Below, piece after piece: positions 1 through 64,000 of a stretch of 64,000 nt of DNA. The notes beneath the pieces were generated by a model, which ran no database searches, had not been told where the DNA came from, and worked only from the letters and a program-made list of their open reading frames with translations. Both the position numbers and the translations under genes were made by a program. Source of the stretch: Clostridia bacterium (lineage in GTDB: Bacteria; Bacillota; Clostridia; Oscillospirales; CAG-272); contig JAFTXX010000014.1 in assembly GCA_017461475.1 (NCBI GenBank), forward strand, positions 20,779-84,778. The letters are read 5' to 3'. How positions within the stretch are numbered: the stretch's first letter is position 1; the number at the start of each line of letters is the position of its first letter.

Positions 1-2
1 AA

Positions 3-1178
3 ATGACTGAAGAAACGGATAATTATCCGCAAGAGGAGAGTAAGCATGGCGATATATTCAGGCTTATTTGTGGATTTGTTGTCGTTTTTTCGCTGTTTGC
101 GGCGGTCGTACTGACCTGCTTTGCCTTTGCGGTAGCTACAAAATATTCGGACGGCGGCGAGGTAATAGACGCAGATGCCGATATTTATACGGAAAGTGAG
201 GGGGAGAATGGAAAGGTTATTTTTATCCGACCGCTTGAAGATGGAAGCGGTATTCTGAGTGCACCCGAAATATATGAAAACGGAGTGCGGAGCGCCGTTT
301 CTGTATCCGTAAGGCTTTCGTCAGAGGCAGGCGGAGGAGAGGGTATCGGCTCGGGATTTGTTATCACGGACGACGGATATATAGCCACAGCCGCCCACGT
401 TGTAAGCGGCGCTGAGAAAATATCGGTGATACTCTCGGACAAAAGCGAATACGAGGCTGAATTGATAACTGAGGACGGAATGTCGGACATCGCGCTTTTG
501 AAAATAGATGCAAAAGGGCTTTCGCCCGTCGAGTTCGGCTCGTCCTCTGAGATCCTTGCTGGCGAGAAGGTCTACGCTATCGGAACGCCCGCGTCGCTTG
601 AATATTCGGGAACACTGAGCTCGGGCGAGGTTTCCTGCCCTCTGCGCGTAGTATCTGTGTACAAGGAAAATTCCACGAGTGTCGAAAAGCGAATGAAGCT
701 CATACAGATAAACGCCGAGGTCAATAAGGGAAATTCGGGCTGTCCGCTTTTTGACGAATACGGAAGAGTGGTCGGAATGGTTACGATGAAGCTCGGAGAC
801 GGATATGAGGGAATAGCCTTTGCGCTTCCCTCGGACGGACTCTGCGAGGTGCTTGACGCCATGGCGGAGGGCAGAGAGCTGAATAGCGCGATACTGTCGG
901 GAGTGGTTATTTCTCCCGCAAGGCTCGGCATAACGGGAGAGTCTGCCGAAGTTGGCGGCGTGTACGGCTACCGCGTAAACGGATTTACGGACAACGGCTC
1001 TACGGCGGTCTCCTCGCTGAAGAGTGGAGACCTCATCGTCGAGATCGACAAAAGAATAATAACAAAAGCCTCGGATATAACCGAAGCGACGGAAAAAAAG
1101 TCCCCGGGCGATACGGCACGCGTTACCGTTCTCCGATCGGGACAAAGACTTACCTTTAATATCGTGCTCGGAAGTTGA
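3..1178 (+). CDS. HtrA/DegP-family trypsin-like serine protease with PDZ domain
   Basis: N-terminal TM helix; GSGF..TAAHV, DIALLK and GNSGCPL catalytic motifs; C-terminal PDZ-like region. Confidence 0.92.
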   Translation: MTEETDNYPQEESKHGDIFRLICGFVVVFSLFAAVVLTCFAFAVATKYSDGGEVIDADADIYTESEGENGKVIFIRPLEDGSGILSAPEIYENGVRSAVSVSVRLSSEAGGGEGIGSGFVITDDGYIATAAHVVSGAEKISVILSDKSEYEAELITEDGMSDIALLKIDAKGLSPVEFGSSSEILAGEKVYAIGTPASLEYSGTLSSGEVSCPLRVVSVYKENSTSVEKRMKLIQINAEVNKGNSGCPLFDEYGRVVGMVTMKLGDGYEGIAFALPSDGLCEVLDAMAEGRELNSAILSGVVISPARLGITGESAEVGGVYGYRVNGFTDNGSTAVSSLKSGDLIVEIDKRIITKASDITEATEKKSPGDTARVTVLRSGQRLTFNIVLGS

Positions 1179-1362
1179 TATGGTAATATGTTTTTTAAAT
1201 TGTAGTTTATCTTTTTCGCCAACGGCGAAAAAGATAAACTCTAATTTGTAATACGACAGCAGATATATTTCTCCTGCTGCGCTGATCAGAAAAGCATTGA
1301 CTTTATCAATCTATAGTGGTATAATGGTAAAAAGACTGAATTTTATTTGGAGGAATAGCAAT

Positions 1363-1965
1363 ATGAAGATCTCACACGTGACCGAAGAACAGCTTTTAAG
1401 TATGACTCCCGAACAGAAATGGGAGCTTGTATGCGGTAAAATCCGTGACGAGGGAAAAAGCGCGGACTTTGCGCTCCTGCTCGGAAGCAAGCCGAGCTAT
1501 TCTGCGGCGCGTGCCCGTTCCGCGGCAAAGCTGTATAATGACGGACGGGTAAAATACATAGTTCCGAGCGGAGGCGTAAAATGGGAGTCTGACGGAGAAA
1601 GCTTGACCGAGGCTGAGTTTATGAAGCGGATATTGGTATCCAACGGTGTTCCCGAAGAAGCCATAATTATGGAAAACGAGGCAACGACTACCAAGGAAAA
1701 TATGATATGCGGTACTTTGCAGATAAACCGAAAGAACAGATTTGCAGATAAGAATGTGATGATAGTTACATCGGTAAATCATATGCAGCGCAGTCTCGCG
1801 CTTGCTAAGACCTTTTTGCCGAATATGGTCAATATCTCTTATTATCCGTCACAGCCCGATATTCCGTATGAGACCTGCATGGCTGATCCTTCCTCTCTCG
1901 ACCGCGCGATACACCTGACAAAAGGCTTGGTCGATAACGGTATTATCGAAGATTTTGAGATATGA
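1363..1965 (+). CDS. YdcF/ElyC (DUF218) family protein
   Basis: LLLG, SGG, E..ATTTKEN and VTSVNHMQR motifs; start moved to the ATG after the GGAGG RBS. Confidence 0.85.
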   Translation: MKISHVTEEQLLSMTPEQKWELVCGKIRDEGKSADFALLLGSKPSYSAARARSAAKLYNDGRVKYIVPSGGVKWESDGESLTEAEFMKRILVSNGVPEEAIIMENEATTTKENMICGTLQINRKNRFADKNVMIVTSVNHMQRSLALAKTFLPNMVNISYYPSQPDIPYETCMADPSSLDRAIHLTKGLVDNGIIEDFEI

Positions 1966-2118
1966 CTGCCGCCGATGAATGACGGTGCCCTGACTTTTAA
2001 AACTTTTTAAGAAAAAAGTGAAAATCTATTGCAAAATACAGACAAATATAGTATAATAGTATATTATACTGTATCTGTCTGTTTTTTTGTTTAGGCAGAA
2101 TGTTGAAAGGAGAAGGTC

Positions 2119-2832
2119 GTGGAATACACTACACTTACAATGGCGGATCTTACCGTTGGGGACGTGCTGTTACGCCTCTTCGCGGCGGCGCTGTGCGGCG
2201 GACTCATAGGAATAGACCGCGGAAGAAAGCGCAGGGCGGCGGGCTTCCGTACATATATGCTCGTTTGTATGGGCGCGGCGCTTACAATGGTGCTGAGCTC
2301 GTATCTTTCGGTCATGATCGCAGATATTTGGGGGCTTGACGTAAATACCTTCAAGACCGACGTGTCGCGTTTCGGCGCGCAGGTCATCAACGGTATAGGC
2401 TTTATCGGCGCGGGAACGATACTTGTCACGGGACGTCAGCAGGTCAAGGGTATGACTACTGCGGCAGGTCTTTGGGCTTCCGCTTGTATGGGACTTTCGA
2501 TCGGCGCGGGCTTTTATGAGGCGGCTATCGTCGGATGTCTCTGCATAATAATCACCTTTGTTGTTTTCTCAAAGCTTGAGTCGTTTATCCTTTCACATTC
2601 GCGTAACGTCAACCTTTATGTTGAATTCGAGCATACCGACGACCTGTCGGAGATAGTAGAGAAGATAAAGGGACAGGATGTCCGTATATTTGACATTGAG
2701 CTCACCAAGGCAAAGGGCGAGGGCTATCCCAACGCCATATTTTCCTTGCAGCTCCCCAAGCGTAAATCACACACCTTCGTTATGACTGCGATTGCTGAGG
2801 TCGATAACGTAAGGACTATCGAAGAGATATAA
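2119..2832 (+). CDS. MgtC/SapB family membrane protein
   Basis: AGFRTY, AQVINGIGFIGAG and GMTTAAGLW motifs; C-terminal ACT-like domain. Confidence 0.92.
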   Translation: MEYTTLTMADLTVGDVLLRLFAAALCGGLIGIDRGRKRRAAGFRTYMLVCMGAALTMVLSSYLSVMIADIWGLDVNTFKTDVSRFGAQVINGIGFIGAGTILVTGRQQVKGMTTAAGLWASACMGLSIGAGFYEAAIVGCLCIIITFVVFSKLESFILSHSRNVNLYVEFEHTDDLSEIVEKIKGQDVRIFDIELTKAKGEGYPNAIFSLQLPKRKSHTFVMTAIAEVDNVRTIEEI

Positions 2833-2842
2833 GGAGGCGGCG

Positions 2843-3541
2843 ATGTTTGAATTTTTGAATTTTCTTCGCGAAGGCGAGCTCGGATGGCTGACTATCACCG
2901 TCCGTCTTGTGATTGCTATGCTTTGTGGCGGAGTTATCGGACTTGAACGTGAAAGAAAGCGCCGTCCTGCGGGCTTCCGTACGCATATACTTATCTGTCT
3001 CGGCGCGGCTATGACTACGCTTACGAGCCAGTATCTTGTACTTAATCTCGGTCTTTTCACCGATATGGCGCGTCTCGGCGCGCAGGTCATCGCGGGTATC
3101 GGCTTCATCGGCGCGGGTACTATCATTATCACAAAGCGCCGTCAGGTCAAGGGACTTACCACGGCGGCGGGACTCTGGGCGGCGGCTATCGTCGGACTTT
3201 GCTGCGGTGCGGGCTTCTTTGAGGGCGCTCTGCTTGCAACCGTCATTATTCTGCTTGCCGAGCTCGTTTTCTCTAAGCTTGAGTATTTTCTCGTTTCAAA
3301 TGCGCGAGTCTGCAACCTTTACGTTGAGTATGCGGATAGCAGTAAGCTTGGAACGATAGTCGATACCATAAAGAAAACAGGCGCGTACATAGTAGATATG
3401 GAGATCACCAAAAAGAGCAGTGCAGAGAACAGAAATCCTTGCGCCGTGTTCTCAATACGTACGCCGCGAAAGATAACGCATCAGGCGATAATGACAATGC
3501 TTGCAAAGCTCGACGGAATAGTTTCGGTCGAGGAGCTCTGA
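2843..3541 (+). CDS. MgtC/SapB family membrane protein (tandem paralogue)
   Basis: PAGFRTH, AQVIAGIGFIGAG and GLTTAAGLW motifs. Confidence 0.92.
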   Translation: MFEFLNFLREGELGWLTITVRLVIAMLCGGVIGLERERKRRPAGFRTHILICLGAAMTTLTSQYLVLNLGLFTDMARLGAQVIAGIGFIGAGTIIITKRRQVKGLTTAAGLWAAAIVGLCCGAGFFEGALLATVIILLAELVFSKLEYFLVSNARVCNLYVEYADSSKLGTIVDTIKKTGAYIVDMEITKKSSAENRNPCAVFSIRTPRKITHQAIMTMLAKLDGIVSVEEL

Positions 3542-3699
3542 ATATCGGCAAAAGCTCGGAAAAGTCCGGGCTTTTGTTATTTATTGGGCTAAAATTCAAA
3601 AAAAGACTTGAAGTTCGGGGCATATCGTGCTATAATAATACTATCTATGGAATGTTTTAAGCATTTTTATCTGAAATTTTATTATTGGAGGGTGTTAAA

Positions 3700-4983
3700 A
3701 TGAACACATCGGCACTTAAAGCGCATATCACATCGGGCGGTCTTGACGCGGTACTTACACATATCTACGGCAAGGACGCGATAGAGATGCAAAAGGCGCG
3801 CTACATAAAGGCGATAGACGAGTTTGCGGCTATATATGGCGCTGACCGTGAGACCACACTTTATTCTGTTGCGGGAAGAAGCGAGCTTTCGGGCAACCAT
3901 ACGGACCACAACTACGGATGTGTGGTAGCGGCATCCATTGACCTTGATATTATCGCGGTGGCTTCCAAGCGCGACGACAGCGTTATCCGCGTAAAGAGCG
4001 AGGGCTTCCCCGAGGACGTTGTGGACGTCTCGGTTTATACAGAGCCCGTTGCCGATAAGTTCGGCACGTCCGAGTCTATAATCGCGGGTATGTGCGCAGG
4101 CTTTAAGAAGGACGGCTATGCCGTTGGCGGCTTTGACGCATATACTACCTCAAATGTCCTCAAGGGCTCGGGACTTTCCTCGTCTGCCGCATTTGAGGAT
4201 ATGATAGGCAACATCGAGAGCCATATGTATAACGACGGTAAGGTAGACAATGTCGAGATAGCAAAGCTCGCACAGTATGCCGAGAACGTATTCTTCGGTA
4301 AGCCCTGCGGACTTATGGATCAGGTAGCCTGCGCTGTCGGAGGTATAGTTGCTATTGACTTTGCCGATCCCAAGGCTCCCGTTATCGACAAGGTGGATTT
4401 TGATATAACAGAGAAGGGCTATAACCTCTGCATCGTAAACACGGGCGGAAATCACGCCGACCTTACCGATGACTATGCATCCGTTCCCGCTGAGATGAAG
4501 GCTGTTGCGGCTCACTTCGGCGCTAAGGTGCTTCGTGAGGTAGACGAGAGCAAGTTCGTCGCAGAGATACCCGCGCTTCGCGAAAAGGTAGGCGATCGAG
4601 CAATCCTCCGCGCACTCCACTTCTTCAACGAGAACAAGAGAGTTGCAAAGCAGAAAGCGGCGCTCCTTTCGGGTGACCTTGACGGCTTCTTTACAGAGGT
4701 TATCGCGTCGGGAAGATCCTCCTTCTGCTACCTCCAGAACGTTTATACAAGCAAGAACCTTTCCGAGCAGGGACTTTCCTTGGCGCTTTGTCTTGCCGAG
4801 GGCTATCTTTCGGGTAAGAAGGCTGCGTGGAGAGTTCACGGCGGCGGATTTGCGGGAACTATTCAGGCGTTTGTACCTGCTACCGAGGTCGAAGGCTTCA
4901 GAGCGCTTATGGACGGAGTTTTCGGAGAGGGTAAGTGCATAGTTCTCCGCATTCGTCCCGAGGGCGCTGTAAAGATATTTTAA
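3700..4983 (+). CDS. galK: Galactokinase-family (GHMP) kinase
   Basis: GRSELSGNHTDHN, GSGLSSSAA, GKPCGLMDQ and HGGGFAG motifs. Confidence 0.85.
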   Translation: MNTSALKAHITSGGLDAVLTHIYGKDAIEMQKARYIKAIDEFAAIYGADRETTLYSVAGRSELSGNHTDHNYGCVVAASIDLDIIAVASKRDDSVIRVKSEGFPEDVVDVSVYTEPVADKFGTSESIIAGMCAGFKKDGYAVGGFDAYTTSNVLKGSGLSSSAAFEDMIGNIESHMYNDGKVDNVEIAKLAQYAENVFFGKPCGLMDQVACAVGGIVAIDFADPKAPVIDKVDFDITEKGYNLCIVNTGGNHADLTDDYASVPAEMKAVAAHFGAKVLREVDESKFVAEIPALREKVGDRAILRALHFFNENKRVAKQKAALLSGDLDGFFTEVIASGRSSFCYLQNVYTSKNLSEQGLSLALCLAEGYLSGKKAAWRVHGGGFAGTIQAFVPATEVEGFRALMDGVFGEGKCIVLRIRPEGAVKIF

Positions 4984-4995
4984 TTTGACGAGGTA

Positions 4996-5421
4996 ATGCG
5001 ACGGATGTCAAAAAATAATAAAGTCGTAAGAGCGGACAGCGAGGATAAGACGGTCAAAAAGGAAACTGTGCTTAAGCTTATTACCCTCATACTTATTACG
5101 GCAGGCGTTTTTGCCGTGTACCGCATAGCGATGGGATATACGTTTTTTGAATTCGTATTACCGACGTACTATATCGTCCTGACGGTTCTGATACTCGTGT
5201 ACATAATCTACAATCGCGGCTTTGCGAGAAAAAGGATCACGATGGATATGCTTCCTGCCGAATGGAGCTATGAGGAAAAAACAGAATTTATAGAGGACGG
5301 AAAAAGGCGGCTGAAAAGATCGCAGTGGATGCTTATGCTTATTATCGCGTTTGCGTTCACGTTAGCTTTTGAGCTGTTGGAGCTTTATGTGCTCCCGTGG
5401 CTCGAAAATCTTATACCTTAA
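4996..5421 (+). CDS. Hypothetical membrane protein (about 3 TM)
   Basis: Hydrophobic segments; co-oriented in an operon. Confidence 0.7.
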   Translation: MRRMSKNNKVVRADSEDKTVKKETVLKLITLILITAGVFAVYRIAMGYTFFEFVLPTYYIVLTVLILVYIIYNRGFARKRITMDMLPAEWSYEEKTEFIEDGKRRLKRSQWMLMLIIAFAFTLAFELLELYVLPWLENLIP

Positions 5422-5439
5422 AGGATAATTAAGGAACGA

Positions 5440-6285
5440 ATGAACGATTGCAGAATAGTTGCGCTGTACTCGGGTTCGGGCGGAAATTCTACTTATATCA
5501 GGATAGCCGATACGGCTATCCTGATAGACGCTGGAAAGAATGCCAAACGCCTTTGCGCGGCGCTCAAAGAGATAGGCTCGGATATTGATGAGATCCGAGC
5601 GATTTTTGTAACACACGACCATGCCGATCATACCTCGGCGTTGGAGGTGCTCTCAAAAAAACACGACATACCCATACATATCACCGAGCAGTCCGCGCGC
5701 GTCTTTGACCGCGTAGCTCCCGCACCGATACACCAAAGGCTTGTAAGACATACTCCCGTGTATTCGGTCGAGGTGGGAGACGTTACGGTAAGCTCTTTCG
5801 TAACTCCCCACGACAGCATGATGAGCGTGGGCTACCGCATCGAATTTTTCGACGGGGAAGAGAAGCGAGCCGTTGGCTTAGCGACCGACATCGGCTATGT
5901 GACCGACGATATAAAGGAAGGATTGCTCGGCTGTGAGGCGGTCGTGCTCGAATCGAACCACGACGTGCAGATGCTCAGATGCGGGCCATACCCCGACGTG
6001 CTGAAAAAGCGCATACTTTCAAACAGAGGACACCTTTCAAATAAAGACAGCGCCAGCCTTTCGTCCTATCTTGCGGCAAACGGAACAAGGGCGTTCCTGC
6101 TTGCGCATCTGAGCGAGGAAAATAACGAGCCGAGCCTCGCCTTTGAGGAGACCGAGAGGGCAATATGTGACTGCGGTGTGTCTATCGCAGTGGCTTGCCC
6201 CGATTGCCCCGTCGAGCTCAGAATTCCAACCAAGGAGGAAGCCGAGAATGATAGGCGTGAAGTTTATAACCCTTGGAACGCTTAA
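5440..6285 (+). CDS. MBL-fold metallo-hydrolase (YycJ/WalJ-like)
   Basis: SGSGGNS, THDHADH, ESNHD, GHLSN and LAHLSEENN motifs; adjacent to rlmH as is typical. Confidence 0.9.
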   Translation: MNDCRIVALYSGSGGNSTYIRIADTAILIDAGKNAKRLCAALKEIGSDIDEIRAIFVTHDHADHTSALEVLSKKHDIPIHITEQSARVFDRVAPAPIHQRLVRHTPVYSVEVGDVTVSSFVTPHDSMMSVGYRIEFFDGEEKRAVGLATDIGYVTDDIKEGLLGCEAVVLESNHDVQMLRCGPYPDVLKKRILSNRGHLSNKDSASLSSYLAANGTRAFLLAHLSEENNEPSLAFEETERAICDCGVSIAVACPDCPVELRIPTKEEAENDRREVYNPWNA

Positions 6286-6727
6286 AGAGAGCTATCTGCG
6301 AGAAGCGGCGGCTGAGTATGAGAAAAGGCTCGGAGCGTTTTGCAAAATACAGATAGTTCAGCTCAAGGAAGAAAAGCTTTCGGATAACCCGAGTGAGGGC
6401 GAGATAAGACAGACACTCGACAAAGAGGCGCAAAAAATAATAGCGGAGATCCCCCCGAGAGCCTATAAGATAGCTATGTGCGTCGAGGGAAAACAGCTCT
6501 CCTCGGAGGAGCTTGCCGATAAGCTCTCGGAAATATCCGAAAGATACGGAGACGTCTGCTTTATAATAGGTAGCTCGCACGGACTCTCGGATAGCGTCAA
6601 GAACGCCTGCGATATGAAGCTCTCGGTGTCAAAGCTGACCTTTCCGCATCAGTTGATGAGAGTGCTGCTGCTCGAAGCCGTGTACAGAGGATTTAATATA
6701 ATGAAAGGCACAAAATACCATAAATAA
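6248..6727 (+). CDS. rlmH: 23S rRNA (pseudouridine1915-N3)-methyltransferase
   Basis: FIIGSSHGL and LTFPHQLMRVLLLE..YR motifs, C-terminal KYHK. Confidence 0.95.
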   Translation: MIGVKFITLGTLKESYLREAAAEYEKRLGAFCKIQIVQLKEEKLSDNPSEGEIRQTLDKEAQKIIAEIPPRAYKIAMCVEGKQLSSEELADKLSEISERYGDVCFIIGSSHGLSDSVKNACDMKLSVSKLTFPHQLMRVLLLEAVYRGFNIMKGTKYHK

Positions 6728-6904
6728 GTGAAAAAATAACTATTTTTGACCTTGCAAAAAAGTCCGATTTTGTAAAATACGGAAAAATCGAAAAACATTA
6801 AAAAAAACTATTGCCGATTTTTAAATATTGTGATAGAATAATTAGTATAAAAGTACACCCGAAACACCAAAATTTATATGTACGGAATATACGGAGGAAA
6901 TTTT

Positions 6905-7906
6905 ATGGATAACAATAAACGTCCCGAAACAATGGAGCGTATAACCACAAAGGCGCTTGCAGACGCGTTTATAGACGAGCAGGTTGCAAAGGTACGCGAG
7001 CAGGTAGGAGACAAAAAGGTATTGCTGGCTCTCTCTGGCGGCGTTGACTCTTCTGTGGTAGCGGCGCTTCTTATAAAGGCTATCGGTAAGCAGCTCGTCT
7101 GTGTGCACGTTAATCACGGACTTATGCGTAAGAATGAGTCTGAAAATGTTATCGAGGTGTTCAAAGGTCAGCTTGACGCAAACCTGATCTACGTGGACGC
7201 CACCGACCGTTTCCTTAATCTTTTGGCAGGGGTATCCGATCCCGAGAGCAAGAGAAAGATAATCGGTAAGGAATTTATAGAGGTGTTTGCCGACGAGGCA
7301 AGAAAGCTTGCGGGCGTGGACTTTCTCGCACAGGGAACTATATATCCCGATATTCTCGAGAGCATCAAGCAGGCAGAGGGTAAGAAGGCAGTCAAGTCTC
7401 ACCATAACGTGGGAGGACTTCCCGAGGATCTCAAGTTTGAGCTTGTAGAGCCTATCAAGCTGCTGTTTAAGGATGAGGTGCGAGTTGTCGGTGAGGCGCT
7501 CGGACTTCCCCATAAGATGGTTTACCGTCAGCCTTTCCCCGGTCCCGGACTCGGAGTGCGTTGCTTGGGAGCTATCACACGCGACAGACTTCACGCGCTT
7601 CGTGAGGCAGATGCAATTCTTCGCGATGAGTTTGATAAAAACGGACTTGCTGAGAAGGTATGGCAGTATTTCGTTGTAGTGCCCGATATGAAGAGCGTGG
7701 GTGTTAAGGACGATAGCCGCTATGAGGGCTGGCCCGCGATCATCAGAGCCGTAAATACGAAGGACGCTATGACAGCTACCATCGAGGAGATCCCCTATTC
7801 CGTGCTTCACACGATTACTAATAGAATAACCTCCGAGGTAGAGGGCATCAATAGAGTTCTGCTCGACCTGACGCCTAAGCCTACGGGCACGATAGAGTGG
7901 GAATAA
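6905..7906 (+). CDS. guaA: GMP synthase ATP-pyrophosphatase/C-terminal subunit (no GATase domain)
   Basis: LSGGVDSS, QGTIYPD, KSHHNVGG, PFPGPGL and C-terminal TIEWE; only about 333 aa. Confidence 0.9.
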   Translation: MDNNKRPETMERITTKALADAFIDEQVAKVREQVGDKKVLLALSGGVDSSVVAALLIKAIGKQLVCVHVNHGLMRKNESENVIEVFKGQLDANLIYVDATDRFLNLLAGVSDPESKRKIIGKEFIEVFADEARKLAGVDFLAQGTIYPDILESIKQAEGKKAVKSHHNVGGLPEDLKFELVEPIKLLFKDEVRVVGEALGLPHKMVYRQPFPGPGLGVRCLGAITRDRLHALREADAILRDEFDKNGLAEKVWQYFVVVPDMKSVGVKDDSRYEGWPAIIRAVNTKDAMTATIEEIPYSVLHTITNRITSEVEGINRVLLDLTPKPTGTIEWE

Positions 7907-7915
7907 GATAATATA

Positions 7916-7959
7916 AGGACATCACAAAGGTTTTTGCCTTTGCGGTGTCCTTGTTTTTT
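7916..7959 (+). terminator. Intrinsic terminator after guaA
   Basis: aggacatcacaaagg..cctttgcggtgtcct stem followed by a T-tract. Confidence 0.75.
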
Positions 7960-7970
7960 GCAAAATTATT

Positions 7971-8037
7971 TTGTCAAATATACTTGACAACTGGTGTTGC
8001 TTATGATATAATCATCGCTGTCAAATATATTTGACAG
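7971..8037 (+). promoter_or_regulatory. Promoter with two palindromic operators (TGTCAA-N6-TTGACA) upstream of an XRE regulator
   Basis: ttgtcaaatatacttgacaa (7971-7990) and ctgtcaaatatatttgacag (8018-8037) flank a TTGACA..TATAAT promoter. Confidence 0.75.
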
Positions 8038-8046
8038 GAGGGCTTA

Positions 8047-8238
8047 ATGAACGAAAAGATGAAGCAAGCGCGAATTGAGAAAAATTTATCTCAAACCGAT
8101 CTTGCAAAGAAAATCGGAGTTTCACGGCAGACGATCAATATGATCGAAAACGGGGGATATAATCCAACCATAGAATTGTGCATTCGTATATGCAAAGAGC
8201 TTGGCGTTACGCTCAATGATTTATTTTGGAGGGAATGA
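8047..8238 (+). CDS. XRE-family HTH regulator
   Basis: SQTDLAKKIGVSRQTINMIENG HTH motif. Confidence 0.9.
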   Translation: MNEKMKQARIEKNLSQTDLAKKIGVSRQTINMIENGGYNPTIELCIRICKELGVTLNDLFWRE

Positions 8239-8239
8239 A

Positions 8240-9622
8240 ATGTTTTACGATGAAAGAATTGAAAAGGTGAGGGGAAAAATAACAAAAAGAGCTATTTTGA
8301 TAGCTTTTGTTGTCACATTTGTGCTTGCATAAATTCACTGTGCGAATTTATTGAGAAACGCACCGGATGTCAAGTATTATTGGTTTGCGCTTCCCGACAT
8401 AGCTATTTATTTTAGCACGATCATAGTTTTGATCATCGGACTTATTCGCCATATTATATATCGCAAGGACGAGCGAACCGAATTAGAGCAAGGTCGTTTT
8501 TACAGCAAAGCCGCTTCGGCGCTGATAAAAATAGCCTTAGGCGCTTTTGCGTTTGTTATGCCCATAGCATTATACATAGGCAGTACGACATTTGATTTTG
8601 CAGACGGTGGCTTTGATGACGTTATTTATATATTGCTTTTCATTGTTGGAATATATGTAGTTTACAGTTTCAGAAAGAATGATATTTATTTCAACTATTC
8701 CATTATGGATAGCGGCCGTTATTATAAAGGCGTTTTTAAAAATATAGGCAAGCTCTCACTTTATGCTTTAGGATTTCTTTGCGTATCTGTCGCCTCTTTT
8801 GTTGGAGTGGTAATAATAAAAGCTCCGGGCTCGGCTCTTGCCCTCAGAATTTTTTTACAAACCGTGGTATATTATATCGGCGCTTTAATAGAAACCGCGC
8901 TTCTGTATCTCCTTTATTCCTTCCTTGAAAAAAACAGCTACAATAACGAAAATTCAATATCCCAGTCCACCATCATATCATTGGGTATTACGATATTCAT
9001 ATATGCCGTTTATACTGCGAGCGTGATATTTGTAGACGCTCAGCCTATATCGCAGACAAGTGCAATGCAGATCGTTTCTATAATATCTACGCTTGACACC
9101 TATATCAAATTCGCGCTTCTTATTTTCCTTACCTATTTCGGATATGAATATCAAAGAGTACGTAAAAACAAGCTTCTTTCAGCCGCTTGTATTACTATAC
9201 TTTTGAGTGAAACGCTGTCGGTATTTATAGGTCAGATCTCAAGTAGCCTGATATTCGTATTTATGCCTGAAATACTGAGTAAAGACGCATACATCATCAA
9301 TGAGATCCTTTCTGCAATAAGCGTATCCATTGGCGATGCTTCAACTCTTGCAAATGTCGTGGGATTTGTGCTTATCATTTTTGCACTTGCGAAAGATAAG
9401 CTTATTCATAAGGCTCATCGCTTTGCAATAGGCGCTTTCGTCATCTTCAGCGGCGTTGAACTCTTTTTGCGTACACAGGTAGATGTCTTGTCCGTCAATA
9501 TCTATCATTTTCTAGTGGAAATAGCCGTGCTTTGCTATTTTGCCATGCTTGTAGCTTGTGTAGCTAAGAGGATAAAAAAGAATTACGGTAAAGTTACTTG
9601 TTTTATTACAAATCTCTTGTAA
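8240..9622 (+). pseudogene. Multi-pass membrane protein interrupted by an in-frame TAA at 8330-8332
   Basis: ATG at 8240 (MFYDERIEK...) is in frame with the 8351-9622 ORF, with a single stop at codon 31. Confidence 0.6.
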
Positions 9623-9808
9623 TTTTTCTGTTTTTATGGTATAATATGTCGAATGGTAAAATGATATTCTATAGATAGTATCCACGATACCAAGACCTTT
9701 GTGGCTTGAAATCAAAGTATTTCAAGCCACCTTTTGCAAAATATTCCAATGAAGAACTTTTGCAAAAAATGAGACAAAACAAACCGACTAATCGAAGGAG
9801 ATCAGTAA

Positions 9809-11218
9809 ATGGAACGCTTTTTTAAGCTCAAAGAACGAAACACCACGGTCAAGACCGAATTTATTGCGGGAATGACGACCTTTTTTGCCATGGTCTACAT
9901 ATTGATGGTAAATGCAAATATGTTTGCAGATCCGTTTGGAGACGGTTCAAATCCGTTGGGCGTTTCATACGGCGCTATCTACATAGCTACGGCTATATCT
10001 GCGGTAGTCGGTACTATCCTTGCAGGTCTGCTTGCAAATCTGCCCTTGGCGCAGGCGAGTGGTATGGGGCTGAATGCTTTCTTTGTATATACCGTGTGCA
10101 TCGGCTTTGGGCTCTCCTACGCGAACGCGTTGGTTCTTATCCTTATCGAAGGTCTTGTTTTTATTTTCCTTACGGTAACAGGACTGAGAAAAAAGATATT
10201 TGATTCCTTGCCCGATGCCGTCAGAAAGGCTATTCCTTCGGGAATAGGTCTGTTTATAACCTTCCTCGGTTTGCAGAATGCGGGCATCGTCGTGTCGGAC
10301 AGCTCGACTTGCGTGGATCTTGCGTCCTTCAATCTCCTTAACCGTAGCTGGGGCGACATAATGCCTATGATCGTGACATTTTTTACGTTTCTTGCAATCG
10401 TGATAATGAGCCACAAAAAGGTTAAAGGCGCTGTATTTATCGGAATTTTAGGCGGTATGGGGCTTTATTATCTTTTGGGATTTACGGTGAGTGGCTTTTA
10501 TGAGCAGATGAATATTCAGCTTGTAAGCCCGTTTGAGGCTTTCGGAGAGTTCTTTGATCAATCGCTCTTTAAGGTCTTTACCGATGGCTTTGATTTTTCA
10601 GCATATACAAAGGTGCACGGAAGCGCCAATCTGATACTGACGATCGTTACTACCGCGCTTGCGTTTTGTATGGTCGATATGTTTGATACATTGGGCACGC
10701 TCTATGCCGCTTGCGAAAGGGCGGGACTTATGGACAAGAACGGCGAGCCTCTCAATATGAGCAAGGGAATGCTTTCCGACGCTATCGCCACGACAGTAGG
10801 TGCGATATGCGGAACGTCAACTGTCACCACCTTTAGTGAGGTGAATGCGGGCGTCGCCGCGGGAGGACGAACGGGACTTACCTCTGTGTTCTGCGGAATT
10901 TTATTCTTTGTAGCGATGTTTCTCAGCCCGATAGCTCAGCTTATCCCGAGCTGCGCAACTGCCGCTGCTCTGATCTACGTCGGACTTCTGATGATCTCGG
11001 CTGTTACAAACATTGAATGGAATAATTTCAAGATCGCTGTTCCTGCATTTTTAACTATGGTTATAATGCCGCTTACGTATAACATATCGTACGGCATAGC
11101 ATTCGGTCTTTTGTCTTATATCGTTATCAGCGTATTCTGCGGCGACTTCAAGAAGATCAAGATAAGCTCATGGGTAATAGCATTCCTGTTTATCGCAATG
11201 CTCCTTTTGACACATTGA
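9809..11218 (+). CDS. NCS2-family purine permease (AzgA/PbuG-like)
   Basis: TTFFAMVYI, ASGMGLNAFF, DMFDTLGTL and GGRTGL motifs. Confidence 0.92.
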   Translation: MERFFKLKERNTTVKTEFIAGMTTFFAMVYILMVNANMFADPFGDGSNPLGVSYGAIYIATAISAVVGTILAGLLANLPLAQASGMGLNAFFVYTVCIGFGLSYANALVLILIEGLVFIFLTVTGLRKKIFDSLPDAVRKAIPSGIGLFITFLGLQNAGIVVSDSSTCVDLASFNLLNRSWGDIMPMIVTFFTFLAIVIMSHKKVKGAVFIGILGGMGLYYLLGFTVSGFYEQMNIQLVSPFEAFGEFFDQSLFKVFTDGFDFSAYTKVHGSANLILTIVTTALAFCMVDMFDTLGTLYAACERAGLMDKNGEPLNMSKGMLSDAIATTVGAICGTSTVTTFSEVNAGVAAGGRTGLTSVFCGILFFVAMFLSPIAQLIPSCATAAALIYVGLLMISAVTNIEWNNFKIAVPAFLTMVIMPLTYNISYGIAFGLLSYIVISVFCGDFKKIKISSWVIAFLFIAMLLLTH

Positions 11219-11308
11219 CACTTTATAGATGTTTGAAAAATAATTGCACATATAAAGTAAATTATCAATGTTTTTGATTGAAATCAAAGTAATATACGGA
11301 GGTTCCAA

Positions 11309-11818
11309 ATGATCAAGGATTACAATCTGTTTATAAAAAACGCGAGACAAATAACGAGCAGAAATTTTGATTTATTTGCATTCTCCAACGGACTTGAAAT
11401 ACGGATTCTTCCGCTTGACGACGCCATTTCACACTCGGGATTTTTGCCGTTTAACCTAAGAGCAACGTTTATCGACGGACTTATTGGCGGTGATTCCTTT
11501 ATGTCGGGGTTTGAGATTTATTTCAATAGGTTTGAGCCCGATCTTCATGACGATTCGGTAGGCAAGCTCGCAAGCGGCTCTGAGTATGAGGTTATGATAG
11601 CCATTGACGGGACAGACTCCTTTCAAGAGCTTCTTGGGTTGGTCTATTCGGCGTTTCTGTGCAAATACTGTAACGGAATTATGTACGATCCGCAATCGGA
11701 TAAGAGCTATACGACACTTGATGAGATCGAAAAGCTGATAGCTTTCGAAAAGAACAGACTTGCCCTCCTTGCAAAAAATGAAAAGCTGAACGTCCATAAC
11801 TTTGAGGGATGGAAGTAA
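11309..11818 (+). CDS. Hypothetical protein
   Basis: 169-aa ORF with GGAGG RBS. Confidence 0.65.
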   Translation: MIKDYNLFIKNARQITSRNFDLFAFSNGLEIRILPLDDAISHSGFLPFNLRATFIDGLIGGDSFMSGFEIYFNRFEPDLHDDSVGKLASGSEYEVMIAIDGTDSFQELLGLVYSAFLCKYCNGIMYDPQSDKSYTTLDEIEKLIAFEKNRLALLAKNEKLNVHNFEGWK

Positions 11819-12035
11819 TACAATACGCTTAACCGAGATATTTGCATATTTTTCAACGGCGGATTTTTTTAATTTTCGAGTCCATTCCGAAATAAAGTCT
11901 ATCTCAGATGAGAGGTAGACTTTTTTACTGTTTTTTCCCATTTTACCGCAGTTTAAAATATTTGTTTCATTAATTACTTGAAATTAATTATAAAAAATAG
12001 TATAATATAGTTACTATATGTATGATGAGGTTTTT

Positions 12036-14213
12036 ATGTATATATCCGTTTCCAATGCAGCAGAAAAGTTTAATATCTCTAAAAGAAGACTTCAGACTCT
12101 GTGCGAACAAGGGAGAATTGATGGCGCAATTATGGACAGAGGAGAATGGCTTATTCCCGATACTGCGGATAAACCTACAGACATGAGAAAAAAAAGCAGT
12201 ATTTCGTACAGTCAATTTTCATTACTTGATGAATTGACTGAAAACGGAGCTGACCTATTGACTTTGGAACAAGTTTGTGAGCTATTGTCTGTTTCAAACG
12301 CTACGGTAAAAAATTGGATCAGACTCGGAAAATTGCACCCCGAAGCTGACGGTAAAACATTCAATAAAAAATATGTAAAGGATCTTCTTGCAGAAATAAA
12401 AAGCGGAAAAGACAGCCGTTTAAAAAGCCGCCGTAACAAAAACGGGATAAGTGGAAAGGTGCTGTATAAGGATTACATTAAAAACGAAAACAACCGTGAA
12501 GTCGTCGAAAGAATTCTGAATTATTGGGAATACATTTCAGAAGAAGAATTAAGAATAATAATTGCGCATTTTGCGATTCAACTATATTGCAAAAGCGGAG
12601 GAGAGATTTTCTCAAATGGTGAACTATTTGAGAAAAACGTACCTGTTTCAAACAACGATGTGTTTAATGCATTGATTTATGATCTGATTGCAAAAGTTGA
12701 TATGCAAAGCATAGATTTAACTAATATAAGAGCTATTTTTAATTATCGGGTAGAGTTCGTTCCGTCGGAAGATACATTAGGATTTATTTATATTTCTTTG
12801 CGTAATTTGAGTCAGCGCAAACAGACAGGAGCCTATTACACGCCTGCAAAGATCGTGAATATGCTTATTGACGGCTTGAATAATTGTCTTGACTTTGAAG
12901 ATAAAACAATATGTGATCCTTGTTGCGGAACTGGAAATTTTCTTATCGGACTTCTTGAAAACGGCGTTAGTCCAAATGCTCTGTATGGTCAAGATATAGA
13001 TGAGATCAGTATTTTCATCACGCGTATAAATATGTTTTTACTTAACAATAATTTTTCAAAAGAACAGTTGGATTCTCACTTTATATGCGGAAATACATTG
13101 CAGAGTACATTTCCAACGACTTTTTCGGTGATATTGGGTAATCCGCCATGGGGGTATGATTTTACCAAGGAAGAAATTTCATACCTTGTAAATAACTATC
13201 GTTCCGCAAAGCCTAACGGCATGGAATCATATAATCTGTTCATTGAAAAGGGATTATCGATGCTTGAACAAAACGGTTATATGGCATATGTATTACCCGA
13301 AGCTGTGCTGAGTGTGACATCTCACAGACAGGCAAGGGAATTGATCGTTGAAAATACCTCATTCAAATTTGTATCTTATTTGGGGAATGTTTTTTCGGGC
13401 GTTCAGTGTCCAGCGATTATTTTAGGATTAAAAAAAGACGCCCAGAGGCATACAAAGCAATGTCGCGTTATGTTTGAAAATAAAGAATTTACCATATGCG
13501 AGGACAGAAGCGTTGATGCGTCACTGCTTTCGCTCAATATTAACGATGACGAATATGACTGTGTGAAATCGATAGCCAATATTCCGAATGGAAAGTTTCT
13601 TGCTGATAATGCCAAATTTGCTATAGGTATCGTAACAGGTGATAATAAGAAATATGTAAAAGATGAAAAATCGGATGGATGGGAAACAGTTCTGAGGGGC
13701 AGTGATATTTACAGATATTCTATAAAGGATTCATGTAACTATATACGGTTTTCTCCCAAGAATTTTCAACAGGTTGCACCGACAGAAATGTATCGTGCAG
13801 AAGAAAAATTGATTTACAGATTTATTTCTGACGTCCCTGTTTTTGCTTATGATGACAAACAGACTCTTTCGCTAAACAGTTGCAATATTTTAATTCCGCA
13901 AATTGAAGGAATGGATATTAAATATGTGTTAGCCGTTTTGAATTCAAGTGTGGCAGCCTTTTTTATAACCAAAAAATTTAATTCTGTTAAACTGTTGAGG
14001 TCTCATATCGAAGCCCTACCTATACCAACAGTAAGTGATGAGAAACAAAATGAGATCATTGAAAAAGTGGATATTATTTTGTCCTCGGATAAAAATGTTG
14101 AGGCTTTGTACGACGAGCTTGATAAAGAAATTATAAGCTTATATAATTTGAGTTCTCACCAACAGGAAATCATATGTAATTCTTTAAGTAGAAAAAATTT
14201 GTTTTTACCATAA
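12036..14213 (+). CDS. Type II amino-DNA methyltransferase (gamma class, TaqI-like) with two N-terminal HTH domains
   Basis: GAYYTP, DPCCGTGNF and GNPPW motifs, C-terminal TaqI-like TRD; N-terminal excisionase-like HTHs. Confidence 0.88.
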   Translation: MYISVSNAAEKFNISKRRLQTLCEQGRIDGAIMDRGEWLIPDTADKPTDMRKKSSISYSQFSLLDELTENGADLLTLEQVCELLSVSNATVKNWIRLGKLHPEADGKTFNKKYVKDLLAEIKSGKDSRLKSRRNKNGISGKVLYKDYIKNENNREVVERILNYWEYISEEELRIIIAHFAIQLYCKSGGEIFSNGELFEKNVPVSNNDVFNALIYDLIAKVDMQSIDLTNIRAIFNYRVEFVPSEDTLGFIYISLRNLSQRKQTGAYYTPAKIVNMLIDGLNNCLDFEDKTICDPCCGTGNFLIGLLENGVSPNALYGQDIDEISIFITRINMFLLNNNFSKEQLDSHFICGNTLQSTFPTTFSVILGNPPWGYDFTKEEISYLVNNYRSAKPNGMESYNLFIEKGLSMLEQNGYMAYVLPEAVLSVTSHRQARELIVENTSFKFVSYLGNVFSGVQCPAIILGLKKDAQRHTKQCRVMFENKEFTICEDRSVDASLLSLNINDDEYDCVKSIANIPNGKFLADNAKFAIGIVTGDNKKYVKDEKSDGWETVLRGSDIYRYSIKDSCNYIRFSPKNFQQVAPTEMYRAEEKLIYRFISDVPVFAYDDKQTLSLNSCNILIPQIEGMDIKYVLAVLNSSVAAFFITKKFNSVKLLRSHIEALPIPTVSDEKQNEIIEKVDIILSSDKNVEALYDELDKEIISLYNLSSHQQEIICNSLSRKNLFLP

Positions 14214-14259
14214 ATTAAATGCGGTATGGTGCTGCACAACGCCATACCGCATAAATTTT

Positions 14260-14997
14260 TTAATTAACACTGTCAGCCTTTTTCAAAACCGCTTTTAATA
14301 TATCCGTCTCTTTAACAGCAAAGGGAGTTAATTCATCTTCTGTCATAAATATCTGTCCCTCAAAAATTTTCACTCCATTCACGCCTGTATTTTCATTTCG
14401 GTGTTGAGGGCTCATTTTATTGGTTCTTAACAATTCTTCACTTGTCAATACCCAATAAAGTAATTTATCCCGACACGTGCCGATCCAAATAAAGACATCA
14501 CAGCATGAAGGCTTCAATTGCTGAAAATGGTATTTAAATCCTGAAGCCTTTGCCTCCGAATGTAAATAAGCTCTGCTTGTCAGGCTTCCTTTTCCTTTTT
14601 GGTCGTTGGCGCGCGAAGCCTTTACCTCTATTCGGATACCGTCGATCCAAAGATCAAATTCTCCGTCAAAATTCGGATAGACATCAGCCATAGTTTTTTT
14701 GGTGGCTTTAATAAACCGAGGAAAAAGAGAGCGAATATGTTGCTCGCCCCATGTTTGACCGTATGTACGCGGTGCCATATCAAATAACTCAAGATACCTA
14801 TTACGCCTACAGTATCCAGTGTTTAGCTGTGAATATCTGTCAAACGATATTTCACCTATTGACAGGAAATATGCCAGCAAACTGCCTTCAACGCTAAAAG
14901 GGAATAATGCTCTCTCGTTTTTGATAGCTTCAATGACTTTCGGATCACCTTTTGTAGCTTTTAGCAAGTTGTTTAATTCAACCGTTAATTCCTTCAT
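14260..14997 (-). CDS. Putative type II restriction endonuclease (PD-(D/E)XK)
   Basis: FDLWIDGIRIEVKAS motif; convergent with the MTase and coupled to the C gene. Confidence 0.75.
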   Translation of the reverse strand: MKELTVELNNLLKATKGDPKVIEAIKNERALFPFSVEGSLLAYFLSIGEISFDRYSQLNTGYCRRNRYLELFDMAPRTYGQTWGEQHIRSLFPRFIKATKKTMADVYPNFDGEFDLWIDGIRIEVKASRANDQKGKGSLTSRAYLHSEAKASGFKYHFQQLKPSCCDVFIWIGTCRDKLLYWVLTSEELLRTNKMSPQHRNENTGVNGVKIFEGQIFMTEDELTPFAVKETDILKAVLKKADSVN

Positions 14998-15218
14998 TTA
15001 TCTCTGTCCTCCAAAAACAACTTATAAGTTTCAATTCCGAGTGCATCGGCAATCCTTTGAATATTTTCGAGTGATATACTACGGCGATAACATTCAATGG
15101 CACTGATATATGTACGGTGCATACCGCATTTATCTGCAAATGCTTCTTGAGAAAGTCCTGATGCTGTTCGATATTTTTTCAAATTACTTCCAAAAACTTT
15201 TACAATATCCATGTCCAT
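14994..15218 (-). CDS. R-M controller (C) protein, XRE HTH
   Basis: FGSNLKKYR..SQEAFA..MHRTYISAIE..SISLENI, typical of C proteins; overlaps the REase start. Confidence 0.85.
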   Translation of the reverse strand: MDMDIVKVFGSNLKKYRTASGLSQEAFADKCGMHRTYISAIECYRRSISLENIQRIADALGIETYKLFLEDRDK

Positions 15219-15250
15219 ATACCTCCACGCTAAAATAATAACACAATGAA

Positions 15251-15276
15251 TACAAAAAGTCTACATACAATAAGTA
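15251..15276 (-). promoter_or_regulatory. C-box
   Basis: Minus strand TACTTATTGTA-TGTA-GACTTTTTGTA resembles PvuII-type C-boxes (GACT-N3-AGTC-TGTA-GACT-N3-AGTC). Confidence 0.6.
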
Positions 15277-15383
15277 TCGTTGTTGTAAGCTCAAAATTTT
15301 TTAATTCCGCCGTAATTTTTTCGGAACCCTCTTGACAAACAATACTATGTATGGTATAGTATTATGCAACGGGAGGTGTGCGT

Positions 15384-15710
15384 ATGGATGTTCAGATGAA
15401 AAGGGGATTGCTTGACGTTTGCGTTCTTGCCGCCATAAAGGACGAGGACTCCTACGGGTATCAGATAATCAAGGATATAAAGCCGTATATGGACATATCC
15501 GAATCGACGCTGTATCCCATTCTGCGGCGCTTGGAGGCGGCAGAGCTGCTTACGGTGCGCTCGGCAGAGCATAACGGAAGGCTCCGCAAGTATTATCACA
15601 TCACCCCGCGGGGACTTGCGCGGATAGAGGAGTTCAAAAAAGAGTGGGCGGAGATTCTTTCTATCTACCGATTTGTAATGAGGGAGGATACAGAAAATGA
15701 AAAAGAATGA
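15384..15710 (+). CDS. PadR-family regulator
   Basis: SYGYQI, ESTLYPILRRLE and RKYYHIT motifs. Confidence 0.92.
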   Translation: MDVQMKRGLLDVCVLAAIKDEDSYGYQIIKDIKPYMDISESTLYPILRRLEAAELLTVRSAEHNGRLRKYYHITPRGLARIEEFKKEWAEILSIYRFVMREDTENEKE

Positions 15711-16299
15711 CTTTTTAGACGAGCTTCGGGTGCGGTTGGCGGGACTTTCAGAGGCGGATATGAAAGAATCGATAGAATATTACAGTGAGGCGATCGACGA
15801 CCGAATGGAGGACGGTCTTTCAGAGGAGGAGGCTGTGGCAGCCATAGGATCGCCCGCGGAGATAGCTGGGGATATACTCAGGGAAATGCCACTCTCAAAG
15901 CTTGTAAAAGCCCGTGTCAAGCCTCAAAAAAAGCTGTCGGCATTTGAGATAGTATTGCTCATTCTCGGCTCACCGATATGGCTCTCACTTCTCGTCGCGT
16001 TTCTAATAGTCGTGCTTTCAGTCTATATCGTCATATGGTCGGTGGCGGTAAGTCTGTGGTCTGCCGAAACGACCGTTTTGGCTGTGGCGATAGCGATCGC
16101 GGCGCCTCTCTTGCTTTCGCTTCTTCGAGGTGATATTTGGGCGGCTGTCGCGTTGCTCGGAGCGGGAATGCTTTTGTTCGGTATCTGCATTTTTATGTTT
16201 TTCGGATGCCTGTATGCCACGAAGGGTATGTGGACGCTCAGTAAAAAAATATTTTTGGGTGTTAAATCCTGCTTTATCAGAAAGGATGCGGTAAAATGA
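15697..16299 (+). CDS. DUF1700/HAAS-domain membrane protein
   Basis: FLDELR..L..YYSEAIDD..EEEAVAAIGSP followed by TM helices. Confidence 0.85.
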   Translation: MKKNDFLDELRVRLAGLSEADMKESIEYYSEAIDDRMEDGLSEEEAVAAIGSPAEIAGDILREMPLSKLVKARVKPQKKLSAFEIVLLILGSPIWLSLLVAFLIVVLSVYIVIWSVAVSLWSAETTVLAVAIAIAAPLLLSLLRGDIWAAVALLGAGMLLFGICIFMFFGCLYATKGMWTLSKKIFLGVKSCFIRKDAVK

Positions 16300-17267
16300 A
16301 AAAAGTAATTGTAATATTTCTTATAGTCGCTTCCGTGCTGTGCGTTGTCGGAGTAGTTGTCGGAGCGTTAGGACTTTTTATGATAGGCTTTGACCTTACA
16401 AGACTCGGAACGGAGGATTTTGAGACGAATAGCTATGAGCTAACCGAGGATTTTGAAAATATCTCGATAGATACAAAGACCGCAAGCGTCAGCTTTGAGC
16501 GCTCGGATGACGGTGTGTGCAGAGTGGTCTGCAAGGAGCAGAAAAAAATAAAGCATTCGGTCGAGGTAAAGGACGGAACGCTCACAGTGAGCGCGGTCGA
16601 CAGCCGTAAATGGTATGAGCATATAGTTATATTTTCATTCGGAGAAGCAAAGGTCACAGTTTATCTTCCCGATGACGAATATAACAGCATTTCGGTAGAT
16701 ACCGATACGGGAAACGTAAAAATGCCTGAGTCTCTTTCATTTGCAAATGCCGAGATGACCTCGGATACGGGAGATATAGCTTGGAACGCGTCGGTGTCGG
16801 GAAAGCTCGGTATAGGTACTGACACGGGAGACGTAAGAGTAAACAACGTATCCGCAGGCGAGCTCAGGCTGACAAGTGATACCGGAAAGATAACCGCAAG
16901 CGCTATAACCTCTGACGGAGAGGTCAGCGTGGTGACGAGTACGGGAGAGATAATACTGACAGACGTTGGCTGCGCTTCTGCGCGCGCAGAAAGCGACACG
17001 GGAGATATAACGCTTAAAGATGTGATAGCCGCCGACAGTATTACCGCCCAAGCAGACACGGGAGAGATCGTGTTCGACCGCTCAGACGCCGACACCGTTT
17101 ACGCCGAAACGAAAACGGGAGATATTGATGGAAGCCTGCTGTCGGAAAAGATATTTTTTGCCGACAGTAAAACGGGAAGAGTCAGCGTACCGAGGACAGA
17201 GACGGGCGGCAGATGTGAGTTAATGTCAGATACGGGAGATATTGAAATAAAAATACAAAACCAATAA
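16296..17267 (+). CDS. DUF4097 beta-strand repeat protein
   Basis: Many (S/T)DTGD(I/V) repeats; canonical PadR-DUF1700-DUF4097 operon. Confidence 0.85.
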   Translation: MKKVIVIFLIVASVLCVVGVVVGALGLFMIGFDLTRLGTEDFETNSYELTEDFENISIDTKTASVSFERSDDGVCRVVCKEQKKIKHSVEVKDGTLTVSAVDSRKWYEHIVIFSFGEAKVTVYLPDDEYNSISVDTDTGNVKMPESLSFANAEMTSDTGDIAWNASVSGKLGIGTDTGDVRVNNVSAGELRLTSDTGKITASAITSDGEVSVVTSTGEIILTDVGCASARAESDTGDITLKDVIAADSITAQADTGEIVFDRSDADTVYAETKTGDIDGSLLSEKIFFADSKTGRVSVPRTETGGRCELMSDTGDIEIKIQNQ

Positions 17268-17424
17268 ATATACGGCGGTGCATTTTGCACCGCCGTATAT
17301 TATATCATGGAAAAAATGTAAAAACAGAAATAATATCTGCGGATTTTATAAAAATATCTACTTGAAAATCCATCCGATATGTGATAAAATGGTAGCATCA
17401 GATGAAACTCCAAAGGAGAGGAAA

Positions 17425-19593
17425 ATGGAAAAGAATTTTATCAAGGCGACCGAAAAATATTGCGATGTGGACTCCCACGTCGCCGCGCCGCTTATCAGAA
17501 AAAGCTTTATGCTTGACTCACCCATAATCTCGGCATCGGTGTCTGTCTGCGGTCTTGGCTTTTACCGCTTGTTCGTCAACGGCAGGGAGATCACAAAGGG
17601 ACATCTTGCGCCGTATATCAGCAACCCCGACGATATTTGCTACTATGATACATACGACCTCTCTGACGTTCTTTCGGTCGGAGAGAACGTTATCGGAGTT
17701 ATTCTCGGAAACGGCTTTATGAACTGCTTCGGCGGAGCCGTTTGGGATTTTGAAAAGGCGGTATTCAGAGGCGCGCCGAGGCTTGCGCTTGAATTTTTCG
17801 CTGCGACCGAAAACGGAGAGCTGAGCTTCTGCGCCGACAGCTCATTTAAAACGCACCCGTCACCGATCCTTTTCGATGATCTCCGCCTCGGTGAGATCTA
17901 CGACGCAAGAGAGGAGCTCGAGGGGTGGGCGGAAATAGGCTTTGATGACTCAAATTGGCAGAAAGCTCTCACCGCCGAGACACCGAGAGGTGAAATGAAG
18001 CTCTGCCGCGCCGAGCCGATCGCCGTTATAAAAGAGCTTTCTCCCGTGTCTGTGACAAAGCAGGGAGACGCATATCTTTACGACTTCGGCATCAATACTG
18101 CGGGCGTGTGCCGTCTTAACGTGAGCGCAGAGAGCGGACAGAAAATAACGCTGTGGCACGGCGAGATATTGAAGGACGGACAGTTCTATAACGCAAATAT
18201 CTTGTTCAAGCCCGAAAAATACACCTTTTATAACGACTACAATCAAACGGTACGCTATATCGCCTCGGGTAAGGGCAGAGAAGTATATACGCCGTCGTTC
18301 TCTTATCAGGGCTTCCGATACGTCCTCGTCGAGGGAATTACAGAGGCTCAGGCGACGCCCGAGCTGCTCACGTACCTCGTTATGAGCTCCGATCTTAAAA
18401 CCGTCGGCGGATTTTCCTGCTCCGACGATAAAGTGAACAAGCTGTACAATATGGCGGTGAATGCCGATCGCTCGAATTTCTTTTATTTCCCGACCGATTG
18501 TCCGCACAGAGAAAAGAACGGTTGGACGGGAGACGCATCAATGTCGTCCGACCGTATGGTGCTGATGTACGACGTTGATACCTCTTGGAGAGTGTGGCTC
18601 GATAATATCCGCAAGGCGCAGAATGACAGGGGAGAGCTCCCTGGCATCGTGCCCACAAGCGGATGGGGATTTAAATGGGGCAACGGACCGACGTGGGACA
18701 GCGCGCTCTTCAATCTGCCCTATATGCTCTATAAATTCAGGGGGGATACCGACGTTATCCGTGAGAACGCTCACGCAATGGTAAGGTATCTACAGTATAT
18801 CCTCACAAGACGAAACGAGAACGGAACTGTGTCTGTGGGACTCGGTGATTACGTGCCCGTAGGAAAGGTACGCGCAAGTGATTACGACGCTCCCGTAGCT
18901 CTAACCGACAGTGTAATGGTTATGGACGTGGCAAGAAAGGCAAACGAGATGTTCTCGACGGTCGGATATACTCACGAGGCAGACTATGCGCTCGGAATAT
19001 ACGAAGATATGAGAGAAACTATCCGTCGGGAGCTGGTAGATACCGAAACGATGACGGTAGCGGGAAATTGTCAGAGCAGTCAGTGCATTTCGCTTTACTA
19101 CGGTGTCTTTGATAAGGACGAGGAGCAGACGGCGTTCGAGAGGCTTCTTGAATTTATCGACGCTAAGAACGGCGCGTTCGATTGCGGATTTATAGGTATG
19201 CACACGATCTTCCACGTTCTCACTCGCTTCGGTCGTTCCGATATTGCCTATAAGATGATAACGGGCAGGGAATATCCATCGTATGGCAGACTTATAGACG
19301 TTGGAGAAACGGCTGTAGTCGAGAAGTTTATGCCCGATCCCATAAATTCGGGATCGCATAACCATCATTTCCTCGCAGATTACGCCCGTTGGCTCACTTA
19401 TAACGTCGCGGGGCTTGAGATGATAGACAGCCATACAGTAAAGGTAGCTCCCGCAGATATTGACGGCATAGACTTTGCAGAGGCGTGGTATGATCTTCCG
19501 TGCGGACGCGTCAGCGTAGGCTGGAAGCGCGGAGAGAATGGAGAAAAGACTATAAATGTCACCGTTCCCGACGGAGTCAAGGTCATAAATTGA
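17425..19593 (+). CDS. Alpha-L-rhamnosidase (GH78)
   Basis: PTDCPHREKNGWTGD, FSYQGFRYV and SHNH motifs. Confidence 0.9.
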   Translation: MEKNFIKATEKYCDVDSHVAAPLIRKSFMLDSPIISASVSVCGLGFYRLFVNGREITKGHLAPYISNPDDICYYDTYDLSDVLSVGENVIGVILGNGFMNCFGGAVWDFEKAVFRGAPRLALEFFAATENGELSFCADSSFKTHPSPILFDDLRLGEIYDAREELEGWAEIGFDDSNWQKALTAETPRGEMKLCRAEPIAVIKELSPVSVTKQGDAYLYDFGINTAGVCRLNVSAESGQKITLWHGEILKDGQFYNANILFKPEKYTFYNDYNQTVRYIASGKGREVYTPSFSYQGFRYVLVEGITEAQATPELLTYLVMSSDLKTVGGFSCSDDKVNKLYNMAVNADRSNFFYFPTDCPHREKNGWTGDASMSSDRMVLMYDVDTSWRVWLDNIRKAQNDRGELPGIVPTSGWGFKWGNGPTWDSALFNLPYMLYKFRGDTDVIRENAHAMVRYLQYILTRRNENGTVSVGLGDYVPVGKVRASDYDAPVALTDSVMVMDVARKANEMFSTVGYTHEADYALGIYEDMRETIRRELVDTETMTVAGNCQSSQCISLYYGVFDKDEEQTAFERLLEFIDAKNGAFDCGFIGMHTIFHVLTRFGRSDIAYKMITGREYPSYGRLIDVGETAVVEKFMPDPINSGSHNHHFLADYARWLTYNVAGLEMIDSHTVKVAPADIDGIDFAEAWYDLPCGRVSVGWKRGENGEKTINVTVPDGVKVIN

Positions 19594-19724
19594 CAGTAAT
19601 TTTGCATTTTGCGAACGAAAACTCCGTAATTTTCCGAAAAATGAATATATATCCTCTTGAAAAATTTAAAAACATATGGTATAATATATATGTCAATGGA
19701 AAATAAAAATAAAGGAGAAGAAAA

Positions 19725-19955
19725 ATGAAAAAGGTTATTTGCAAGGTAGAATATGATACCGAAGCTTCAACCCTCGTTGAAAAGCGTACATATGGCGCTT
19801 TCGGTGATGCCGACGGATACGAGGAGAGCCTTTACGTTACTGCTGGAGGTAAGTATTTCCTTTATGTAAACGGCGGAGAAGAGTCCCAGTACCCCACCGA
19901 GAACATTAAGAGAATGTCTGCGGCTAAGGCGGAAGAGTGGAAAGCGGCTAAGTGA
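19725..19955 (+). CDS. Small conserved hypothetical protein
   Basis: AAAGGAG RBS, upstream promoter, downstream hairpin. Confidence 0.75.
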   Translation: MKKVICKVEYDTEASTLVEKRTYGAFGDADGYEESLYVTAGGKYFLYVNGGEESQYPTENIKRMSAAKAEEWKAAK

Positions 19956-19967
19956 TTATACTTAAAA

Positions 19968-19998
19968 TAAAAAACGTGCGAGTTTTCGCACGTTTTTT
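19968..19998. terminator. Bidirectional terminator between convergent genes
   Basis: aaaaacgtgcga-gttt-tcgcacgtttttt. Confidence 0.8.
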
Positions 19999-20008
19999 GT
20001 CGTTATAA

Positions 20009-20872
20009 TTATTTTATTCGTTGGTAAAGTTTGTCGGACAGAGCGGCAAAATCCGCTACCGAGAGCTTTTCTCCGCGTATAGTCGCGGAATGTCCGCAGG
20101 ATACGATAACGTCGGTTATCTCTTCCTTCGACAGCTCGCCGAATACCGCCGAGAGGGCATTGGGAAGTGTCTTTCTCCGCTGCTCAAATGCCGCGCGGAT
20201 GGTTCTGAAAAAGGTCGCCTCATCCATAGGCTTTACGGGCTTTTCGGGATAGAGCCTTATGCGGACTACCGAGGAGTCTACCTTAGGCGCGGGAATAAAA
20301 TTATCCGCCGTTACGGTAAAGAGCTTTTCGGGTGCGCCGTAGTAGTTCAGCACCGCCGTTATTGCGCCGCAGTTCTTTCCGCCCGCGGGAGCGCAGAGAC
20401 GGTCGGCAACCTCCGACTGTATCATTATCGTAATGTTCTCAAAGGGCAGTCCCGACTCGAGAAGCTTCATAAGGATGGGAGTAGTAATGTAATAGGGGAG
20501 ATTGGCGCAGACCGATACAGGGCCTTTCTCAAAATAGGGCGCAAGTATCTCCGAGAGATCAGCCTTCATAACGTCCTCGTTTATGACCGTTACGTTTCGA
20601 TACTCTCCGAGTGTGTATTTGAGAACAGGGATGAGCCCCTTGTCTATCTCAAGAGCAACCACACTTTCGTATCGCTCGGCAAGCTCGCGTGTCAGAGAGC
20701 CGATACCGGGGCCTATCTCAAGGATGGTGCTTTCGGGCTTGTCACAACAGTTGTCGGCAATATCCTCAACGACCGAGGGATTGGTAAGAAAGTTCTGCCC
20801 GAACTCCTTTCGGAAATTCAGCGAAAACATCGCCATTATCTGTTTTATTGTTTTTATATCGCAAAGATTCAT
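20009..20872 (-). CDS. rsmA: 16S rRNA dimethyladenosine transferase
   Basis: FGQNFL, LEIGPGIG, ANLPYYITTP, PAPKVDS and QRRKTL motifs. Confidence 0.96.
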   Translation of the reverse strand: MNLCDIKTIKQIMAMFSLNFRKEFGQNFLTNPSVVEDIADNCCDKPESTILEIGPGIGSLTRELAERYESVVALEIDKGLIPVLKYTLGEYRNVTVINEDVMKADLSEILAPYFEKGPVSVCANLPYYITTPILMKLLESGLPFENITIMIQSEVADRLCAPAGGKNCGAITAVLNYYGAPEKLFTVTADNFIPAPKVDSSVVRIRLYPEKPVKPMDEATFFRTIRAAFEQRRKTLPNALSAVFGELSKEEITDVIVSCGHSATIRGEKLSVADFAALSDKLYQRIK

Positions 20873-21028
20873 ATTTTATCCGACCTTTTTAAAATTATCA
20901 AGTATTATTCTACCATAAAAAAAGAAAAAAATCAAGTGTTTAACACTCTTACATACGATTTTTTTTGAATTTATGAAAAAAATACTTGACAAATGCTATA
21001 AAATGGAGTATAATATCATAGTCGGAGC

Positions 21029-21104
21029 GCTGGTGTAGCACAGTCGGTAGTGCAGCTGATTCGTAATCAGCAGGTCGTGTGTTCGAGTCACATCACCAGC
21101 TCCA
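21029..21104 (+). tRNA. tRNA-Thr(CGT), prophage integration target
   Basis: Cloverleaf: GCTGGTG/CACCAGC acceptor stem, anticodon loop TTCGTAA, GTTCGAG T-loop, encoded CCA. Confidence 0.95.
21060..21104 (+). repeat. att core (attL), 3' half of tRNA-Thr
   Basis: ttcgtaatcagcaggtcgtgtgttcgagtcacatcaccagctcca is also at 61246-61290. Confidence 0.92.
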
Positions 21105-21575
21105 TTGAAAAGTCTTGAAAGCCTTGATTTTATTAGGTTTTTGGGACTTTTCTTTTTTTTGTCCGTTATCTCTGTTTTTAGGCAAAATTCTTCAAAAATC
21201 GCGTCAAATCTTGAATGTTGGTAACGCTGTTGGCAACATTTTTACCTCTCTCGATACGCTTAAAACCTTGTAAAATCAAGAGTTTTGACTTCTTTTAACG
21301 GTTTATTCATCATTTTGACATCAATTTTTGCATTTTTATTATATCACAGGTGTCTTTTTTTGTCAAGTATTGGAAGAAAAATATTTATATTTGTCTTTTC
21401 ATGCCCCTCTTTGGTCTCTATTTGGGGCATCATCCCATATTTTTCTTTCTATGCTATCCGATTTTTTTAAAGCTATTGGAGAAGCATAAAAATGGAAAAA
21501 TATCCCATATAGCATGCAACGGGCTTAGTGTATAAATACGGCGGGGCTCTTTGCTTTCCGTTCCAACTGCAAACC

Positions 21576-21608
21576 AAAAAGCGGGGAGCTCATTGCTCTC
21601 CGCTTTTT
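21576..21608. terminator. Bidirectional terminator downstream of the integrase
   Basis: aaaaagcggggagc-tcatt-gctctccgcttttt. Confidence 0.8.
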
Positions 21609-21680
21609 GCTGTTTTACAGCTTTTTGCTTTTACAGATCATTTATGATCGTTTACAAATTACACTCGTTACTTTTTTCTT

Positions 21681-22817
21681 TTACAGGTCCTTTATGGCGT
21701 TCTTAAGCCATTCGGTATCTGTATGGGTATATGTATTCAGTGTCGTTTCTATCTGTTTATGTCCGATTATATCTTGCAGCGCTTTGGGATCGACGCCTTT
21801 CTTTGCGCACATTGATGCGAACGTATGGCGGCAGGTATGGGGATTTCGTTTCTTTATCTGCTCCTCCGTATATCCCGCGCTCTCCAGAGCCTTATAGTAC
21901 ACTCTCTTTCTGAAATTCTCGCTATTGAATTTTGATCCCGTTGCCGAGGAGTAGAGGTATTCTCCCTCCGAATTGAGAAGTCTCTCGAGGATCATCGCCA
22001 CCGAGTCGGGGATGGGGATGACACGGTTTTTTCCTTTTTCGGTCTTATTTCCTCCGTGGAGGCATCCGTCGTAGTAATCGTTTTTTTTCAGGGACAGGAA
22101 CTCATCTATTCTCAGCCCCGTATAGCAAAGGAAGAGCACCACGCCTATTCTGAGGTCCTGTGTGGCATCATAATGTTTTCTGAGGGCTTCTATCTCCTCA
22201 TCACTGAAACGCTCCTTAGAGGGCGGTTTTTTAGCTGTTACCGAGCAGAATACGGCGTAGTCCTTATCGATCACGTCGTTCTGGACTCCCCACTGGCATA
22301 TCTTTGAGGCGAGGAGGGCTATTTTTGAGACGGTCGAGTGGGATTTGCCCTGTTCGACGGCTTTGTTCAATATCTCCTGTATCTGCTGTGTTTTTATATC
22401 GCTGAGTCGGGTATTCTCGAGGGGGCGCAGAAATCTCCACGCCATCTCATACGTTCCTATCCCTTTGGGTGTCAGTGTGGCGAAGTGTGTCTCGCTCCAC
22501 ATTCTGTACGCCTCTCCGAAAGTGACTTTAAAAAGCGCTGTGACGTTCCCTTTTATATTGATATTATCGAGCGCTATTTCTGCCTCGGTCTTTGTGGCGT
22601 AGGTGCCGTAGGTGATACGCTGTCGTTCTCCGTCTCTATCGACGTATATCCTGACGAGGTAGGGTTTTCTTCTTCGTCCCGGGAGCTTGGTGATCGTGCC
22701 CATACCGTTGGCTCGTTTGAGCTTTTTGGGCTTGGGGGTGGACAGCAGCTTTTTACCGCAGTATCTGCAATATACGCTGTCGTCCTCTATTTCGTTTTTA
22801 CATTTTTTGCAGATCAT
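21681..22817 (-). CDS. int: Tyrosine integrase with N-terminal zinc ribbon
   Basis: TGLRIDE, KTEKG, HTCRHT and IGH..TYTH catalytic residues; CKKC..CRYC at the N-terminus. Confidence 0.95.
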   Translation of the reverse strand: MICKKCKNEIEDDSVYCRYCGKKLLSTPKPKKLKRANGMGTITKLPGRRRKPYLVRIYVDRDGERQRITYGTYATKTEAEIALDNINIKGNVTALFKVTFGEAYRMWSETHFATLTPKGIGTYEMAWRFLRPLENTRLSDIKTQQIQEILNKAVEQGKSHSTVSKIALLASKICQWGVQNDVIDKDYAVFCSVTAKKPPSKERFSDEEIEALRKHYDATQDLRIGVVLFLCYTGLRIDEFLSLKKNDYYDGCLHGGNKTEKGKNRVIPIPDSVAMILERLLNSEGEYLYSSATGSKFNSENFRKRVYYKALESAGYTEEQIKKRNPHTCRHTFASMCAKKGVDPKALQDIIGHKQIETTLNTYTHTDTEWLKNAIKDL

Positions 22818-22843
22818 GGCGGGGAGCTCCTTTCAGAAATTTG

Positions 22844-23320
22844 TTAATAGTCGAAAAACAACGACGCGATTAACAGTAATTGTAATAAAAACTGATAAAT
22901 TGGCAGACATGCAGAGGCTCGAAGCACCGGGGAATATGCGTTCTTCAAACTGCTCGAATCAAGGGATTTATAAAATGAAATTCTTTTTATGAATACAAAA
23001 ATAGTTAGCATTAAAAAGAAAACGTGTATCGAGGTTAGCGCTATTGCAAAACCATAAAGGTCGTTATAGCACAGAAAATACAAAATAATGGATAAAATAG
23101 TAAAGCCTACAAACTTTGTAATTAAGCTGGCGGTGTAGTTAAAAAAATTATTTGATATCTCTAGCAGTCGTCCGTAAAAAACATTATGAGTTTGTACTAT
23201 TTGGATATTCAGTGCTGCAATGGGATCTGAGCAGTAAGCCTTTTGGAATATTATAACGTTCCTTATCCAAAATATAGCTAACAACACGATGGCGATTGGG
23301 ATACATACAAGTAGATTCAT
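22844..23320 (-). CDS. Hypothetical membrane protein (AT-rich lysogeny cargo)
   Basis: Four hydrophobic segments, GGAGG RBS. Confidence 0.7.
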   Translation of the reverse strand: MNLLVCIPIAIVLLAIFWIRNVIIFQKAYCSDPIAALNIQIVQTHNVFYGRLLEISNNFFNYTASLITKFVGFTILSIILYFLCYNDLYGFAIALTSIHVFFLMLTIFVFIKRISFYKSLDSSSLKNAYSPVLRASACLPIYQFLLQLLLIASLFFDY

Positions 23321-23590
23321 AATTAAACCTCCAAAGTTTCTATTTTTTGACAGTCTAATTATACCACACTTTTGGGAATAAATAAAGTCGGTTGTGGGAA
23401 TTTCTCAAAATTTTTTACGATTTTACATATTTTTACGTTAATATTCGACAATATTCGACAGAACGTACTACTTACTAATAATTGTATCGATTATATATCC
23501 GTTGAGAAACAGCAGAGTTTGTTTTTTTCTTAAAACAGATTGACTATTTTTGGGTTTTGTTGTATAATGTAAGGGGAGGAGGTAATATTT

Positions 23591-24109
23591 ATGGTTAAAA
23601 GTGAAATAATCGAAAAGGCAAAAGAATTTTGTGAAGAACATAATATCAACTCTTATCCGGTAAAAATAGTTGATCTCTGCTCCAAATACGGCATTAGCGT
23701 TTTTGAGGAATATTTACCTGATGACGTATCGGGTATTATTGCCGTGCGGGATGAAATCTTTGATGATTTTAATACGAACAGGTTAATTGTTGTGAATTTA
23801 TCCGACAGCGCGAGAAGAAGGCGGTTTACGATTGCTCACGAATTGGCGCATTATATGCTTCACCGCAACGGTAGTCAGATCTACGCTCACAGAGACGCAG
23901 GACAGAATGGCGGTATTGAGAATGAAGCAAATGTTTTTGCGTCTAACATTCTTATGCCGGAGCATTTGGTAAGGTCTGCGCTGTCTCATCTTGAGGATGA
24001 ATCCTGGGGCTTTATTCCTTCATCGGTGAAGGCGGAGTATATTGCGGATGAATTTGCGGTATCCGTGTCCGCTGCTCAGGTACGCCTGGAACAGCTTGGA
24101 ATATCTTGA
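23591..24109 (+). CDS. ImmA/IrrE-family metallo-endopeptidase
   Basis: RRRFTIAHELAH and ENEANVFASNILMP motifs. Confidence 0.9.
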   Translation: MVKSEIIEKAKEFCEEHNINSYPVKIVDLCSKYGISVFEEYLPDDVSGIIAVRDEIFDDFNTNRLIVVNLSDSARRRRFTIAHELAHYMLHRNGSQIYAHRDAGQNGGIENEANVFASNILMPEHLVRSALSHLEDESWGFIPSSVKAEYIADEFAVSVSAAQVRLEQLGIS

Positions 24110-24121
24110 TGAGGTGCGCCG

Positions 24122-24628
24122 ATGGAAAATTACAACGAGCTGATGGAGCAAATATTTGACGATGTTCCTGATAACCCCTCAAAAATACCTGTGGATGACA
24201 GCAAGTTGCTGGCGGCTTCCTCTAAGGAGGGCAGTGAATGGGGTGAGCAATATGACAGACGGGACACATTGTATTCTGATCTGTTGGATAGATACATTAA
24301 AGTATATAAGAGCAAGGCTGCTTGGAATAAATGGTATAAATTAGCGTTTTTCGTTATTGCTATGCTTATTTTCATCGGGATAGTAGTTGTCTCGCTGCTT
24401 GCGCTGTTGATCGCGGCTATTATGGCTAATGATCAAAATGTTGTATCTACCGTTATTATCGCGATAGGCAGTATGTCGGGTATTATTTCTTCTATAATCG
24501 TTCTGCCTAAGATCATTGCCGAGCATCTGTTCCCGACCAATGAAGATGAAAATATGATTGGAATGGTTAAAAATATGCAGGTAAATGATTCGAAGATCCG
24601 TTCTTTTTCAAGAAACGGAAAAGGATAA
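24122..24628 (+). CDS. Two-TM membrane protein co-transcribed with the IrrE-like gene
   Basis: Two hydrophobic helices; 12 bp gap to the upstream gene. Confidence 0.75.
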   Translation: MENYNELMEQIFDDVPDNPSKIPVDDSKLLAASSKEGSEWGEQYDRRDTLYSDLLDRYIKVYKSKAAWNKWYKLAFFVIAMLIFIGIVVVSLLALLIAAIMANDQNVVSTVIIAIGSMSGIISSIIVLPKIIAEHLFPTNEDENMIGMVKNMQVNDSKIRSFSRNGKG

Positions 24629-24703
24629 TTTTTATTAGAGGCACACCCCTACGGGGGTGTGTTTTTTGTTGCCGAAACGAACTGTTCGAAATTTTCGAAC
24701 AGT

Positions 24704-25543
24704 TCATTTTTTATCCGACAGCTTTTTCTTTTCCTGCTCACGTTCAAGTTGCTTTATGCTCTTTTCGGGTGTGGGAAGATCCTCGGGCATAGTGCCGCCG
24801 AGCTCTTTTATTGTCTGACGGACCTTTACACCGACCTCATAATGTGTTCGGTTAGCTTCTGTCTTTCCTTGTACGTTGTCACGACGCAGTTTTTCCTCTG
24901 TCTGTGTAGCGCGGAAAAGATTGGCGGCAAGCTCTGTGCTTCCCATATGGTCGAGAATGTCCTGGCTTTTTTTGAGTCCTTTGCGCTGCTTTATATCTTG
25001 CGCTTTCAAGCCGCCGTAAAGTCCCATATACCCATAGTTTTGAAATACGGCGTAATCTAACGGCTCTATTACCCCTGCATTGTGCGCGGCTTCGGCTAAG
25101 GCGGCGTTGTGGCGTTTCATTTCTTTGCGGATAGCAATGCGTTTCTGATCCTCAGAAAGCTGTTCGTAATTATCGATCAATTCTTGCTGACGGGTTTTTA
25201 CGGCAAAATACGTTTGACCGACGGCAATGACTTCTTTGCGGGGATCACCATTCATAACAATCAGGTAACACGCATAGCGGGATAGCATATAATCGGGAAT
25301 ACTTTTATGCGCGCCTTTAGGCATATCTATCGTTTTGCTGACGTCAGCAAAATGATCCTCGATGCTGAAGCCGCTATTTTTACAAGCTAATTTTGCTCGC
25401 TCGATTGCCTCCGCAAAATTTCGCCATTGCGCATATTCAAGAACAGGCTGCAATTCTCGAGCCAGCCAATATTCCTGACCATTCTCGTTGATATGTTTTA
25501 TACTTTCAAACGTTTGCTCGTTGTAGACGGTAATGTTACTCAT
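24704..25543 (-). CDS. dinD: DinD-family DNA-damage-inducible protein
   Basis: FESIKH..EYWLARELQ, LSRYACYL, YFAVKTR.QE, MGSTELAANLFR and GGTMPEDLP motifs. Confidence 0.88.
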   Translation of the reverse strand: MSNITVYNEQTFESIKHINENGQEYWLARELQPVLEYAQWRNFAEAIERAKLACKNSGFSIEDHFADVSKTIDMPKGAHKSIPDYMLSRYACYLIVMNGDPRKEVIAVGQTYFAVKTRQQELIDNYEQLSEDQKRIAIRKEMKRHNAALAEAAHNAGVIEPLDYAVFQNYGYMGLYGGLKAQDIKQRKGLKKSQDILDHMGSTELAANLFRATQTEEKLRRDNVQGKTEANRTHYEVGVKVRQTIKELGGTMPEDLPTPEKSIKQLEREQEKKKLSDKK

Positions 25544-25579
25544 ATTCTTAACTTCCTTACATTTTTCTTTGAGATAGTT

Positions 25580-26245
25580 TTATTCTATTGGATATTGCCC
25601 TGAGACGACCTTCCCGAGGATGGCTATATGGTCGAGCTGTTCTCCTTCGTATCTCATAGGCTTGAACGTTGGGTTTTCGGGGACGAGGGTGATCACGTTG
25701 TTTTCCTTATCGTAATATACGCGCTTGACGGTTGTTTCGTCCTCTATTCGGATGACGGCTATTTCTCCGTCATCTACCATTGTCTGGCTTTTTACAAACA
25801 GTATGTCTCCGTCGAAGATCCTCGCGTTTATCATACTGTCCCCCTTGGCTCGTAAGCAGAAGTCCGCTTGGATGTCCTCGTCGGCGGATATATATGCCTC
25901 ATAATGTTCGTCAGCATACTTGGGGTCTCCGCAGGCTACCTCGCCCAGCAGGGGGAGCTTTTTTGTTTTTATGGGGAGCATATCTTTGGGAATATCGTCT
26001 GATGCAAAAAGTTGGAGATTGAGCGTGGTTTTTGGGGCGATTTCTTCTTTGCCTAAAAGATAACCAACAGATACTCCAAAATATGCCGCTATTTTTTGAG
26101 CGGTAACGGCAGATACTCCTGAACGCCTACCTTTCTTTAAATCTGTCAGGAGACCTTTGCTGATTCCTATATCAGTGCACATTTTACCGCCTGTTATTCC
26201 TTTACTTTCGCAAAGCGCAACAATATTTTTGTATAAATTACTCAT
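25580..26245 (-). CDS. CI/LexA-like repressor (HTH plus S24 peptidase)
   Basis: N-terminal HTH; VACG autocleavage site, GDSM (Ser) and TVKR (Lys). Confidence 0.93.
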   Translation of the reverse strand: MSNLYKNIVALCESKGITGGKMCTDIGISKGLLTDLKKGRRSGVSAVTAQKIAAYFGVSVGYLLGKEEIAPKTTLNLQLFASDDIPKDMLPIKTKKLPLLGEVACGDPKYADEHYEAYISADEDIQADFCLRAKGDSMINARIFDGDILFVKSQTMVDDGEIAVIRIEDETTVKRVYYDKENNVITLVPENPTFKPMRYEGEQLDHIAILGKVVSGQYPIE

Positions 26246-26409
26246 ACGAGTACCTCCTCGATTGTTCAAAAGTACTAAACTTTTGTATTATTGTATTTTG
26301 GGGCTTGACAAATACTCAAACAAGTACTATAATATAGCCAAGAAGTACTCGAACGAGTATAAATGTTTACTTGTACTATAATTATAGTACATAAAAGAGT
26401 ACTTGTCAA
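26238..26409. promoter_or_regulatory. Genetic switch: face-to-face promoters and TACT-N6-AGTA operators
   Basis: TTGACA-17-TATAAT on + at 26305-26333 and on - at 26409-26381; operators tactcatacgagta, tactcaaacaagta, tactcgaacgagta and tacataaaagagta. Confidence 0.85.
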
Positions 26410-26437
26410 GACTATTTTTGAAAGGAGGCGAATTTCA

Positions 26438-26650
26438 GTGAATTTAAGCAAATATACAGACTTTGGATTGTGCGTAAAAACAAAACTTTTGCAGATCGGC
26501 AAAGACCAAAAGTGGCTTGAAGAGGCTGTCTCGGAAAAGACAGGGTTATTTATAGATAACGGTTATATGTATAAGATACTGACAGGGCAGCGCCGCGCGC
26601 CAAGGATCGTGGCTGCGATTTGCGAGATTTTATCCGTAGAAAGTAATTAG
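26438..26650 (+). CDS. Cro-like small HTH protein
   Basis: GTG start after AAAGGAGG; divergent from cI. Confidence 0.75.
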   Translation: MNLSKYTDFGLCVKTKLLQIGKDQKWLEEAVSEKTGLFIDNGYMYKILTGQRRAPRIVAAICEILSVESN

Positions 26651-26660
26651 GGAGGGAAAA

Positions 26661-27290
26661 ATGAAGTTTCCGAGAAAAGTATATTGCATCCGGCATAATG
26701 TAACAAATCGGGTTTATATAGGGAGTAGCTGTCATGTTGATGCGAGATTGAGTGCTCATATGAGTGCTTTACGTAATCACGGGCATCTCGTAGAAGATAT
26801 GCAAAAAGATTTTGATCGTTATGGAGAGGACTTTATGTTTGCGGTGCTTGATGAAATAGGCAGCCCGGAGGAGAAAGAAAAAGAGTATCAATGGATGGAT
26901 AAATATCGCTCCTATATCAGAGGTGTTGGGTACAATTACAAGGATACCCACGTACAAGCCAAGATCAAGACATATCATCTGTTTGACGAAGAGGACGGTC
27001 GCTCGGGTTTACTACGCCCAATACGAGTAAGCGACGAACAGATTGGGGAAATTTACGATCATTCGATACAAACTCGATGGTGTCCGGTATGTAGAACGGG
27101 ATTGGCTATGATAGAAATAAGCCCATATGGAAGGCTACGGGTCAAGTGTCAAAACTGTTCTCATTCTACATCTGCGTATCCCTCCCATATGATTGCATTT
27201 ACGGAAAAGAGTATGGGTACGTTTATTGTCGAGGAGTCTCTTGCAAGGGCTATTCATATGGCGGTTGATGAGTGGAATAAAAAAATATAA
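26661..27290 (+). CDS. GIY-YIG nuclease-like domain fused to a C-terminal zinc finger (Lar-like)
   Basis: VYCIR..VYIGSS..R..H..E..GYN; CPVC..CQNC..WN. Confidence 0.75.
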   Translation: MKFPRKVYCIRHNVTNRVYIGSSCHVDARLSAHMSALRNHGHLVEDMQKDFDRYGEDFMFAVLDEIGSPEEKEKEYQWMDKYRSYIRGVGYNYKDTHVQAKIKTYHLFDEEDGRSGLLRPIRVSDEQIGEIYDHSIQTRWCPVCRTGLAMIEISPYGRLRVKCQNCSHSTSAYPSHMIAFTEKSMGTFIVEESLARAIHMAVDEWNKKI

Positions 27291-27301
27291 AAGGAGGGGC
27301 T

Positions 27302-27682
27302 GTGATATACTGTATTTTTTTATCCGTTACGGGTATTATGGGACTTTTAACGCTGATCTTTTACACATGGTACCTTGCGTGGTGTTTCTATGACAGTTTT
27401 AGTATCCGATCGACTGCCTTGGCTCTGATCTATCCCGGTGCTTGTCTTTTTACATGCTTGGTCTATGCGTGGGGAATGGGCGCGGAGGATGTATCTGACG
27501 TGTTAAAATGGATCACTGTAGTGATACTTGCTTTTTGTTGCGCCATTACAATTGCCGTTGCCGCTTATTTTTCAATAAAAAAATACCGCAAAGAGGGATA
27601 CGCTCCCAACTATGCGGCATTCTTGGTGGTGTGTGGGTATTCGGCGATTCTTGCGGGGGGCTCTGCGTTACTTGCGTTCTGA
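27302..27682 (+). CDS. Hypothetical membrane protein
   Basis: AGGAGG RBS, four hydrophobic segments. Confidence 0.65.
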   Translation: MIYCIFLSVTGIMGLLTLIFYTWYLAWCFYDSFSIRSTALALIYPGACLFTCLVYAWGMGAEDVSDVLKWITVVILAFCCAITIAVAAYFSIKKYRKEGYAPNYAAFLVVCGYSAILAGGSALLAF

Positions 27683-28087
27683 CGTTCTTCTAAGAACAGA
27701 AAAATTCTCGCAAAGGGAAAGGTATGACTCTTGGAGTTGTGTGCGCAATTGCTTTGATTTATCATAGTCTCCTACACGGGAAATTACAGAGATTTGAGTA
27801 TTTAAAGCTTTGATGTCATCCCATAATTCCTTGGGCGCATACATAAAGATTTCTGCGGAAGCTTCACCAAAGTCTCTCATATCGTTGTAATCCAAGGAGA
27901 AACAATATTTACCTGCGGTTTTCAGATACCGTTCAATCACTTCGTGTTCGTGCTCGATCCTAAAGCGTTTATGATACATTTTTTGTTCGTGTTTGCATTG
28001 AATGTGCGCGGTCAAAAACGGTCCTGCAATAGAGGTTAAAAAAGCTGCGGCAGATATTACTATGGCGATCACAGGGCTGAATTCCAT
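27668..28087 (-). CDS. Antisense-oriented moron-like hypothetical protein
   Basis: Own GGAGG RBS and TTGACA-17-TAAAAT promoter at about 28146-28118; N-terminal TM. Confidence 0.7.
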   Translation of the reverse strand: MEFSPVIAIVISAAAFLTSIAGPFLTAHIQCKHEQKMYHKRFRIEHEHEVIERYLKTAGKYCFSLDYNDMRDFGEASAEIFMYAPKELWDDIKALNTQISVISRVGDYDKSKQLRTQLQESYLSLCENFSVLRRTSERK

Positions 28088-28248
28088 AAGAGTCGTCCTC
28101 CAAATTTGATTTTACTTATTTTACCACATTACAAAAATTTTGTCAATAAATTTAGAAAAGGAGATTAAAACAATGAAAAAACAAGAACACGCGCTTACGG
28201 GCGGGTGCAATCAAAAAAATTTACCAAGAAAAAACGGAGGAATGAGAA

Positions 28249-29001
28249 ATGAACGAGTTGAAAATTTTTGAGAACAGGGAGTTTGGAAAGATGAGGACGA
28301 TCACGGTTGACAATGAGCTGTGGTTTGTTGGAAAAGATGTGGCGGAAATACTTGGGTACAAAGATACATCTGATGCGATAAAGAAGCACGTCGAAAATGA
28401 GGACAAGCTGACTCGGCGATTTGCCGACTCAGGTCAAAACCGCGAAATGTATATAGTTAATGAAAGCGGTCTTTACAGCTTAATTCTTTCAAGTAAACTC
28501 CCGAAGGCAAAGGAGTTCAAGCATTGGGTGACATCGGAGGTCCTTCCCTCTATACGCAAGACAGGGGGGTACATAGCGGGGCAGGAGGCTATGAGTGATG
28601 ATGAGCTTATGGCGAAGGCTCTGCTTGTGGCTCAGCGTCAGATCGAGGAGCGCAACAAGCTCATTGAGACTATGCGTCCCAAGGCTCTTTTTGCCGATGC
28701 GGTGGCTACCAGCAAGACCTCTATTCTTGTGGGGGAGCTTGCCAAGATCCTCAAGCAGAACGGTGTGGATATGGGGCAGAGGCGGTTATTTGCCTGGCTC
28801 CGTGACAACGGCTTTCTGATGAAGCGCGGCTCGGACTACAATATGCCCACTCAGAGGGCTATGGAGATGAGGCTTTTTGAGATCAAGGAGACCACGGTGA
28901 ACAATCCCGACGGCTCGGTACGTGTCAACAAGACCACGAAGGTGACGGGGCGCGGGCAGAATTATTTTGTTAACAGATTTTTGGGCGTGTCTCAGGAATG
29001 A
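28249..29001 (+). CDS. Phage antirepressor (BRO-N plus KilAC/ANT)
   Basis: WFVGKDVA, NESGLYSLI and EVLPSIRKTG; C-terminal KVTGRGQ.YF. Confidence 0.93.
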   Translation: MNELKIFENREFGKMRTITVDNELWFVGKDVAEILGYKDTSDAIKKHVENEDKLTRRFADSGQNREMYIVNESGLYSLILSSKLPKAKEFKHWVTSEVLPSIRKTGGYIAGQEAMSDDELMAKALLVAQRQIEERNKLIETMRPKALFADAVATSKTSILVGELAKILKQNGVDMGQRRLFAWLRDNGFLMKRGSDYNMPTQRAMEMRLFEIKETTVNNPDGSVRVNKTTKVTGRGQNYFVNRFLGVSQE

Positions 29002-29022
29002 CGCATGAAAGGAGCGACATTT

Positions 29023-29259
29023 ATGAAACGAATGGTAATAGTCATTGACGCGGAGGAGGGCTCGGAGGTCAGGCGCGAGGATGTGATAGACACCCTCTCC
29101 GAAGTCTTTCGTCTTGACGGAGTAGACGGCGTATCGATATACGACGGGGCGGAATGGACTGTAAGCAAAAAAATACCTGTTTTTTCAGTTGAACAGGTAT
29201 CGAAGCTATTTAAAAACAGGTCGGCTGAGATTACGCCGACGGGAAAGGAGAACATATGA
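29023..29259 (+). CDS. Hypothetical phage protein
   Basis: AAAGGAG RBS; operon context. Confidence 0.6.
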   Translation: MKRMVIVIDAEEGSEVRREDVIDTLSEVFRLDGVDGVSIYDGAEWTVSKKIPVFSVEQVSKLFKNRSAEITPTGKENI

Positions 29260-29477
29260 AAAACAGCAAGACCACGGTTACGGTACAGGAGGCAGCGGAG
29301 ATATTCCGCGAGGCGGGGGTGTCTATATCTCTCGACGCTCTGAAGCAGGGAATTATTCACAAGGAATTTCCATTCGGGTTGGCTATTAAGCTTACACAGT
29401 GGGTATTTATAATCTACAGAAAGCCTCTGATAGACTATCTTCGGTCTGTGGGGGCGGAAATCGTTGAGGAGGTGTAA
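29256..29477 (+). CDS. Putative excisionase-like DNA-binding protein
   Basis: TVQEAAE..FPFG.AI..IYR pattern. Confidence 0.6.
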   Translation: MKNSKTTVTVQEAAEIFREAGVSISLDALKQGIIHKEFPFGLAIKLTQWVFIIYRKPLIDYLRSVGAEIVEEV

Positions 29478-29479
29478 TT

Positions 29480-29740
29480 ATGAAGGAGCTTGTGAATTTG
29501 CTCAGCGATGGTGGTTTATCTCTTGAGGCTGCCGAGAGGGCGGCAGAGATCGTTGTGTCTGACGGTTGGCGAAAGGTTCCCGTAGGTGTATGGAAGCGTG
29601 ACGGGGACTGTAAGAGCAGCACGAAGGATGTGTTCATCTGCTCAGTGTGCGGTCGGTGGCAATCGGCTAAGAAGCGGTCGGACAAAATGTTTTATATGAA
29701 GTTTTGTCCTCACTGCGGAGCGGAGATGACCACCGATTGA
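29480..29740 (+). CDS. Zinc-ribbon phage protein
   Basis: CSVC..FCPHCGAEM. Confidence 0.75.
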   Translation: MKELVNLLSDGGLSLEAAERAAEIVVSDGWRKVPVGVWKRDGDCKSSTKDVFICSVCGRWQSAKKRSDKMFYMKFCPHCGAEMTTD

Positions 29741-29845
29741 AAAAAGAAAAGCTCACAGGTCGCAGCAACGATCTGTGAGCAAGGGGGTGTTGAATTTTCG
29801 ACAATTCCACGCCCTTATTATATCACAAACGTTTAAAAAAATCAA
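29740..29845 (-). ncRNA. Candidate antisense small RNA (about 75 nt) in the early region
   Basis: Minus-strand TTGATT-17-TATAAT (29845-29817), a hairpin, then a gctcacag/ctgtgagc terminator stem and U-tract. Confidence 0.6.
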
Positions 29846-29853
29846 TAGGGGGA

Positions 29854-30108
29854 ATGAAAATTATGGACTTAAATGAACTCAGAAGCGCCTTGGAGACGAA
29901 ACGGACGGTTTTGTGGCGGGGACGGATGGACTATGAGAGTGCCATCGGAAGCGTGACGGCGATAATCACTCGCCACGAGAATGAGGCGGATGTGGTCTCT
30001 GCCGAGCTGACGGGCTACGGCTCGCGGCGAAGCGTGATGATATGCCGCCCCGAGGATCTTGAATTTTGGAATGCCGCAACAAGTTCGGCGGTGAAGGGAG
30101 GAGTATAA
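29854..30108 (+). CDS. Hypothetical phage protein
   Basis: ORF with RBS in the early operon. Confidence 0.6.
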   Translation: MKIMDLNELRSALETKRTVLWRGRMDYESAIGSVTAIITRHENEADVVSAELTGYGSRRSVMICRPEDLEFWNAATSSAVKGGV

Positions 30109-30109
30109 A

Positions 30110-30253
30110 ATGAAACACATATTTAAAAAGCTATTCGACGCGGTGGTGTTTCCGTTCATCGCGCTGGCGGTACATATTGACGAGAGCCGACGTGCCAATG
30201 AGGACGGCTCGTGGGACAAGTATTTTGAAAAGAAAAACGGAGGCGCAAAATGA
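30110..30253 (+). CDS. Small hypothetical protein (47 aa, not in the ORF track)
   Basis: GGAGG RBS; MKHIFKKLFDAVVFPFIALAV... Confidence 0.55.
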   Translation: MKHIFKKLFDAVVFPFIALAVHIDESRRANEDGSWDKYFEKKNGGAK

Positions 30254-30399
30254 GTTACAGTATATGCCGCGGCGGCGGAAAGATGTGTGACGGCTGCATG
30301 AGGTGCTATGACCGTTTTGATGATGACGAGGAATATGTCGACCTCTATGAGGACGAGGAGGACGAAGAGGATGAGGAGGATGAGGGATATGATCAATGA
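30250..30399 (+). CDS. 49-aa Cys-rich, extremely acidic protein (not in the ORF track)
   Basis: GGAGG RBS; MSYSICRGGGKMCDGCMRCYDRFDDDEEYVDLYEDEEDEEDEEDEGYDQ; overlaps both neighbours. Confidence 0.7.
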   Translation: MSYSICRGGGKMCDGCMRCYDRFDDDEEYVDLYEDEEDEEDEEDEGYDQ

Positions 30400-31324
30400 G
30401 ATCGCATACCACAGCAAGGAAGAGTGGCTGGCACTGCGCAAGATGATGGGCATAGGCGGCTCGGATGCGGGGGCGGTGGTCGGCTTAAATCCCTACAAGA
30501 GCGCCTATTCGCTTTGGGCTGAAAAGACGGGGCGTGTGGCTGAATTCGAGGGCAATCTTACCACCGAGGTGGGCTCTTATCTTGAGGAGTTTGTGGCGAA
30601 GCTCTTTGAGAGAGAGACCGGGAAGCGGGTGAGGCGGAAGAACAGGATGCTTGTCAATTCCGACTATCCCTTTGCATTCGCCGACGTGGACAGGCTTGTG
30701 GTTGGGGAGAGGGCTCTTCTGGAGATTAAGACTACAAACTCCATACCTCTTATGAAGAAGGTGCGACAGGGCGAGTTCCCCGAGCAGTATTATGCTCAAT
30801 GCGTTCACTATCTTGCGGTAAGTGGCTTGGAGAAAGCATATCTTGCCGTTCTTATCGGTTGCAGAGACTTTCGGATCTTCGAGCTCGAACGTGATGAGGG
30901 GGAGATCTCCGCTCTTATGGAGGCGGAGAGGAGCTTTTGGTTTGACAACGTCAAGGCTGACGCTCCACCGCCTGCTGACGGCTCTATCTCCACCTCGGAG
31001 ACGGTGACGGCTCTATATCCTGAGTCGAATGACGAGACGGTAAGCCTTGTGGCTTATGAGGCTGATCTGCGGCAGTATATGACCTATACCGCCCTTATCA
31101 AGAGCGCTGAGAAGCAGAGAGACGAGGCAGCGGGCAGGATCAAGGCGTTTATGAAAATGTCGGGGAAGGGTGAAGCGTCGGGCTTTCGCGTATCCTTTGC
31201 GAGCTCTGAGCGCAGGTCCTTTGACGCGAAGCTCTTTGCTGCCGAGCATCCTCATATGGATCTTACGAAATACTACAAAAATTCAACCTATCGCACCTTT
31301 AAGGTGATAGAAGTAAATATATAA
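30389..31324 (+). CDS. YqaJ-like recombination exonuclease
   Basis: GIGGSDAG, ADVDR, LEIKT and YAQCVHY motifs; start moved to 30389. Confidence 0.92.
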   Translation: MINEIAYHSKEEWLALRKMMGIGGSDAGAVVGLNPYKSAYSLWAEKTGRVAEFEGNLTTEVGSYLEEFVAKLFERETGKRVRRKNRMLVNSDYPFAFADVDRLVVGERALLEIKTTNSIPLMKKVRQGEFPEQYYAQCVHYLAVSGLEKAYLAVLIGCRDFRIFELERDEGEISALMEAERSFWFDNVKADAPPPADGSISTSETVTALYPESNDETVSLVAYEADLRQYMTYTALIKSAEKQRDEAAGRIKAFMKMSGKGEASGFRVSFASSERRSFDAKLFAAEHPHMDLTKYYKNSTYRTFKVIEVNI

Positions 31325-31339
31325 GGAGATATAAAAATT

Positions 31340-32143
31340 ATGGCAAACACAATTCAGAACAAGGTATCGGCTGTCAATCAGAACGGCGAAAAGAAAACGA
31401 TGCAGATGTACATAAAGGCGATGGAGGGTGAGATAAAAAAAGCTCTGCCGTCGGTGATCACGCCTGAGAGGTTTACAAGAATGGTTCTCTCGGCAATATC
31501 CACAAATCCCAAGCTCGCCTCCTGTACGCCTGCCTCGTTTCTTGGGGCGATGATGTCGGCAGCTCAGCTCGGTCTTGAGCCGAACACGCCTCTCGGGCAG
31601 GCGTATCTGATACCCTACAAGAACAAGGGTAGAGACGAGGTTCAGTTCCAACTCGGATATAAAGGTCTTATCGATCTTGCGTATAGAAGTGGCGAGGTGG
31701 AGCTTGTGCAGGCTCATATCGTCTATGAGAACGACACGTTTGAGTGCGAATATGGACTTGAGCCGCGGCTTGTACACAAGCCTGCCGACAGCGACAGAGG
31801 AGAGCCTATGCGGGTGTACGCTATGTTCAAGACCAAGAGCGGTGGCTACGGCTTTGAGGTGATGAGCATGGACGACGTTCGCCGTCACGCAGAAAAGTAT
31901 AGCCAAGCCTACAAGTCGGGTTTCTCTCCTTGGAAAACGAATTTTGAGGAGATGGCAAAAAAGACTGTGCTTAAACGGGTACTTAAATACGCGCCTCTCA
32001 AGTCGGATTTTGTGAGGGCGGTCGTGCAGGACGAGAGCATCAAGAACGAAATTTCCGATGATATGTACGAGGTACAGAGCGAGACCGTATTTGAGGCGGA
32101 ATACACCGAGGCGGACGAGGAGACAGGCGAGGTGATCGAATGA
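31340..32143 (+). CDS. recT: RecT-family single-strand annealing protein
   Basis: AAQLGLEP..GQAYLIPY, FQLGYKG and SPW..FEEMAKKTV motifs. Confidence 0.93.
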   Translation: MANTIQNKVSAVNQNGEKKTMQMYIKAMEGEIKKALPSVITPERFTRMVLSAISTNPKLASCTPASFLGAMMSAAQLGLEPNTPLGQAYLIPYKNKGRDEVQFQLGYKGLIDLAYRSGEVELVQAHIVYENDTFECEYGLEPRLVHKPADSDRGEPMRVYAMFKTKSGGYGFEVMSMDDVRRHAEKYSQAYKSGFSPWKTNFEEMAKKTVLKRVLKYAPLKSDFVRAVVQDESIKNEISDDMYEVQSETVFEAEYTEADEETGEVIE

Positions 32144-32592
32144 GCAATCTTAATATAAACAAGGTCGTTCTCGGCGGTCATCTTACAGCCGATGTGGAGC
32201 TGAAGCAGACACCGAGCGGCGTTTCGGTATGTCAATTTTCGATTGCGGTAAATCGCAGATTTTCAAGGGATGGAGAGCGGCAGACCGATTTTATAACCTG
32301 TCAGGCGTGGCGTCAGACGGCTGAATTTATCGCAAGATATTTTCGCAAGGGCTCGGCGCTCTGCGTGTGCGGCAGTATACAGACGAGGTCGTGGACAGAC
32401 AGCGGGGGACAGAAGCGCTACGCGACGGAGATAGTTGTGGACGAGGCGTATTTTGTTGACAGCAGGAGTGACGGACAAGGAGCGGCAGATACCAATACTT
32501 ACATACCCGACGCATACGCTGCCCCCGGATTTGCGGGAGCGGATAAACCGAGCTTTGAGACAATGTCGGCAGACGATGATCTGCCGTTTTAG
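32140..32592 (+). CDS. ssb: Single-stranded DNA-binding protein
   Basis: NKVVLGGHL, DFITCQAW, C-terminal DDDLPF. Confidence 0.95.
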   Translation: MSNLNINKVVLGGHLTADVELKQTPSGVSVCQFSIAVNRRFSRDGERQTDFITCQAWRQTAEFIARYFRKGSALCVCGSIQTRSWTDSGGQKRYATEIVVDEAYFVDSRSDGQGAADTNTYIPDAYAAPGFAGADKPSFETMSADDDLPF

Positions 32593-32605
32593 AGAGGGAG
32601 TATAG

Positions 32606-33403
32606 ATGAACTCTATATTAAATTACCCCGGAGCTAAATGGGGTATGGCTTCAAAGATCGTAGAGCTTATGCCGCCTCACAGATCATACCTTGAGCCGTT
32701 TTTTGGCTCGGGCGCGGTATTGTTTAACAAATCTCCCTCAGCAATAGAAACCGTTAATGATATAGACGGTGATATCGTTAATTTCTTTCGGGTGGTAAGA
32801 GAATCCCCGGAAGAGCTTGCCGAGGCTATCGCTTTAACTCCGTATGCTCGTGATGTTTTTGATGACGCTCACGATGATCGAGGGGCTTCGCCTTTTGACA
32901 GGGCTTATCGTTTTGCCATTAGATCACGTATGGGACACGGCTTCAAAACCTATCAAAAAACAGGATTCAAGATAGACGTATACGCACGTGAGAGAAGCTA
33001 TTGTGTAAGTATGTGGAATAAAATGCCACAGGATATTTTGAGAGCTGCCGAGCGCCTTAAGGATGTTCAGATTGAAAATCGTCCTGCGCTGGATCTTATA
33101 AAAAAATTCAATTATGATAATGTTCTGATCTATGCGGATCCTCCGTATCTTCTCGAAACGAGGGGCGGCAAACAATATAAACACGAGATGGACGAGCAGG
33201 ATCATCTTGACCTGCTGGCCGCATTAGTTAAATTTAAGGGATATGTAATAATTAGCGGATATCAATCCGAAATGTACGATAGGGAGCTGAGGGGGTGGAA
33301 CAAGTTATTGTTTAAGTCTTATAATCAGAACAACGAACCACGCACCGAGGTCTTGTGGTTTAATTTCGATTCGTTGTCTGTGTTTGACTATGAAAGATTA
33401 TGA
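32606..33403 (+). CDS. DNA adenine methyltransferase (Dam/D12 class)
   Basis: YPGAK, YLEPFFGSG, NDID and YADPPY motifs. Confidence 0.92.
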   Translation: MNSILNYPGAKWGMASKIVELMPPHRSYLEPFFGSGAVLFNKSPSAIETVNDIDGDIVNFFRVVRESPEELAEAIALTPYARDVFDDAHDDRGASPFDRAYRFAIRSRMGHGFKTYQKTGFKIDVYARERSYCVSMWNKMPQDILRAAERLKDVQIENRPALDLIKKFNYDNVLIYADPPYLLETRGGKQYKHEMDEQDHLDLLAALVKFKGYVIISGYQSEMYDRELRGWNKLLFKSYNQNNEPRTEVLWFNFDSLSVFDYERL

Positions 33404-33414
33404 GGTAACACATA

Positions 33415-34194
33415 ATGGCAGAAAAACGAATGTTTTCAAAGACGATCATCAGCTGTGACGACTTCACCGAGCTGCCTTTTTCCACGCAGGCGCTCTACTT
33501 CCATTTGTCTATGGAGGCGGATGACGATGGGTTCGTCAACAACTCGAAGAAGATAATGAGGACCATACGCGTGACCAAAAAGGATATGGACAGGCTTGTG
33601 GCAAAGGGCTACATCATCCCCTTCGACAGCGGTGTATATGCCATCAGGCATTGGCGGATAAACAACTACATAAGGAAGGACAGATACACTCCCACTATCT
33701 ATCTGCGTGAGATGGAACAGCTCGAGGTCGACGGCAGCGGAGCATACAAGGAGCGGTTACCTATTGGTGTACCAAACGGTGCACCGTCTTGTAACCGCTT
33801 GGGAGCACAGAAGAGAATAGAAGAGAGTAGTATAGAGCAGTGTAGAGAGAGAGACGCGCGCGCGCCCGCGAGGGTGGAGGAGCCCATACCCCAAGAGGAG
33901 CCCATACCCGAGGAAAGGTCTATAATCGGGAAGAGTCCTTGCGGGGAGTTCGGCAACGTGTATCTGACCGAGGCTGAGAGAAGCGCTCTTGACGGGCGAT
34001 ACGGCGCGTCGCTGGCAGAGGCGCTTATTGATAATCTCTCGCGGCGCATCAAGTCAAAGGGCTATCGGTATGAGGACCACTATGCTACCATCCTCGATTG
34101 GGCGGCGAAGGACGGTGTGAAAACATCATCGGAGAAGTCCTATGACACGGATGAGTTCTTCCAAGCGGCGGTGCAGAGGAGCTTGGAGGAATGA
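33415..34194 (+). CDS. Phage replication initiator (replisome organizer)
   Basis: MAEKRMFS..QALYFHL..ADDDGF N-terminus; internal direct repeats. Confidence 0.85.
   Translation: MAEKRMFSKTIISCDDFTELPFSTQALYFHLSMEADDDGFVNNSKKIMRTIRVTKKDMDRLVAKGYIIPFDSGVYAIRHWRINNYIRKDRYTPTIYLREMEQLEVDGSGAYKERLPIGVPNGAPSCNRLGAQKRIEESSIEQCRERDARAPARVEEPIPQEEPIPEERSIIGKSPCGEFGNVYLTEAERSALDGRYGASLAEALIDNLSRRIKSKGYRYEDHYATILDWAAKDGVKTSSEKSYDTDEFFQAAVQRSLEE
33877..33909 (+). repeat. 15-bp direct repeat GAGGAGCCCATACCC x2 inside the replication gene
   Basis: Copies at 33877-33891 and 33895-33909. Confidence 0.7.
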
Positions 34195-34466
34195 GGAGCG
34201 AAGATGAAAGGAGAAACGATATGATCGAGGATCGTGTTTTGACTCAGCCAACGGTTGCGCCGTTTGAATGGATCTCTGTATCTCACGCTCTTCCAAAGGA
34301 AAAGGGGCGATACCTTGTTATTGACAACGGTGGCTATGATCTTGCGTGGTTTGATCCCGAACGAAAGACTTTTTCTACTGACAGCAGCGGTGCAAGGATC
34401 GGTATCAACAGGAGTGTAAGCCATTGGATGCTCCTGCCGAAACGACCTGCGGAGGTGTTGATGTGA
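34191..34466 (+). CDS. DUF551-like phage protein
   Basis: WISVSHALP...VSHWMLLP.RP. Confidence 0.75.
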   Translation: MRSEDERRNDMIEDRVLTQPTVAPFEWISVSHALPKEKGRYLVIDNGGYDLAWFDPERKTFSTDSSGARIGINRSVSHWMLLPKRPAEVLM

Positions 34467-34639
34467 GCAAAGAAAAACAGCTTGAAAATGCTCTGAACGA
34501 GCTTATAGCCGAAGCGGCGAGTGGCGGCGGGCACGTCTATATCGTTGACAAGCGACAGAACACTTTCGCCTTGAAGCTGACAGAGCCTATCAGGATACAA
34601 TTCTATGGCGGATACAAGGGGGAGTGTAATGCAGAGTAA
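34463..34639 (+). CDS. Hypothetical phage protein
   Basis: GTG start after GGAGG; overlaps neighbours. Confidence 0.55.
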   Translation: MSKEKQLENALNELIAEAASGGGHVYIVDKRQNTFALKLTEPIRIQFYGGYKGECNAE

Positions 34640-34994
34640 ATATCACAGTCGGAAGGTCACAACGAACGGTGTTACCTTCGACAGCGCAAAAGAGGCGAAG
34701 AGGTACGGGGAGCTGCTTCTGCTTGAGAAGGCGGGGGCGATCTCCGACCTTCGGCGGCAGGTCGAATTTGTCTTGATCCCCGCGCAACGTGAGCCTGACA
34801 TACCGGGAAAACACGGCGGTATCGTCAAAAGAGGAAAGACCATAGAGCGTAAAGTATCGTATATAGCAGACTTTACATACACAGAGAACGGAAAGCAGAT
34901 AGTGGAAGATGTCAAGGGATTTCGGACGCCTGAATATAAGATCAAGAAAAAAATGATGTTGTATTTTCACGGCATCAGGATAAGGGAGGTATAG
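34629..34994 (+). CDS. DUF1064-family putative endonuclease
   Basis: KYHSRK..FDSAKEA, YIADF and VEDVKG motifs. Confidence 0.88.
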   Translation: MQSKYHSRKVTTNGVTFDSAKEAKRYGELLLLEKAGAISDLRRQVEFVLIPAQREPDIPGKHGGIVKRGKTIERKVSYIADFTYTENGKQIVEDVKGFRTPEYKIKKKMMLYFHGIRIREV

Positions 34995-34997
34995 GCG

Positions 34998-35219
34998 ATG
35001 GGGAAGGAGCTTGATTACATTTTCCCCGAACGCAAATGCGCGAGATGCGGAAGGCTTTTTCTTGCGGCTCCGCAACACGCCTTGAAGCTCAAAGTGGGCG
35101 GAGAGCGGACGGTTTGGTTTTGCAAACCGTCCTGCTTATTAGGCTACAGCAAAGATAGGGAAGATCGGAAAACAAAAGGGAAACGCATTTGCGTTCAAAA
35201 AAACGATATAAAAGCGTAA
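34998..35219 (+). CDS. Small Cys-containing phage protein
   Basis: CARCG..FCKPSC. Confidence 0.6.
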   Translation: MGKELDYIFPERKCARCGRLFLAAPQHALKLKVGGERTVWFCKPSCLLGYSKDREDRKTKGKRICVQKNDIKA

Positions 35220-35243
35220 AAACGTTTAGAAAGGGGGCGAGTT

Positions 35244-35483
35244 ATGGCGAAAAAGAGGATAAAAAAGGACTCTGAAGAGGTCAGGTGTCCTTTCTTTCGC
35301 GGTGAGACTATGGCTGAAATAAGATGCGAGGGCTTTTTTCGGGGGTGCTCAATTCATGTGGCATTTGCCGATAAAAGTGAAAAGCGCTCCTTTATGAAAA
35401 ACGCTTGCGAGTATCTTTACACAGCTTGTCCGATATACAAGCTGTGTGACAGGAAGTATGACGACTTCGGAAAAACAAAATAA
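35244..35483 (+). CDS. Small Cys-rich protein, candidate late activator
   Basis: CPFF..IRCEG..C..CPIY; last gene before the packaging module. Confidence 0.6.
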   Translation: MAKKRIKKDSEEVRCPFFRGETMAEIRCEGFFRGCSIHVAFADKSEKRSFMKNACEYLYTACPIYKLCDRKYDDFGKTK

Positions 35484-35530
35484 ATTCAAAGAGGCGACGG
35501 GTGTTGCCTCTTTTTTTAAAAAAAGCCCTT

Positions 35531-35568
35531 GGGGGGACTCCCGAAAGGATGGTGTTTGAATGTATAAT
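35531..35568 (+). promoter_or_regulatory. Late promoter motif 1 (GGGGGGACTC-N22-TATAAT)
   Basis: Same motif and spacing recur at 42210 and 55620. Confidence 0.75.
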
Positions 35569-35596
35569 AATAAAAATAATTCGGGGGGAGCTTTCG

Positions 35597-36073
35597 GTGT
35601 CGCTTGAAAACGTCGATTGGAATGAGATAAAAAAAGAATATATATCAAGCGCTACGAGCTATCGGAAGCTGTGCGCGAAGTACGGCGTACCCCGCACCAC
35701 TCTTGAAAAGAGGGCGAAGGATGAGAAGTGGACAGATCTGCGAAGGCAGGTCAAGGACAAGGCAGAGGCAGATATGGTCAGACGGGTAGCTGAAGAAAGC
35801 TCAAAGGTGGATCATAAGTATTTCCGACTTGTGGACAAGCTTATCGATAAGGCAGATGAGGTAATAGAAAACACGCCCGTTTGGCAGGTGCAGTCTATCA
35901 AGGATATGGCTTCCGCTCTGCGGTCTCTCCGCGAATGCCGCGGATTTAAGACCGATATAGATTTGCGTGAACAAGAGGCTCGTATAAAAAATCTTGAGCG
36001 GCAGCTTGAGAAGAGCGACGATATCCCCGAGATAAACGTTGTGTTCGGCTCGGATGAGGACTTTGCAAAATGA
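35597..36073 (+). CDS. Terminase small subunit (putative)
   Basis: DWNEIKKEY HTH-type N-terminus; overlaps the TerL start. Confidence 0.75.
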   Translation: MSLENVDWNEIKKEYISSATSYRKLCAKYGVPRTTLEKRAKDEKWTDLRRQVKDKAEADMVRRVAEESSKVDHKYFRLVDKLIDKADEVIENTPVWQVQSIKDMASALRSLRECRGFKTDIDLREQEARIKNLERQLEKSDDIPEINVVFGSDEDFAK

Positions 36074-37479
36074 AGCTCGACTTCAAAATAGAGCCGCCAA
36101 ACGAAAAACAAAAGCTTTTCTTTCTTGATCAGCACAAATACGTGGGGTATGGTGGCGCTCGCGGCGGCGGAAAATCCTGGGCTCTTCGGCGCAAGATGGC
36201 AATGATGTGCCTTTATTACCCGGGCATAAAATGCGGTATATACCGACGTACCTATCCGGAGCTACGGAACAATCACGTTGTTCCCCTTCTCAGAGAGCTT
36301 CACGGGATAGCAAGCTTCAACGAATCCAAGAAGATATTCAAATTCCCGAACGGCTCGGTGATCGAGTTGTGCTATGCGGATAATCAAAAGGATCTCGGTC
36401 AAAAGTTTCAGGGGCAGGAGTTTGACATTTTGTCTATTGACGAGGCAACGCAGATATCCGAGGAGTGGTTTGCCATAATGAAGGCTACGGTGAGAGGCGT
36501 TAATTCTTTTCCGAAGCGTATTTATATAACCTGTAACCCCGGCGGGGTGGGTCACTCATGGGTAAAGCGGCTGTTTATCGACAGGAGCTACAAGGATAGT
36601 GAGGACCCCTCGGAGTATAGCTTCATCCAGGCTCTTCCTCACGATAATAAGGCGCTTATGGAGAGTGACCCCGATTACATCAAGAGCCTTGCGTCTCTTC
36701 CGCCAAAGCTTCGGGCGGCGTGGCTTGAGGGCTCGTGGGATATCTTTATGGGTCAGTTCTTTGAGGAATTTATCGATGATCCGCAACACTATCACGACCG
36801 AAGGTATACCCACGTTATCGAGCCCTTTGAGATACCGCCGCGCTTTGAGATATACCGTTCCTTTGACTGGGGCTATTCGAAGCCCTTTTCCTGCGATTGG
36901 TGGGCGATAGATACGGAGGGCAGGGCTTATCTTTGCCATCAGCTCTACGGCTGTACGGGAACGCCCGATGAGGGTATTAAGTGGGCTCCTGACAAGGTGT
37001 TTTCAGAGATCGCCCGTATCGAGCGGGAGCATAGGTGGTTTAAGGACAGGGCTATCCGCGGAGTTGCCGACTCGGCTATATGGGCATCCGACGGCGGCGA
37101 GGCTATCATTGAGAGCGCCGACCGTCACGGTGTATACTTCGACAAGTCCGATAAAACGCGGGTGGCGGGATGGATGCAGATGCATTACAGGCTGTCCTTC
37201 GGTGATGACGGCAGACCGATGATGTATTTCTTTAACACCTGCCGTCACGCTATACGCACCATTCCCCTGATGCAGTATTCGCAGACTCTTCCCGAGGATC
37301 TTGACACATCGCTTGAGGATCACTTTTGCGATTCCTGTCGGTATTTTTGTATGACACGTCCCATTTCCGCGAGAGACGCGGCGCGGAAAGAAAGACCCAT
37401 ATCCGACCCTCTTGATCAATTTGAGAGAGAGCGGAGGACGATATATAATTCTTACGGCGCAATTCGATCGGAGGTATAA
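36070..37479 (+). CDS. Terminase large subunit
   Basis: Walker A GGARGGGKS, Walker B IDEATQ, TCNPGG, nuclease FDWG and EDHFCD motifs. Confidence 0.95.
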   Translation: MKLDFKIEPPNEKQKLFFLDQHKYVGYGGARGGGKSWALRRKMAMMCLYYPGIKCGIYRRTYPELRNNHVVPLLRELHGIASFNESKKIFKFPNGSVIELCYADNQKDLGQKFQGQEFDILSIDEATQISEEWFAIMKATVRGVNSFPKRIYITCNPGGVGHSWVKRLFIDRSYKDSEDPSEYSFIQALPHDNKALMESDPDYIKSLASLPPKLRAAWLEGSWDIFMGQFFEEFIDDPQHYHDRRYTHVIEPFEIPPRFEIYRSFDWGYSKPFSCDWWAIDTEGRAYLCHQLYGCTGTPDEGIKWAPDKVFSEIARIEREHRWFKDRAIRGVADSAIWASDGGEAIIESADRHGVYFDKSDKTRVAGWMQMHYRLSFGDDGRPMMYFFNTCRHAIRTIPLMQYSQTLPEDLDTSLEDHFCDSCRYFCMTRPISARDAARKERPISDPLDQFERERRTIYNSYGAIRSEV

Positions 37480-37485
37480 ACGAGA

Positions 37486-39411
37486 ATGCCCATTCCTTTT
37501 TTTGAAAAGCTTGTTAAACACAAGCCGTACCCGCAAAAGCTTCGGGCGCTTTCCGCAAAGGGTGAAGCGGGAGCGGCGCCTGCCACTCTTCCCGTTGATG
37601 AAAAGCGGATCGCTGTATGGAACGCTGCGCTGCGGTCCTATAAAAGCAGACGGTCTGTTATTGAAGATAAGATACGCTCCAATGAGGCTTTTTGGCGAAT
37701 GAGACAATGGAAGGTGAGAGACCCTGACGGAGGAATGCAGACACCGTCAACAGCCTGGCTGTTCACCTGTATTCAATCCAAGCTTGCGGATGTGATGGAT
37801 TCCTATCCTACGGCTAACTTCCGTCCACGTCAGAAGGATGATGTGGAGGAGGCAAAGCGGTTATCCTCTATCGTACCTGTTATTATGGCGCAGAATAACT
37901 TTGAGCAGACATACAGAGAGGTGTCCGAGTACACTCTGAAGAATGGTATCGGCATTTATCACGTTTTTTGGGATGGAAGGAAGCTTCACGGGCTCGGAGA
38001 TATTGCCATAAAAAAGATGGATGTGCTCCGAGTTTTCTTTGAACCCGGTATTACGGACATTCAGGATTCCACATACCTGTTTGTAGTAGAGCTTGTGGAC
38101 AAGAACACCTTGTATGGAAGATACCCACATGCGCGGAGCACAGTTAAAGGGAAGGTCATAGAGCCGAGCAGATTCATTACCGACGAGCAGGTGGACGTAC
38201 AGGACAAGATCGTTGTTGTGGACGTATATTACAAGGTGGAGACCGGGGGCAAGAGGATACTTCACTACTGCAAATACGCGGATACGACATGCCTTGAGTC
38301 TACGGAGAATGACCCCGAAAAATATCCGAACGGACTTTACGATCACGGACTGTATCCCTTTGTGGTGCAGAGCCTTTATCACATTGAACAAAGTCTTTAC
38401 GGAACGGGAATGGTCGATCTCGGCGCGGATACACAATTGCAGATCGATCTGATGAACAGGGCTGTGGTGGAGAATACCTTGATGGGCGCAAAGCCTCGGT
38501 TTCTTACCACGCTTGACGCGGATGCCGCGGAGACTCAGCTTGCGGATCTGACGCGTACCTTTATTCAGGTGCCGTCGGTTTCAGAGCACAACACAGTTCC
38601 GATGACTACAACGCCCCTTGGGGGTAATTATCTGGAGTTCATCCAGAGCAAGATCGACGAGCTGAAGCGTGTTACCTCAAACCACGACGTAAACAACGGC
38701 GCGGCGCCCAGCGGCATTACTGCTGCTTCCGCCATATCCGCCCTACAGGAGACCTCGGGAAAGGACAGCCGCTTTATCAACAAGAGCTTTTACAACGCCT
38801 ACAGGCTTTTGATGACGCAGGTGGTAGAGCTTATAAGGCAGTTTTATGATGTGCCGCGGTGGTTCCGCATTATTCCCGACCAAGCCGCGGGCGCGTCGGA
38901 GGCTTTTGTTAAGTTTGATAACAGCGGTCTGAAGGGATCCCCCCAGGTAACGGCAGGCGGCGAACCAATTGGGTGGCGTGTTTCTGAATTTGATATTGAG
39001 ATCACGGCGGAAAAAGCTAATCCCTACCGCAAGATGGAGCAGAACGAGCTTGCGTTGTCCTTCTTCAAATTAGGATTTTTCAATCCTCAGCTTACAGATC
39101 AGGCGCTTGCCTGTCTCAGTATGATGGACTTCGATCATAAGCAGGATGTTATTGAGAGGATCGAGCGGAACGGGACTCTTATCGAAATGCTTGCGATGTA
39201 TCAGAAGCTTGCTATTGGTATGGCAAAGCGTTACGGAGATGCGGAGGCGCTTCGGGTAATTCAGCAGAATATGATGGCGTACGGTCAGGAAATCCCCGTG
39301 GGAGCGGATGTAGATCCTGCTGATGCCGCTGATCCCGAGGCAGGTACGAAGGAGGCAAAGCACGTGCAAAAGGCAAGAGAGAGAGCGAGAAGCTCCACAG
39401 AGGTGATATGA
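37486..39411 (+). CDS. Portal protein
   Basis: 641 aa directly after TerL; YPFV and TAASAI motifs typical of podovirus-type portals. Confidence 0.85.
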   Translation: MPIPFFEKLVKHKPYPQKLRALSAKGEAGAAPATLPVDEKRIAVWNAALRSYKSRRSVIEDKIRSNEAFWRMRQWKVRDPDGGMQTPSTAWLFTCIQSKLADVMDSYPTANFRPRQKDDVEEAKRLSSIVPVIMAQNNFEQTYREVSEYTLKNGIGIYHVFWDGRKLHGLGDIAIKKMDVLRVFFEPGITDIQDSTYLFVVELVDKNTLYGRYPHARSTVKGKVIEPSRFITDEQVDVQDKIVVVDVYYKVETGGKRILHYCKYADTTCLESTENDPEKYPNGLYDHGLYPFVVQSLYHIEQSLYGTGMVDLGADTQLQIDLMNRAVVENTLMGAKPRFLTTLDADAAETQLADLTRTFIQVPSVSEHNTVPMTTTPLGGNYLEFIQSKIDELKRVTSNHDVNNGAAPSGITAASAISALQETSGKDSRFINKSFYNAYRLLMTQVVELIRQFYDVPRWFRIIPDQAAGASEAFVKFDNSGLKGSPQVTAGGEPIGWRVSEFDIEITAEKANPYRKMEQNELALSFFKLGFFNPQLTDQALACLSMMDFDHKQDVIERIERNGTLIEMLAMYQKLAIGMAKRYGDAEALRVIQQNMMAYGQEIPVGADVDPADAADPEAGTKEAKHVQKARERARSSTEVI

Positions 39412-39734
39412 TAAATGTCGTATATGACGAAGCCTGCGGCATCACGATGACAGGGCACGCGGGACAAGCCCCGAGGGGGCAGGATATAGTCTGCGCGGGA
39501 GCCTCGGCAATAGTAATATCACTTGCCGAAATGCTTGAACGAAATAGTGAAGAGCTGATAGAGCGCGGTATACTGCTTGAAAGCGGCAGGGCAAGCATAA
39601 AGGTGGTGCCTCGCGGCGCCTTTAAAAATTGTTGTGAGGGCGCGTTTGAGATGGCTATGTGCGGGTTGGAGCTACTTTCGGAGCAATATCCCGATTACAT
39701 ATGTGTTTCCCGCGTTGCGGGGAATGGCGAATGA
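39408..39734 (+). CDS. prp: Prp ribosomal-processing-type cysteine protease (phage-encoded)
   Basis: GHAG...DIVCAGAS catalytic His/Cys; C-terminal L..QYPDYI. Confidence 0.92.
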   Translation: MINVVYDEACGITMTGHAGQAPRGQDIVCAGASAIVISLAEMLERNSEELIERGILLESGRASIKVVPRGAFKNCCEGAFEMAMCGLELLSEQYPDYICVSRVAGNGE

Positions 39735-39838
39735 TATATCGCCGTTGGCAATATTGATGAGGCTATTTGCTGTTTGCCTACGGCTAACAGGCAAATAGCA
39801 ACCATAATTCATCACATCGACGAAGTCGATATATCATT
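39730..39838. repeat. Long imperfect inverted repeat (about 110 nt)
   Basis: aatgatatatcg/cgatatatcatt, gatga/tcatc and gctatttgc-tgtt/aacaggcaaatagc arms. Confidence 0.7.
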
Positions 39839-39865
39839 TATCATTCATCATTTACAACACAGGGC

Positions 39866-39933
39866 TCGCCCACCTGACGGGCAGAAGGTTTCGCCCACCT
39901 GACGGGCAGACGGTCGACGACCTATTCGTCAGA
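39866..39933 (+). repeat. Tandem hairpin repeats in the scaffold gene leader
   Basis: tcgcccacctgacgggcaga x2 (39866-39885, 39891-39910) plus the variant tcgacgacctattcgtcaga abutting the RBS. Confidence 0.8.
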
Positions 39934-39943
39934 AAGGAGTCAT

Positions 39944-40918
39944 ATGAAACTGACTCGTAATTTCGATCTTTTGCAGATGTTTGCGGAGGGCGGTGGAGAC
40001 GGTGGCGCATCCGCGGGCAGTGAAGGATCGGTATTGCCCGGAGCAGAGACGGGGGGAGATGATCCTTTTGTCAACGCACCGAAAAAGGCAAAAGAATTGT
40101 ACGCTAAGATGCGCGCTGAGCGTGAGGGAGACGTCCCAGCTTCGGCAGAAGCGGCATCGGCGCAGGTGACCACCGCTAAAGAGGAAGCGCCCGGGGCGAC
40201 CGCGGCGAAGAAGCCTACCTTCAAGGAGCTCATTGCAAGTGAGGACTACAAGGCTGACTACGAGCGGCATATTCAAAAAGCGCTCAAGGACCGCACAAAG
40301 CGACACGATACCGAAATGGGAGAGGTCAATGAGATACTTTCTCTCGTCGGACAAAAATATGGGCTTGACATTGAGTCGGAGGGCTTCAGAGCCGAGCTTA
40401 CCAAGGCTTTACAGAACGATGACAGCGTATACGAAAAATACGCTGAGGAGCACGATATGCCGCTGGAGGAAGCAAGGACAGTTGTGCAATTGAAGCAACA
40501 GCTTGAACGCGCCAACAAGGCGGCAGAGCAGAGGCGGGAGATGGAAGCTGAGAACAGAATCATAGCCGCGCTGAGAAAGAGCGCGGAGGAGACGGTGGCG
40601 AAATACCCTGATTTTGATCTTGAAGCCGCTATGCAGGACGAGCGTTTCCGTCAGCTCACAAGAGCCTGGAACGGAAATACGACCCTTGCATATGAATCGC
40701 TCAATCACACCGTTCTTGTCGAGGAGGCAGAAAGACGCGCGGCGGCTGAAGCCACACAGGCGGTAGCCAACAGCGTAAGAGCAAATCTGTCAAGACCCGC
40801 TGAGGGCGGAATTTCCTCATCAAACAATACAGCGTCCGCCGCGCCCGATTTTGAGGCTATGGACCTCGGTCAGCTTCGCGCGTGGGCGGCAAAACAAAAT
40901 CACAGGATGAGGAGATAA
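39944..40918 (+). CDS. Capsid scaffolding protein with Prp-cleavable leader
   Basis: N-terminal FDLLQMFAEGG; helical and acidic; precedes the capsid gene. Confidence 0.8.
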   Translation: MKLTRNFDLLQMFAEGGGDGGASAGSEGSVLPGAETGGDDPFVNAPKKAKELYAKMRAEREGDVPASAEAASAQVTTAKEEAPGATAAKKPTFKELIASEDYKADYERHIQKALKDRTKRHDTEMGEVNEILSLVGQKYGLDIESEGFRAELTKALQNDDSVYEKYAEEHDMPLEEARTVVQLKQQLERANKAAEQRREMEAENRIIAALRKSAEETVAKYPDFDLEAAMQDERFRQLTRAWNGNTTLAYESLNHTVLVEEAERRAAAEATQAVANSVRANLSRPAEGGISSSNNTASAAPDFEAMDLGQLRAWAAKQNHRMRR

Positions 40919-40942
40919 CGGTCTCCTCGAAAGGAGAAAAAT

Positions 40943-41923
40943 ATGAAAAATAATTTTGCGCTTGACCTTCAGCTTTTCGCTTTTACCGATGCGCCCGCAT
41001 CGATGACTAAGACTGCAACCGGCGAGATGTCTTCCACTATGAAGACCTTTTACAACAAGAGTCTTCTTGAGAACGCCCGTGAGGAGTCGGTGTTTGACCA
41101 GTTTGCGATGCCCACTCCCATGACCCACGGCAAGACCGCCGAATGGCGCAGATGGAAGACCTTCGCTCCCGCTACCACCCCACTTGAAGAGGGCGTAATT
41201 CCCAACGGTCACACCTTCGGAATGGAGGCTGTTACGGCGGGGCTTTCCCAGCACGGTGATTATACTCCTATATCGGATGTTCTTGAGATGACCGCTTTTG
41301 ATCCCGTTATTTATGGGGCGACTGAGGAGATGGGCGCGGCGGGCGCGGAGACCTCGGATATTCTTATCCGAAACGATCTGCTGACAGGAACAAATCAGAT
41401 CTATGCGGGCGCAAAGTCGAGCAAGAGCAGCCTTGCTGCCGCCGATACCATTACACCCGCGCTGATCAACAAGGCTGTGACCTTCCTCAAGAAGATGCGC
41501 GCGCCTAAGATCAATGGATACTATGTAGCGGTCATTCATCCCTCAGTTGCGGAGGATCTTCGTAACAGTGAGGAATGGAAGGAATTTCACAAGTACAACG
41601 ATACCTCTCCCATCTTCAAGGGAGAGATCGGTGAGCTTCACGGTGTGAAGTTTATCGAGTCTAATTTTGCCAAGGTCGACAGCGGCACGAATATCAAGGT
41701 ATATTCCACTATGATCTTCGGCAAGGATGCCTTCGGTAAGCTTGGTATTACGGGCGGCGAAATGCAGATGATCATACACGGTAAAAATGAGATCGGAGGT
41801 CCTCTCGATCAGTTCTCCACCGTTGGCTACAAGTTTATGCACGGCGCGAGAGTGCTGTATGAGGAAAGACTCATCAACCTTTGGACTGCATCCTCCTATG
41901 GGGATGAGGATGATGTAAACTAA
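40943..41923 (+). CDS. Major capsid protein (N4-gp56-like family) with Prp-cleavable leader
   Basis: N-terminal LDLQLFA; PLEEGVIP, GEIGELHGVKF and PLDQFSTVGYK motifs. Confidence 0.9.
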   Translation: MKNNFALDLQLFAFTDAPASMTKTATGEMSSTMKTFYNKSLLENAREESVFDQFAMPTPMTHGKTAEWRRWKTFAPATTPLEEGVIPNGHTFGMEAVTAGLSQHGDYTPISDVLEMTAFDPVIYGATEEMGAAGAETSDILIRNDLLTGTNQIYAGAKSSKSSLAAADTITPALINKAVTFLKKMRAPKINGYYVAVIHPSVAEDLRNSEEWKEFHKYNDTSPIFKGEIGELHGVKFIESNFAKVDSGTNIKVYSTMIFGKDAFGKLGITGGEMQMIIHGKNEIGGPLDQFSTVGYKFMHGARVLYEERLINLWTASSYGDEDDVN

Positions 41924-41941
41924 TATTAAAGGAGCTTGGTT

Positions 41942-42172
41942 ATGGCAGAAAACAAAATGAAGGAGATATTTCTTCCCTTGATCGACGGAGAGAACGCGCC
42001 CACAGAGCAGTTCGTGGGTTTTAACGGAAAGGCTTATCGTATCAAGCGCGGTGAGACGGTAAAGGTCCCCGAGGGGGTATATAACATTCTTATGGAATCG
42101 CAGGAGGCGAAGAACCGAGCTATCCGTGAAAAGCAGAAGAGAGGTATCAAAAGGGCAAAGGACGGCGATTGA
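41942..42172 (+). CDS. Small conserved phage protein
   Basis: VGFNGKAYRIKRGETVKVP; AAAGGAG RBS. Confidence 0.7.
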   Translation: MAENKMKEIFLPLIDGENAPTEQFVGFNGKAYRIKRGETVKVPEGVYNILMESQEAKNRAIREKQKRGIKRAKDGD

Positions 42173-42209
42173 TGTTGCCCTGTTGTCGAATGATATATCA
42201 TTTACGAAT

Positions 42210-42247
42210 GGGGGGACTCCCATAAGAGTCCCCCCATATCGTATAAT
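42210..42247 (+). promoter_or_regulatory. Late promoter motif 2
   Basis: GGGGGGACTC-N22-TATAAT; also palindromic (ggggggactc/gagtcccccc). Confidence 0.75.
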
Positions 42248-42276
42248 ATAGGCAAATATAAAAGGAGGTTGGAAAA

Positions 42277-42654
42277 ATGACGATTATGGAGGCAATATCC
42301 GCGGCCGACGGTCTGCGGAACAACCATATAGATGAGCAGATAAAGAAAGCGTGGCTTTCCGAGCTTGACGGAAGAATTTTTTATGAGTTGATCAGACCTT
42401 ACGGAAAACAGGACGAATTTACAGGGTATGGGGCAGATACGGCATCAGACACCGCGCTTATCGTGCCTTATCCTTACGATAGCTTATATGTCACCTATCT
42501 TGAAATGCAGATAGCGCGTCAGAACAATGAAATGCCCCGCTATAACAACGCGGCTGTCGTATTTAACGAGCAGTATAGCGCCTTCAGACGGTGGTACAGC
42601 AGGAATAATGTCAAGCCCTCTGTCGGAATAAGCTTTCCTACAAGGGGGAACTGA
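42277..42654 (+). CDS. Putative head-tail adaptor
   Basis: Position; WLSELDG..PYPYD.LY..YL..QI..E..RYNN pattern. Confidence 0.6.
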   Translation: MTIMEAISAADGLRNNHIDEQIKKAWLSELDGRIFYELIRPYGKQDEFTGYGADTASDTALIVPYPYDSLYVTYLEMQIARQNNEMPRYNNAAVVFNEQYSAFRRWYSRNNVKPSVGISFPTRGN

Positions 42655-42655
42655 T

Positions 42656-44737
42656 ATGTACGCTCCGAGATTATATGAAACAGAGGTTGGCAGAGAGACG
42701 GTTCAGGAGTTTCTCGGCTACAACCATAACCTTCGCATAGGCAACGGTGAGTTTTATGATATGAAAAATCTGACGAGCAGGTATTATCCCGTGCTCTCCC
42801 CGAGAGATCGGCGGGGTATCGTGCGGACGGTAGATAACTGCAACGGTCTGCTCGCAAAGGACGAGCTTTGTGTTATTGAGGGGAATACGCTCCGCTACGG
42901 CTCCTTTTCGATGCAGCTTGCCCCTTCGGTGAGCGGCGAGCGGCAGCTCGTATCAATGGGGGCTTATATCTTAGTTTTTCCCGATATGATGTACGTAAAT
43001 ACGTCGGATACTTCGGACCTTGGAAATATATCGGCGGGGAAGTCAGTTTATTCGGCTGTTGAGCTTTCTGTCTGTAACGCCGTGGGTGAGGATATAGGCG
43101 CAATGTATATAACAAAAAACGGGCGCTGCATAGGAGTTGGCGCGAACGCAAGGGAGAAATATCTGGACGAGCTGTATATAGCAGATGAGGAACGGGAATT
43201 TTACTATTTCGGATTCATCGGCAACGGTGTGTCCGGCACACAGATAACATTACCCTTTGGCGGCTTTATGGAAAATACAAGGGTGGCAGATTACGTTATC
43301 GGAGATGAAAGCATCGTGGCTCTCGTACCCGACACAGCAGATTGGAGCGGTAAGCCCTTTCAATGCCTTGCGCCGGGCAAGACTACCGTTACCGCTACAT
43401 TTGAAGATGACGGAAGCTCACAGGTATATACGATAGTTGTACTGAGCATAGACACTCCTCGGGGAGGGGACTACTGGTTAAGATGCGCGGACGATTACGA
43501 AACTGAGGCTTATGTATATTCGGGAGAGAAAGGCGAGTGGGAACAAGTTACCACGTATGTGAAGCTTTCGGTATCGGGAATAGGCGGGCTGTTTTCGGAG
43601 GTTGACAGCTGTAGGTTTTGTATTACCTCGAGCCACTCCGCCTGTAAGAGTCTTATGAAGCTGTATAAGGAGTACACGTACATATCACCAATAAAGTATG
43701 ACACGGATTGGGTGGTCATTCCCGGCAGCTTGTTTATGTGTGACAGGGCAAGTATAACAGGAACGATGACGCTGGACTTTTCTTTGCCCCTTATGGATAT
43801 GGTCTTTGAAAGCGGAAACCGACTGTGGGGCTGTAGGTACGGTAAGAATATTGACGGAAAATTTGTCAACGAGATATACGCGTCGGAGCTTGGAAATTTC
43901 CGCAGCTTTTATTCCTTTCGCGGTATAAGCACTGACAGTTACGCCGTCTCTCTCGGCTCTGACGGAGCCTTTACGGGGGCTGTAAGCTTTCAGGGGAAGC
44001 CTATGTTTTTCAAGAATAACTGCTGTCATACAATTTACGGCGCGTATCCGTCCTCCTATCAGCTTGTAAATAACGGCGACGTGGGGGTAGCGGCGGGCTC
44101 AGGGAAGAGCCTGTGCGTGATAGGAGGTGTTCTTTACTATCACGGCAGAGACGGTGTTTATAGATATAGCGGTGCGGGAAGTGAGATGATCTCGGGAGCT
44201 CTCGGAAAGGGAAACTTTAAAAATGCCGTGGGAGGCTCGTGCGACAGAAAATATTATTTGTCTATGGATGATGCGAATAATGAAGCTGTTCTTTTTGTTT
44301 TCGATACGGTAAACGGAATATGGCATAAGGAGGAGGCTGCCCATATTGAACATTTCGCCGCTTTTAACGGGGATCTGTATTTTATCGGTAACGATCAGCT
44401 GTGTACCATAGGAGGCTCCGCGGGAGAACCTGAGAAGGATATCGAGTGGTTTGCCGAGACGGGACGGATAGGATTTATATATCCCGACAGTCAGTATGTC
44501 GGAAAAATACAACTCAGAATGACCTTGCCTGTGGGATCGAGCGTAAATCTCTACATCGAGTACGATTCGGATGGATATTGGGAAGCTCTCGGCAGTATGG
44601 AGGGGAGAAACTCTGTAAGCTTTTCTATTCCCGTAATGCCTAGCAGATGCGACCATTTTCGGATAAAGCTTTCGGGCATAGGTGAGTGTAAGATATACAG
44701 CATCACCAAGACCTTAGAGGTGGGAGGTGAACTGTAA
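42656..44737 (+). CDS. Putative tail nozzle/stabilisation protein (podovirus-type)
   Basis: 693 aa beta-rich protein in the position of a podovirus tail protein. Confidence 0.6.
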   Translation: MYAPRLYETEVGRETVQEFLGYNHNLRIGNGEFYDMKNLTSRYYPVLSPRDRRGIVRTVDNCNGLLAKDELCVIEGNTLRYGSFSMQLAPSVSGERQLVSMGAYILVFPDMMYVNTSDTSDLGNISAGKSVYSAVELSVCNAVGEDIGAMYITKNGRCIGVGANAREKYLDELYIADEEREFYYFGFIGNGVSGTQITLPFGGFMENTRVADYVIGDESIVALVPDTADWSGKPFQCLAPGKTTVTATFEDDGSSQVYTIVVLSIDTPRGGDYWLRCADDYETEAYVYSGEKGEWEQVTTYVKLSVSGIGGLFSEVDSCRFCITSSHSACKSLMKLYKEYTYISPIKYDTDWVVIPGSLFMCDRASITGTMTLDFSLPLMDMVFESGNRLWGCRYGKNIDGKFVNEIYASELGNFRSFYSFRGISTDSYAVSLGSDGAFTGAVSFQGKPMFFKNNCCHTIYGAYPSSYQLVNNGDVGVAAGSGKSLCVIGGVLYYHGRDGVYRYSGAGSEMISGALGKGNFKNAVGGSCDRKYYLSMDDANNEAVLFVFDTVNGIWHKEEAAHIEHFAAFNGDLYFIGNDQLCTIGGSAGEPEKDIEWFAETGRIGFIYPDSQYVGKIQLRMTLPVGSSVNLYIEYDSDGYWEALGSMEGRNSVSFSIPVMPSRCDHFRIKLSGIGECKIYSITKTLEVGGEL

Positions 44738-44895
44738 TGATACCTCTGACTACTGAAATAAATCCCTTGGGAGCTACGACCGAGCAAAGACAGAACGAGC
44801 TTATCCGTCAGCTTCGTATTCAGAACGAGGAGCTGAAGGTGATAATAAACGATATATACAATGAGCTGAACAACATAAAGGAGGGCAAAGGGTGA
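44737..44895 (+). CDS. Small coiled-coil protein (52 aa, not in the ORF track)
   Basis: GGAGG RBS; overlaps both neighbours. Confidence 0.55.
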   Translation: MIPLTTEINPLGATTEQRQNELIRQLRIQNEELKVIINDIYNELNNIKEGKG

Positions 44896-45953
44896 GCTAC
44901 AAATATCAAAGAGGCGGGACATACAGCTCCCGAAACCGCGATGAGATAGACAAGCTGACAGAGAAATATACAAATAGGGGGGAGTTTGAGTATTCCCCCG
45001 AAAGCGACGAGGCGTTCAAGTCCTACGCGCAGATGATGCGAAGGGAGGGGAGTCTCGCTATGAAGGATACTGTGGGGCAGGCTTCTGCCCTGACGGGCGG
45101 ATACGGCAATTCTTACGCGCAGACGGCGGGACAGCAGGTATTCAATGATTATATAAGCGAGCTTGGAGCGGCTGAGAGCGATTTTTATGACAGAGCGCTT
45201 TCAAGATATAACGCGGAAGGGAATGACATCCTTAGTCGCATCGGCGTTCTTGAAAACAGAGAGACGGCTGACAGGGCGGCGTGGGAGGAAGATTATGCAA
45301 AGGACTATTCCTCGGCTTTAGCTAAGAATGACATTGCGGCGCTTGCTGAGATACTCGGAATAAGTGAGGAAGACTACAAAGAGACCTATGTAAATTCGCA
45401 GAGAACGCCGCTTAGCGAGGAGCAGATACAGGGATATATCAACGCTTTGCAGAATGGAGACACAGCCAAAGGAGATTATTACAGCTACCTTGTGAATGGC
45501 GGCTACGATACCGACGGACTTCTTGATGAGGTTGCGGCAAAAATAGCATCGGGAGAAACACAGGGGCTTGGCATTGAAGGTGAGGTGACATATGATGAGA
45601 ACGGTAATGCTGAGGACGGCAGAACGGTCAAGTCGTCCTATATTACCAATGACAGCGTAAACAACAGAGTAAAAGGACTCAGTAACTATAACGAAGGACA
45701 GAATTTCCATATACAAATGCACGAGAATACTCACGGCTCTGGCGATAATCTCGAAGTGGAGCTCGGTGCGGAGGTGACGGACAATGCGGCACTGACAAAT
45801 AAAGCGAAAAGCTACACGGGACTACTTGCCGACGGTAATACGCTTTACTATATGGCGAACGGCAGAGTCTATAAGGTCGAGCCTCTCGGATGGGGTAAGG
45901 CTGATGAATATAACAAGATCATTGAACATATGAAGAGCTACAAAGGAGCGTAA
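44892..45953 (+). CDS. Putative internal virion/ejection protein
   Basis: AMKDTVGQASALTGGYGNSYAQTAGQQ motif; precedes the giant gene. Confidence 0.6.
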   Translation: MSYKYQRGGTYSSRNRDEIDKLTEKYTNRGEFEYSPESDEAFKSYAQMMRREGSLAMKDTVGQASALTGGYGNSYAQTAGQQVFNDYISELGAAESDFYDRALSRYNAEGNDILSRIGVLENRETADRAAWEEDYAKDYSSALAKNDIAALAEILGISEEDYKETYVNSQRTPLSEEQIQGYINALQNGDTAKGDYYSYLVNGGYDTDGLLDEVAAKIASGETQGLGIEGEVTYDENGNAEDGRTVKSSYITNDSVNNRVKGLSNYNEGQNFHIQMHENTHGSGDNLEVELGAEVTDNAALTNKAKSYTGLLADGNTLYYMANGRVYKVEPLGWGKADEYNKIIEHMKSYKGA

Positions 45954-45956
45954 GCT

Positions 45957-48900
45957 ATGGCGCAAAGAATGAGTGTAGACGAGGCGTGGAAGCGCACGCA
46001 AAAAAGATATCTTTCCACACAGGCAATGGCGGCAAGCCACAATATGTCTGATTTCGAAAAAAAATACAGCTCTGACTATCTGTCGAGCTGGCGTAGATCG
46101 GGAGAGCTTTCGGATTATTATGCCGCTATCGAGAAGCAGTTGAGCTCCGCGAGGACGCTGAGGGACTATTACGAGCTTTACGGGAACGACGAGCAGAAGG
46201 GGTATATTTCTGCCCTTGATGAGGCGATAGGCGGCTACAGCGGCGTTCTGAATGAGCGCAGTAAGGTGGAGGAGCTTTACGGCGCGTATTCATCGGAGGG
46301 GGCGTGGAAGTCTGCCGTTGCTAAAAGTGAGGCGGATATAGCCGAAAATAACCGGTTGCAGGGCTTGAACATCGAGGAGCTTTCGGCGCAGTCTGCTGAT
46401 CTTGGAGAGCAGATACGAACGCTTAATCAGAAGAAAATACGGACTATAAGAGAAGAGGGGCTCACTCAGGATGAGCGCACGGAGTATGATAACCAAATAA
46501 AAAAATTACAGAGTCAGAAAAAGAATATTGACTCCGATATAGAAAAGGCGAATAAATTGACAAGGCTTGGGGAGCTTGAAGCGGTAGAGAATAACGAGGA
46601 TTTTGAGCTCGCCTCTGCCTTTGATGATAGCGTGCAGAGCAGTACATATCGCATTATAAACGGTCTTTCTCTTTACGACGCGAACGTAAGAGAGGGCAAG
46701 CGCATCGAGGAGGACGGATGGCACTATGATGTGGGTCAGAGCTCCGAGGATGCCATCTTTGCGGAGCATATGACATCCGAGGAAAAGAAGCGGTATAACG
46801 CTCTGTATTATGACGACCCCGCAAAAGCCAAGGAATATCTTGACGCTTTAGACCCCATCATAGCGTCGCGTGCGGCTGCCTCGGCGTATCAATACGGTCG
46901 GGAGCATCCCGTTCTCGGTACATTAGCTTCTGTGTACTCAAACGCCACGGGAGCAGTGACGCAGTTCGGCTCGATGGTGAAGTTTGAGGATGTCGGATAT
47001 AATCAATCCGCTAATTTGTCCACCTCTCTGCGCTCGGGGGTATCGTCAGAGATGAGTCCGCTTGGCAGCTTCCTGTATAACACAGGTGTGTCGGCGGCAG
47101 AATCCTTACTTGCGTCAATGGTACCCTATGCGGGCGAGGCTATGCTTGCGCTGTCCTCGGCGGCGTCGACGCAGAATGATATCCTCAGCAGAGGCGGAAC
47201 GGGCGCTCAGGCGATGATAGGCGGTCTTGCCGCGGGCGTGGCGGAGGCTTTCTTTGAGCACGTCTCTCTGAGCTCTCTCCGCTCAATGCAGCCTACCGAG
47301 ATAGTGTCAAGCTTTAAGAGCTTTATGGGTAACGTAGGTAAGGAGATGCTGACAAACGCCGGCGAGGAGGCGGCAACCGAGTTTGCAAACATAATGACAG
47401 ATACGTTTATTATGGGCGAGCTTTCAAGCTTCAATACACTTGCGGATAAATATGCGGCAAAGGGTATGAGTGAGACCGAGGCCATGTGGAATGCCGCTCT
47501 TGCGCTTGCCGGACAGATAGGCGAGGCGGCGGCATCAGGCGCTGTGATGGGTCTTGGCTTTTCGTCGGTTGGAGGAGGTGTCGGTCTTTCGCAAAACTAT
47601 GCGGCGGGTCAAAGCATCATAAATGGCAAGAACGATTTTTTCGTGGATGATGTTTTAAACGATTCGCAGATCCTTTTCAATGATGAAGCCGTGAAAGCCG
47701 CAAAGGACGAGGATGCTGCCTTGATAAAGCAGGCAAAAAAGCTTTCTCAGAAGGTTGCTGAGAAAAAGGACAGCAGATCTCCCGCCCAGGCGATCCGAGT
47801 TGGCGCGTTGGCAAAAGAGGTTATGAAAGAGGAAGTCAAGCTCGTGATGAAGGAGTTGAACGAGACGGCAACGCGGAATGTAGCAAAGGCGGCACAGACC
47901 GCCGAGGCGGAGGGGAACATGGCAACCGCATCGGGGCAGGGCGCGGAGATAAGGCGGAGTAGCGGTCTCCCGATAGTCAGGGCTGAGGGGCAGGAGCTTT
48001 CGGAGATATTTGTGGAGAGGGACGGGGAGGTTGTTTCTCTTGAGGACGTTTCCGTGGAGGACGTCGATCTGGCTGTTGCGTACTCTCTCGCGGTCACTAC
48101 AGGCTCTGTGGAGGCGGCGAACGCCTTTATAGACGCTTATGCCTCCGAGGAGGAGAAGGCTTCTCCCGTGGCGTTCTGGAGCGCGTGGATGGGTATTATG
48201 ACCGACGGGCAAACTCTTCGCACTACAGAGGAGAATATGCAGAGGGCCTTTGCCGAGTATGGAGACCAGCTCAGCCAAGAGGCAAAGCTTGCGGCGTGGC
48301 TTGCGGGGGTGGAGCTGAAGCAGGCGGAGCGCAAGCGTAAGCTTGAAGCGGCAAACTCTGCGAGAATGGCGAGGGAAACATCTGAAAGCTCTGCTTCTGA
48401 GGTATTTATGTATCGAAAAAACGGCAGCTTCACCGAGGATAAATATTTCAGAACTCAAATGGCAAAGTGGGAGCGGCTGAAACACGGCGGATATATTAAG
48501 GTCGGCGAGCTTTCAGCAGAGAGCCCGTTGTGTCAGGTCGGTATGCCTGTCGGAACGCTTCGGTATGATGTTGATAAGCTCAAAAAGAATATGACCGATC
48601 ACGCTGATTATCTTGATGTAGAGCTTCTCAAGCAGATCCCTGATATTATAGCAGATCCCGTAGCTATTAGCGAATATCGGGAAGGCAACACAATAAGCGT
48701 TTTCGGTGACATTTTTGTGGGAGACTCTCCGATGATGGTCGGAGTTACAGTTTCCAAGGATAGAGCGGGAAATACTATCAGCAAGGTCAGAACATACAAT
48801 ACCCGTCGTGACGTAGGCAAGCTGATAACGGATGATACTGTGCTGTATCTTGATAAAAACAAAAAGAGAACCCGAAAATGGTTCCAAGCCTGTGGGATAC

Positions 48901-51900
48901 AAGTCCCTTTAGGGGGAAACACTTTCGGATTCATCCGTAGTATATCACAATTTAATGACGGTGTCAATACCTTCGGTGAAAAAGGTAAAAAAGAAACCTC
49001 ACAGCTCATTGATGCCAAAAGCACCAATGCAACGGTCAATGCCGATTCTGTGGTGGTTCCTACTGATAGTATCCCCCACCTTTCCGAAAATGTCAAGGGT
49101 TATTTTGACGATTCGGCTTTGAAAAACGTCAGGCTTGACGCGAAGCAAAAGGAATTTGTGGCTTTTGCGCGGTTGTTTTCCGATGTGTTCGGGGTAAACG
49201 TTACCTTTGTTGCCTCGGAGAAGGGAAAGCGTAAGGAGAACGGCTCTTACGACCGTAATACCAATACGATCACACTTGATATATTTTCGGGTATTGATAA
49301 TAACGCGAACTACAATGCGGTACAGTCCGCTTTATCAAATACGCTCTCTCACGAGGTCGTACATAATATGAGTGCTGTTTCCCCCGAATATTATGACGCG
49401 CTGAGTGAGTATGTATTTGAAGCTCTCAAGTCTCAGGGAATGGACATAGAAGAGAGAATACAGTACTACATAGAGAATGCGAGAGCCGAGAACAAGAAGC
49501 TGTCAAGAGAGGATGCCATAGAGGAGATCGTGGCTCACGCTTGCGACGGTATGCTGAGAACCTCTGAGACCGTAAGAGAGTTTATGGAAGGCTTCTACGA
49601 CAAGGACAGTAAGGCGGCGAATAAGTTCAGCAAGTTTGTTAAGGACGTACTGAAGCGGCTGAAGAGTGTCTTTGATACGCTTCTCGGAACAAAGGCATAC
49701 TCACAGGAGGCTCGCGCCATCTATAAGGCGGGAGCGGATGCGGTGGCAGAGATACAGAAGCTTTACGACGAAGGCGTTCTTGCTATGCGCGAGGGGAATG
49801 TGGCGAGAAATTATGAAATTGAGAGCAAGAGTGATAAGAGTGAAGAGACTGTAAAAATGTATCAATCTCGCGAAACTTTGGAACAAGCCGCCGATGAAAT
49901 GGAGAAGATCAGTGCTGAGAAATACTTGCAAGACAAATCAAAATACCCTTTTATTCAGGTTATGGATCACACTCCACAGAAGGTTATTGATTCTATGGAG
50001 GGAGGAAAAAACCGTCGTATTTTGATTCGTCGTGATGCTTTATATCTTGCAATCAGAGAGAACGGTGTGCAAGAGGGGCATTACCATGGACTGGGAGCCG
50101 AGGTGATAAAAAAACTGCCTGAATACTTGGGATCTCCAGACGTTATTCTTTCAACTATTGATAAGGATACAGGCAAGGAAAGTAAGAATCGGCGTATCAT
50201 TTTAACAGGTATTGACGGAGCAAACGGTCAGGGAATCGTATCTGTGGAATTTGAGTCAATGAAGGATTTTGAGGGGCATAATGATTATTTTAATATCATT
50301 ATTACCGTCTTTGATCTGCACAAGAATTACCTTGAACGACTTTTCAAAAAACAAGGCGCGATTATTAAGGAACAAAAAGAGAGCCTTGCGCAAGTGAATC
50401 CTCAACTGTATGAGTGGTTGAGAACTATTAACGCAAAACTCTCTGGTAATAGTATACCCGATTCTGCTCAAAAAGTCAAGACCTACGGTGAAAAAAAGGA
50501 TACAAAAAAAGAAGAATCGGCGCAAGTTAATTCCCAAGTCCAATACGAGGGCATTATTAACGCTAACTCTTCTAACGATAGTATATCACAAAACGATATT
50601 TCTGTCAAGGAGAACCGCAAAAATAATTCTGACTCTTCCGTGATGAAGCAAGAGAGAATAACGGTTGATATGAGTGAAACGGAACGGGCCGAAATATTGA
50701 GAAAGGCAAAGATAAGTCCGCCTGCTATTGAAATATCTGAAAATTTCGACGTGGATTTTAAAGAACTTGAAAAGAGCAATTGGAAAGTAGTAAAAAAACC
50801 TATGCTCGAAAAATTGCGTGAGCTTGGTTTCTTAAAATCGTATCGGAGCGACAAGATAGATGTAGAATTTCATTTTACAGGCGAGGGCTTGCGTAAGAGT
50901 ACAAATTCACAAATCTTTGAGTACGGCGGCAGCTTGGCAGATCTTTCCAAGGTCGTTATGAATATGCAGTCAATACTTGATAGTGCAGTTTTACTTGAAA
51001 TACACTCGGATAAAGCAAAGGGGACACCAAAGGAAAATTCCCGACTTTTGCGAACCTACGTATTGTTAAGCGCATTCAGAGAAGGCGAAACGATTACTCC
51101 CGTACAGTTTGAGGTAAAGCAGTACGTAGATAATGACAATCGCCTGTACCTTGCCGTGGCATTAACAAAAATAGAGACAGATGTCATCAGCGATACGGCT
51201 CCGCAAAAAGCGGAACGGACACGCCTGGTATCTGTCTCTGATATAAGTATACCACAATTGATAGAAAAAATCAACCCCTATGATAAAAATTTCTTCAAGT
51301 ACATTCCCGACGAATTCTTAAACAAGGCACAGCTCGAAGCAAAGCGAGAGGCGCTTTCGATTGAGGCAAAAAAATATGGAAAAAAATCTGACAAATTAAG
51401 CCAGGAGCGCATTTCCACGCCTGAGCCGTATTCGGGGAAAAATTTATATACGGACGGAGACATATACAGTTATGATTTTATGACGGCTTTGGCTCCGATG
51501 GTGGTAAAGACAATGCCTTCGTTAAGCTCTGTAAAAAAAGACGGTAAGGTTTCACAAGCTAAAGCTATTGAAGTCGGACTTAAAAACGCTGAAGGATTGG
51601 GTAGAAGGGTCTCCGAAAATCAATATGCGGTGAAGAACGTTTATACGGGCAGAGAGATCGTTCTCGGTAAAAGCGGATTGGGGCATAGCCTTGACGCTTC
51701 AAGCGTTCATAGACTGCGTACAAATGCAAGGCTTGCCGCTATTGGCGGAGACATAGTACAAAATGCGGTGCCGATAAACGGATTAAAGAAGAAAAATTCT
51801 CAGGCAAACGGAACGTATGCTATGGCTTGTCTTGTAAATGACGGAAACGGTTATGTTGTTGCTATAGTTACTGTCGATGAGTTTTCCTCTAAAGCAATTG

Positions 51901-54900
51901 GTATTGACTTTGTAGATATTGCGCATTCCTTAAACGGAAGATTTTTGGCAAAAAAAGAAGATAGCCGGTCTTCCGCAAGGGAATTGGAGTCAGGACAAAA
52001 ATCCGTCTCCACCACAGCTATCTCTGATATAAGTATATCAGATTTTCTCGAAATTGTCAATAGCACACACAAAAGTATTTTATCTGATGACGTGTTGAAG
52101 CATTTGAAAGAAGTAAGACCGAGCGAAGGATATTATTCTGATCAAGTTTTGTTCCAAGAGCGCATTTCTACGCCTGAGCCCTCGGAGCTTCTCGGGGAGC
52201 TTTTCCGTTCGAAGGAAGCTTACAAGAGCTATGGCAAGTACACCGAGAGTCTGAAGAAGTATCAGGATCTTGCCGTTCGTGTGAGAAATCAAGAGAAGCG
52301 TATCTCCGAGATAGACGCTGAGATAGGCAGTCTGAGGAGCGAAAAGAAGCAGAGCGGCAAGGGCGCGCGAATGGACGAGCTCTACCGTATGCGGAGAACA
52401 GCCGAGGGGAAGATCGACGAATACAAAAAGCGTATGTTCGCTATGGAAGCTCGGGAGCTTAGCGCGGTCGTTGCGGCTGAGACTGACAGGGTGAGAAAAG
52501 AGGTTCAGCTTGCTGAGCGTGAGAAATACGCGAAAAAGAGTAAGGAGAGGACGGAAGGTCTCATACGTAAGGAGACGCGCGCCAAGCTCAGGCGAGTGGT
52601 CAAGGAGCTTAACCGTCGTCTGAACCACGGAACAAAGGAAAAGAACGTAAAGGTCGGTATGCAGGACGTTGTAGGAAGCGCCCTTAAGGCGGCTGAGCTT
52701 TTGTTTGCCGATGATATAACCAACGCTGATATTATTGAATACGGCTTTGATCATCTGAGCGACAACGAAAAAAAGCTTGTAGATGAATACAAGCAGTTGT
52801 TGAAGTCCCGTGCGGTGCTTGAGGAGGAGTTGAGTCCTCAAAAGGTGGTTGTAGAAATTGAAGAAAATTCTGAAAAATATGGTGATGTGCAGAAGGATTT
52901 GTGGATAAATGTGGGAAGCGCTAAAAATGCTGATACAAATCACATTTACGCAATTACAAACAAAAAAGAAGAATTGCCCACCCATTACGGCGTGGGTAGC
53001 CCCACAGAAGCGGGTAACTACCTCCAAAACAATCCTTCTAATGTCATTATACCCCATTCTTCCGAAAAAGTCAATACTTCTTCCGAAAAAAATGCGATAC
53101 AGAAGAAGATAAACGGTATTGACTATCGCCTGAGGAAGCTTGACGAGGCGCTGAGGGACCGTTTGGAGGGTATGCGAAGCTTCTATAATTCGGCTGTCAT
53201 TGACGATGCGCTGGACGAGCTTGCGGCGGCGTATTCCGAGCTGAAAAACTCCAAGGACGACTACATAAGGGGAGCCTACGACGAGCTTGTGGCTGAACGG
53301 CTTGAAGGCGCTAAGGCGGCTCTGAGAGGCGTTACGGTACGCCATATGAGTACTGAGCAACTTCGGGAGCTGTACTCTCTTTACAAGATGGTTCTGACGA
53401 CTGTACGCACGTCTGACAAGCTGTTTACCGAGGGCAAAAACGCAAGTGTAGCTGACGAGGCTGCCACTATTGAAAACGAGCTCTTGTCCGATGGCGAGCC
53501 GAAGGAAAAAAAGCTGAAGCTCTTGCAATATCCTGAGAGCTTTGCTTGGAATATGCTCATACCCGCGTATGCGTTTGACATTATTCGATCACATACGCTG
53601 CGTGCGCTTTACAAAAGGCTTGTATCTGCTGAGGGCGTATGGGGCAAGGATGTGGAAGAGGCGCAAAAATTCAAGGTGGATATGGATAAAAAGTATGGAG
53701 CAAATAAGTGGGATACCGACGAGCAGTTCGTTTTTCACACTCCGAGCGGAAAGGAGGGCTCCGTAAGCTTAAATCAGATAATGTCGATATATGCCTATAC
53801 GCTTCGGGGAAAGCAGGCGACGGATCACCTTGACAGGAGCGGATTTTGTCATTCCAAGTCGATAATCGTTAAGGAATCGAAATGGGTAGGCTTGAGGATA
53901 AAGCGCAGCTACACATGGAATCACTCGGCGGTCTGGCGGCTTTCTCCCGAAATAAGGGAGCAGCTGATATCAAAGCTTTCGGCAGAACAGAAGGCGTATG
54001 TCGAGGAGATGCAGAAATATCTTTCCAAGGATTGCGCTAAAAAGGGAAATGAGGTTTCTCGCAAATTGTACGGTATCGAGATATTCGGGGAGGAATTTTA
54101 TTTTCCGATGCATTCGGCGGAGCAATATATATCTGAAAAGGAAAAAAGCAATCCGGGGGCGGTACCTCGCTTGAAAAATTCGGGATTTACGAAAAAAATA
54201 AGTCCAAATTCGACAAGTCCCTTGGTTCTTGATGGATTTACCGACGTATGGGCAAAGCACTGCGCCGACATGGCTGCTTATCACGCCTTTACTTTGCCTC
54301 TTGAGGATATGGCGAGGGTATTTAATCACAGACGGCGAGGGACGGACGGTGCTGTGGAGGGCTCTGTTCAGGCAACGCTCAGCGGGATCTACGGAGACGC
54401 GGCATCAGCATACGTAAAGCGGCTTATAGATGAGCTGAACGGCGGTGTGAGAGTGGAGACTACTGCGGGATTTATGAACAAATTTATGTCTCTGCACAAG
54501 ATGGGCGCTACGGCTATGTCTCTGTCAACACTTGTGCAACAGCCCACGTCGATCTTTCGGGCTATGGCATATATAAATCCTAGGTATTTTATGACTTATG
54601 CTCAAATGACTCCGAGCAAGCACAGGGCGGAGTGGGAAGAGATAAAAAAATATGCTCCTGTGGCAATACTTAAGGAAATGGGCGGATACGATACGGGCGC
54701 AGGCGCGGCTACTGCCGATTATATCAGATCCAAAAGCTATGAGGGCTTTAAGGAAAAAGCGGCTGCTCTGATAAAGGACAGCGCCTACCGAAATAATGTG
54801 ATGTATGCTTTGCCGTCTCTTGCTGATGAGCTGGCGTGGTGTCATATCTGGGCGGCGGTGAAAAAGGAAATAGCCGATACTACAGAACTTACGGAGGGGA

Positions 54901-55610
54901 GCAATGCGTTTCTTGAAGCCTGTGGAGAGCGCTTTACGGATGTAGTTACCCATACTCAGGTATACGATTCTGTTCTTGCAAGAAGTCCTCTTATGCGATC
55001 TAAAGACCCGACCACTAAGATGCTCACAGCCTTCTCGGCGGAGCCTACTGTAGTTACAAATATGGTAGCCTACGGAATTATTGAGGGTAAGCGGGGAAAT
55101 CACGCCTTTGCCGCACGCATCATAGGCAGTTCTGTTGCCACTATGATAGCTAATGCAGCTGTCGTATCGCTGGCTTATGCTGCAAGAGATGACGATGAGG
55201 ACGAGACATTTACCGAAAAGTATATTGAGGCTCTTACAACCGAGCTTATTGAGGGCTTTAATCCTTTGACCTACATTCCGTTTATCAGGGACATATGGTC
55301 TGTTATGCTCGGATACGACGTGGAGCGTACCGATCTTTCTGTCATAGCCGATCTGTGGCGTTCCTTTGAGGGGATGTTCAGCAAGCGGAAGAGTATGTTT
55401 GATAAATTCACCGATCTTATCGGAGATATTGCTAAGCTTTTTGGCTTGCCCGTTGGCAATCTTATGCGTGAGGCAATGGCTATCTACAATATGGTCAAGC
55501 TGTTGATTGGATCTTTCGAAGGAGAGACGACTGACGGAGAGGGTATTGGTAATGCGCTATTGAAGGCGGCGGAAAACGCTGTGCCATTGATCGATAAGCT
55601 AAACTCTTAA
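45957..55610 (+). CDS. Giant polyvalent virion/ejection protein (3217 aa) with a zincin HExxH segment and several MuF-C/LPD3-like domains
   Basis: HEVVH at 49350-49364; discrete AT-richer domains at about 48410-48860, 49860-50370, 50640-51170 and 51430-51950, plus a remnant at 52835-52960; helical scaffold elsewhere. Confidence 0.8.
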   Translation: MAQRMSVDEAWKRTQKRYLSTQAMAASHNMSDFEKKYSSDYLSSWRRSGELSDYYAAIEKQLSSARTLRDYYELYGNDEQKGYISALDEAIGGYSGVLNERSKVEELYGAYSSEGAWKSAVAKSEADIAENNRLQGLNIEELSAQSADLGEQIRTLNQKKIRTIREEGLTQDERTEYDNQIKKLQSQKKNIDSDIEKANKLTRLGELEAVENNEDFELASAFDDSVQSSTYRIINGLSLYDANVREGKRIEEDGWHYDVGQSSEDAIFAEHMTSEEKKRYNALYYDDPAKAKEYLDALDPIIASRAAASAYQYGREHPVLGTLASVYSNATGAVTQFGSMVKFEDVGYNQSANLSTSLRSGVSSEMSPLGSFLYNTGVSAAESLLASMVPYAGEAMLALSSAASTQNDILSRGGTGAQAMIGGLAAGVAEAFFEHVSLSSLRSMQPTEIVSSFKSFMGNVGKEMLTNAGEEAATEFANIMTDTFIMGELSSFNTLADKYAAKGMSETEAMWNAALALAGQIGEAAASGAVMGLGFSSVGGGVGLSQNYAAGQSIINGKNDFFVDDVLNDSQILFNDEAVKAAKDEDAALIKQAKKLSQKVAEKKDSRSPAQAIRVGALAKEVMKEEVKLVMKELNETATRNVAKAAQTAEAEGNMATASGQGAEIRRSSGLPIVRAEGQELSEIFVERDGEVVSLEDVSVEDVDLAVAYSLAVTTGSVEAANAFIDAYASEEEKASPVAFWSAWMGIMTDGQTLRTTEENMQRAFAEYGDQLSQEAKLAAWLAGVELKQAERKRKLEAANSARMARETSESSASEVFMYRKNGSFTEDKYFRTQMAKWERLKHGGYIKVGELSAESPLCQVGMPVGTLRYDVDKLKKNMTDHADYLDVELLKQIPDIIADPVAISEYREGNTISVFGDIFVGDSPMMVGVTVSKDRAGNTISKVRTYNTRRDVGKLITDDTVLYLDKNKKRTRKWFQACGIQVPLGGNTFGFIRSISQFNDGVNTFGEKGKKETSQLIDAKSTNATVNADSVVVPTDSIPHLSENVKGYFDDSALKNVRLDAKQKEFVAFARLFSDVFGVNVTFVASEKGKRKENGSYDRNTNTITLDIFSGIDNNANYNAVQSALSNTLSHEVVHNMSAVSPEYYDALSEYVFEALKSQGMDIEERIQYYIENARAENKKLSREDAIEEIVAHACDGMLRTSETVREFMEGFYDKDSKAANKFSKFVKDVLKRLKSVFDTLLGTKAYSQEARAIYKAGADAVAEIQKLYDEGVLAMREGNVARNYEIESKSDKSEETVKMYQSRETLEQAADEMEKISAEKYLQDKSKYPFIQVMDHTPQKVIDSMEGGKNRRILIRRDALYLAIRENGVQEGHYHGLGAEVIKKLPEYLGSPDVILSTIDKDTGKESKNRRIILTGIDGANGQGIVSVEFESMKDFEGHNDYFNIIITVFDLHKNYLERLFKKQGAIIKEQKESLAQVNPQLYEWLRTINAKLSGNSIPDSAQKVKTYGEKKDTKKEESAQVNSQVQYEGIINANSSNDSISQNDISVKENRKNNSDSSVMKQERITVDMSETERAEILRKAKISPPAIEISENFDVDFKELEKSNWKVVKKPMLEKLRELGFLKSYRSDKIDVEFHFTGEGLRKSTNSQIFEYGGSLADLSKVVMNMQSILDSAVLLEIHSDKAKGTPKENSRLLRTYVLLSAFREGETITPVQFEVKQYVDNDNRLYLAVALTKIETDVISDTAPQKAERTRLVSVSDISIPQLIEKINPYDKNFFKYIPDEFLNKAQLEAKREALSIEAKKYGKKSDKLSQERISTPEPYSGKNLYTDGDIYSYDFMTALAPMVVKTMPSLSSVKKDGKVSQAKAIEVGLKNAEGLGRRVSENQYAVKNVYTGREIVLGKSGLGHSLDASSVHRLRTNARLAAIGGDIVQNAVPINGLKKKNSQANGTYAMACLVNDGNGYVVAIVTVDEFSSKAIGIDFVDIAHSLNGRFLAKKEDSRSSARELESGQKSVSTTAISDISISDFLEIVNSTHKSILSDDVLKHLKEVRPSEGYYSDQVLFQERISTPEPSELLGELFRSKEAYKSYGKYTESLKKYQDLAVRVRNQEKRISEIDAEIGSLRSEKKQSGKGARMDELYRMRRTAEGKIDEYKKRMFAMEARELSAVVAAETDRVRKEVQLAEREKYAKKSKERTEGLIRKETRAKLRRVVKELNRRLNHGTKEKNVKVGMQDVVGSALKAAELLFADDITNADIIEYGFDHLSDNEKKLVDEYKQLLKSRAVLEEELSPQKVVVEIEENSEKYGDVQKDLWINVGSAKNADTNHIYAITNKKEELPTHYGVGSPTEAGNYLQNNPSNVIIPHSSEKVNTSSEKNAIQKKINGIDYRLRKLDEALRDRLEGMRSFYNSAVIDDALDELAAAYSELKNSKDDYIRGAYDELVAERLEGAKAALRGVTVRHMSTEQLRELYSLYKMVLTTVRTSDKLFTEGKNASVADEAATIENELLSDGEPKEKKLKLLQYPESFAWNMLIPAYAFDIIRSHTLRALYKRLVSAEGVWGKDVEEAQKFKVDMDKKYGANKWDTDEQFVFHTPSGKEGSVSLNQIMSIYAYTLRGKQATDHLDRSGFCHSKSIIVKESKWVGLRIKRSYTWNHSAVWRLSPEIREQLISKLSAEQKAYVEEMQKYLSKDCAKKGNEVSRKLYGIEIFGEEFYFPMHSAEQYISEKEKSNPGAVPRLKNSGFTKKISPNSTSPLVLDGFTDVWAKHCADMAAYHAFTLPLEDMARVFNHRRRGTDGAVEGSVQATLSGIYGDAASAYVKRLIDELNGGVRVETTAGFMNKFMSLHKMGATAMSLSTLVQQPTSIFRAMAYINPRYFMTYAQMTPSKHRAEWEEIKKYAPVAILKEMGGYDTGAGAATADYIRSKSYEGFKEKAAALIKDSAYRNNVMYALPSLADELAWCHIWAAVKKEIADTTELTEGSNAFLEACGERFTDVVTHTQVYDSVLARSPLMRSKDPTTKMLTAFSAEPTVVTNMVAYGIIEGKRGNHAFAARIIGSSVATMIANAAVVSLAYAARDDDEDETFTEKYIEALTTELIEGFNPLTYIPFIRDIWSVMLGYDVERTDLSVIADLWRSFEGMFSKRKSMFDKFTDLIGDIAKLFGLPVGNLMREAMAIYNMVKLLIGSFEGETTDGEGIGNALLKAAENAVPLIDKLNS
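48855..48967 (-). ncRNA. Embedded antisense sRNA cassette 1
   Basis: TTGACA-17-(TGA)TATACT at 48967-48939; terminal stem gaatccgaaa/tttcgggttc; U-tract. Confidence 0.75.
48987..49096 (-). ncRNA. Embedded antisense sRNA cassette 2 (degenerate -10)
   Basis: TTGACA-17-GATACT at 49096-49068; stem aggaaccaccacag/ctgtgaggtttct; U6. Confidence 0.6.
50371..50479 (-). ncRNA. Embedded antisense sRNA cassette 3
   Basis: TTGACT-17-TATACT at 50479-50451; stem agagagttttgcg/cgcaaggctctct; U-tract. Confidence 0.75.
50504..50608 (-). ncRNA. Embedded antisense sRNA cassette 4
   Basis: TTGACA-17-(TGA)TATACT at 50608-50580; stem agaagagttagcg/cgccgattcttct; U7. Confidence 0.78.
51164..51274 (-). ncRNA. Embedded antisense sRNA cassette 5
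   Basis: TTGATT-17-(TGG)TATACT at 51274-51246; perfect 10-bp stem agagacagat/atctgtctct; inner tccgc/gcgga hairpin; U-tract. Confidence 0.75.
51401..51427 (+). repeat. 27-bp direct repeat copy 1 (QERISTPEP)
   Basis: ccaggagcgcatttccacgcctgagcc; second copy at 52154. Confidence 0.85.
51950..52060 (-). ncRNA. Embedded antisense sRNA cassette 6
   Basis: TTGACA-17-(TGA)TATACT at 52060-52032; stem agatagc/gctatct; U7. Confidence 0.75.
52154..52180 (+). repeat. 27-bp direct repeat copy 2 (QERISTPEP)
   Basis: ccaagagcgcatttctacgcctgagcc; 25/27 identical to 51401-51427. Confidence 0.85.
52962..53074 (-). ncRNA. Embedded antisense sRNA cassette 7
   Basis: TTGACT-17-TATAAT at 53074-53046; stem agaaggattg/caattcttct; inner hairpins; U-tract. 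Confidence 0.75.
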
Positions 55611-55619
55611 AAATACGCT

Positions 55620-55657
55620 GGGGGGACTCCCATATGAGTCCTCCCTTTTGTTATAAT
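55620..55657 (+). promoter_or_regulatory. Late promoter motif 3
   Basis: GGGGGGACTC-N22-TATAAT. Confidence 0.75.
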
Positions 55658-55686
55658 TAAGGCATTAGGATCAGTAGGAGGAAAAA

Positions 55687-57318
55687 ATGAAGATAATTCA
55701 CGAAATTACCCTTGATGTGTCGCGACAGGGTGTACAATGTACCGTCCCGATAACTCAGCACGATGCGGGGATCCACGAGCTTATCGTCCATCTTCGTAAC
55801 GGCGCAAAGCCGATAAAGTTCTTTGCGGGGGATGAGGCGACCCTTTATCTCGGCACCGACAGCTTTGAGCCTGTGACCGTTTACACCGAGAACAGCGCCT
55901 ACCCGAATACCTTGGTATACACGCTGTCACCCTTCGCATCCCAAACCGAGGGAGAGGTCAGGGCTGTATTTCAGATATACAAGGGCTCCGAGAGGGGATG
56001 TTATACTCCCGAGATAGCTTTTTCTGTAAAAAAGGATACTACCTCGGGCTCTAAAGTGTTTGAGTCATCGCCATTTTCGGCTGTTATAAAGGCTCAGGCG
56101 ACAGCCGAGGCGGCGGCATCGAGAGCGGAGGAGGCGGCGGAGGCGGCGGAAAGCGCCGCTAAGGAAGCGACCAACGTGATAGGATCAGCCAAAGGTGACA
56201 GTGCTTTTATCCGTTATTCTGCAAACGCAGACGGAACGGACTTTACCGAGGAGCGTAGCGAAGGGCAGGATTACATAGGCTTTGCCACAGGTCAGACAGC
56301 GCCTACGGATAAGAGCGACTATACTTGGGGATATATCGGTGAGAGCAGTGCAGGTAGCTCGGGACGGTTTGTGCTATTTTCTTTTGACGGGGGAGAGATA
56401 GACATGTCCGCGGCTTTGGTCAAATATGGTGATAAAGGTGTTCAGATACTCAACGGTCAAAGTGTTTTGTTTGATGCCTCGGAATATGAGGATGTTTCAG
56501 AAATCTTAATAATTGTTGTTGACGGCTCTTTAAATGCTTTAGGAGGCGAAGCATATTTATACGATAAAAACGGAGAACAATTGGATGGTGCATACGAGAT
56601 TTCAGCCAACGTTGATGGCGAAACTCTTTGTGTAGATAATCTTCAAGACGTTTACAGCGTTTTTATCAAATGTACTGAAACGGGTGATTCAAGCGGTTCA
56701 AGCGACACAAGCCGACGTGTATTGTTTACATTCAACGCAGGAAAGAGTGCAGCGACACAGTGCGAACTTATATTCGGTGGAGAGTCCTCCCATACTCTCA
56801 CGATAGAAAACGGTCAAACTTTGGTTTGGGATTTAACGGATATGCTAAACGGTGATTACGAAACCGAAATGAGCGTGACCATCACGGACGGCGACGGAAC
56901 GCTATACAAAGGCGAGGTACAATTGTTCGATAGCAACGGCTCAACGCTATCCACGGAGAGCTTCGAGGCAGAGAGCGGCGCATTGGTTAGCTTGAATAGT
57001 ATCGCTAACGCTTCTGTTGTTTATATCAAAGTGAAAGAATTACATACCGTTACTGTGACACTGAGAAGCGATTATGGGTTAGGTTATATTGCGTATGTTG
57101 AGACAAATGACGGCAAAACGTACTCAAATAATTGTGACGAGGGGAACACATTTACACTATCGGTAGAAGATGGTGATAGTTTGTATTTTTATACGAATGG
57201 TGGTAGCGGAGTTTTACTAACAGATTTAACCACTGACGAAATCTTGTGTAATTACGAAACTCAATATACCCTATGCATTGACGGTGATATGACGCTTGAA
57301 ATGTATGCAAGTTCCTAA
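55687..57318 (+). CDS. Putative tail fibre/receptor-binding protein
   Basis: BppU-like N-terminus, Ala-rich coil, IRYSANADGTDF motif, duplicated acidic beta domains. Confidence 0.65.
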   Translation: MKIIHEITLDVSRQGVQCTVPITQHDAGIHELIVHLRNGAKPIKFFAGDEATLYLGTDSFEPVTVYTENSAYPNTLVYTLSPFASQTEGEVRAVFQIYKGSERGCYTPEIAFSVKKDTTSGSKVFESSPFSAVIKAQATAEAAASRAEEAAEAAESAAKEATNVIGSAKGDSAFIRYSANADGTDFTEERSEGQDYIGFATGQTAPTDKSDYTWGYIGESSAGSSGRFVLFSFDGGEIDMSAALVKYGDKGVQILNGQSVLFDASEYEDVSEILIIVVDGSLNALGGEAYLYDKNGEQLDGAYEISANVDGETLCVDNLQDVYSVFIKCTETGDSSGSSDTSRRVLFTFNAGKSAATQCELIFGGESSHTLTIENGQTLVWDLTDMLNGDYETEMSVTITDGDGTLYKGEVQLFDSNGSTLSTESFEAESGALVSLNSIANASVVYIKVKELHTVTVTLRSDYGLGYIAYVETNDGKTYSNNCDEGNTFTLSVEDGDSLYFYTNGGSGVLLTDLTTDEILCNYETQYTLCIDGDMTLEMYASS

Positions 57319-57332
57319 TGGAGGTTTAAGAA

Positions 57333-57623
57333 ATGAAAATATATAATTTTTATAGCGCTAAAAGAAACGGACGGCTTGACCGTGTAAAGTCTCGTGCTAT
57401 TGAGGAAAGAATAAGAGAAAAGTATAGCGTATCGGACGAACTTACAATTATCCGACGAATGCTTTCACAGCTTTTACCGAAGAACACAAGGAATGAAGAA
57501 TACCAAGAGTATTTCGACTTTGTGGACTCGGTGACGAACGATGTAAACGAGGAGACAGCTTACTGCATTGAGCATAAAGGCAAGGTAAAAGCAGAAGTTA
57601 GAAAAGCGGGTTTCAAAGAGTAA
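57333..57623 (+). CDS. Putative tail fibre chaperone-like protein
   Basis: IREKYSVSDEL..EY.EY pattern; follows the fibre gene. Confidence 0.5.
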   Translation: MKIYNFYSAKRNGRLDRVKSRAIEERIREKYSVSDELTIIRRMLSQLLPKNTRNEEYQEYFDFVDSVTNDVNEETAYCIEHKGKVKAEVRKAGFKE

Positions 57624-57635
57624 GAGGAGGCAGAT

Positions 57636-58067
57636 ATGAAATATTTGATCATCGGAAATACTGCTGTATTGGCATCGAGAGATATTGAGCGAATAACGGA
57701 GACGGGAGTTGACGTGAGCGTTGTGGGCATCCCCGACGGAGCTACACTGAACATTCAACGCGATACGACTGCGCGCCATTACGGGATCGTAAGTGAGAAC
57801 GCAAAGGTTCCTCGGGAGCACATGGCGGACGAGGGCATATACAACGTGAATATCAGGTGGAAAGAATTTATTGACGGGGCATACGTTGACCGTGAGGCTT
57901 ACGGAAATCCATTTAAGATCATTGTGAATGACGGAGAGCCCTGCATTATTCCCGCACCGCAGGCGTCGGGGGTGGCGGTAGACGAGATGTGGAGAGGTAT
58001 ATCAAATCTGCTTGAGATCATTCTCCCATTGATAGACACCTTGAAAAACGGAAACGATGTGATTTAA
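57636..58067 (+). CDS. Hypothetical phage protein
   Basis: GAGGAGG RBS. Confidence 0.7.
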   Translation: MKYLIIGNTAVLASRDIERITETGVDVSVVGIPDGATLNIQRDTTARHYGIVSENAKVPREHMADEGIYNVNIRWKEFIDGAYVDREAYGNPFKIIVNDGEPCIIPAPQASGVAVDEMWRGISNLLEIILPLIDTLKNGNDVI

Positions 58068-58073
58068 GAAAGG

Positions 58074-58820
58074 ATGATTATTATGAAAAAAATAAGTGTT
58101 TTGATCTTAGCGGTACTTATGTTTATGTCGCTTACGGGCATATTCATCTCTGCCGAGGACGGAGCGGAGGTCTCTTATGAGTCCGAGACCGTGACAGAGG
58201 CGAACAGCGAATATGAGGACAGCGCGGCGCTCGAAGATTACGCCGAAGAATTTTTTACATATCTGCTCTCGGGAGAGGATGGCGCAGGCGAGCTTATGGA
58301 CAGGATCATAGCTATAGGAGAGCAATATCGGGATGCAAAGGAGGCGGGGTACACCTTTAAGGAAAGGATATATCAGCTTCTTACTCCCGAAAATATCGTA
58401 ACAACGGTTGCGGCGGCGTTTATATTTATCATAGGTATCGCGTTTTTTATCTTCCGCCACTATCAGAAGCTCGATATTCGCGCTATACATTCGGATGTTT
58501 CTTACCTGAAAAAGAATCTTGAAGAGGAGCGAGAAGAGAACAAGCAGTTGAGGGAGATAATAGAGCGGCAGGATAAACATATAGAGGAGCTTACGGCTTC
58601 AAATAAGCTCCTTACGGAAAGCACAGAGAAAAATAAGAGCGACACGGACCGTGTGTCGAATATGTCCGCTGCTGTGGCAAAGATGGTAAAGGATGTTTTC
58701 CTTAATTCAAAGACTATTGACGCAAGTGGCAAGGCTCTTCTCGTCCACAACTATATGGAGGCTGTGGGAAAGGATGAGACCGTCTCAGATGCGGCACAAA
58801 AGGATGGGGAGAATGAGTAA
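58074..58820 (+). CDS. Membrane protein: signal peptide, acidic domain, TM helix, coiled coil
   Basis: MKKISVLILAVL.. signal; internal TM; heptad region. Confidence 0.7.
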   Translation: MIIMKKISVLILAVLMFMSLTGIFISAEDGAEVSYESETVTEANSEYEDSAALEDYAEEFFTYLLSGEDGAGELMDRIIAIGEQYRDAKEAGYTFKERIYQLLTPENIVTTVAAAFIFIIGIAFFIFRHYQKLDIRAIHSDVSYLKKNLEEEREENKQLREIIERQDKHIEELTASNKLLTESTEKNKSDTDRVSNMSAAVAKMVKDVFLNSKTIDASGKALLVHNYMEAVGKDETVSDAAQKDGENE

Positions 58821-59205
58821 TAAATTTAAGTACGGTATGTGGGATCTTATCGCGCGGACAGTGGCTGTTATTCCGCCTATTGCGGCAATTCTCTATTTTT
58901 TCCCCGAGTGGATAAAAAGGTCGCCTCGCGCCACGGTATCGGGAACGGTGGTTCTTGCTGTTCTTGTGTGTATGATCCCTTTTTGGAAAAAACTTGTTGA
59001 GCTCTCAAAAAGCCTCTCATCTACGGGGATTCCCGTGTTCTGGCTTGCGTCGGGGGGAGCTATGTATATACTTAAAGATATAGCCGACCGCGTGTTTTAT
59101 ATTTGTATTTTTGGATTTGCGGGTTCTCTTTTGAGTATTGCCGTATGTATGTTTATAAGAAACAGATACCTCCCCTCAGAGGGAAACAAGGAAAATAAAG
59201 GCTAA
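58813..59205 (+). CDS. Four-TM membrane protein (holin candidate)
   Basis: Hydrophobic helices and a charged C-terminus. Confidence 0.6.
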   Translation: MSNKFKYGMWDLIARTVAVIPPIAAILYFFPEWIKRSPRATVSGTVVLAVLVCMIPFWKKLVELSKSLSSTGIPVFWLASGGAMYILKDIADRVFYICIFGFAGSLLSIAVCMFIRNRYLPSEGNKENKG

Positions 59206-59216
59206 GGAGAAAAGCT

Positions 59217-60140
59217 GTGGACGATCAAAACAAATTCGATTATTCCTCTCTGTCGGAAAAGAGACGAAACGCGGTAAAGAGCGCAGAGAGAGGGTTTATA
59301 AACGTCGGTTCTGACAAATTTCGGATGAATGACGTTATGCTTAGCGCGCTTGTAGTCATAGCGGCGGTCATATCCTTTACCGATTTCAGCTTTTCTCTCA
59401 GAGGTGTCAGCAATCTTACCGCCCTGACGGTATTTCTGTACATCATTACGATGTACGTTTACCGAAACCGATATATGAAAGGAATATCCAGAGGCAGACA
59501 GGACGAAGAATACATAAGAGCTCTCGAGAATTATCGGGCAAAAAGGAAAGAGCTTGATGAGTCGGAGCTTACGGGCAGGGTTTCCGAATTCTGTACATAT
59601 TACAAAAAGAAAGAATTGAGGGAATACCGGGAGAGTCTGTTGTGTGACATAGATATGACCTATGAGGAATACAGGGAAAAGTATATGAGGATGTCTCTGC
59701 GACAGTTAAAAAAGGCGGGAATAACATATGAGGGCATACGCGTTATAAGAAAGTGTAACAGGGCAAAGGCGATCAAGCTCTATCCCGGAATGATACTCAA
59801 CGAAAACGGTGAATACGACAGACAGAAGCTCATAGGCAGAAGCGGCAGAGAAAGAGAACGCTCTGATGTAAAAAGGGAAGCCATAAGCCGAGCGTTGTAT
59901 GTGATATTCGGCTCTGTGATAGTTATAAATGTGATGTTCAATTTTTCCTTTATAACGGTGGCGCAGTGGATAATCAGAATGTTGCCCGTTGTCATAGCCA
60001 TAATAAGCGGAGATGACGGAGGATATTGTTGTATTACCGTTACGGAGACTAACTTTAAGCACGGGCAGGTGGGAATTATCAATCTCTTTAATGAATGGAT
60101 AAAAAGCAGATCGCAAGAGATGGTGGACGAAGAAGAATAA
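59217..60140 (+). CDS. Membrane protein (2 TM, soluble loop, 2 TM)
   Basis: Hydropathy pattern; AAGGAG RBS; followed by a terminator hairpin at about 60147-60190. Confidence 0.7.
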   Translation: MDDQNKFDYSSLSEKRRNAVKSAERGFINVGSDKFRMNDVMLSALVVIAAVISFTDFSFSLRGVSNLTALTVFLYIITMYVYRNRYMKGISRGRQDEEYIRALENYRAKRKELDESELTGRVSEFCTYYKKKELREYRESLLCDIDMTYEEYREKYMRMSLRQLKKAGITYEGIRVIRKCNRAKAIKLYPGMILNENGEYDRQKLIGRSGRERERSDVKREAISRALYVIFGSVIVINVMFNFSFITVAQWIIRMLPVVIAIISGDDGGYCCITVTETNFKHGQVGIINLFNEWIKSRSQEMVDEEE

Positions 60141-60193
60141 AGATAGAAAAATCCGAGAGGCAAATACACCTCTCGGATTTTTCGTTTTTATAT

Positions 60194-60514
60194 TTATTGA
60201 CTATTATATGTATCTATGACCGTTTGCATACGGCGAGCCCTGTCGAGGAGGTGCTGTGCCGCGGGGCTTTGTGGGTCTCCGAAAACGTCAAGCTCTCCCC
60301 GCGCTCTGAACAGAAGATACTCGATGGTCGATACTGTCAGACGAAGCTTGTTGGGGGAATAGGTGGCGGTTATTACGAGACTGTCAAGCTCGGAATTGTC
60401 AAAATATTCGCTTTGAAGCTCTGTAAGCAATCCGTATGCCATATCCAGGAGCTCGCAAGCATCGGATGTGGCATCGGCTATCATTACTATTTCTTTCTTA
60501 GTGTAATCAGACAT
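60194..60514 (-). CDS. Hypothetical protein
   Basis: GAGGAG RBS on the minus strand. Confidence 0.65.
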   Translation of the reverse strand: MSDYTKKEIVMIADATSDACELLDMAYGLLTELQSEYFDNSELDSLVITATYSPNKLRLTVSTIEYLLFRARGELDVFGDPQSPAAQHLLDRARRMQTVIDTYNSQ

Positions 60515-60611
60515 AGATCACAGTCCTCCTCTATATAATATTTTTATGTTATGAAAAGTGTATATACTCGGATAATATCGGGCTCTGCCGTCGATGATCG
60601 ATCATATCAGA

Positions 60612-60977
60612 TCATACTACATCTGCAAGAAGATCCTCGATGACATCGGGAAGATGTATAGGATCGAGTTGACATTCGGTGCATACTCTTGCGAAGCGCA
60701 GGGCGACCTCAGGATCGGTGGAAACATCCGAGATGAAAGAGACCTCCTGGCCGTTCGACAGGGCGCTGATGCCGTAGGAGATGTAGGCGCCGAGCTCGTC
60801 CGATACGAGAGACTCCTTTGTGGAAACGTAGACGTATCGGACAGGGGAGTCGTTAATATTTGGAGCGGACGTGTCGAACATCTCTGATGTGAGTTTCGTC
60901 CTTGCCGCTTCTGAGATAGGCGACCTTGCGCGAGAGACATGACTTGAGCTTGCGATTGAGTTGAGTTTTTTGAACAT
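60612..60977 (-). CDS. DUF6514-like protein
   Basis: SYGI..ISDVSTD..QLDPIHLPDVIEDLL; AAGGAG RBS. Confidence 0.65.
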   Translation of the reverse strand: MFKKLNSIASSSHVSRARSPISEAARTKLTSEMFDTSAPNINDSPVRYVYVSTKESLVSDELGAYISYGISALSNGQEVSFISDVSTDPEVALRFARVCTECQLDPIHLPDVIEDLLADVV

Positions 60978-61245
60978 AATACAGTTCTCCTTAAAAAAAA
61001 TATTTGAGCCGCATATATAGCTCCAACTCAAAAAGGAACTATACGCGAGAACTCCTGAGATGAACTGAATTTTGGTCTAAAAACAATTGAGGAGATGAGC
61101 GGAATGCATTTCGAGATACCGTTTCAGATACCGTTGAATGTATCTTGTGAATGTATATTGATATAACGAGACGTTGGTAACAAGTGGGCAACGAAAAATA
61201 AAATTCACCTTGTAAATAAAGGAATTTGATTACAATAAATCGTGC

Positions 61246-61290
61246 TTCGTAATCAGCAGGTCGTGTGTTCGAGTCACATCACCAGCTCCA
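61246..61290 (+). repeat. att core at an attP-type junction (phage right end joined to phage left end)
   Basis: 3' half of tRNA-Thr without the 5' half; identical to 21060-21104. Confidence 0.92.
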
Positions 61291-61866
61291 TTGAAAAGTC
61301 TTGAAAGCCTTGATTTTATTAGGTTTTTGGGACTTTTCTTTTTTTTGTCCGTTATCTCTGTTTTTAGGCAAAATTCTTCAAAAATCGCGTCAAATCTTGA
61401 ATGTTGGTAACGCTGTTGGCAACATTTTTACCTCTCTCGATACGCTTAAAACCTTGTAAAATCAAGAGTTTTGACTTCTTTTAACGGTTTATTCATCATT
61501 TTGACATCAATTTTTGCATTTTTATTATATCACAGGTGTCTTTTTTTGTCAAGTATTGGAAGAAAAATATTTATATTTGTCTTTTCATGCCCCTCTTTGG
61601 TCTCTATTTGGGGCATCATCCCATATTTTTCTTTCTATGCTATCCGATTTTTTTAAAGCTATTGGAGAAGCATAAAAATGGAAAAATATCCCATATAGCA
61701 TGCAACGGGCTTAGTGTATAAATACGGCGGGGCTCTTTGCTTTCCGTTCCAACTGCAAACCAAAAAGCGGGGAGCTCATTGCTCTCCGCTTTTTGCTGTT
61801 TTACAGCTTTTTGCTTTTACAGATCATTTATGATCGTTTACAAATTACACTCGTTACTTTTTTCTT

Positions 61867-63003
61867 TTACAGGTCCTTTATGGCGTTCTTAAGCCATTCG
61901 GTATCTGTATGGGTATATGTATTCAGTGTCGTTTCTATCTGTTTATGTCCGATTATATCTTGCAGCGCTTTGGGATCGACGCCTTTCTTTGCGCACATTG
62001 ATGCGAACGTATGGCGGCAGGTATGGGGATTTCGTTTCTTTATCTGCTCCTCCGTATATCCCGCGCTCTCCAGAGCCTTATAGTACACTCTCTTTCTGAA
62101 ATTCTCGCTATTGAATTTTGATCCCGTTGCCGAGGAGTAGAGGTATTCTCCCTCCGAATTGAGAAGTCTCTCGAGGATCATCGCCACCGAGTCGGGGATG
62201 GGGATGACACGGTTTTTTCCTTTTTCGGTCTTATTTCCTCCGTGGAGGCATCCGTCGTAGTAATCGTTTTTTTTCAGGGACAGGAACTCATCTATTCTCA
62301 GCCCCGTATAGCAAAGGAAGAGCACCACGCCTATTCTGAGGTCCTGTGTGGCATCATAATGTTTTCTGAGGGCTTCTATCTCCTCATCACTGAAACGCTC
62401 CTTAGAGGGCGGTTTTTTAGCTGTTACCGAGCAGAATACGGCGTAGTCCTTATCGATCACGTCGTTCTGGACTCCCCACTGGCATATCTTTGAGGCGAGG
62501 AGGGCTATTTTTGAGACGGTCGAGTGGGATTTGCCCTGTTCGACGGCTTTGTTCAATATCTCCTGTATCTGCTGTGTTTTTATATCGCTGAGTCGGGTAT
62601 TCTCGAGGGGGCGCAGAAATCTCCACGCCATCTCATACGTTCCTATCCCTTTGGGTGTCAGTGTGGCGAAGTGTGTCTCGCTCCACATTCTGTACGCCTC
62701 TCCGAAAGTGACTTTAAAAAGCGCTGTGACGTTCCCTTTTATATTGATATTATCGAGCGCTATTTCTGCCTCGGTCTTTGTGGCGTAGGTGCCGTAGGTG
62801 ATACGCTGTCGTTCTCCGTCTCTATCGACGTATATCCTGACGAGGTAGGGTTTTCTTCTTCGTCCCGGGAGCTTGGTGATCGTGCCCATACCGTTGGCTC
62901 GTTTGAGCTTTTTGGGCTTGGGGGTGGACAGCAGCTTTTTACCGCAGTATCTGCAATATACGCTGTCGTCCTCTATTTCGTTTTTACATTTTTTGCAGAT
63001 CAT
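61867..63003 (-). CDS. int: Tyrosine integrase (second copy)
   Basis: Translation identical to 21681-22817. Confidence 0.95.
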   Translation of the reverse strand: MICKKCKNEIEDDSVYCRYCGKKLLSTPKPKKLKRANGMGTITKLPGRRRKPYLVRIYVDRDGERQRITYGTYATKTEAEIALDNINIKGNVTALFKVTFGEAYRMWSETHFATLTPKGIGTYEMAWRFLRPLENTRLSDIKTQQIQEILNKAVEQGKSHSTVSKIALLASKICQWGVQNDVIDKDYAVFCSVTAKKPPSKERFSDEEIEALRKHYDATQDLRIGVVLFLCYTGLRIDEFLSLKKNDYYDGCLHGGNKTEKGKNRVIPIPDSVAMILERLLNSEGEYLYSSATGSKFNSENFRKRVYYKALESAGYTEEQIKKRNPHTCRHTFASMCAKKGVDPKALQDIIGHKQIETTLNTYTHTDTEWLKNAIKDL

Positions 63004-63029
63004 GGCGGGGAGCTCCTTTCAGAAATTTG

Positions 63030-63506
63030 TTAATAGTCGAAAAACAACGACGCGATTAACAGTAATTGTAATAAAAACTGATAAATTGGCAGACATGCAG
63101 AGGCTCGAAGCACCGGGGAATATGCGTTCTTCAAACTGCTCGAATCAAGGGATTTATAAAATGAAATTCTTTTTATGAATACAAAAATAGTTAGCATTAA
63201 AAAGAAAACGTGTATCGAGGTTAGCGCTATTGCAAAACCATAAAGGTCGTTATAGCACAGAAAATACAAAATAATGGATAAAATAGTAAAGCCTACAAAC
63301 TTTGTAATTAAGCTGGCGGTGTAGTTAAAAAAATTATTTGATATCTCTAGCAGTCGTCCGTAAAAAACATTATGAGTTTGTACTATTTGGATATTCAGTG
63401 CTGCAATGGGATCTGAGCAGTAAGCCTTTTGGAATATTATAACGTTCCTTATCCAAAATATAGCTAACAACACGATGGCGATTGGGATACATACAAGTAG
63501 ATTCAT
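63030..63506 (-). CDS. Hypothetical membrane protein (second copy)
   Basis: Translation identical to 22844-23320. Confidence 0.7.
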   Translation of the reverse strand: MNLLVCIPIAIVLLAIFWIRNVIIFQKAYCSDPIAALNIQIVQTHNVFYGRLLEISNNFFNYTASLITKFVGFTILSIILYFLCYNDLYGFAIALTSIHVFFLMLTIFVFIKRISFYKSLDSSSLKNAYSPVLRASACLPIYQFLLQLLLIASLFFDY

Positions 63507-63776
63507 AATTAAACCTCCAAAGTTTCTATTTTTTGACAGTCTAATTATACCACACTTTTGGGAATAAATAAAGTCGGTTGTGGGAATTTCTCAAAATTTT
63601 TTACGATTTTACATATTTTTACGTTAATATTCGACAATATTCGACAGAACGTACTACTTACTAATAATTGTATCGATTATATATCCGTTGAGAAACAGCA
63701 GAGTTTGTTTTTTTCTTAAAACAGATTGACTATTTTTGGGTTTTGTTGTATAATGTAAGGGGAGGAGGTAATATTT

Positions 63777-64000
63777 ATGGTTAAAAGTGAAATAATCGAA
63801 AAGGCAAAAGAATTTTGTGAAGAACATAATATCAACTCTTATCCGGTAAAAATAGTTGATCTCTGCTCCAAATACGGCATTAGCGTTTTTGAGGAATATT
63901 TACCTGATGACGTATCGGGTATTATTGCCGTGCGGGATGAAATCTTTGATGATTTTAATACGAACAGGTTAATTGTTGTGAATTTATCCGACAGCGCGAG
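63777..64000 (+). CDS. ImmA/IrrE peptidase, 5' part (second copy, truncated by the window)
   Basis: Matches the start of 23591-24109. Confidence 0.85.
   Translation, partial: MVKSEIIEKAKEFCEEHNINSYPVKIVDLCSKYGISVFEEYLPDDVSGIIAVRDEIFDDFNTNRLIVVNLSDSA

Follow-up and report, generated by a model that had tools for sequence, protein, structure and literature searches.

Repressors of the LexA/lambda CI type can be inactivated by a cut between their DNA-binding and S24 domains, the latter of which provides dimerisation, and in the ImmA/ImmR systems of ICEBs1 and phage phi105, as well as in IrrE/DdrO, a dedicated M78 metalloprotease cleaves a helix-turn-helix (HTH) repressor in trans. Little is understood of how prophages of gut Firmicutes are induced by routes other than the SOS pathway. 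For the S. aureus phages phi11 and 80alpha, the available part of PMC10584840 describes a second proteolytic step after autocleavage, in that CI fragments still repress until they are removed by ClpX, and this insufficiency of autocleavage alone in Firmicutes phages provides a rationale for an extra cut in the repressor.

The cysteine protease Prp (family C108) acts on proteins of another kind, and its known sites, in L27 and in the capsid and scaffold proteins of phage 80alpha (PMC5744158), are N-terminal extensions, as is a site proposed for FlhB (PMC9405229), as far as the available parts of these two papers go. The accessible text of PMC9405229 also describes the catalytic roles of His and Cys and the role of a loop Asp, and gives the L27 consensus as (D/N)LQ(F/L)F'A, in which P2 is F or L. 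According to the available part of PMC9261936, S. aureus Prp binds residues P1-P7 and has hydrophobic sites for P1, P2, P4, and P6, the Gln at P3 is buried and essential, the Asn at P5 makes an intrapeptide bond that stabilises the peptide conformation, and P1' is limited in size. No report of a Prp-cleaved repressor or of any other regulatory Prp substrate was found in the literature searched (i.e., the accessible parts of the papers, supplements aside); the word "repressor" has 0 occurrences in PMC9405229, the word "Prp" has 0 occurrences in the 2026 review PMC13760530, and the available part of the Discussion of bioRxiv 10.64898/2026.08.10.744006 contains no mention of such a repressor.

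The window analysed here (i.e., the whole stretch of DNA under study, 64,000 nucleotides long) contains a prophage of 40,186 bp that forms a single unit (21060..61245), is integrated in tRNA-Thr(CGT), and is flanked by a 45-bp att core (21060-21104, repeated at 61246-61290). Its immunity region includes a gene for a CI-like repressor of 221 aa on the minus strand (25580-26245; ATG at 26245, stop at 25580-25582), which has GAGGAGG 7 nt 5' of the ATG, and a plus-strand gene with a GTG start for a Cro-like small repressor of 70 aa (26438..26650; PHROG 1468, transcriptional repressor, E 1.7e-7). Between cI and cro, we located divergent sigma-70-type promoters (26305-26333 on the plus strand and 26409-26381 on the minus strand), which were called from consensus matches alone (12/12 for each). 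An M78/ImmA-like protease gene (23591-24109) lies 1.5 kb from the repressor gene and on the opposite strand, and a gene for an Ant anti-repressor is located at 28249-29001.

The repressor itself matched PHROG 4 (transcriptional repressor, E 3.7e-36), and Pfam placed HTH_26/HTH_3 at about residues 10-64 (HTH_26 is PF13443, E 6.8e-6) and Peptidase_S24 (PF00717) at about residues 98-214 (E 2e-29, with a cut-off of 23.3 bits). In an alignment of 14 homologues, A104, C105, G106, S137, and K174 were invariant; by their roles in LexA and lambda CI, we take the first three to be the cleavage site and the last two to be the Ser/Lys dyad. The HTH and S24 domains, together with the LexA-type autocleavage site V103-A-C-G106 (25928..25939, minus strand) and the invariant Ser137 and Lys174, thus indicate an ordinary autocleaving repressor of the LexA/CI type, and RecA-stimulated self-cleavage would be expected of it as a member of that family. 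What sets this protein apart is its interdomain linker (about residues 67-97; 25955..26047, minus strand), which carries, between the HTH and Peptidase_S24 domains, a Prp-type motif, L75-N-L-Q-L-F80/A81 (26003..26023, minus strand), with the predicted scissile bond at F80/A81 (here and below, the slash marks the division). The minus-strand codons are CTC AAT CTC CAA CTT TTT GCA, i.e., L75 N76 L77 Q78 L79 F80 A81, in the numbering of the 221-aa product with the ATG at 26245 as its start codon. The initial annotation had placed an LNLQLFA motif in the linker between HTH and S24, with a V-A-C-G autocleavage site besides it, and both were read at these positions.

The sequence LNLQLF/AS (residues 75-82) follows the Prp site pattern, L-(D/N)-L-Q-(F/L)-F/A with small residues at P1' and P2', and its sole difference from the sequence LNLQFFAS in the assay peptide of S. 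aureus Prp is at P2. Unlike the known Prp sites, it is internal (residues 75-81 of 221) and not part of an N-terminal extension of 8-14 residues. The accessible part of PMC9261936 reports that S. aureus Prp cuts the 11-mer FITC-KLNLQFFASKK-Dnp (Km 3.4 uM, kcat 0.26 per s), and since this peptide is blocked at both ends, Prp needs no free N-terminus. In an AlphaFold2 model of the repressor, residues 68-124 had pLDDT <50 and lacked secondary structure, which predicts that the site is exposed and unstructured.

Two sources of Prp are encoded in the same cell as this repressor, namely the phage and the host. The phage gene encodes a cysteine protease of 108 aa (39408..39734, plus strand) between the portal and scaffold genes, and its product matched PF04327 (Peptidase_Prp) with E 9.9e-17 and 61.4 bits against a cut-off of 27. 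Its residues G16, H17, D26, and C29 were invariant among 15 Prp sequences, it aligned with the GHA...DIVCAGASA segment of S. aureus Prp (4PEO/7KLD), and its relatives in the PDB were 2G0I, 4PEO/7KLD, and 2IDL, at E about 1e-3. The late region runs in the order terminase, portal, prp, scaffold, capsid as one contiguous plus-strand block, and no strong promoter-like site was found directly 5' of prp; from its place within this head-morphogenesis block and from that upstream sequence, we infer that prp is a late gene. The next gene (39944..40918, plus strand) encodes a protein of 324 aa with the N-terminus MKLTRNFDLLQMFAEGG and the division MKLTRNFDLLQMFA/EGG; it is without a Pfam family and falls in PHROG 13908, whose function is unknown, and we consider it the putative scaffold by its gene position and by analogy with 80alpha. 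The major head protein of 326 aa follows (40943..41923, plus strand; PHROG 1357, E 1.3e-69), with the N-terminus MKNNFALDLQLFAFTD, the division MKNNFALDLQLFA/FTD, and its motif at 40961-40981. Host Prp is encoded between rplU and rpmA on contig C86, in a constitutive rplU-prp-rpmA operon, and the host L27 precursor reads LSLQFFA/HKKG (MLKLSLQFFAHKKG). The Prp at 39408-39734 and the motif-bearing starts of capsid and scaffold, all of which had been pointed out in the initial annotation, were thus recovered, the protease as a member of PF04327.

We then evaluated how often such a sequence occurs in the genome, by scanning six frames of 2,061,081 bases for open frames of at least 90 aa (1,265,593 residues). 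The pattern L[NDS]LQ[LFM]FA occurred 5 times genome-wide, twice in the capsid, twice in the repressor, and once in host L27, where capsid and repressor are each counted twice because the contig holds two copies of the phage; the composition-based expectation was 0.024, and 0 of 100 residue shuffles produced any match. Of the three proteins that bear the pattern, the capsid and L27 belong to known classes of Prp substrate, and the third is the repressor. At six of its seven positions, the motif is spelled with a different codon in the repressor gene than in the capsid gene, and the match is therefore not a recent DNA transfer.

We propose that the heptapeptide in the repressor is a selected Prp site that would allow inactivation of the repressor independently of RecA, most plausibly by the late-expressed phage Prp, and we hold this reading tentatively, with its chances slightly short of even. 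We infer the cleavage, its consequence, its timing, and the acting Prp, with the motif, its predicted accessibility, its conservation, and the two proteases as the observations behind them. Mechanistically, a Prp-family (C108) cysteine protease would cut the repressor at F80/A81 and disconnect its DNA-binding HTH from its S24 domain, leaving the repressor inactive without RecA, and the outcome would be the same as that of autocleavage 25 residues further on. In vivo, the acting protease would most plausibly be the phage's own, presumably late, Prp, and its action would be of a feed-forward kind: once the morphogenesis genes are on, Prp would clear residual as well as newly made repressor, such that the lytic programme could not be re-repressed. 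A feed-forward step by phage Prp appears to be the most economical scenario, although a late protease acts after derepression, and its selective benefit therefore needs to be argued. A bolder form of the proposal, which we regard as doubtful, is that the head-maturation protease doubles as a part of the lysis-lysogeny switch, with the repressor mimicking the capsid and scaffold site, such that any phage Prp in the cell would destroy immunity independently of RecA.

Compared with the described systems, the phage resembles Prp/L27/80alpha in its recognition sequence, in the N-terminal motifs of its capsid and scaffold, and in a Prp with His, Cys, and Asp (compare the available parts of PMC5744158 and PMC9405229); it differs in that the site at issue lies within a transcription repressor, in its linker, rather than in the N-terminal extension of a protein of a large assembly, and in that 80alpha uses host Prp, whereas this phage encodes its own. 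With LexA and lambda CI it shares the repressor family and an interdomain cut as a known route of inactivation, whereas the second cut proposed here would fall 25 residues upstream of the autocleavage site and would come from a cysteine protease that is unrelated and acts in trans, without RecA or DNA damage. Closest in logic is the ImmA/ImmR type, in which, as is proposed here, a protease encoded by the element cuts the element's own repressor at a specific site and so inactivates it; however, the enzyme here is a C108 cysteine protease and not an M78 metalloprotease, it would be an enzyme of morphogenesis that takes on a further task, and the proposed recognition would be of a short linear motif common to structural proteins. 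The phage also has an M78 gene of its own, of the ImmA-type protease family. The ClpX step on phi11 and 80alpha CI, as the accessible text of PMC10584840 presents it, is alike in adding a second proteolytic event, but there a host unfoldase acts on the autocleavage product, and here a sequence-specific endoprotease would act on the linker. If the proposal is true, Prp-family proteases would gain their first regulatory target in this repressor, the CI-type switch would have a new RecA-independent input, and a short linear motif of structural proteins would have been copied into a regulator. Plans for Prp as an antibiotic target would also be affected, since prophages could behave differently once Prp is inhibited or overloaded.

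Since the host has a Prp and the site appears freely accessible, the repressor might already be cleaved during lysogeny, and repression would suffer unless host Prp discriminates against the site. This leads to an alternative in which host Prp is the main cutter, the half-life of the repressor and spontaneous induction are set by the Prp that is free from L27, and lysogeny is coupled to ribosome biogenesis. The host does have both a Prp and an L27 precursor whose motif is almost the same, Prp recognises a short linear peptide (available part of PMC9261936), and 80alpha proteins are processed by host Prp (available part of PMC5744158), but constitutive cutting of a maintenance repressor looks costly, and the residue at P2 may point away from the host enzyme. 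Leu stood at P2 (i.e., Q-L-F-A) in 16/16 repressor motifs, as it does in phage substrates: among 74 N-terminal motifs at 80 IMG/VR phage-Prp loci, 55 were Q-L-F-A and 4 were Q-F-F-A, whereas host L27 has Phe (Q-F-F-A), unlike the repressor and most phage substrates. We thus consider the main role of host Prp unlikely. By these sequences, P2 specificity is a possible way for the repressor to escape host Prp, and if phage and host Prp are orthogonal (Q-L-F-A versus Q-F-F-A), the site would stay inert during lysogeny and come into play only during phage morphogenesis. Orthogonal pairs of Prp and site, if true, would allow both commitment and cross-induction among prophages in polylysogens.

The conservation of the motif was explored among repressor homologues. 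LQLFA was found at the same linker position in 8 of the 120 closest homologues (query counted), and with a linker-centred profile the bearers numbered 16 among 330 S24 repressor homologues (i.e., proteins with a recognisable S24 site), always 10-20 residues upstream of that site; a homologue search with linker residues 62-115 alone returned only the query. Three homologues carried near-variants, which were LQLFT (P0033), LQLFG (P0337), and SLFA (P0003). The 16 motif-bearing repressors represent 8 distinct linkers, in which, by motif-anchored comparison, LQLFA was 100% identical, P6 was L in 6/8 (54% identity), P5 was N or D in 7/8 (32%), and all columns outside P6-P1' were 4-36% identical. Of 28 pairs of N-terminal domains among the bearers, 22 showed only 10-32% identity, and the other 6, all among four bearers with one shared HTH type, showed 67-79%; the S24 domains of the bearers were 59-87% identical. 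Because LQLFA is invariant while the linker around it has diverged, this is an apparent signature of a selected short linear motif in a disordered segment, as judged by sequence comparison. The initial annotation had allowed for a chance occurrence, to be recognised by absence of the motif from close CI homologues; the motif is present in some of these, with LQLFA 100% identical across the 8 distinct linkers, which speaks against chance.

A selected motif may also serve a partner other than Prp. LQLFA could be a docking or packing element for an unfoldase or adaptor, for Ant, for the M78 metalloprotease, or for the S24 domain, in which case its likeness to a Prp site would be coincidental. The phage encodes both an M78/ImmA-like protease and an Ant anti-repressor, ClpX binds CI fragments in S. 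aureus phages (available part of PMC10584840), and a look-alike, VLQLFAENP, lies inside the folded S24 domain of other homologues, which indicates that the pentamer can arise for structural reasons. Set against these points, P5 (N/D) and P6 (L) are conserved as well and conservation ends at P1', and the conserved block from P6 to P1' coincides, in sequence terms, with the published footprint of Prp recognition; in homologues that lack the motif, the sequence at this position is unrelated, which argues against a structural need of the fold; and the same 7-mer marks, besides the repressor, only the capsid and L27 in the genome. We therefore judge a non-Prp partner to be distinctly unlikely.

Although conserved where it occurs, the motif is rare. 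It was present in 1 of 150 repressor representatives at 50% identity, in 0/16 and 0/80 repressors of IMG/VR loci, in 0/29 repressor loci from 400 same-family genomes, and in repressors of 0/28 metagenome loci and of GTDB genomes (0/80 loci, 0/72 sites), where the patterns used for the 28 metagenome loci and the 72 GTDB sites require Pro before [ML]LG and would miss the P0295/P0324 type (RLQMLG). None of 23 INPHARED repressor matches extended to the motif part of the query. A DNA pattern for [ND]LQLFAExRP matched 18 genome-contig and 5 viral-contig stretches, none of which was a repressor. Contigs of the other motif-bearing repressors were not found among the IMG/VR, metagenome, GTDB, same-family, or INPHARED sequences searched.

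Phage-encoded Prp, in turn, is common in this group of phages. A Prp was encoded in 7 of 20 near-complete IMG/VR phages with related, motif-less S24 repressors (the 20 having been picked by record length from about 90), and where the loci show them, the capsid or scaffold starts of these 7 phages are of the LQLFA type. At such a base rate (near 0.35), one co-occurrence of motif and Prp, as in the window, is not significant. The motif was found in the CI of 0/7 Prp-encoding IMG/VR phages with a related S24 repressor, and the presence of Prp in about 35% of this phage group indicates that Prp alone does not call for a cleavable repressor. The interpretation of the linker sequence as a Prp motif, as put forward in the initial annotation, stands in part: the predicted accessibility of the match, the apparent purifying selection, and the presence of both phage and host Prp favour it, and the proposal that phages with a Prp more often have the motif in their repressors was not borne out in these 7 relatives.

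The frequency of phage Prp also bears on the idea that the site is a sensor, by which Prp from a superinfecting heteroimmune phage would cleave the repressor of the resident prophage and so induce it. Such invaders would not be scarce among related Clostridia phages, with Prp in 7 of 20 records and 225 relatives of this phage Prp in IMG/VR, and their substrates carry the same Q-L-F-A variant; however, the invader's Prp would be a late gene, leaving the resident phage little time, and the site would in any case be open to the Prp of the resident phage itself, so we consider a sensor of foreign phages very improbable.

For the descent of the motif, we used an S24 tree (FastTree, 325 tips, about 125 residues), in which the 15 full-length bearers formed 7 separate groups, counted without regard to branch support and interleaved with motif-less sequences. 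That the motif is functionless, having arisen once in a common ancestor and since been inherited, or having travelled with the S24 module, would fit the location of all bearers inside one clade of 105 tips, the lack of the motif in most relatives, and the decayed-looking variants named above, but we give it very little credence, given five core positions that are 100% identical where linkers have diverged to 4-36% and S24 domains to 59-87%, and given bearers that fall in 7 clades among motif-less sequences in this tree of about 125 residues.

Finally, recognition of the linker by phage Prp was examined by complex prediction, with two copies of phage Prp and repressor residues 60-112 as input. 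The median ipSAE was 0.43 (runs of 0.38, 0.48, and 0.43), compared with 0.01 for the best of three controls; contact agreement among runs was at least 81%, and partner pLDDT was at least 47. The mark used here is reached by 58 of 80 solved complexes and by 2 of 110 mismatched pairs, and the class of predictions that reach the mark with ipSAE at or below 0.60 holds only 7 of the 80 solved complexes but both of the passing mismatches. Since a similar complex (7KLD) has already been solved, the pass may reflect only likeness to it, and the predicted complex weakly supports recognition of the repressor linker by phage Prp.

Some minor observations were made along the way. A string reading LQLFAFTD occurs at 21615 and again at 61801, in a non-coding frame of a terminator-like stretch 3' of the integrase gene, and was set aside as a chance occurrence. 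One of the matches to the [ND]LQLFAExRP DNA pattern is the N-terminus of an FlhB-like protein (L396), and some IMG/VR scaffold genes encode a second motif about 47 residues in. Among sequencing runs, three DNA data sets were listed as containing this sequence, all from one study and all possible sources of the assembly itself, and no RNA data set was listed. As for the enzymes, by a hand count too uncertain to bear on P2 preference, the residue that stacks on P1/P2, which is Phe42 in S. aureus Prp, corresponds to Ile37 in the phage enzyme and to Met in the host enzyme.

The prophage is integrated at tRNA-Thr(CGT) (window 21029-21104); the att core corresponds to the 45 bases at the 3' end of this tRNA gene, and just within the prophage lies the integrase gene (21684-22799, minus strand). 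On contig C44 of the source genome G000, two perfect copies of the 40,186-bp prophage lie in tandem, with window 21060-23814 identical to 61246-64000, and a third 45-bp att core is found, exactly behind which the contig terminates. Two explanations account for this arrangement, namely a genuine tandem lysogen and a loop in the assembly created via reads of the excised circular phage form; the latter would imply an active phage.

The immunity region encodes an M78/ImmA-like metalloprotease (23591-24109, plus strand), a Bro-N protein (24704-25543, minus strand), and an Ant-type anti-repressor (28249-29001, plus strand), and therefore up to four routes may inactivate the repressor in this prophage (i.e., S24 autocleavage, Ant, M78, and Prp). 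Within the early operon, a GIY-YIG homing-endonuclease-like gene (26661-27290, plus strand) is located directly 3' of cro.

Prp-type motifs, or sequences resembling them, were also observed in other proteins. In scaffold-position genes adjoining phage Prp (IMG/VR loci L314, L315, L346, L366-L369, and L371), two motifs stand about 47 residues apart (e.g., MVDLQMFA..., then ...IALQMFA), a pairing that hints at internal Prp sites, or alternative starts, in natural phage substrates. An FlhB-like N-terminus in a Bacillota MAG (MDLQLFAEDRP...RKRQEARRRGQV; L396:1215-1243) is consistent with a published report suggesting FlhB as an additional Prp substrate (PMC9405229). A subgroup of S24 repressors (loci L074, L120-L122, L150, L152, L155, L157, and L161) carries VLQLFAENP within the folded S24 domain, whereas the window repressor reads ITLVPENP at the equivalent position; this look-alike pentamer is without the P5 and P6 residues of the Prp motif (numbered from the predicted cut) and is probably structural.

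Lastly, an 88-nt direct repeat (42209-42296 and 55619-55706; 72% identity between copies) stands 5' of two late genes and contains a GC-rich hairpin and a ribosome-binding site; the repeat may represent a duplicated terminator/promoter or regulatory cassette.

Follow-up and report, generated by a model that had tools for sequence, protein, structure and literature searches.

The closest precedents, by analogy, for the elements described here are the antisense RNA STnc6030 of the Salmonella prophage BTP1 and the OOP RNA of phage lambda. STnc6030 lies opposite the DNA-injection and tailspike genes of BTP1 (Owen et al. 2020, PMC7067206). Its expression in lysogens is high, and it causes sequence-specific superinfection exclusion, which was proposed to proceed via pairing with the sense mRNA (PMC7067206). 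OOP (77 nt) and the sar RNA of P22 (68/69 nt) belong to the short cis-antisense RNAs of phages, each transcribed from a promoter of its own and finishing in a hairpin and U-run; OOP, which covers the 3' terminus of a coding region, makes its target mRNA decay in an RNase III-dependent manner (PMC12197685).

The seven cassettes presented below resemble STnc6030 in being prophage-encoded and antisense within late structural genes, and OOP and sar in being short and cis-antisense, with a promoter of their own and a hairpin/U-run end. STnc6030, however, is a single transcript of ~500-786 nt that was demonstrated experimentally in an enterobacterial host, whereas the cassettes are predicted from sequence, number seven in one gene and would each yield ~70-80 nt with its own terminator. 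Embedding in linkers between domains, with a constant codon frame, is not part of the available description of STnc6030. OOP and sar occur as one RNA per phage in a regulatory region and serve the lysis-lysogeny decision, while multiple units reside inside a virion protein gene in the present case; for these RNAs the consulted source does not describe a promoter that is conserved in frame with a coding sequence, unlike what is seen in the cassettes. Plasmid countertranscripts and type I antitoxin RNAs (RNAI, CopA, Sok, RatA/SR4) are structured antisense RNAs of 60-100 nt that are made from strong constitutive promoters, end in a terminator and silence harmful or dosage-sensitive genes. The toxins of type I systems are small membrane peptides, and the antitoxin usually overlaps a UTR or the end of the gene, whereas the target of the cassettes would be a 9.6-kb gene, at seven internal linkers. 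No description of such embedded units was found in the literature searched.

The window, which is the whole stretch of 64,000 nt that was analysed, carries the following features (z denotes fold stability of the minus strand relative to synonymous recoding):

45957..55610, plus strand: giant polyvalent-type virion protein gene (ORF, 3217 aa) in the prophage of a gut bacterium.
48860..48967, minus strand: cassette 1; promoter 48967-48939 (TTGACA-17-TATACT, extended TG), predicted hairpin RNA 48932-48868 (65 nt), U-run 48867-48860, z -4.9.
48984..49096, minus strand: cassette 2; promoter 49096-49068 (TTGACA-17-GATACT), predicted hairpin RNA 49061-48992 (70 nt), U-run 48991-48984, z -3.0.
50370..50479, minus strand: cassette 3; promoter 50479-50451 (TTGACT-17-TATACT), predicted hairpin RNA 50444-50378 (67 nt), U-run 50377-50370, z -4.0.
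50502..50608, minus strand: cassette 4; promoter 50608-50580 (TTGACA-17-TATACT, extended TG), predicted hairpin RNA 50573-50510 (64 nt), U-run 50509-50502, z -3.0.
51165..51274, minus strand: cassette 5; promoter 51274-51246 (TTGATT-17-TATACT, extended TG), predicted hairpin RNA 51239-51173 (67 nt), U-run 51172-51165, z -3.7.
51950..52060, minus strand: cassette 6; promoter 52060-52032 (TTGACA-17-TATACT, extended TG), predicted hairpin RNA 52024-51958 (67 nt), U-run 51957-51950, z -2.3.
52959..53074, minus strand: cassette 7; promoter 53074-53046 (TTGACT-17-TATAAT), predicted hairpin RNA 53039-52967 (73 nt), U-run 52966-52959, z -2.6.

The gene is of the polyvalent kind, as had been proposed: in Pfam searches MuF_C was found at aa 878-971 with 57.8 bits, above threshold, and the matches to LPD3 and PBECR2 stayed below threshold. 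Its giant multidomain product, with MuF_C, LPD3-like, PBECR2-like and HExxH elements, and its location among the head and internal virion protein genes of a temperate phage fit the description of polyvalent proteins (Iyer et al. 2017, PMC5512222). The protein may be delivered by the virion. In the text of that paper the terms linker, promoter and small RNA have zero occurrences each, and no layer at the nucleic-acid level is described. The HExxH element of the protein reads HEVVH. The N-terminal part is conserved, the middle is variable and houses all seven cassettes, and the C-terminal ~800 aa are again conserved, with 28-44% identity to relatives; phrog_22978 matches the N, middle and C parts. 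The cassettes start immediately past domain ends: cassette 1 directly at the end of MuF_C, cassette 3 after a sub-threshold MuF_C/PBECR2-like domain, and cassettes 5 and 6 each after a sub-threshold LPD3 domain, while the conserved C-terminal domain follows directly after cassette 7. Cassettes 1 and 2, and likewise 3 and 4, form tandem pairs, 129 nt apart and with no domain in between. Cassette 2 has an orthologue in homologue L030.

All seven promoters that the original prediction had placed on the minus strand were located with the -35 sequences (TTGACA four times, TTGACT twice, TTGATT once), -10 sequences (TATACT five times, TATAAT and GATACT once each), four extended TG motifs and a spacer of exactly 17 in 7/7 that it had listed. 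A search of the window for TTGAYW-N17-KATAMT gave 18 matches versus 0.17 expected from dinucleotide shuffles; 7 of the 18 matches are inside the plus-strand ORF, every one of them antisense. When the codons of the ORF were permuted synonymously (500 permutations, protein and codon usage preserved), 0.18 sites were expected and at most 2 were obtained, against 7 observed. Within the host genome, the combination of promoter, hairpin and U-run is restricted to this gene. A TTGACA-17-TATAAT promoter 15 nt upstream of tRNA-Thr indicates that the host uses promoters of the cassette type.

The predicted hairpins begin 6-7 nt past the -10 and are 64-73 nt long, so that the segment of ~70-85 nt with pairing ends, as originally claimed, corresponds to hairpin plus U-run. 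An outer stem of 8-17 pairs unites the first and last bases of the RNA, with 5' AGAA/AGAG pairing to 3' UUCU/CUCU, and the U-run adjoins it. The anticipated selection on a minus-strand RNA is supported by the z scores of -2.3 to -4.9, which exceed those of the plus strand in strength in 7/7 cassettes, and by the minimum free energy, lower on the minus strand in 6/7. Mutual sequence likeness of the seven RNAs is close to that of shuffled controls (0.56 versus 0.53), yet they are closed in a common way; promoter, AGAA start and U-run are shared and nothing else is conserved. As a terminator the form is atypical: efficiency of termination is uncertain because the bases joined by the closing helix are separated by ~65 nt and the foot of the helix is rich in A/U.

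Homologous giant genes, 80 in number, were collected by protein similarity of the conserved C-terminal domain. With a criterion of at least 10/12 and a spacer of 17, they contain 105 antisense promoters against 29.8 ± 5.0 in a codon-shuffled control, although the 80 genes are related to each other and not independent; 97 of the 105 are in one codon frame. Promoter-like motifs on the sense strand are mildly enriched too (64 versus 44.2 ± 6.3). Complete units of promoter, hairpin and U-run number 64 antisense and 0 sense, with a null mean of 0.86, and the flanks, at a similar total length (574 kb versus 603 kb of giant ORF), hold only 7. By the descriptor used, cassettes are present in 60/80 genes; they are not obligatory since 20/80 are without them. 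The 92 sites chosen by TTGAC plus a downstream hairpin/U-run have a -10 profile of T.83 A.83 T.59 A.72 C.51 T.85, G at.73 where the extended TG would lie, and AGAA from +1 onwards, whereas the profile of 705 hairpin-less TTGAC sites is flat. For 97 sites selected by promoter, folding of the next 78 nt downstream gave -25.8 kcal/mol on the minus strand (mean z -2.25 versus synonymous recoding), and the minus strand is the more stable one in 80/97; random sites in the same genes gave -14.3, z -0.04 and 31/97 (Mann-Whitney p 2e-16). Both the excess over codon-shuffled sequence and the conservation of spacing and stems that had been predicted were thus encountered: homologues keep the spacing within the promoter, the point of start, the stem that closes the RNA and the U-run, and the stem sequences vary with pairing preserved through compensatory changes. 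RNAalifold analysis of 10 equal-length cassettes revealed compensatory changes in 17/20 pairs; 84.5% of cells were paired versus 61.5% after shuffling (reached in 0/500 shuffles) and 41-56% when the partner was slid. As the cassettes entering this alignment were chosen for having 7 or more outer pairs, and 10/15 aligned sequences were kept, its first pairs are partly circular.

All seven promoters lie in one codon frame and are read in the sense direction as [S/I]-I-[S/P]-x5-[V/I]-[K/N], encoded by AGT ATA ... GTC AA, which raises the question of whether only the linker peptide SI[SP]x5V[NK] is selected, for instance as a protease site or docking motif, with promoter and hairpin as by-products of inherited codons. 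The motif is always in frame, its residue changes are conservative (S/T, I/V), and polyvalent proteins bear peptidase domains that have been suggested as their processors (PMC5512222); the present protein contains HEVVH. Yet Ser is fixed as AGT and Val as GTC against a gene-wide usage of 14 and 20%, respectively, and the synonymous-permutation nulls fail widely. Four spacer-18 variants (L081@1412, L093@581, L098@187 and L143@1670) retain TTGACT in a different frame although the peptide changes from ..KVN.. to ..KSQ.., which argues that DNA or RNA is selected and not only peptide. With the compensatory stem changes and adjacent U-run equally unexplained by a peptide, and the fold being strand-specific, selection on peptide only is largely refuted and highly improbable. 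Just as little probability attaches to a signal in the sense mRNA, in which an A-run and downstream hairpin would serve as a -1 frameshift or ribosome-pausing site where domains meet, with the resemblance to promoters being a coincidence. Every cassette does read as an A-run followed by a hairpin in the sense direction, and cassettes 4 and 6 contain an in-frame A_AAA_AAA heptamer; the canonical heptamer is, however, in frame in only 21/63 high-confidence cassettes, the A-run phases are 16/6/16, the fold favours the minus strand, and a sigma-A profile with fixed 17-bp spacing is left unaccounted for.

Selfish miniature elements, inserted in frame and tolerated in linkers with no function for the phage, would fit the self-contained units, the tandem pairs, the patchy presence among homologues and the few look-alikes outside the giant ORF. 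The model here is the Rickettsia palindromic elements, hairpin-forming palindromes of ~100 nt that lie in frame in genes and are translated within host proteins. To our knowledge their copies are alike in sequence and have no promoter-terminator design, whereas the cassettes share functional motifs only, with none of the nucleotide similarity of MITE-type repeats; as terminal repeats and target duplications were not seen, the class is confined to one gene in the host genome and conserved motifs of the protein, such as YLDxxKxRTxxW after MuF_C, are overlapped by several of the cassette RNAs, this origin is very unlikely. Less remote, though still unlikely, is that the DNA element matters and its RNA does not, either as an RNA-polymerase roadblock ('sitting-duck' interference) damping sense transcription or as a conserved, phase-compatible joint that goes along with or facilitates the recombination of domain modules from one polyvalent gene to another. 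One shared codon phase means that recombination between any two cassettes keeps the frame, the position of the cassettes coincides exactly with domain ends, in a family in which domain shuffling is established (Iyer et al. 2017, PMC5512222), an immediate terminator would confine antisense transcription, and cassettes are somewhat enriched for nucleotide matches between phages. Against it, ~12-20 conserved bases per cassette are very little homology for recombination, and a selected strand-specific fold with compensatory changes exceeds the obvious need of a pure roadblock. Similarly unlikely is a reading in which the transcription units are genuine but their RNAs act in trans or as decoys, be it closed hairpins that sequester or bind a factor of host or phage (an RNase, a defence sensor or, in the manner of type III antitoxins, a domain of the polyvalent protein), or variable loops that target host mRNAs. 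A closed panhandle without a free 5' end predicts stable RNAs, RNase-like folds (PBECR2, sub-threshold) are among the neighbouring domains, and the seven differing interiors can be read as the panel of structured RNAs originally envisaged. The panel as such fits, but its implied action in trans is doubtful because only promoter, AGAA start and U-run are conserved between cassettes; the interiors track the protein code, no class-wide seed or protein-binding motif was seen, and an Rfam search of the cassettes matched no family.

By a modest balance of probability, we favour sigma-A-driven cis-antisense small RNAs, sited where the protein tolerates extra constraints and probably pairing with the polyvalent mRNA for silencing in the lysogen and/or exclusion of related superinfecting phages. 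The original interpretation of dual coding, with structured antisense RNAs in a polyvalent gene, is supported to that extent at the sequence level. The anatomy, the excess over codon-preserving nulls, the strand specificity, the conservation and the covariation are seen in the sequences; transcription of the cassettes, termination, pairing with mRNA and a biological effect are inferred. Each cassette would be a self-contained antisense transcription unit with a promoter close to the consensus for host sigma-A (TTGACA, 17 bp, TATACT), in many cases carrying a Gram-positive TRTG/extended -10, and a purine start ~7 nt downstream; the entire transcript would be one closed hairpin ending in the U-run and serving as its own intrinsic terminator. 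We propose that the units are written into inter-domain linker codons because only there the protein tolerates three simultaneous constraints, the single frame being the one in which the promoter is translated as the presumably harmless Ser-Ile-Ser/Pro ... Val-Asn/Lys, and the U-run as Lys-Lys-Glu.

As the promoters appear to need no phage factor, the RNAs would be constitutive in the lysogen. Each is perfectly complementary to the polyvalent mRNA, and annealing at seven sites would lead to cleavage or decay of that mRNA. Any leaky expression from the multi-effector gene could thereby be silenced during lysogeny; it counts against such silencing that an induced prophage would have to escape its own antisense RNAs, a difficulty shared with STnc6030. 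Recurrence in most of the related phage genes examined points to a hitherto undescribed level of control by RNA in phages. In place of such silencing, or in addition to it, the same mRNA of superinfecting relatives that share linker modules may be attacked, which would amount to RNA-based superinfection exclusion. In blastn comparisons between different phages, 56% of bases were matched at cassettes versus 35%, an enrichment that is only moderate and lends weak support to cross-phage targeting of this kind.

The seven cassettes, minus-strand units that each consist of a promoter, a predicted closed hairpin RNA and a U-run and are numbered by rising coordinate from 48860 to 53074, lie inside a single giant gene encoding a putative polyvalent-type virion protein. 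The genes around it are those of a temperate phage:

45957-55610, plus strand, giant gene, 3217-aa open reading frame
40943-41923, major head protein, neighbour of the giant gene
42656-44737, internal virion protein family, neighbour of the giant gene
21681-22817, minus strand, integrase (repeated at 61867-63003)

The giant protein carries a Pfam MuF_C domain (aa 878-971, 57.8 bits versus a cut-off of 27.6), and its N-terminal, middle and C-terminal parts matched PHROG 22978, a family that spans 3513 positions and has no assigned function. A second, MuF_C/PBECR2-like match and two LPD3 matches in the middle of the protein all scored below the cut-off (17-23 bits), a HEVVH motif is visible in the translation, and the remaining parts were without a Pfam family match. 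In polyvalent proteins (Iyer et al. 2017), one giant protein of a phage or plasmid unites a number of unrelated effector or accessory domains, such as MuF_C, PBECR, LPD and peptidase. Conservation among relatives covers the N-terminal part and ~800 aa at the C-terminus whereas the middle is variable, and it is within this variable middle that all seven sites fall.

The prophage occurs twice in exact tandem, with a repeat unit of 40,186 bp (window 21105-61290 and 61291-64000). Compared with itself at a shift of 40,186 bp, the entire stretch has an identity of 1.0; on contig C44 it extends from 41,883 to the end at 122,254. The repeat begins directly after a tRNA and runs to the contig end, the second copy of the giant gene lying outside the window. 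This arrangement could represent a true tandem lysogen, or replicating or circular phage DNA that the assembler joined to the integration site. The tRNA-Thr gene (CGT; window 21029-21104, plus strand), preceded at 15 nt by a TTGACA-17-TATAAT promoter (20986-21014), adjoins the repeat unit and the integrase gene is located just inside it, which suggests that the prophage integrated at the 3' end of the tRNA-Thr gene. Two strong consensus promoters, some 50 bp apart, face each other at 26305-26333 (plus) and 26381-26409 (minus), with minus-strand ORFs leftward (25580-26269) and plus-strand ORFs rightward (26363-26650); they may belong to the immunity switch of the phage.

The original prediction had placed seven minus-strand promoters in the giant gene. 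All were found at exactly the predicted positions, with the hexamers and the 17-bp spacing as described and with an extended -10 TG in four of the seven; TRTG is the Gram-positive extended -10 consensus. Judged as sigma-A promoters (TTGACA as -35, a TATAAT-like -10 in which the second base is always A and the sixth always T, and a spacer of 17 +/- 1), the sites have a spacer of 17 in all seven cases and match 9-11 of the 12 hexamer bases. A degenerate promoter pattern occurred 18 times in the window versus 0.17 expected, and the 11 remaining matches, that of tRNA-Thr included, look like ordinary promoters. When the codons of the giant gene were permuted synonymously (500 times), a mean of 0.18 and a maximum of 2 sites were obtained versus the 7 observed, so that the codon-shuffle control came out in favour of the prediction. 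All seven sites share one codon frame, [S/I]-I-[S/P]-x5-[V/I]-[K/N], coded AGT ATA ... GTC AA, although AGT accounts for only 14% of the Ser and GTC for 20% of the Val codons of the gene. On the plus strand, the U-run is read as Lys-Lys-Glu/Arg and the promoter as Ser-Ile-Ser/Pro...Val-Asn/Lys, plausible residues for a linker. Ordinary promoters translated in other frames give Tyr/Cys-rich peptides, which may explain the use of a single frame.

The claim that each promoter is followed by a segment with paired ends and a U-tract held as well: the predicted RNA beginning about 7 nt after each -10 folds as a closed hairpin, the U-run being located directly 3' of it. The first bases of the RNA (AGAA, AGAG or GAAU, in each case with a purine at the start) pair with its own last bases; the hairpins in the window measure 64-73 nt, and their outer stem comprises 8-17 pairs. 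A predicted intrinsic terminator, that is, a stable outer stem followed by a U-run with at least 6 U in 7, was recognized in all seven, in an atypical form in which the helix closes a multi-branch hairpin of 64-73 nt and is A/U-rich at its base. When the 26 codons concerned were recoded synonymously 150 times for comparison, the minus-strand folding energies of cassettes 1 to 7 had z values of -4.9, -3.0, -4.0, -3.0, -3.7, -2.3 and -2.6, and in every cassette the value was stronger on the minus than on the plus strand. The units have the anatomy of cis-antisense sRNA genes of the OOP, sar and Sok type: their own promoter and terminator opposite a coding gene, a length of 50-150 nt and a structured product. 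Their sequences have little in common, with a mean pairwise identity of 0.56 versus 0.53 for shuffled partners; cassettes 3 and 4 (identity 0.69) are the sole visibly related pair. A scan of the 2.06-Mb host assembly for the full combination (spacer of 17 bp, an RNA that begins with AGA or GA 6-7 nt past the -10, closed hairpin of 64-73 nt, U-run) gave no instance outside the giant gene in its two tandem copies. An Rfam covariance-model search of 48500-53300 gave no match at E <= 5, and that of the whole window at the gathering score gave tRNA only.

The same design was encountered in relatives. In a first sample, collected from same-order genomes with the protein as query, the motif was always coded GTC AA, mostly with AGT ATA TCA CA, and the promoter-hairpin-U-run architecture was the same while the stem sequences were unrelated. 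A larger and less biased sample of 80 loci was retrieved from public genome contigs by way of the aligned conserved C-terminal domain; the hosts are uncultured and the loci stem mostly from MAGs of gut or rumen origin that bear the labels Clostridia, Oscillospiraceae, Acutalibacteraceae, Faecousia or Ruminococcus. With a loose descriptor, 111 antisense versus 8 sense cassettes were counted in the 80 giant frames (201,153 aa), and 60 of the 80 genes had at least one. Strict antisense promoters (at least 10 of 12 bases, spacer 17) numbered 105 versus 29.8 +/- 5.0 under synonymous permutation, so the predicted excess of the motif extends to homologous genes. The shared frame was used by 97 of them, and 64 of the 105 were followed by hairpin and U-run (null mean 0.86); the equally long flanks of these loci yielded 7 units only. 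On the sense strand, 64 promoter-like sites were found versus a null of 44.2 +/- 6.3 and a hairpin was present at none; this mild enrichment may reflect the A/T-rich composition of the linkers. In four variants with a spacer of 18, TTGACT is kept but the frame differs, giving the peptide ..KSQ.. instead of ..KVN.., an outcome predicted by selection on the promoter and not by selection on the peptide.

An unbiased -10 profile was obtained from 92 sites in the relatives that had been selected for TTGAC and a downstream hairpin and U-run only: T.83 A.83 T.59 A.72 C.51 T.85, with G at.73 and T at.55 in the extended TG positions, T at.88 another four bases upstream, and an AGAA start that occupies nt 7 to 10 after the -10, where +1 is expected. 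The profile of TTGAC sites without a hairpin (n=705) was featureless. One relative (L130) has four cassettes at residues 1494, 1719, 1933 and 2121 of its giant ORF with the identical promoter peptide SISNNSENSNEK and with TTGCTA instead of TTGACA as -35, which looks like a recent internal duplication of a linker unit. Two cassette-like units outside the longest open frame of their locus (L090, minus strand, ~343; L113, minus strand, ~7761) probably belong to an upstream portion of the giant gene that has been split off or truncated.

Wider scans were less productive. The promoter pattern matched in 113 of 401 same-order genomes, mostly at ordinary intergenic promoters, which makes this tally unusable as a prevalence; among 30 loci fetched from that scan, cassettes in long antisense frames were present only in L036, L039, L049, L054 and the window locus. 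Three of 82 pattern matches in IMG/VR contigs were cassettes in giant ORFs (L203, L206, L221). The central 714 aa of the giant protein had no relative among viral contigs and one weak match in the phage collection, in which the C-terminal domain matched one uncultured fecal record only and the gene family turned up in no cultured phage.

The fold of the predicted RNA is conserved in a strand-specific manner. For 97 sites selected by promoter, the folding energy of the next 78 nt was -25.8 kcal/mol on the minus strand (mean z of -2.25 versus synonymous recoding), the minus strand being the more stable at 80 of the 97; for random sites in the same genes these values were -14.3, -0.04 and 31 of 97. 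Covariation of the stems was examined with 14 of the 63 high-confidence cassettes, those with a 65-nt hairpin, together with window cassette 1; after alignment with MAFFT, five misaligned sequences of the 15 were dropped and ten were folded. The consensus has an outer helix of 17 pairs and compensatory changes in 17 of 20 pairs, as would be expected of the proposed stems. Of the cells, 84.5% were paired versus 61.5% after shuffling (reached in 0 of 500 shuffles) and 41-56% with slid partners; these sequences had been pre-selected for at least 7 outer pairs, and the unbiased evidence is the 97-site comparison. The covariation count and both controls show that the pairing partner is specific to each cassette.

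The cassettes are placed with respect to the domains of the giant protein as follows:

Cassette 1, minus strand, starts where MuF_C ends
Cassette 3, minus strand, follows the MuF_C/PBECR2-like match (below cut-off)
Cassettes 5 and 6, minus strand, follow the two LPD3-like matches (below cut-off)
Cassette 7, minus strand, precedes the conserved C-terminal domain

Cassettes 1-2 and 3-4 form tandem pairs, each exactly 129 nt apart with no domain in between, and similar pairs occur in relatives. The peptide YLDxxKxRTxxW[FL]QxxG[IL]QxP following MuF_C-type domains is conserved between the window (48843-48935) and five relatives (L068, L086, L070, L090 and L135). The stretch has ~85% nucleotide identity between phages of which the C-terminal domains are only ~40% identical as protein, and the cassette RNA over it keeps a GGGG-AAUUGUA-CCCC-like inner hairpin in many phages.

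The pattern is real, far beyond chance and conserved, and each computable test supports reading the cassettes as embedded genes for antisense small RNAs. As the simplest account of the consensus host promoter, the start distance, the strand-specific conserved fold and the U-run, the cassettes are most likely a set of small antisense transcription units. Selection on the linker peptide alone is largely refuted by the synonymous permutation, the spacer-18 variants and the strand-specific fold. A programmed -1 frameshift is unlikely and was rejected as a general feature, the in-frame X_XXY_YYZ heptamer being present in two of seven cassettes in the window and 21 of 63 in relatives, with A-run phases of 16/6/16. 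A selfish in-frame repeat of the MITE or RPE type is unlikely too, its supposed copies being no more alike than the 0.56 versus 0.53 identity noted for the window. A type I toxin-antitoxin system needs a small toxic peptide gene, and the gene overlapped here is a 3217-aa ORF. The DNA elements themselves might matter, either as roadblocks for polymerase or as phase-compatible joints at which domains are shuffled, a role that the uniform codon phase would fit; this reading is considered improbable. About equally low is the likelihood we attach to RNAs that act in trans or serve as decoys.

For the antisense units, a cis-acting role is favoured since nothing but the signals is kept between cassettes and the predicted RNA is by construction complementary to the mRNA of the polyvalent gene. 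The RNAs would pair with this mRNA and promote its decay. As the promoters appear to require no phage factor, the RNAs would be present in lysogens, where they may silence leaky expression of the multi-effector gene and may also destroy the matching mRNA of related superinfecting phages in the manner of STnc6030. Such cross-phage targeting is possible and weakly supported: in an all-against-all blastn, 35 of the 63 cassettes fall for the most part within a match to a non-identical giant gene, and 56% of cassette bases were covered versus 35% elsewhere, a moderate enrichment. Cross-genome blastn of the giant gene gave few matches (islands in the C-terminal domain and near cassettes 1-2 and cassette 6) and was not decisive. 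A broader scenario, which we consider doubtful, is that in prophages of the gut Oscillospirales type the polyvalent genes hold a second, conserved layer of genetic information, in which each domain module travels with an in-frame, phase-compatible promoter-hairpin-terminator unit of its own, providing the lysogen with immunity by stable antisense RNAs against the anti-defence or ejection gene of incoming phages that share modules; an arms race of linker RNAs would then mirror that of the domains, and the joints would favour module exchange.

Comparable RNAs are known from other phages. STnc6030 of prophage BTP1 lies opposite the tailspike gene and a gene for DNA injection, is highly expressed in lysogeny and mediates sequence-specific exclusion (PMC7067206). 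Classical examples of short antisense RNAs from phages are lambda OOP (77 nt), which makes cII mRNA decay in a manner dependent on RNase III, and P22 sar (PMC12197685). The cassettes would be of this phage cis-antisense kind, with the difference that STnc6030 and OOP are single cases whereas the cassettes have an unusual modular, in-frame, multi-copy form. A full-text literature search on antisense and small RNAs in polyvalent and MuF genes, prophage late genes and Oscillospiraceae revealed no such units, and the words linker, promoter and small RNA are absent from the text of the paper defining polyvalent proteins (PMC5512222). A large survey of structured RNAs in human microbiomes covered Prodigal-intergenic regions (PMC8040213); its supplementary candidates that may overlap coding sequence might contain the motif, and intergenic-only surveys of this type may miss whole classes.

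If the RNAs are made, the cassettes would represent natural triple coding, of a protein linker, a full promoter and an opposite-strand structured RNA with terminator, up to seven times per gene and kept across many uncultured gut phages. An RNA layer would be added to polyvalent proteins, until now analysed only as protein domain mosaics, and antisense superinfection exclusion or late-gene silencing would be extended to phages of the Firmicutes type, in a modular form with multiple copies. The cassettes, in which promoter, RNA and terminator make up a compact natural part that can be translated through, may be of practical use for design.

Other promoter-hairpin elements were noticed during the scans. 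A free-standing promoter with a small hairpin RNA (start CAGAGUG..., core ACGAAGGGG.ACACCACC..GGGU) recurs in intergenic DNA of several same-order genomes (L042 in G242:C1, and G156, G047, G315 and G129) and is unrelated to the cassettes. A multi-copy element with a conserved TTGACA-17-TACACT promoter and a short terminator hairpin (loci L034 and L035; G173, on C9, twice on C11 and on C12, and G108:C37) has four copies in one genome and is partly antisense to an open frame of ~100 aa. Host contig C58 (51720-51783) has two near-perfect promoters, one per strand, and downstream of each come a long perfect hairpin and a U-run; this chromosomal locus could be a small-RNA pair or type I toxin-antitoxin-like.

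Follow-up and report, generated by a model that had tools for sequence, protein, structure and literature searches.

Several mobile elements carry a harmful gene together with a short cis-antisense RNA that is made from a constitutive promoter, as in the pairs txpA/RatA and bsrG/SR4 and in the RNA-OUT of IS10. RatA and SR4 overlap the 3′ ends of their targets and RNA-OUT, a closed hairpin of about 70 nt, overlaps the 5′ end; the gene targeted encodes a small membrane peptide or a transposase. The OOP RNA of phage lambda has a length of 77 nt. Hairpin-forming DNA of about 100 bp is also tolerated in frame within protein genes in the case of the Rickettsia palindromic elements, which are copies of one repeat family and have neither promoter nor terminator. 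In polymorphic toxin loci, which Zhang et al. reportedly described in 2012, orphans are said to be separate protein-coding fragments accompanied by protein immunity genes. To our knowledge, no anti-defence toolkit of phages and conjugative elements is larger than the polyvalent proteins. OOP (pO-oop-tO) is described as a short phage RNA that starts at a promoter of its own, ends in a hairpin terminator, is antisense to cII, of whose 3′ end it overlaps 52 bases, and acts on the mRNA by an RNase III-dependent route (PMC5869508). The polyvalent proteins of phages and conjugative elements were set out by Iyer, Burroughs, Anand, de Souza and Aravind (2017; PMC5512222), whose main text equates MuF-C with the PBECR fold.

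The locus analysed here lies in a 64,000-nt stretch of DNA from a Clostridia bacterium (hereafter the window) and is a 9.7-kb gene of 3217 codons for a multi-domain virion protein; it belongs to a temperate phage, in which the portal, major head and internal virion protein genes precede it (Table 1). Pfam matched MuF_C twice in the protein, the second time with a score of 26.6 bits that falls just below the 27.6 cut-off; there are in addition two weak LPD3-like matches, an HExxH region and a phrog_22978 match at residues 2432–3181. We found 98 giant homologues with ART-PolyVal, LPD3 and PBECR domains. With several effector or adaptor domains in one giant polypeptide and its virion context, the product has the features by which Iyer et al. 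(2017) recognise a polyvalent protein. An AlphaFold2 model of the first MuF_C domain together with cassette 1 had a mean pLDDT of 46.8, too low to be informative.

Antisense units within a giant phage gene

A preliminary description had reported four cassettes, and all of these lie in frame within the one giant ORF. The minus strand of the gene carries not four but seven units, each with a near-consensus promoter (TTGACA-17-TATACT), a closed hairpin of 62–71 nt and a U-run (69–77 nt in total), and it is on the minus strand only that they make gene-like sense. All seven thus have a candidate promoter of their own on the strand opposite to the gene, as would be expected of a cis-antisense sRNA gene, and all seven end in a stable hairpin followed by a U-run. 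The same hairpin and U-run are present in 12/12 and 7/7 members of two homology-defined sets. The promoter hexamers of the window units match at 10–11 of 12 positions with a 17-bp spacer (9 of 12 in cassette 5).

Table 1. Features of the giant gene and of two homologues. Nucleotide positions refer to the window and residue positions to the protein named; z-scores are from dinucleotide shuffles of the exact cores.
Feature	Position	Strand	Promoter	Predicted RNA	Core	Remarks
Giant ORF	45957..55610	+				polyvalent virion/cargo protein, 3217 aa in one uninterrupted frame; hosts all cassettes
MuF_C (PBECR RNase-fold) domain 1	48588..48869	+				residues 878-971; E 1.3e-15 (Pfam)
Cassette 1	48861..48967	-	48967..48939, TTGACA-17-TATACT, TG-extended	~48931->48861	66 nt, -26.3 kcal/mol, z -4.25	sense-frame peptide KKRTRKWFQACGIQVPLGGNTFGFIRSISQFNDGVN
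Shared linker 1, GTCAATACCTTCGGTGAAAAAGG	48963..48985					sense peptide VNTFGEKG
Cassette 2 (orphan)	48987..49096	-	49096..49068, TTGACA-17-GATACT	~49060->48987	68 nt, -24.3 kcal/mol, z -2.25	
MuF_C/PBECR-like domain 2	50076..50378	+				MuF_C E 6.9e-6; PBECR2 E 7.9e-4
Cassette 3	50374..50479	-	50479..50451, TTGACT-17-TATACT	~50443->50374	65 nt, -29.1 kcal/mol, z -6.64	
Shared linker 2, GTCAAGACCTACGGTGAAAAAAA	50475..50497					sense peptide VKTYGEKK
Cassette 4 (orphan here)	50504..50608	-	50608..50580, TTGACA-17-TATACT, TG-extended	~50572->50504	62 nt, -19.9 kcal/mol, z -3.75	
Cassette 5	51167..51274	-	51274..51246, TTGATT-17-TATACT	~51238->51167	z -4.57	
Cassette 6	51950..52060	-	52060..52032, TTGACA-17-TATACT	~52024->51950	z -2.73	
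Cassette 7	52962..53074	-	53074..53046, TTGACT-17-TATAAT	~53038->52962	z -3.54	
P0083, MuF_C domain	residues 2043-2135					
P0083, cassette-4 relative	residues 2137-2172					
P0078, MuF_C domain	residues 1836-1928					
P0078, cassette-4 relative	residues 1930-1965					

Several properties of the promoters were no part of the detector's criteria. In a set of 40 cassettes, the −16 motif has T in 38, G in 27, T in 30 and G in 34; a T-tract lies 12–15 nt upstream of the −35 hexamer in 21–28; and +1 is a purine in every one. The intergenic promoters of the same phage have the same build. In the window the promoter pattern occurs 17 times where 0.94 matches are expected, and the strict detector returned 14 hits in the whole 2.06-Mb genome, which together is far above chance. 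Twelve of these 14 hits fall in two copies of the giant gene and the other two are intergenic leader attenuators.

Among 4794 antisense windows of 68 nt scanned along the gene, six of the eight most stable non-overlapping ones are cassettes. The z-scores of Table 1 depend on exact cores, and looser intervals that include the flanks give minus-strand z-scores of only −0.34 to −2.28. The antisense strand is more stable than the sense strand in only 22/33 cassettes, and in the family with the peptide QACGIQVPLG the sense strand is the more stable in 10/12 copies. Pairing holds in 87.6% of cells across seven distant type-A RNAs, as against 28.6–58.1% with the partners slid; both sides have changed in 8/15 pairs, and the covariation score of 0.489, compared with 0.280, was reached by none of 500 shuffles. 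The bodies of different cassettes are only 55–62% alike. Searches with Rfam (positions 44000–57000, both strands, E <= 1) gave no family match, the only hit being a chance snoRNA match outside the gene, and ARAGORN found no tRNA or tmRNA. YUNR loop motifs and a mimicry of anticodon loops, both judged by eye, were discarded as too low in information content to count.

The tandem arrangement noted in the preliminary description is borne out. Cassettes 2 and 4 directly follow cassettes 1 and 3 with no domain in between, and both junctions share a linker in which 19/23 bases agree; the pattern GTCAANACCTNCGGTGAAAAA occurs twice in the window, where 100 shuffles give an expectation of 0.00. On the minus strand, linker 1 forms the T-rich sequence that immediately precedes the −35 hexamer of cassette 1. 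Cassettes 3 and 4 are indeed related, the block GCGCAAGTGAATCCTCAA at 50388 matching GCGCAAGTTAATTCCCAA at 50520 in 15/18 bases and ACTATTAACGC at 50424 matching ATTATTAACGC at 50553 in 10/11, all in the same codon phase; the stem blocks are alike and, as had been stated, the sequence between them differs. That the cassettes resemble real, self-contained small-RNA genes is likewise upheld as far as their predicted architecture goes. The check it proposed, for relatives of the orphans behind an intact domain elsewhere, succeeds for cassette 4 and not for cassette 2. The closest relatives of cassette 4, in the proteins P0078, P0079, P0082 and P0083 of other phages, show 58–77% identity over 35–36 residues and lie immediately behind a domain, which is MuF_C in the two proteins where Pfam matched. 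For cassette 2 there is no relative among the 98 homologues, nor among the proteins of 1769–5630 residues in a collection of 5.8 billion.

Codon choice and conservation among relatives

Read in the sense frame, the promoter becomes the peptide S-I-S-Q-x4-V-N/K, always written AGT ATA ... GTC AA, and the U-run becomes lysines. The motif SI-x6-V[NK] has 15 hits in 16 ORFs, in which Ser is AGT in 15/15 (background 0.160), Ile is ATA in 14/15 (0.348) and Val is GTC in 15/15 (0.177). All of the peptide variants (S-I, I-I, R-I and T-I) keep TAnnnT. In the 99 proteins there are 70 copies of the peptide motif against 1.77 expected, a 40-fold enrichment, with 70 hits at a spacing of x5 and 0–3 at other spacings. 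The codon phase is identical in 26/26 cassettes of large ORFs, which also fits a shared origin or a role in in-frame recombination.

Synonymous sites were compared across eight loci in a gap-free alignment over 150 codons. Identical codons make up 793/2057 (0.386) in the MuF_C domain, with 0.38–0.39 in each third of it, as against 655/842 (0.778) for the cassette and 392/433 (0.905) for the RNA body; amino-acid identity is similar (0.708 vs 0.74). The Mann-Whitney p is 9.5e-9, which overstates the significance since related sequences are not independent. In cassette 1, too, the synonymous sites are frozen. Frequent gene conversion, and not a function of the RNA, might in principle account for so little synonymous divergence. 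The conservation is not the pattern of a peptide linker, in which selection would act on residues and leave synonymous codons free, and a reading as in-frame peptide linkers alone was dropped in view of the promoters, the frozen synonymous sites and the fixed codons.

The arrangement recurs widely among relatives. At least one antisense cassette is present in the homologous ORF of 9/10 other genomes from a 400-genome sample of the class, and antisense cassettes occur in the homologous genes of 11/11 MAG loci. Across loci, ORFs of at least 700 aa gave 27 antisense hits and no sense hit. The link between the MuF_C end and a cassette persists down to 20–32% domain identity (9/10 genomes), the cassette 3 peptide is matched in 28/98 homologues, and cassette 5 has a homologous counterpart at L017:9277. 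JGI metagenomes added three loci, of which one probably duplicates L026. A protein query found no relatives in IMG/VR, where a 27-nt RNA-core pattern also had 0 matches, and tblastn of either MuF_C + cassette segment found no match in GenBank phages. At the level of sequence, then, we regard it as established that the units have a gene-like architecture, are under selection as nucleotides, lie strictly antisense and are conserved in distant relatives. A literature search outside subscription journals for small or antisense RNAs of polyvalent genes returned nothing relevant, and the backward placement of candidate sRNA genes in a giant gene, shared with relatives, has apparently not yet been described.

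Proposed silencing RNAs and competing explanations

We favour the view that the cassettes are cis-antisense sRNA genes of the lambda-OOP/RatA kind, each tied to a domain module, and put its probability at about one half. On this view each unit comprises a housekeeping-type promoter (T-tract, −35, 17-bp spacer, TGTG motif at −16, −10), a purine start ~7 nt downstream of the −10 box and a 62–71-nt hairpin with its two ends paired, followed by a U-run terminator; it sits, always in the same codon phase, in the linker after a domain module, such that the DNA is also translated. Host RNA polymerase would make these RNAs of ~70 nt whenever phage DNA is in the cell, probably including during lysogeny. 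The phage encodes an integrase and a CI-like repressor, so a lysogenic state exists in which silencing matters. By construction, each predicted RNA is fully complementary to the stretch of the giant mRNA that encodes a module's 3′ end, where it would pair and lower the stability or the translation of the message, by analogy with OOP on cII; the same silencing may be likened to that exerted by RatA or SR4 on Bacillus prophage toxins. No complementarity longer than 13 nt to other phage transcripts was found within the window, so only the cis target is evident. Cassettes 2 and 4 would have lost their domain, or had it replaced, as modules were shuffled, with promoter, hairpin and terminator left intact. 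It counts against the silencing reading that one RNA over the ribosome-binding site would be a simpler silencer than seven at module ends. Among sequencing runs, three DNA runs of one study were listed for the stretch and no RNA run.

The preliminary description had gone further and likened the orphan cassettes to the orphan immunity genes of polymorphic toxin loci, retained to cover variant domains of competing phages. As an analogy this fails on its defining parts, there being no immunity proteins and no separate toxin-tip ORFs with an immunity gene. What could survive of it is that a prophage knocks down the matching modules of superinfecting relatives with module-specific RNAs, the orphans covering variants carried by rivals, which we consider rather unlikely. 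The phage is temperate and the cassettes travel with modules: BLASTP alignments end in clusters at residues 1000–1010 (17), 1030 (10) and 1510–1520 (11), and their starts cluster at 1040–1090. Tandem orphans recur, with seven motif pairs 43–58 residues apart in the 99 proteins, three cassettes in L022 and four in L028; the domain-attached relatives of cassette 4, and the like stems and differing intervening sequence of cassettes 3 and 4, agree with it as well. Cassette 2, however, is without a partner, cross-pairing requires near-identity of nucleotides that is checkable for few loci only, and the phage's own gene would be struck equally. The earlier interpretation as a whole is partly supported. 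A broader version, also rather unlikely, makes each effector module of polyvalent proteins a domain plus its own antisense RNA gene, in which the promoter would serve at once as translated linker, control element of an RNA ‘lock’ and in-frame swap joint. Orphans would be locks that outlasted their swapped-out domain and could silence the modules of rivals from the prophage, an RNA-based immunity to single modules on top of the protein arsenal.

The fixed codon phase of the 26 cassettes, the point at which homology between relatives stops (at the V-N/K codons), the presence of RecE-like and RecT-like genes in the phage and the resemblance of tandem orphans to exchange by-products all suit an account in which the promoter-like and linker sequences are in-frame homology patches for module shuffling, for example by RecE/RecT. 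We judge that account unlikely, and equally its corollary that nucleotide conservation stems from repeated exchange and promoter activity is incidental. It leaves unexplained the promoter sub-elements, including the −16 TGTG and the rigid 17-bp spacer, the constant hairpin and U-run downstream, and the sharp synonymous step from 0.38–0.39 in the domain thirds to 0.905; moreover, RNA bodies that are so little alike have little homology on offer. The RNAs might instead be partners of the MuF_C/PBECR domain, either as a pseudo-substrate antidote for the producer cell or as RNA bound by, or packaged with, the protein. The persistent link to the MuF_C end and the hairpin GGC-AAUUGSA-GCC, invariant in 7/7 distant copies, point in this direction, as do the RNase or RNA-binding roles predicted for MuF-C in the main text of Iyer et al. 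(PMC5512222). The domains ahead of cassettes are not always MuF_C, some being weak LPD3-like ones (as before cassette 5; LPD3 E 1.3e-4, below cut-off) and one of no known family. Cassettes 5–7 lie behind such other domains, which argues against a toxin-specific antidote; we hold a partnership of this kind to be improbable.

Explanations that dispense with an RNA gene, whether as a conserved peptide linker or cleavage motif or as a sense mRNA hairpin that pauses ribosomes between domains, can point to the translation of the region, the enrichment of the peptide motif and the QACGIQ family, in which the sense strand folds no worse than the antisense strand. They are already largely refuted, and we hold them to be very improbable: the codons are fixed and synonymous sites frozen, the alternation of N/K after V and of S/I/R/T before I is sensible at the DNA level only, a nearly identical cassette sequence in L028 (with a one-base indel) is read in two frames, and a sense hairpin accounts for neither promoter nor U-run. 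It is hardly credible that small antisense proteins are made from leaderless mRNAs that start at these promoters. An ATG 4 nt after the −10 box does open a long antisense frame in the QACGIQ family, but the remaining six cassettes of the window and the distant type-A ones have no start codon where transcription would begin, and the hairpin and U-run ~70 nt downstream would lie inside the putative ORF.

Were the RNAs made, the gene would be an extreme case of dual coding, with seven complete RNA genes inside one phage gene, and the widespread S-I-S-Q-x4-V-N/K ‘peptide motif’ would be the reverse reading of a promoter; what annotation pipelines and domain databases register as protein conservation would be conservation at the RNA level. 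Silencing RNAs would further add a regulatory layer to polyvalent proteins and hint at how their modules come to be exchanged in frame. The cassettes would also supply compact promoter-hairpin-terminator parts that tolerate translation.

Relation to described systems

The giant protein is a typical polyvalent protein in size, multi-domain build, MuF-C/PBECR modules and placement in a virion gene block (PMC5512222), and differs from the family as described there in the antisense RNA genes that appear to be embedded in it. A word search of the main text of that paper found no occurrence of ‘linker’, ‘promoter’ or ‘RNA gene’. Like polymorphic toxin loci, the gene has effector ends that are modular and recombine, with ‘orphan’ units left behind downstream of them; unlike the orphans of those loci, its units resemble RNAs, lie antisense and are read through without leaving the frame. 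With Rickettsia palindromic elements the cassettes share hairpin DNA in frame within an ORF, whereas cassette bodies are unrelated in sequence and have a gene-like architecture in common. Neither type I nor type III toxin-antitoxin systems accommodate them. The target is a soluble multi-domain protein of 3217 aa and not the small hydrophobic toxin peptide of type I, and in place of the tandem near-identical RNA repeats of type III there are divergent cassettes, each under a promoter of its own and closed by its own terminator.

No sequence or Rfam relation between OOP and the cassettes was found. In design the predicted RNAs come close to OOP, being short phage RNAs of a similar size class, with their own promoter and terminator and antisense to a protein gene. 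OOP is single and lies mostly outside a coding region, whereas the seven units lie wholly inside one ORF and are translated in frame; they also differ from OOP in sitting at domain junctions and in being shuffled with modules. RatA, SR4 and RNA-OUT are likewise single and not translated within the target protein, in contrast to the cassettes, which form arrays and are translated as part of the very protein they would target.

Seven promoter–hairpin units opposite a giant phage gene

The segment 48962–50608 is contained entirely in a single unbroken ORF (45957–55610, + strand, 3217 codons), which is a member of the polyvalent protein class described by Iyer et al. 2017 (PMC5512222). A search of a 5.8-billion-protein collection yielded 98 further giant proteins (1997–4513 residues) related to its product, with MuF_C, ART-PolyVal, LPD3, PBECR and similar domains, and its C-terminal 750 residues correspond to phrog_22978 (PHROGs). 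The gene is hosted by a temperate phage encoding an integrase, a CI/LexA-like repressor, an anti-repressor, RecE/RecT and SSB, as well as small and large terminase subunits, a portal and a major head protein; an internal virion protein gene lies immediately upstream of the giant gene. This ~40.2 kb phage (window 20,9xx–64000) is present twice in tandem on the 122-kb contig C44 of the source genome, with giant gene copies at C44:69342 and C44:109528 (offset 40186) and integrase ORFs of equal length at 21681–22817 and 61867–63003; the doubling may reflect a tandem prophage, or else a concatemer or a circular element joined end to end during assembly. A pair of consensus promoters facing each other (TTGACAA..TACTATAAT, both strands) lies at 26305–26409, between the CI-like repressor gene (25580–26269, − strand) and the early genes, and is probably the phage immunity switch. 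A GIY-YIG homing-endonuclease-like ORF (26661–27290; PHROGs E = 1.7e-13) marks the start of the early region.

The preliminary description had recognised sRNA cassettes in this segment. These are real gene-like units and extend to seven, on the strand opposite the giant ORF and all translated through. A first reading as a repeated peptide linker, (D/N)-S-I-(S/P)-x5-V-(N/K), found seven times in the giant protein, was overtaken by the minus-strand promoter present at every copy. Each copy of the peptide coincides with a near-consensus promoter comprising TTGAC(A/T), 17 bp and TATA(C/A)T; in many cases TG precedes the −10 box. Read in the coding direction, the reverse complement of TATACT is AGT ATA (Ser-Ile) and that of TTGAC(A) is (T)GTC AA(T/G) (Val-Asn/Lys), while TTGTGA preceding the −10 box is encoded by TCA CAA (Ser-Gln). 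The predicted RNA starts at a purine ~7 nt past the −10 box, spans 62–71 nt with paired 5' and 3' ends and often two inner hairpins, and is closed by five to seven U, the total unit measuring 69–77 nt.

Minus-strand promoters of the cassettes and MuF_C domains of the giant protein
Feature	Position	Strand	Basis and remarks
Cassette 1 promoter	48967..48939	-	promoter scan
Cassette 2 promoter	49096..49068	-	promoter scan; -10 box GATACT
Cassette 3 promoter	50479..50451	-	promoter scan
Cassette 4 promoter	50608..50580	-	promoter scan
Cassette 5 promoter	51274..51246	-	promoter scan; -35 box TTGATT
Cassette 6 promoter	52060..52032	-	promoter scan
Cassette 7 promoter	53074..53046	-	promoter scan
MuF_C domain 1	residues 878-971 of giant protein	+	Pfam best match, E 1.3e-15
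MuF_C domain 2	end 50378	+	Pfam on separate segment, E 6.9e-6, narrowly below cut-off; PBECR2 weaker

Folding z-scores of the exact cores against dinucleotide shuffles are −4.25, −2.25, −6.64, −3.75, −4.57, −2.73 and −3.54 for cassettes 1 to 7. Cassettes make up six of the eight most stable non-overlapping 68-nt antisense windows of the giant gene (4794 overlapping windows scanned); cassette 4, with a shorter core (−19.9 kcal/mol), falls outside the top 14. Two other very stable minus-strand windows, 52169–52236 (−28.0 kcal/mol) and 48101–48168 (−27.0 kcal/mol), have neither a recognisable promoter nor a U-run. The end of RNA 1 (48861) lies 8 nt from that of Pfam domain 1 (48869), and RNA 3 ends at 50374, 4 nt from the end of domain 2; each unit therefore fills the linker right behind a domain. 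All seven cassettes are located in the shuffled middle of the giant protein (residues 969–2372). Between cassette 2 and MuF_C domain 2 is a module (49098–49886, residues 1048–1310) with a zinc-peptidase-like HEVVH motif; its Pfam matches do not rise above noise, and no cassette follows it. It is the part of the giant protein most widely common to homologues (spanned by 87–89 alignments).

Frequency, conservation and structure of the cassettes

The window holds 17 matches to TTGAC-N18-TATACT with one mismatch allowed, where 0.94 would be expected, and seven of these are the cassettes. The giant gene contains none of the remaining ten, which are found on either strand and include one divergent pair in the gap separating the repressor gene from the early genes; the promoter type is therefore genuinely used by the phage. 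A strict detector (both hexamers matching at least 5/6, 17-bp spacer, closed hairpin of −15 kcal/mol or lower, T-run; both strands) gave 14 matches in the whole 2,061,081-base genome. Twelve are six cassettes in each of the two giant-gene copies, cassette 5 escaping because of its −35 box, and the remaining two, both promoter-leader-terminator units, occupy intergenic positions upstream of host genes. The latter (G000:C58:51783 and 55687 in the source genome, + strand) consist of a consensus promoter, a 45–51-nt hairpin starting TAAAGGCAAAG and a T-run, followed by the gene, and resemble paired attenuators in the leaders of host genes, with one common leader motif.

The motif SI[SPA]-x5-V[NK] is found 70 times in 99 proteins (at least one in 49; maximum 8) compared with 1.77 in shuffles (largest 6), and other spacings give 0–3 matches. 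Of 400 other genomes sampled from the class, 10 yielded the MuF_C segment in a six-frame search, at 21–33% identity, and in nine of these the homologous ORF has one or more antisense cassettes; the tenth locus, a 262-codon ORF with the weakest MuF_C match, has none. At least one cassette is also present in each of 11 homologous contig loci (L019–L029, 69–80% identity). Across the window and L013–L029, a relaxed detector found 27 antisense and 0 sense cassettes in ORFs of at least 700 aa. Twelve further matches fall outside such ORFs: three are weak + strand matches elsewhere in the window, and nine are in loci without an ORF of that size there, all nine opposite to the homologous frame. Among large-ORF cassettes whose spacer is 17 bp, 26/26 share one codon phase. 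In the broken ORF of L027, one copy has lost A2 of its −10 box (TGTACT).

TRTG at −16 is typical of Gram-positive promoters. Over 40 cassettes this motif, which the detector does not demand, scores T 38, G 27, T 30 and G 34; equally undemanded are a T-tract 12–15 nt upstream of −35 (21–28 cassettes) and a purine at the predicted start (40/40). The sole common element of the seven distant type-A RNAs is an invariant hairpin, GGC-AAUUGSA-GCC. Their closing stems differ in sequence but pair in 87.6% of cells, against 28.6–58.1% with partners slid by 1–3 columns; both-sided changes occur in 8/15 pairs, and the covariation score (0.489 versus 0.280 shuffled) was reached by 0/500 shuffles. The 12 close copies vary little, with compensatory change in 4/20 pairs.

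Tandem cassettes

As first described, cassettes 2 and 4 directly adjoin cassettes 1 and 3 with no intervening domain, and the two shared linkers were placed correctly (48963–48985 and 50475–50497, identical at 19/23 bases); a degenerate linker pattern has 2 matches in the window versus 0.00 expected. Direct reading also bears out the blocks common to cassettes 3 and 4, which agree at 15/18 and 10/11 bases. All these strings share one codon phase, the linkers reading VNTFGEKG and VKTYGEKK and the blocks AQVNPQ...TINA and AQVNSQ...IINA. The −35 box of cassette 1 and the start of cassette 2 are separated by ~20 nt, and for cassettes 3 and 4 the corresponding gap is ~25 nt; cassettes 2 and 4 both retain promoter, hairpin and U-run. 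Seven motif pairs 43–58 residues apart occur in the 99 proteins, two of them in the giant protein. Locus L022 has three cassettes, and in L028:155–650, where a homologous ORF ends on a short MAG contig, four follow one another. Two of the latter are of the QACGIQ sequence type and two of the 'CCUGUUUUAAC' type, which is also seen at L027:10280, with a similar loop at L026:9039. Two adjacent L028 copies have near-identical DNA, but a one-base indel puts them into different frames, an anecdotal case given the short contig and broken frames.

Alternative readings, mechanism and known systems

One rival reading is a peptide-only motif or a sense-strand structure. Selection by peptide alone (SI-x6-V[NK], 16 ORFs of at least 700 aa) gave 15 matches, in which Ser is AGT in 15/15 (background 0.160), Ile is ATA in 14/15 (0.348) and Val is GTC in 15/15 (0.177), with T preceding GTC in 13/15. 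TAnnnT and TTGAC are kept in the DNA despite peptide variation (S-I/I-I/R-I/T-I; N/K after V; S/P/A after I). Eight loci (window and L019–L025) align gap-free over 150 codons of MuF_C and cassette 1. Among same-residue pairs, the identical-codon fraction is 793/2057 (0.386) for 108 domain codons (thirds 0.385, 0.393, 0.379) and 655/842 (0.778) for 42 cassette codons, rising to 392/433 (0.905) in the RNA body. Identity at third positions amounts to 0.387 in the domain versus 0.712 in the cassette, at amino-acid identities of 0.708 and 0.74 (per-column Mann–Whitney p = 9.5e-9, generous because the sequences are related; the comparison is within the same sequences). One result speaks against an RNA from the antisense strand: this strand folds more stably than its complement in only 22/33 cassettes (Wilcoxon p = 0.018; L024:12315 and L027:12340, with weak promoters or no frame, left out); this holds for 20/21 outside the QACGIQ family and only 2/12 inside it. 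Another rival is that the promoters drive leaderless antisense peptides. In QACGIQ cassettes, an ATG 4 nt past the −10 box (48935–48933, − strand) opens an antisense frame of ~140 codons in the window, probably a shadow frame. This is the one cassette family with a start codon at the predicted start site, and the terminator comes only ~70 nt further on.

The units might instead be in-frame recombination joints: BLASTP alignments between the giant protein and its homologues end in clusters at residues 1000–1010 (17), 1030 (10) and 1510–1520 (11) and start in clusters at 1040–1090, with further clusters at 1270–1340, where no cassette stands. They could, less probably, be RNA partners of the RNase-fold domain, the MuF-C domain having the PBECR RNase fold (PMC5512222); cassettes 5 and 6 follow weak, below-cut-off LPD3-like matches (E = 1.3e-4 and 7.4e-4), and the stretch before cassette 7 matched no family. 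The preliminary description favoured inter-phage immunity RNAs, with orphans whose relatives should sit behind domains elsewhere. This is the case for cassette 4, whose peptide has 10 relatives among 98 homologues, the closest four directly behind a domain (P0079, 77%; P0078, P0082 and P0083, 58%). In P0083, Pfam MuF_C spans 2043–2135 and the cassette 2137–2172, in P0078 1836–1928 and 1930–1965, and P0079 has no Pfam match (the scan covered P0078, P0079 and P0083); the remaining six relatives are cassette-3-type tails. For cassette 2, blastp-short (E ≤ 0.01) gave no relative in the 98 homologues, and a search of all proteins of 1769–5630 residues (E ≤ 10) returned only the cassette itself. The cassettes lack the defining features of orphan cassettes in polymorphic toxin loci, to which they had been likened. 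The original observation is confirmed and extended; its interpretation is partly supported.

The sequences establish that the units are built like genes, are under selection at the nucleotide level, keep a strict antisense orientation and a fixed phase, and are deeply conserved beside MuF_C; the cassettes are likely to be genuine transcribed RNA genes. Host RNA polymerase would transcribe the units, and each ~70-nt RNA would pair with the giant mRNA at a module end and lower its stability or translation. In a lysogen, the RNAs would hold the gene of potentially harmful enzyme domains quiet, or trim its dosage. To this full statement, transcribed RNA genes acting as cis-antisense regulators, we assign a probability of about 0.5.

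No Rfam family includes the cassettes, and they do not have the defining features of type I or type III toxin–antitoxin systems. A full-text search of non-subscription literature did not turn up any RNA gene described within a polyvalent gene, and the terms 'linker', 'promoter' and 'RNA gene' have 0 occurrences in the main text of Iyer et al. (PMC5512222). The lambda OOP RNA is transcribed from a promoter of its own to a hairpin terminator, shares 52 nt with the cII 3' end and acts by an RNase III-dependent route (PMC5869508). We propose that the cassettes would act like cis-antisense RNAs of the OOP, RNA-OUT and RatA type. The 3'-overlapping antitoxin RNAs of Bacillus prophages act similarly to OOP. 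The cassettes would thus be of a known kind, cis-antisense RNA genes, in what appears to be a new form of arrangement, unusual on three counts: the array, the in-frame translation at domain joints and a promoter conserved as an apparent peptide motif.
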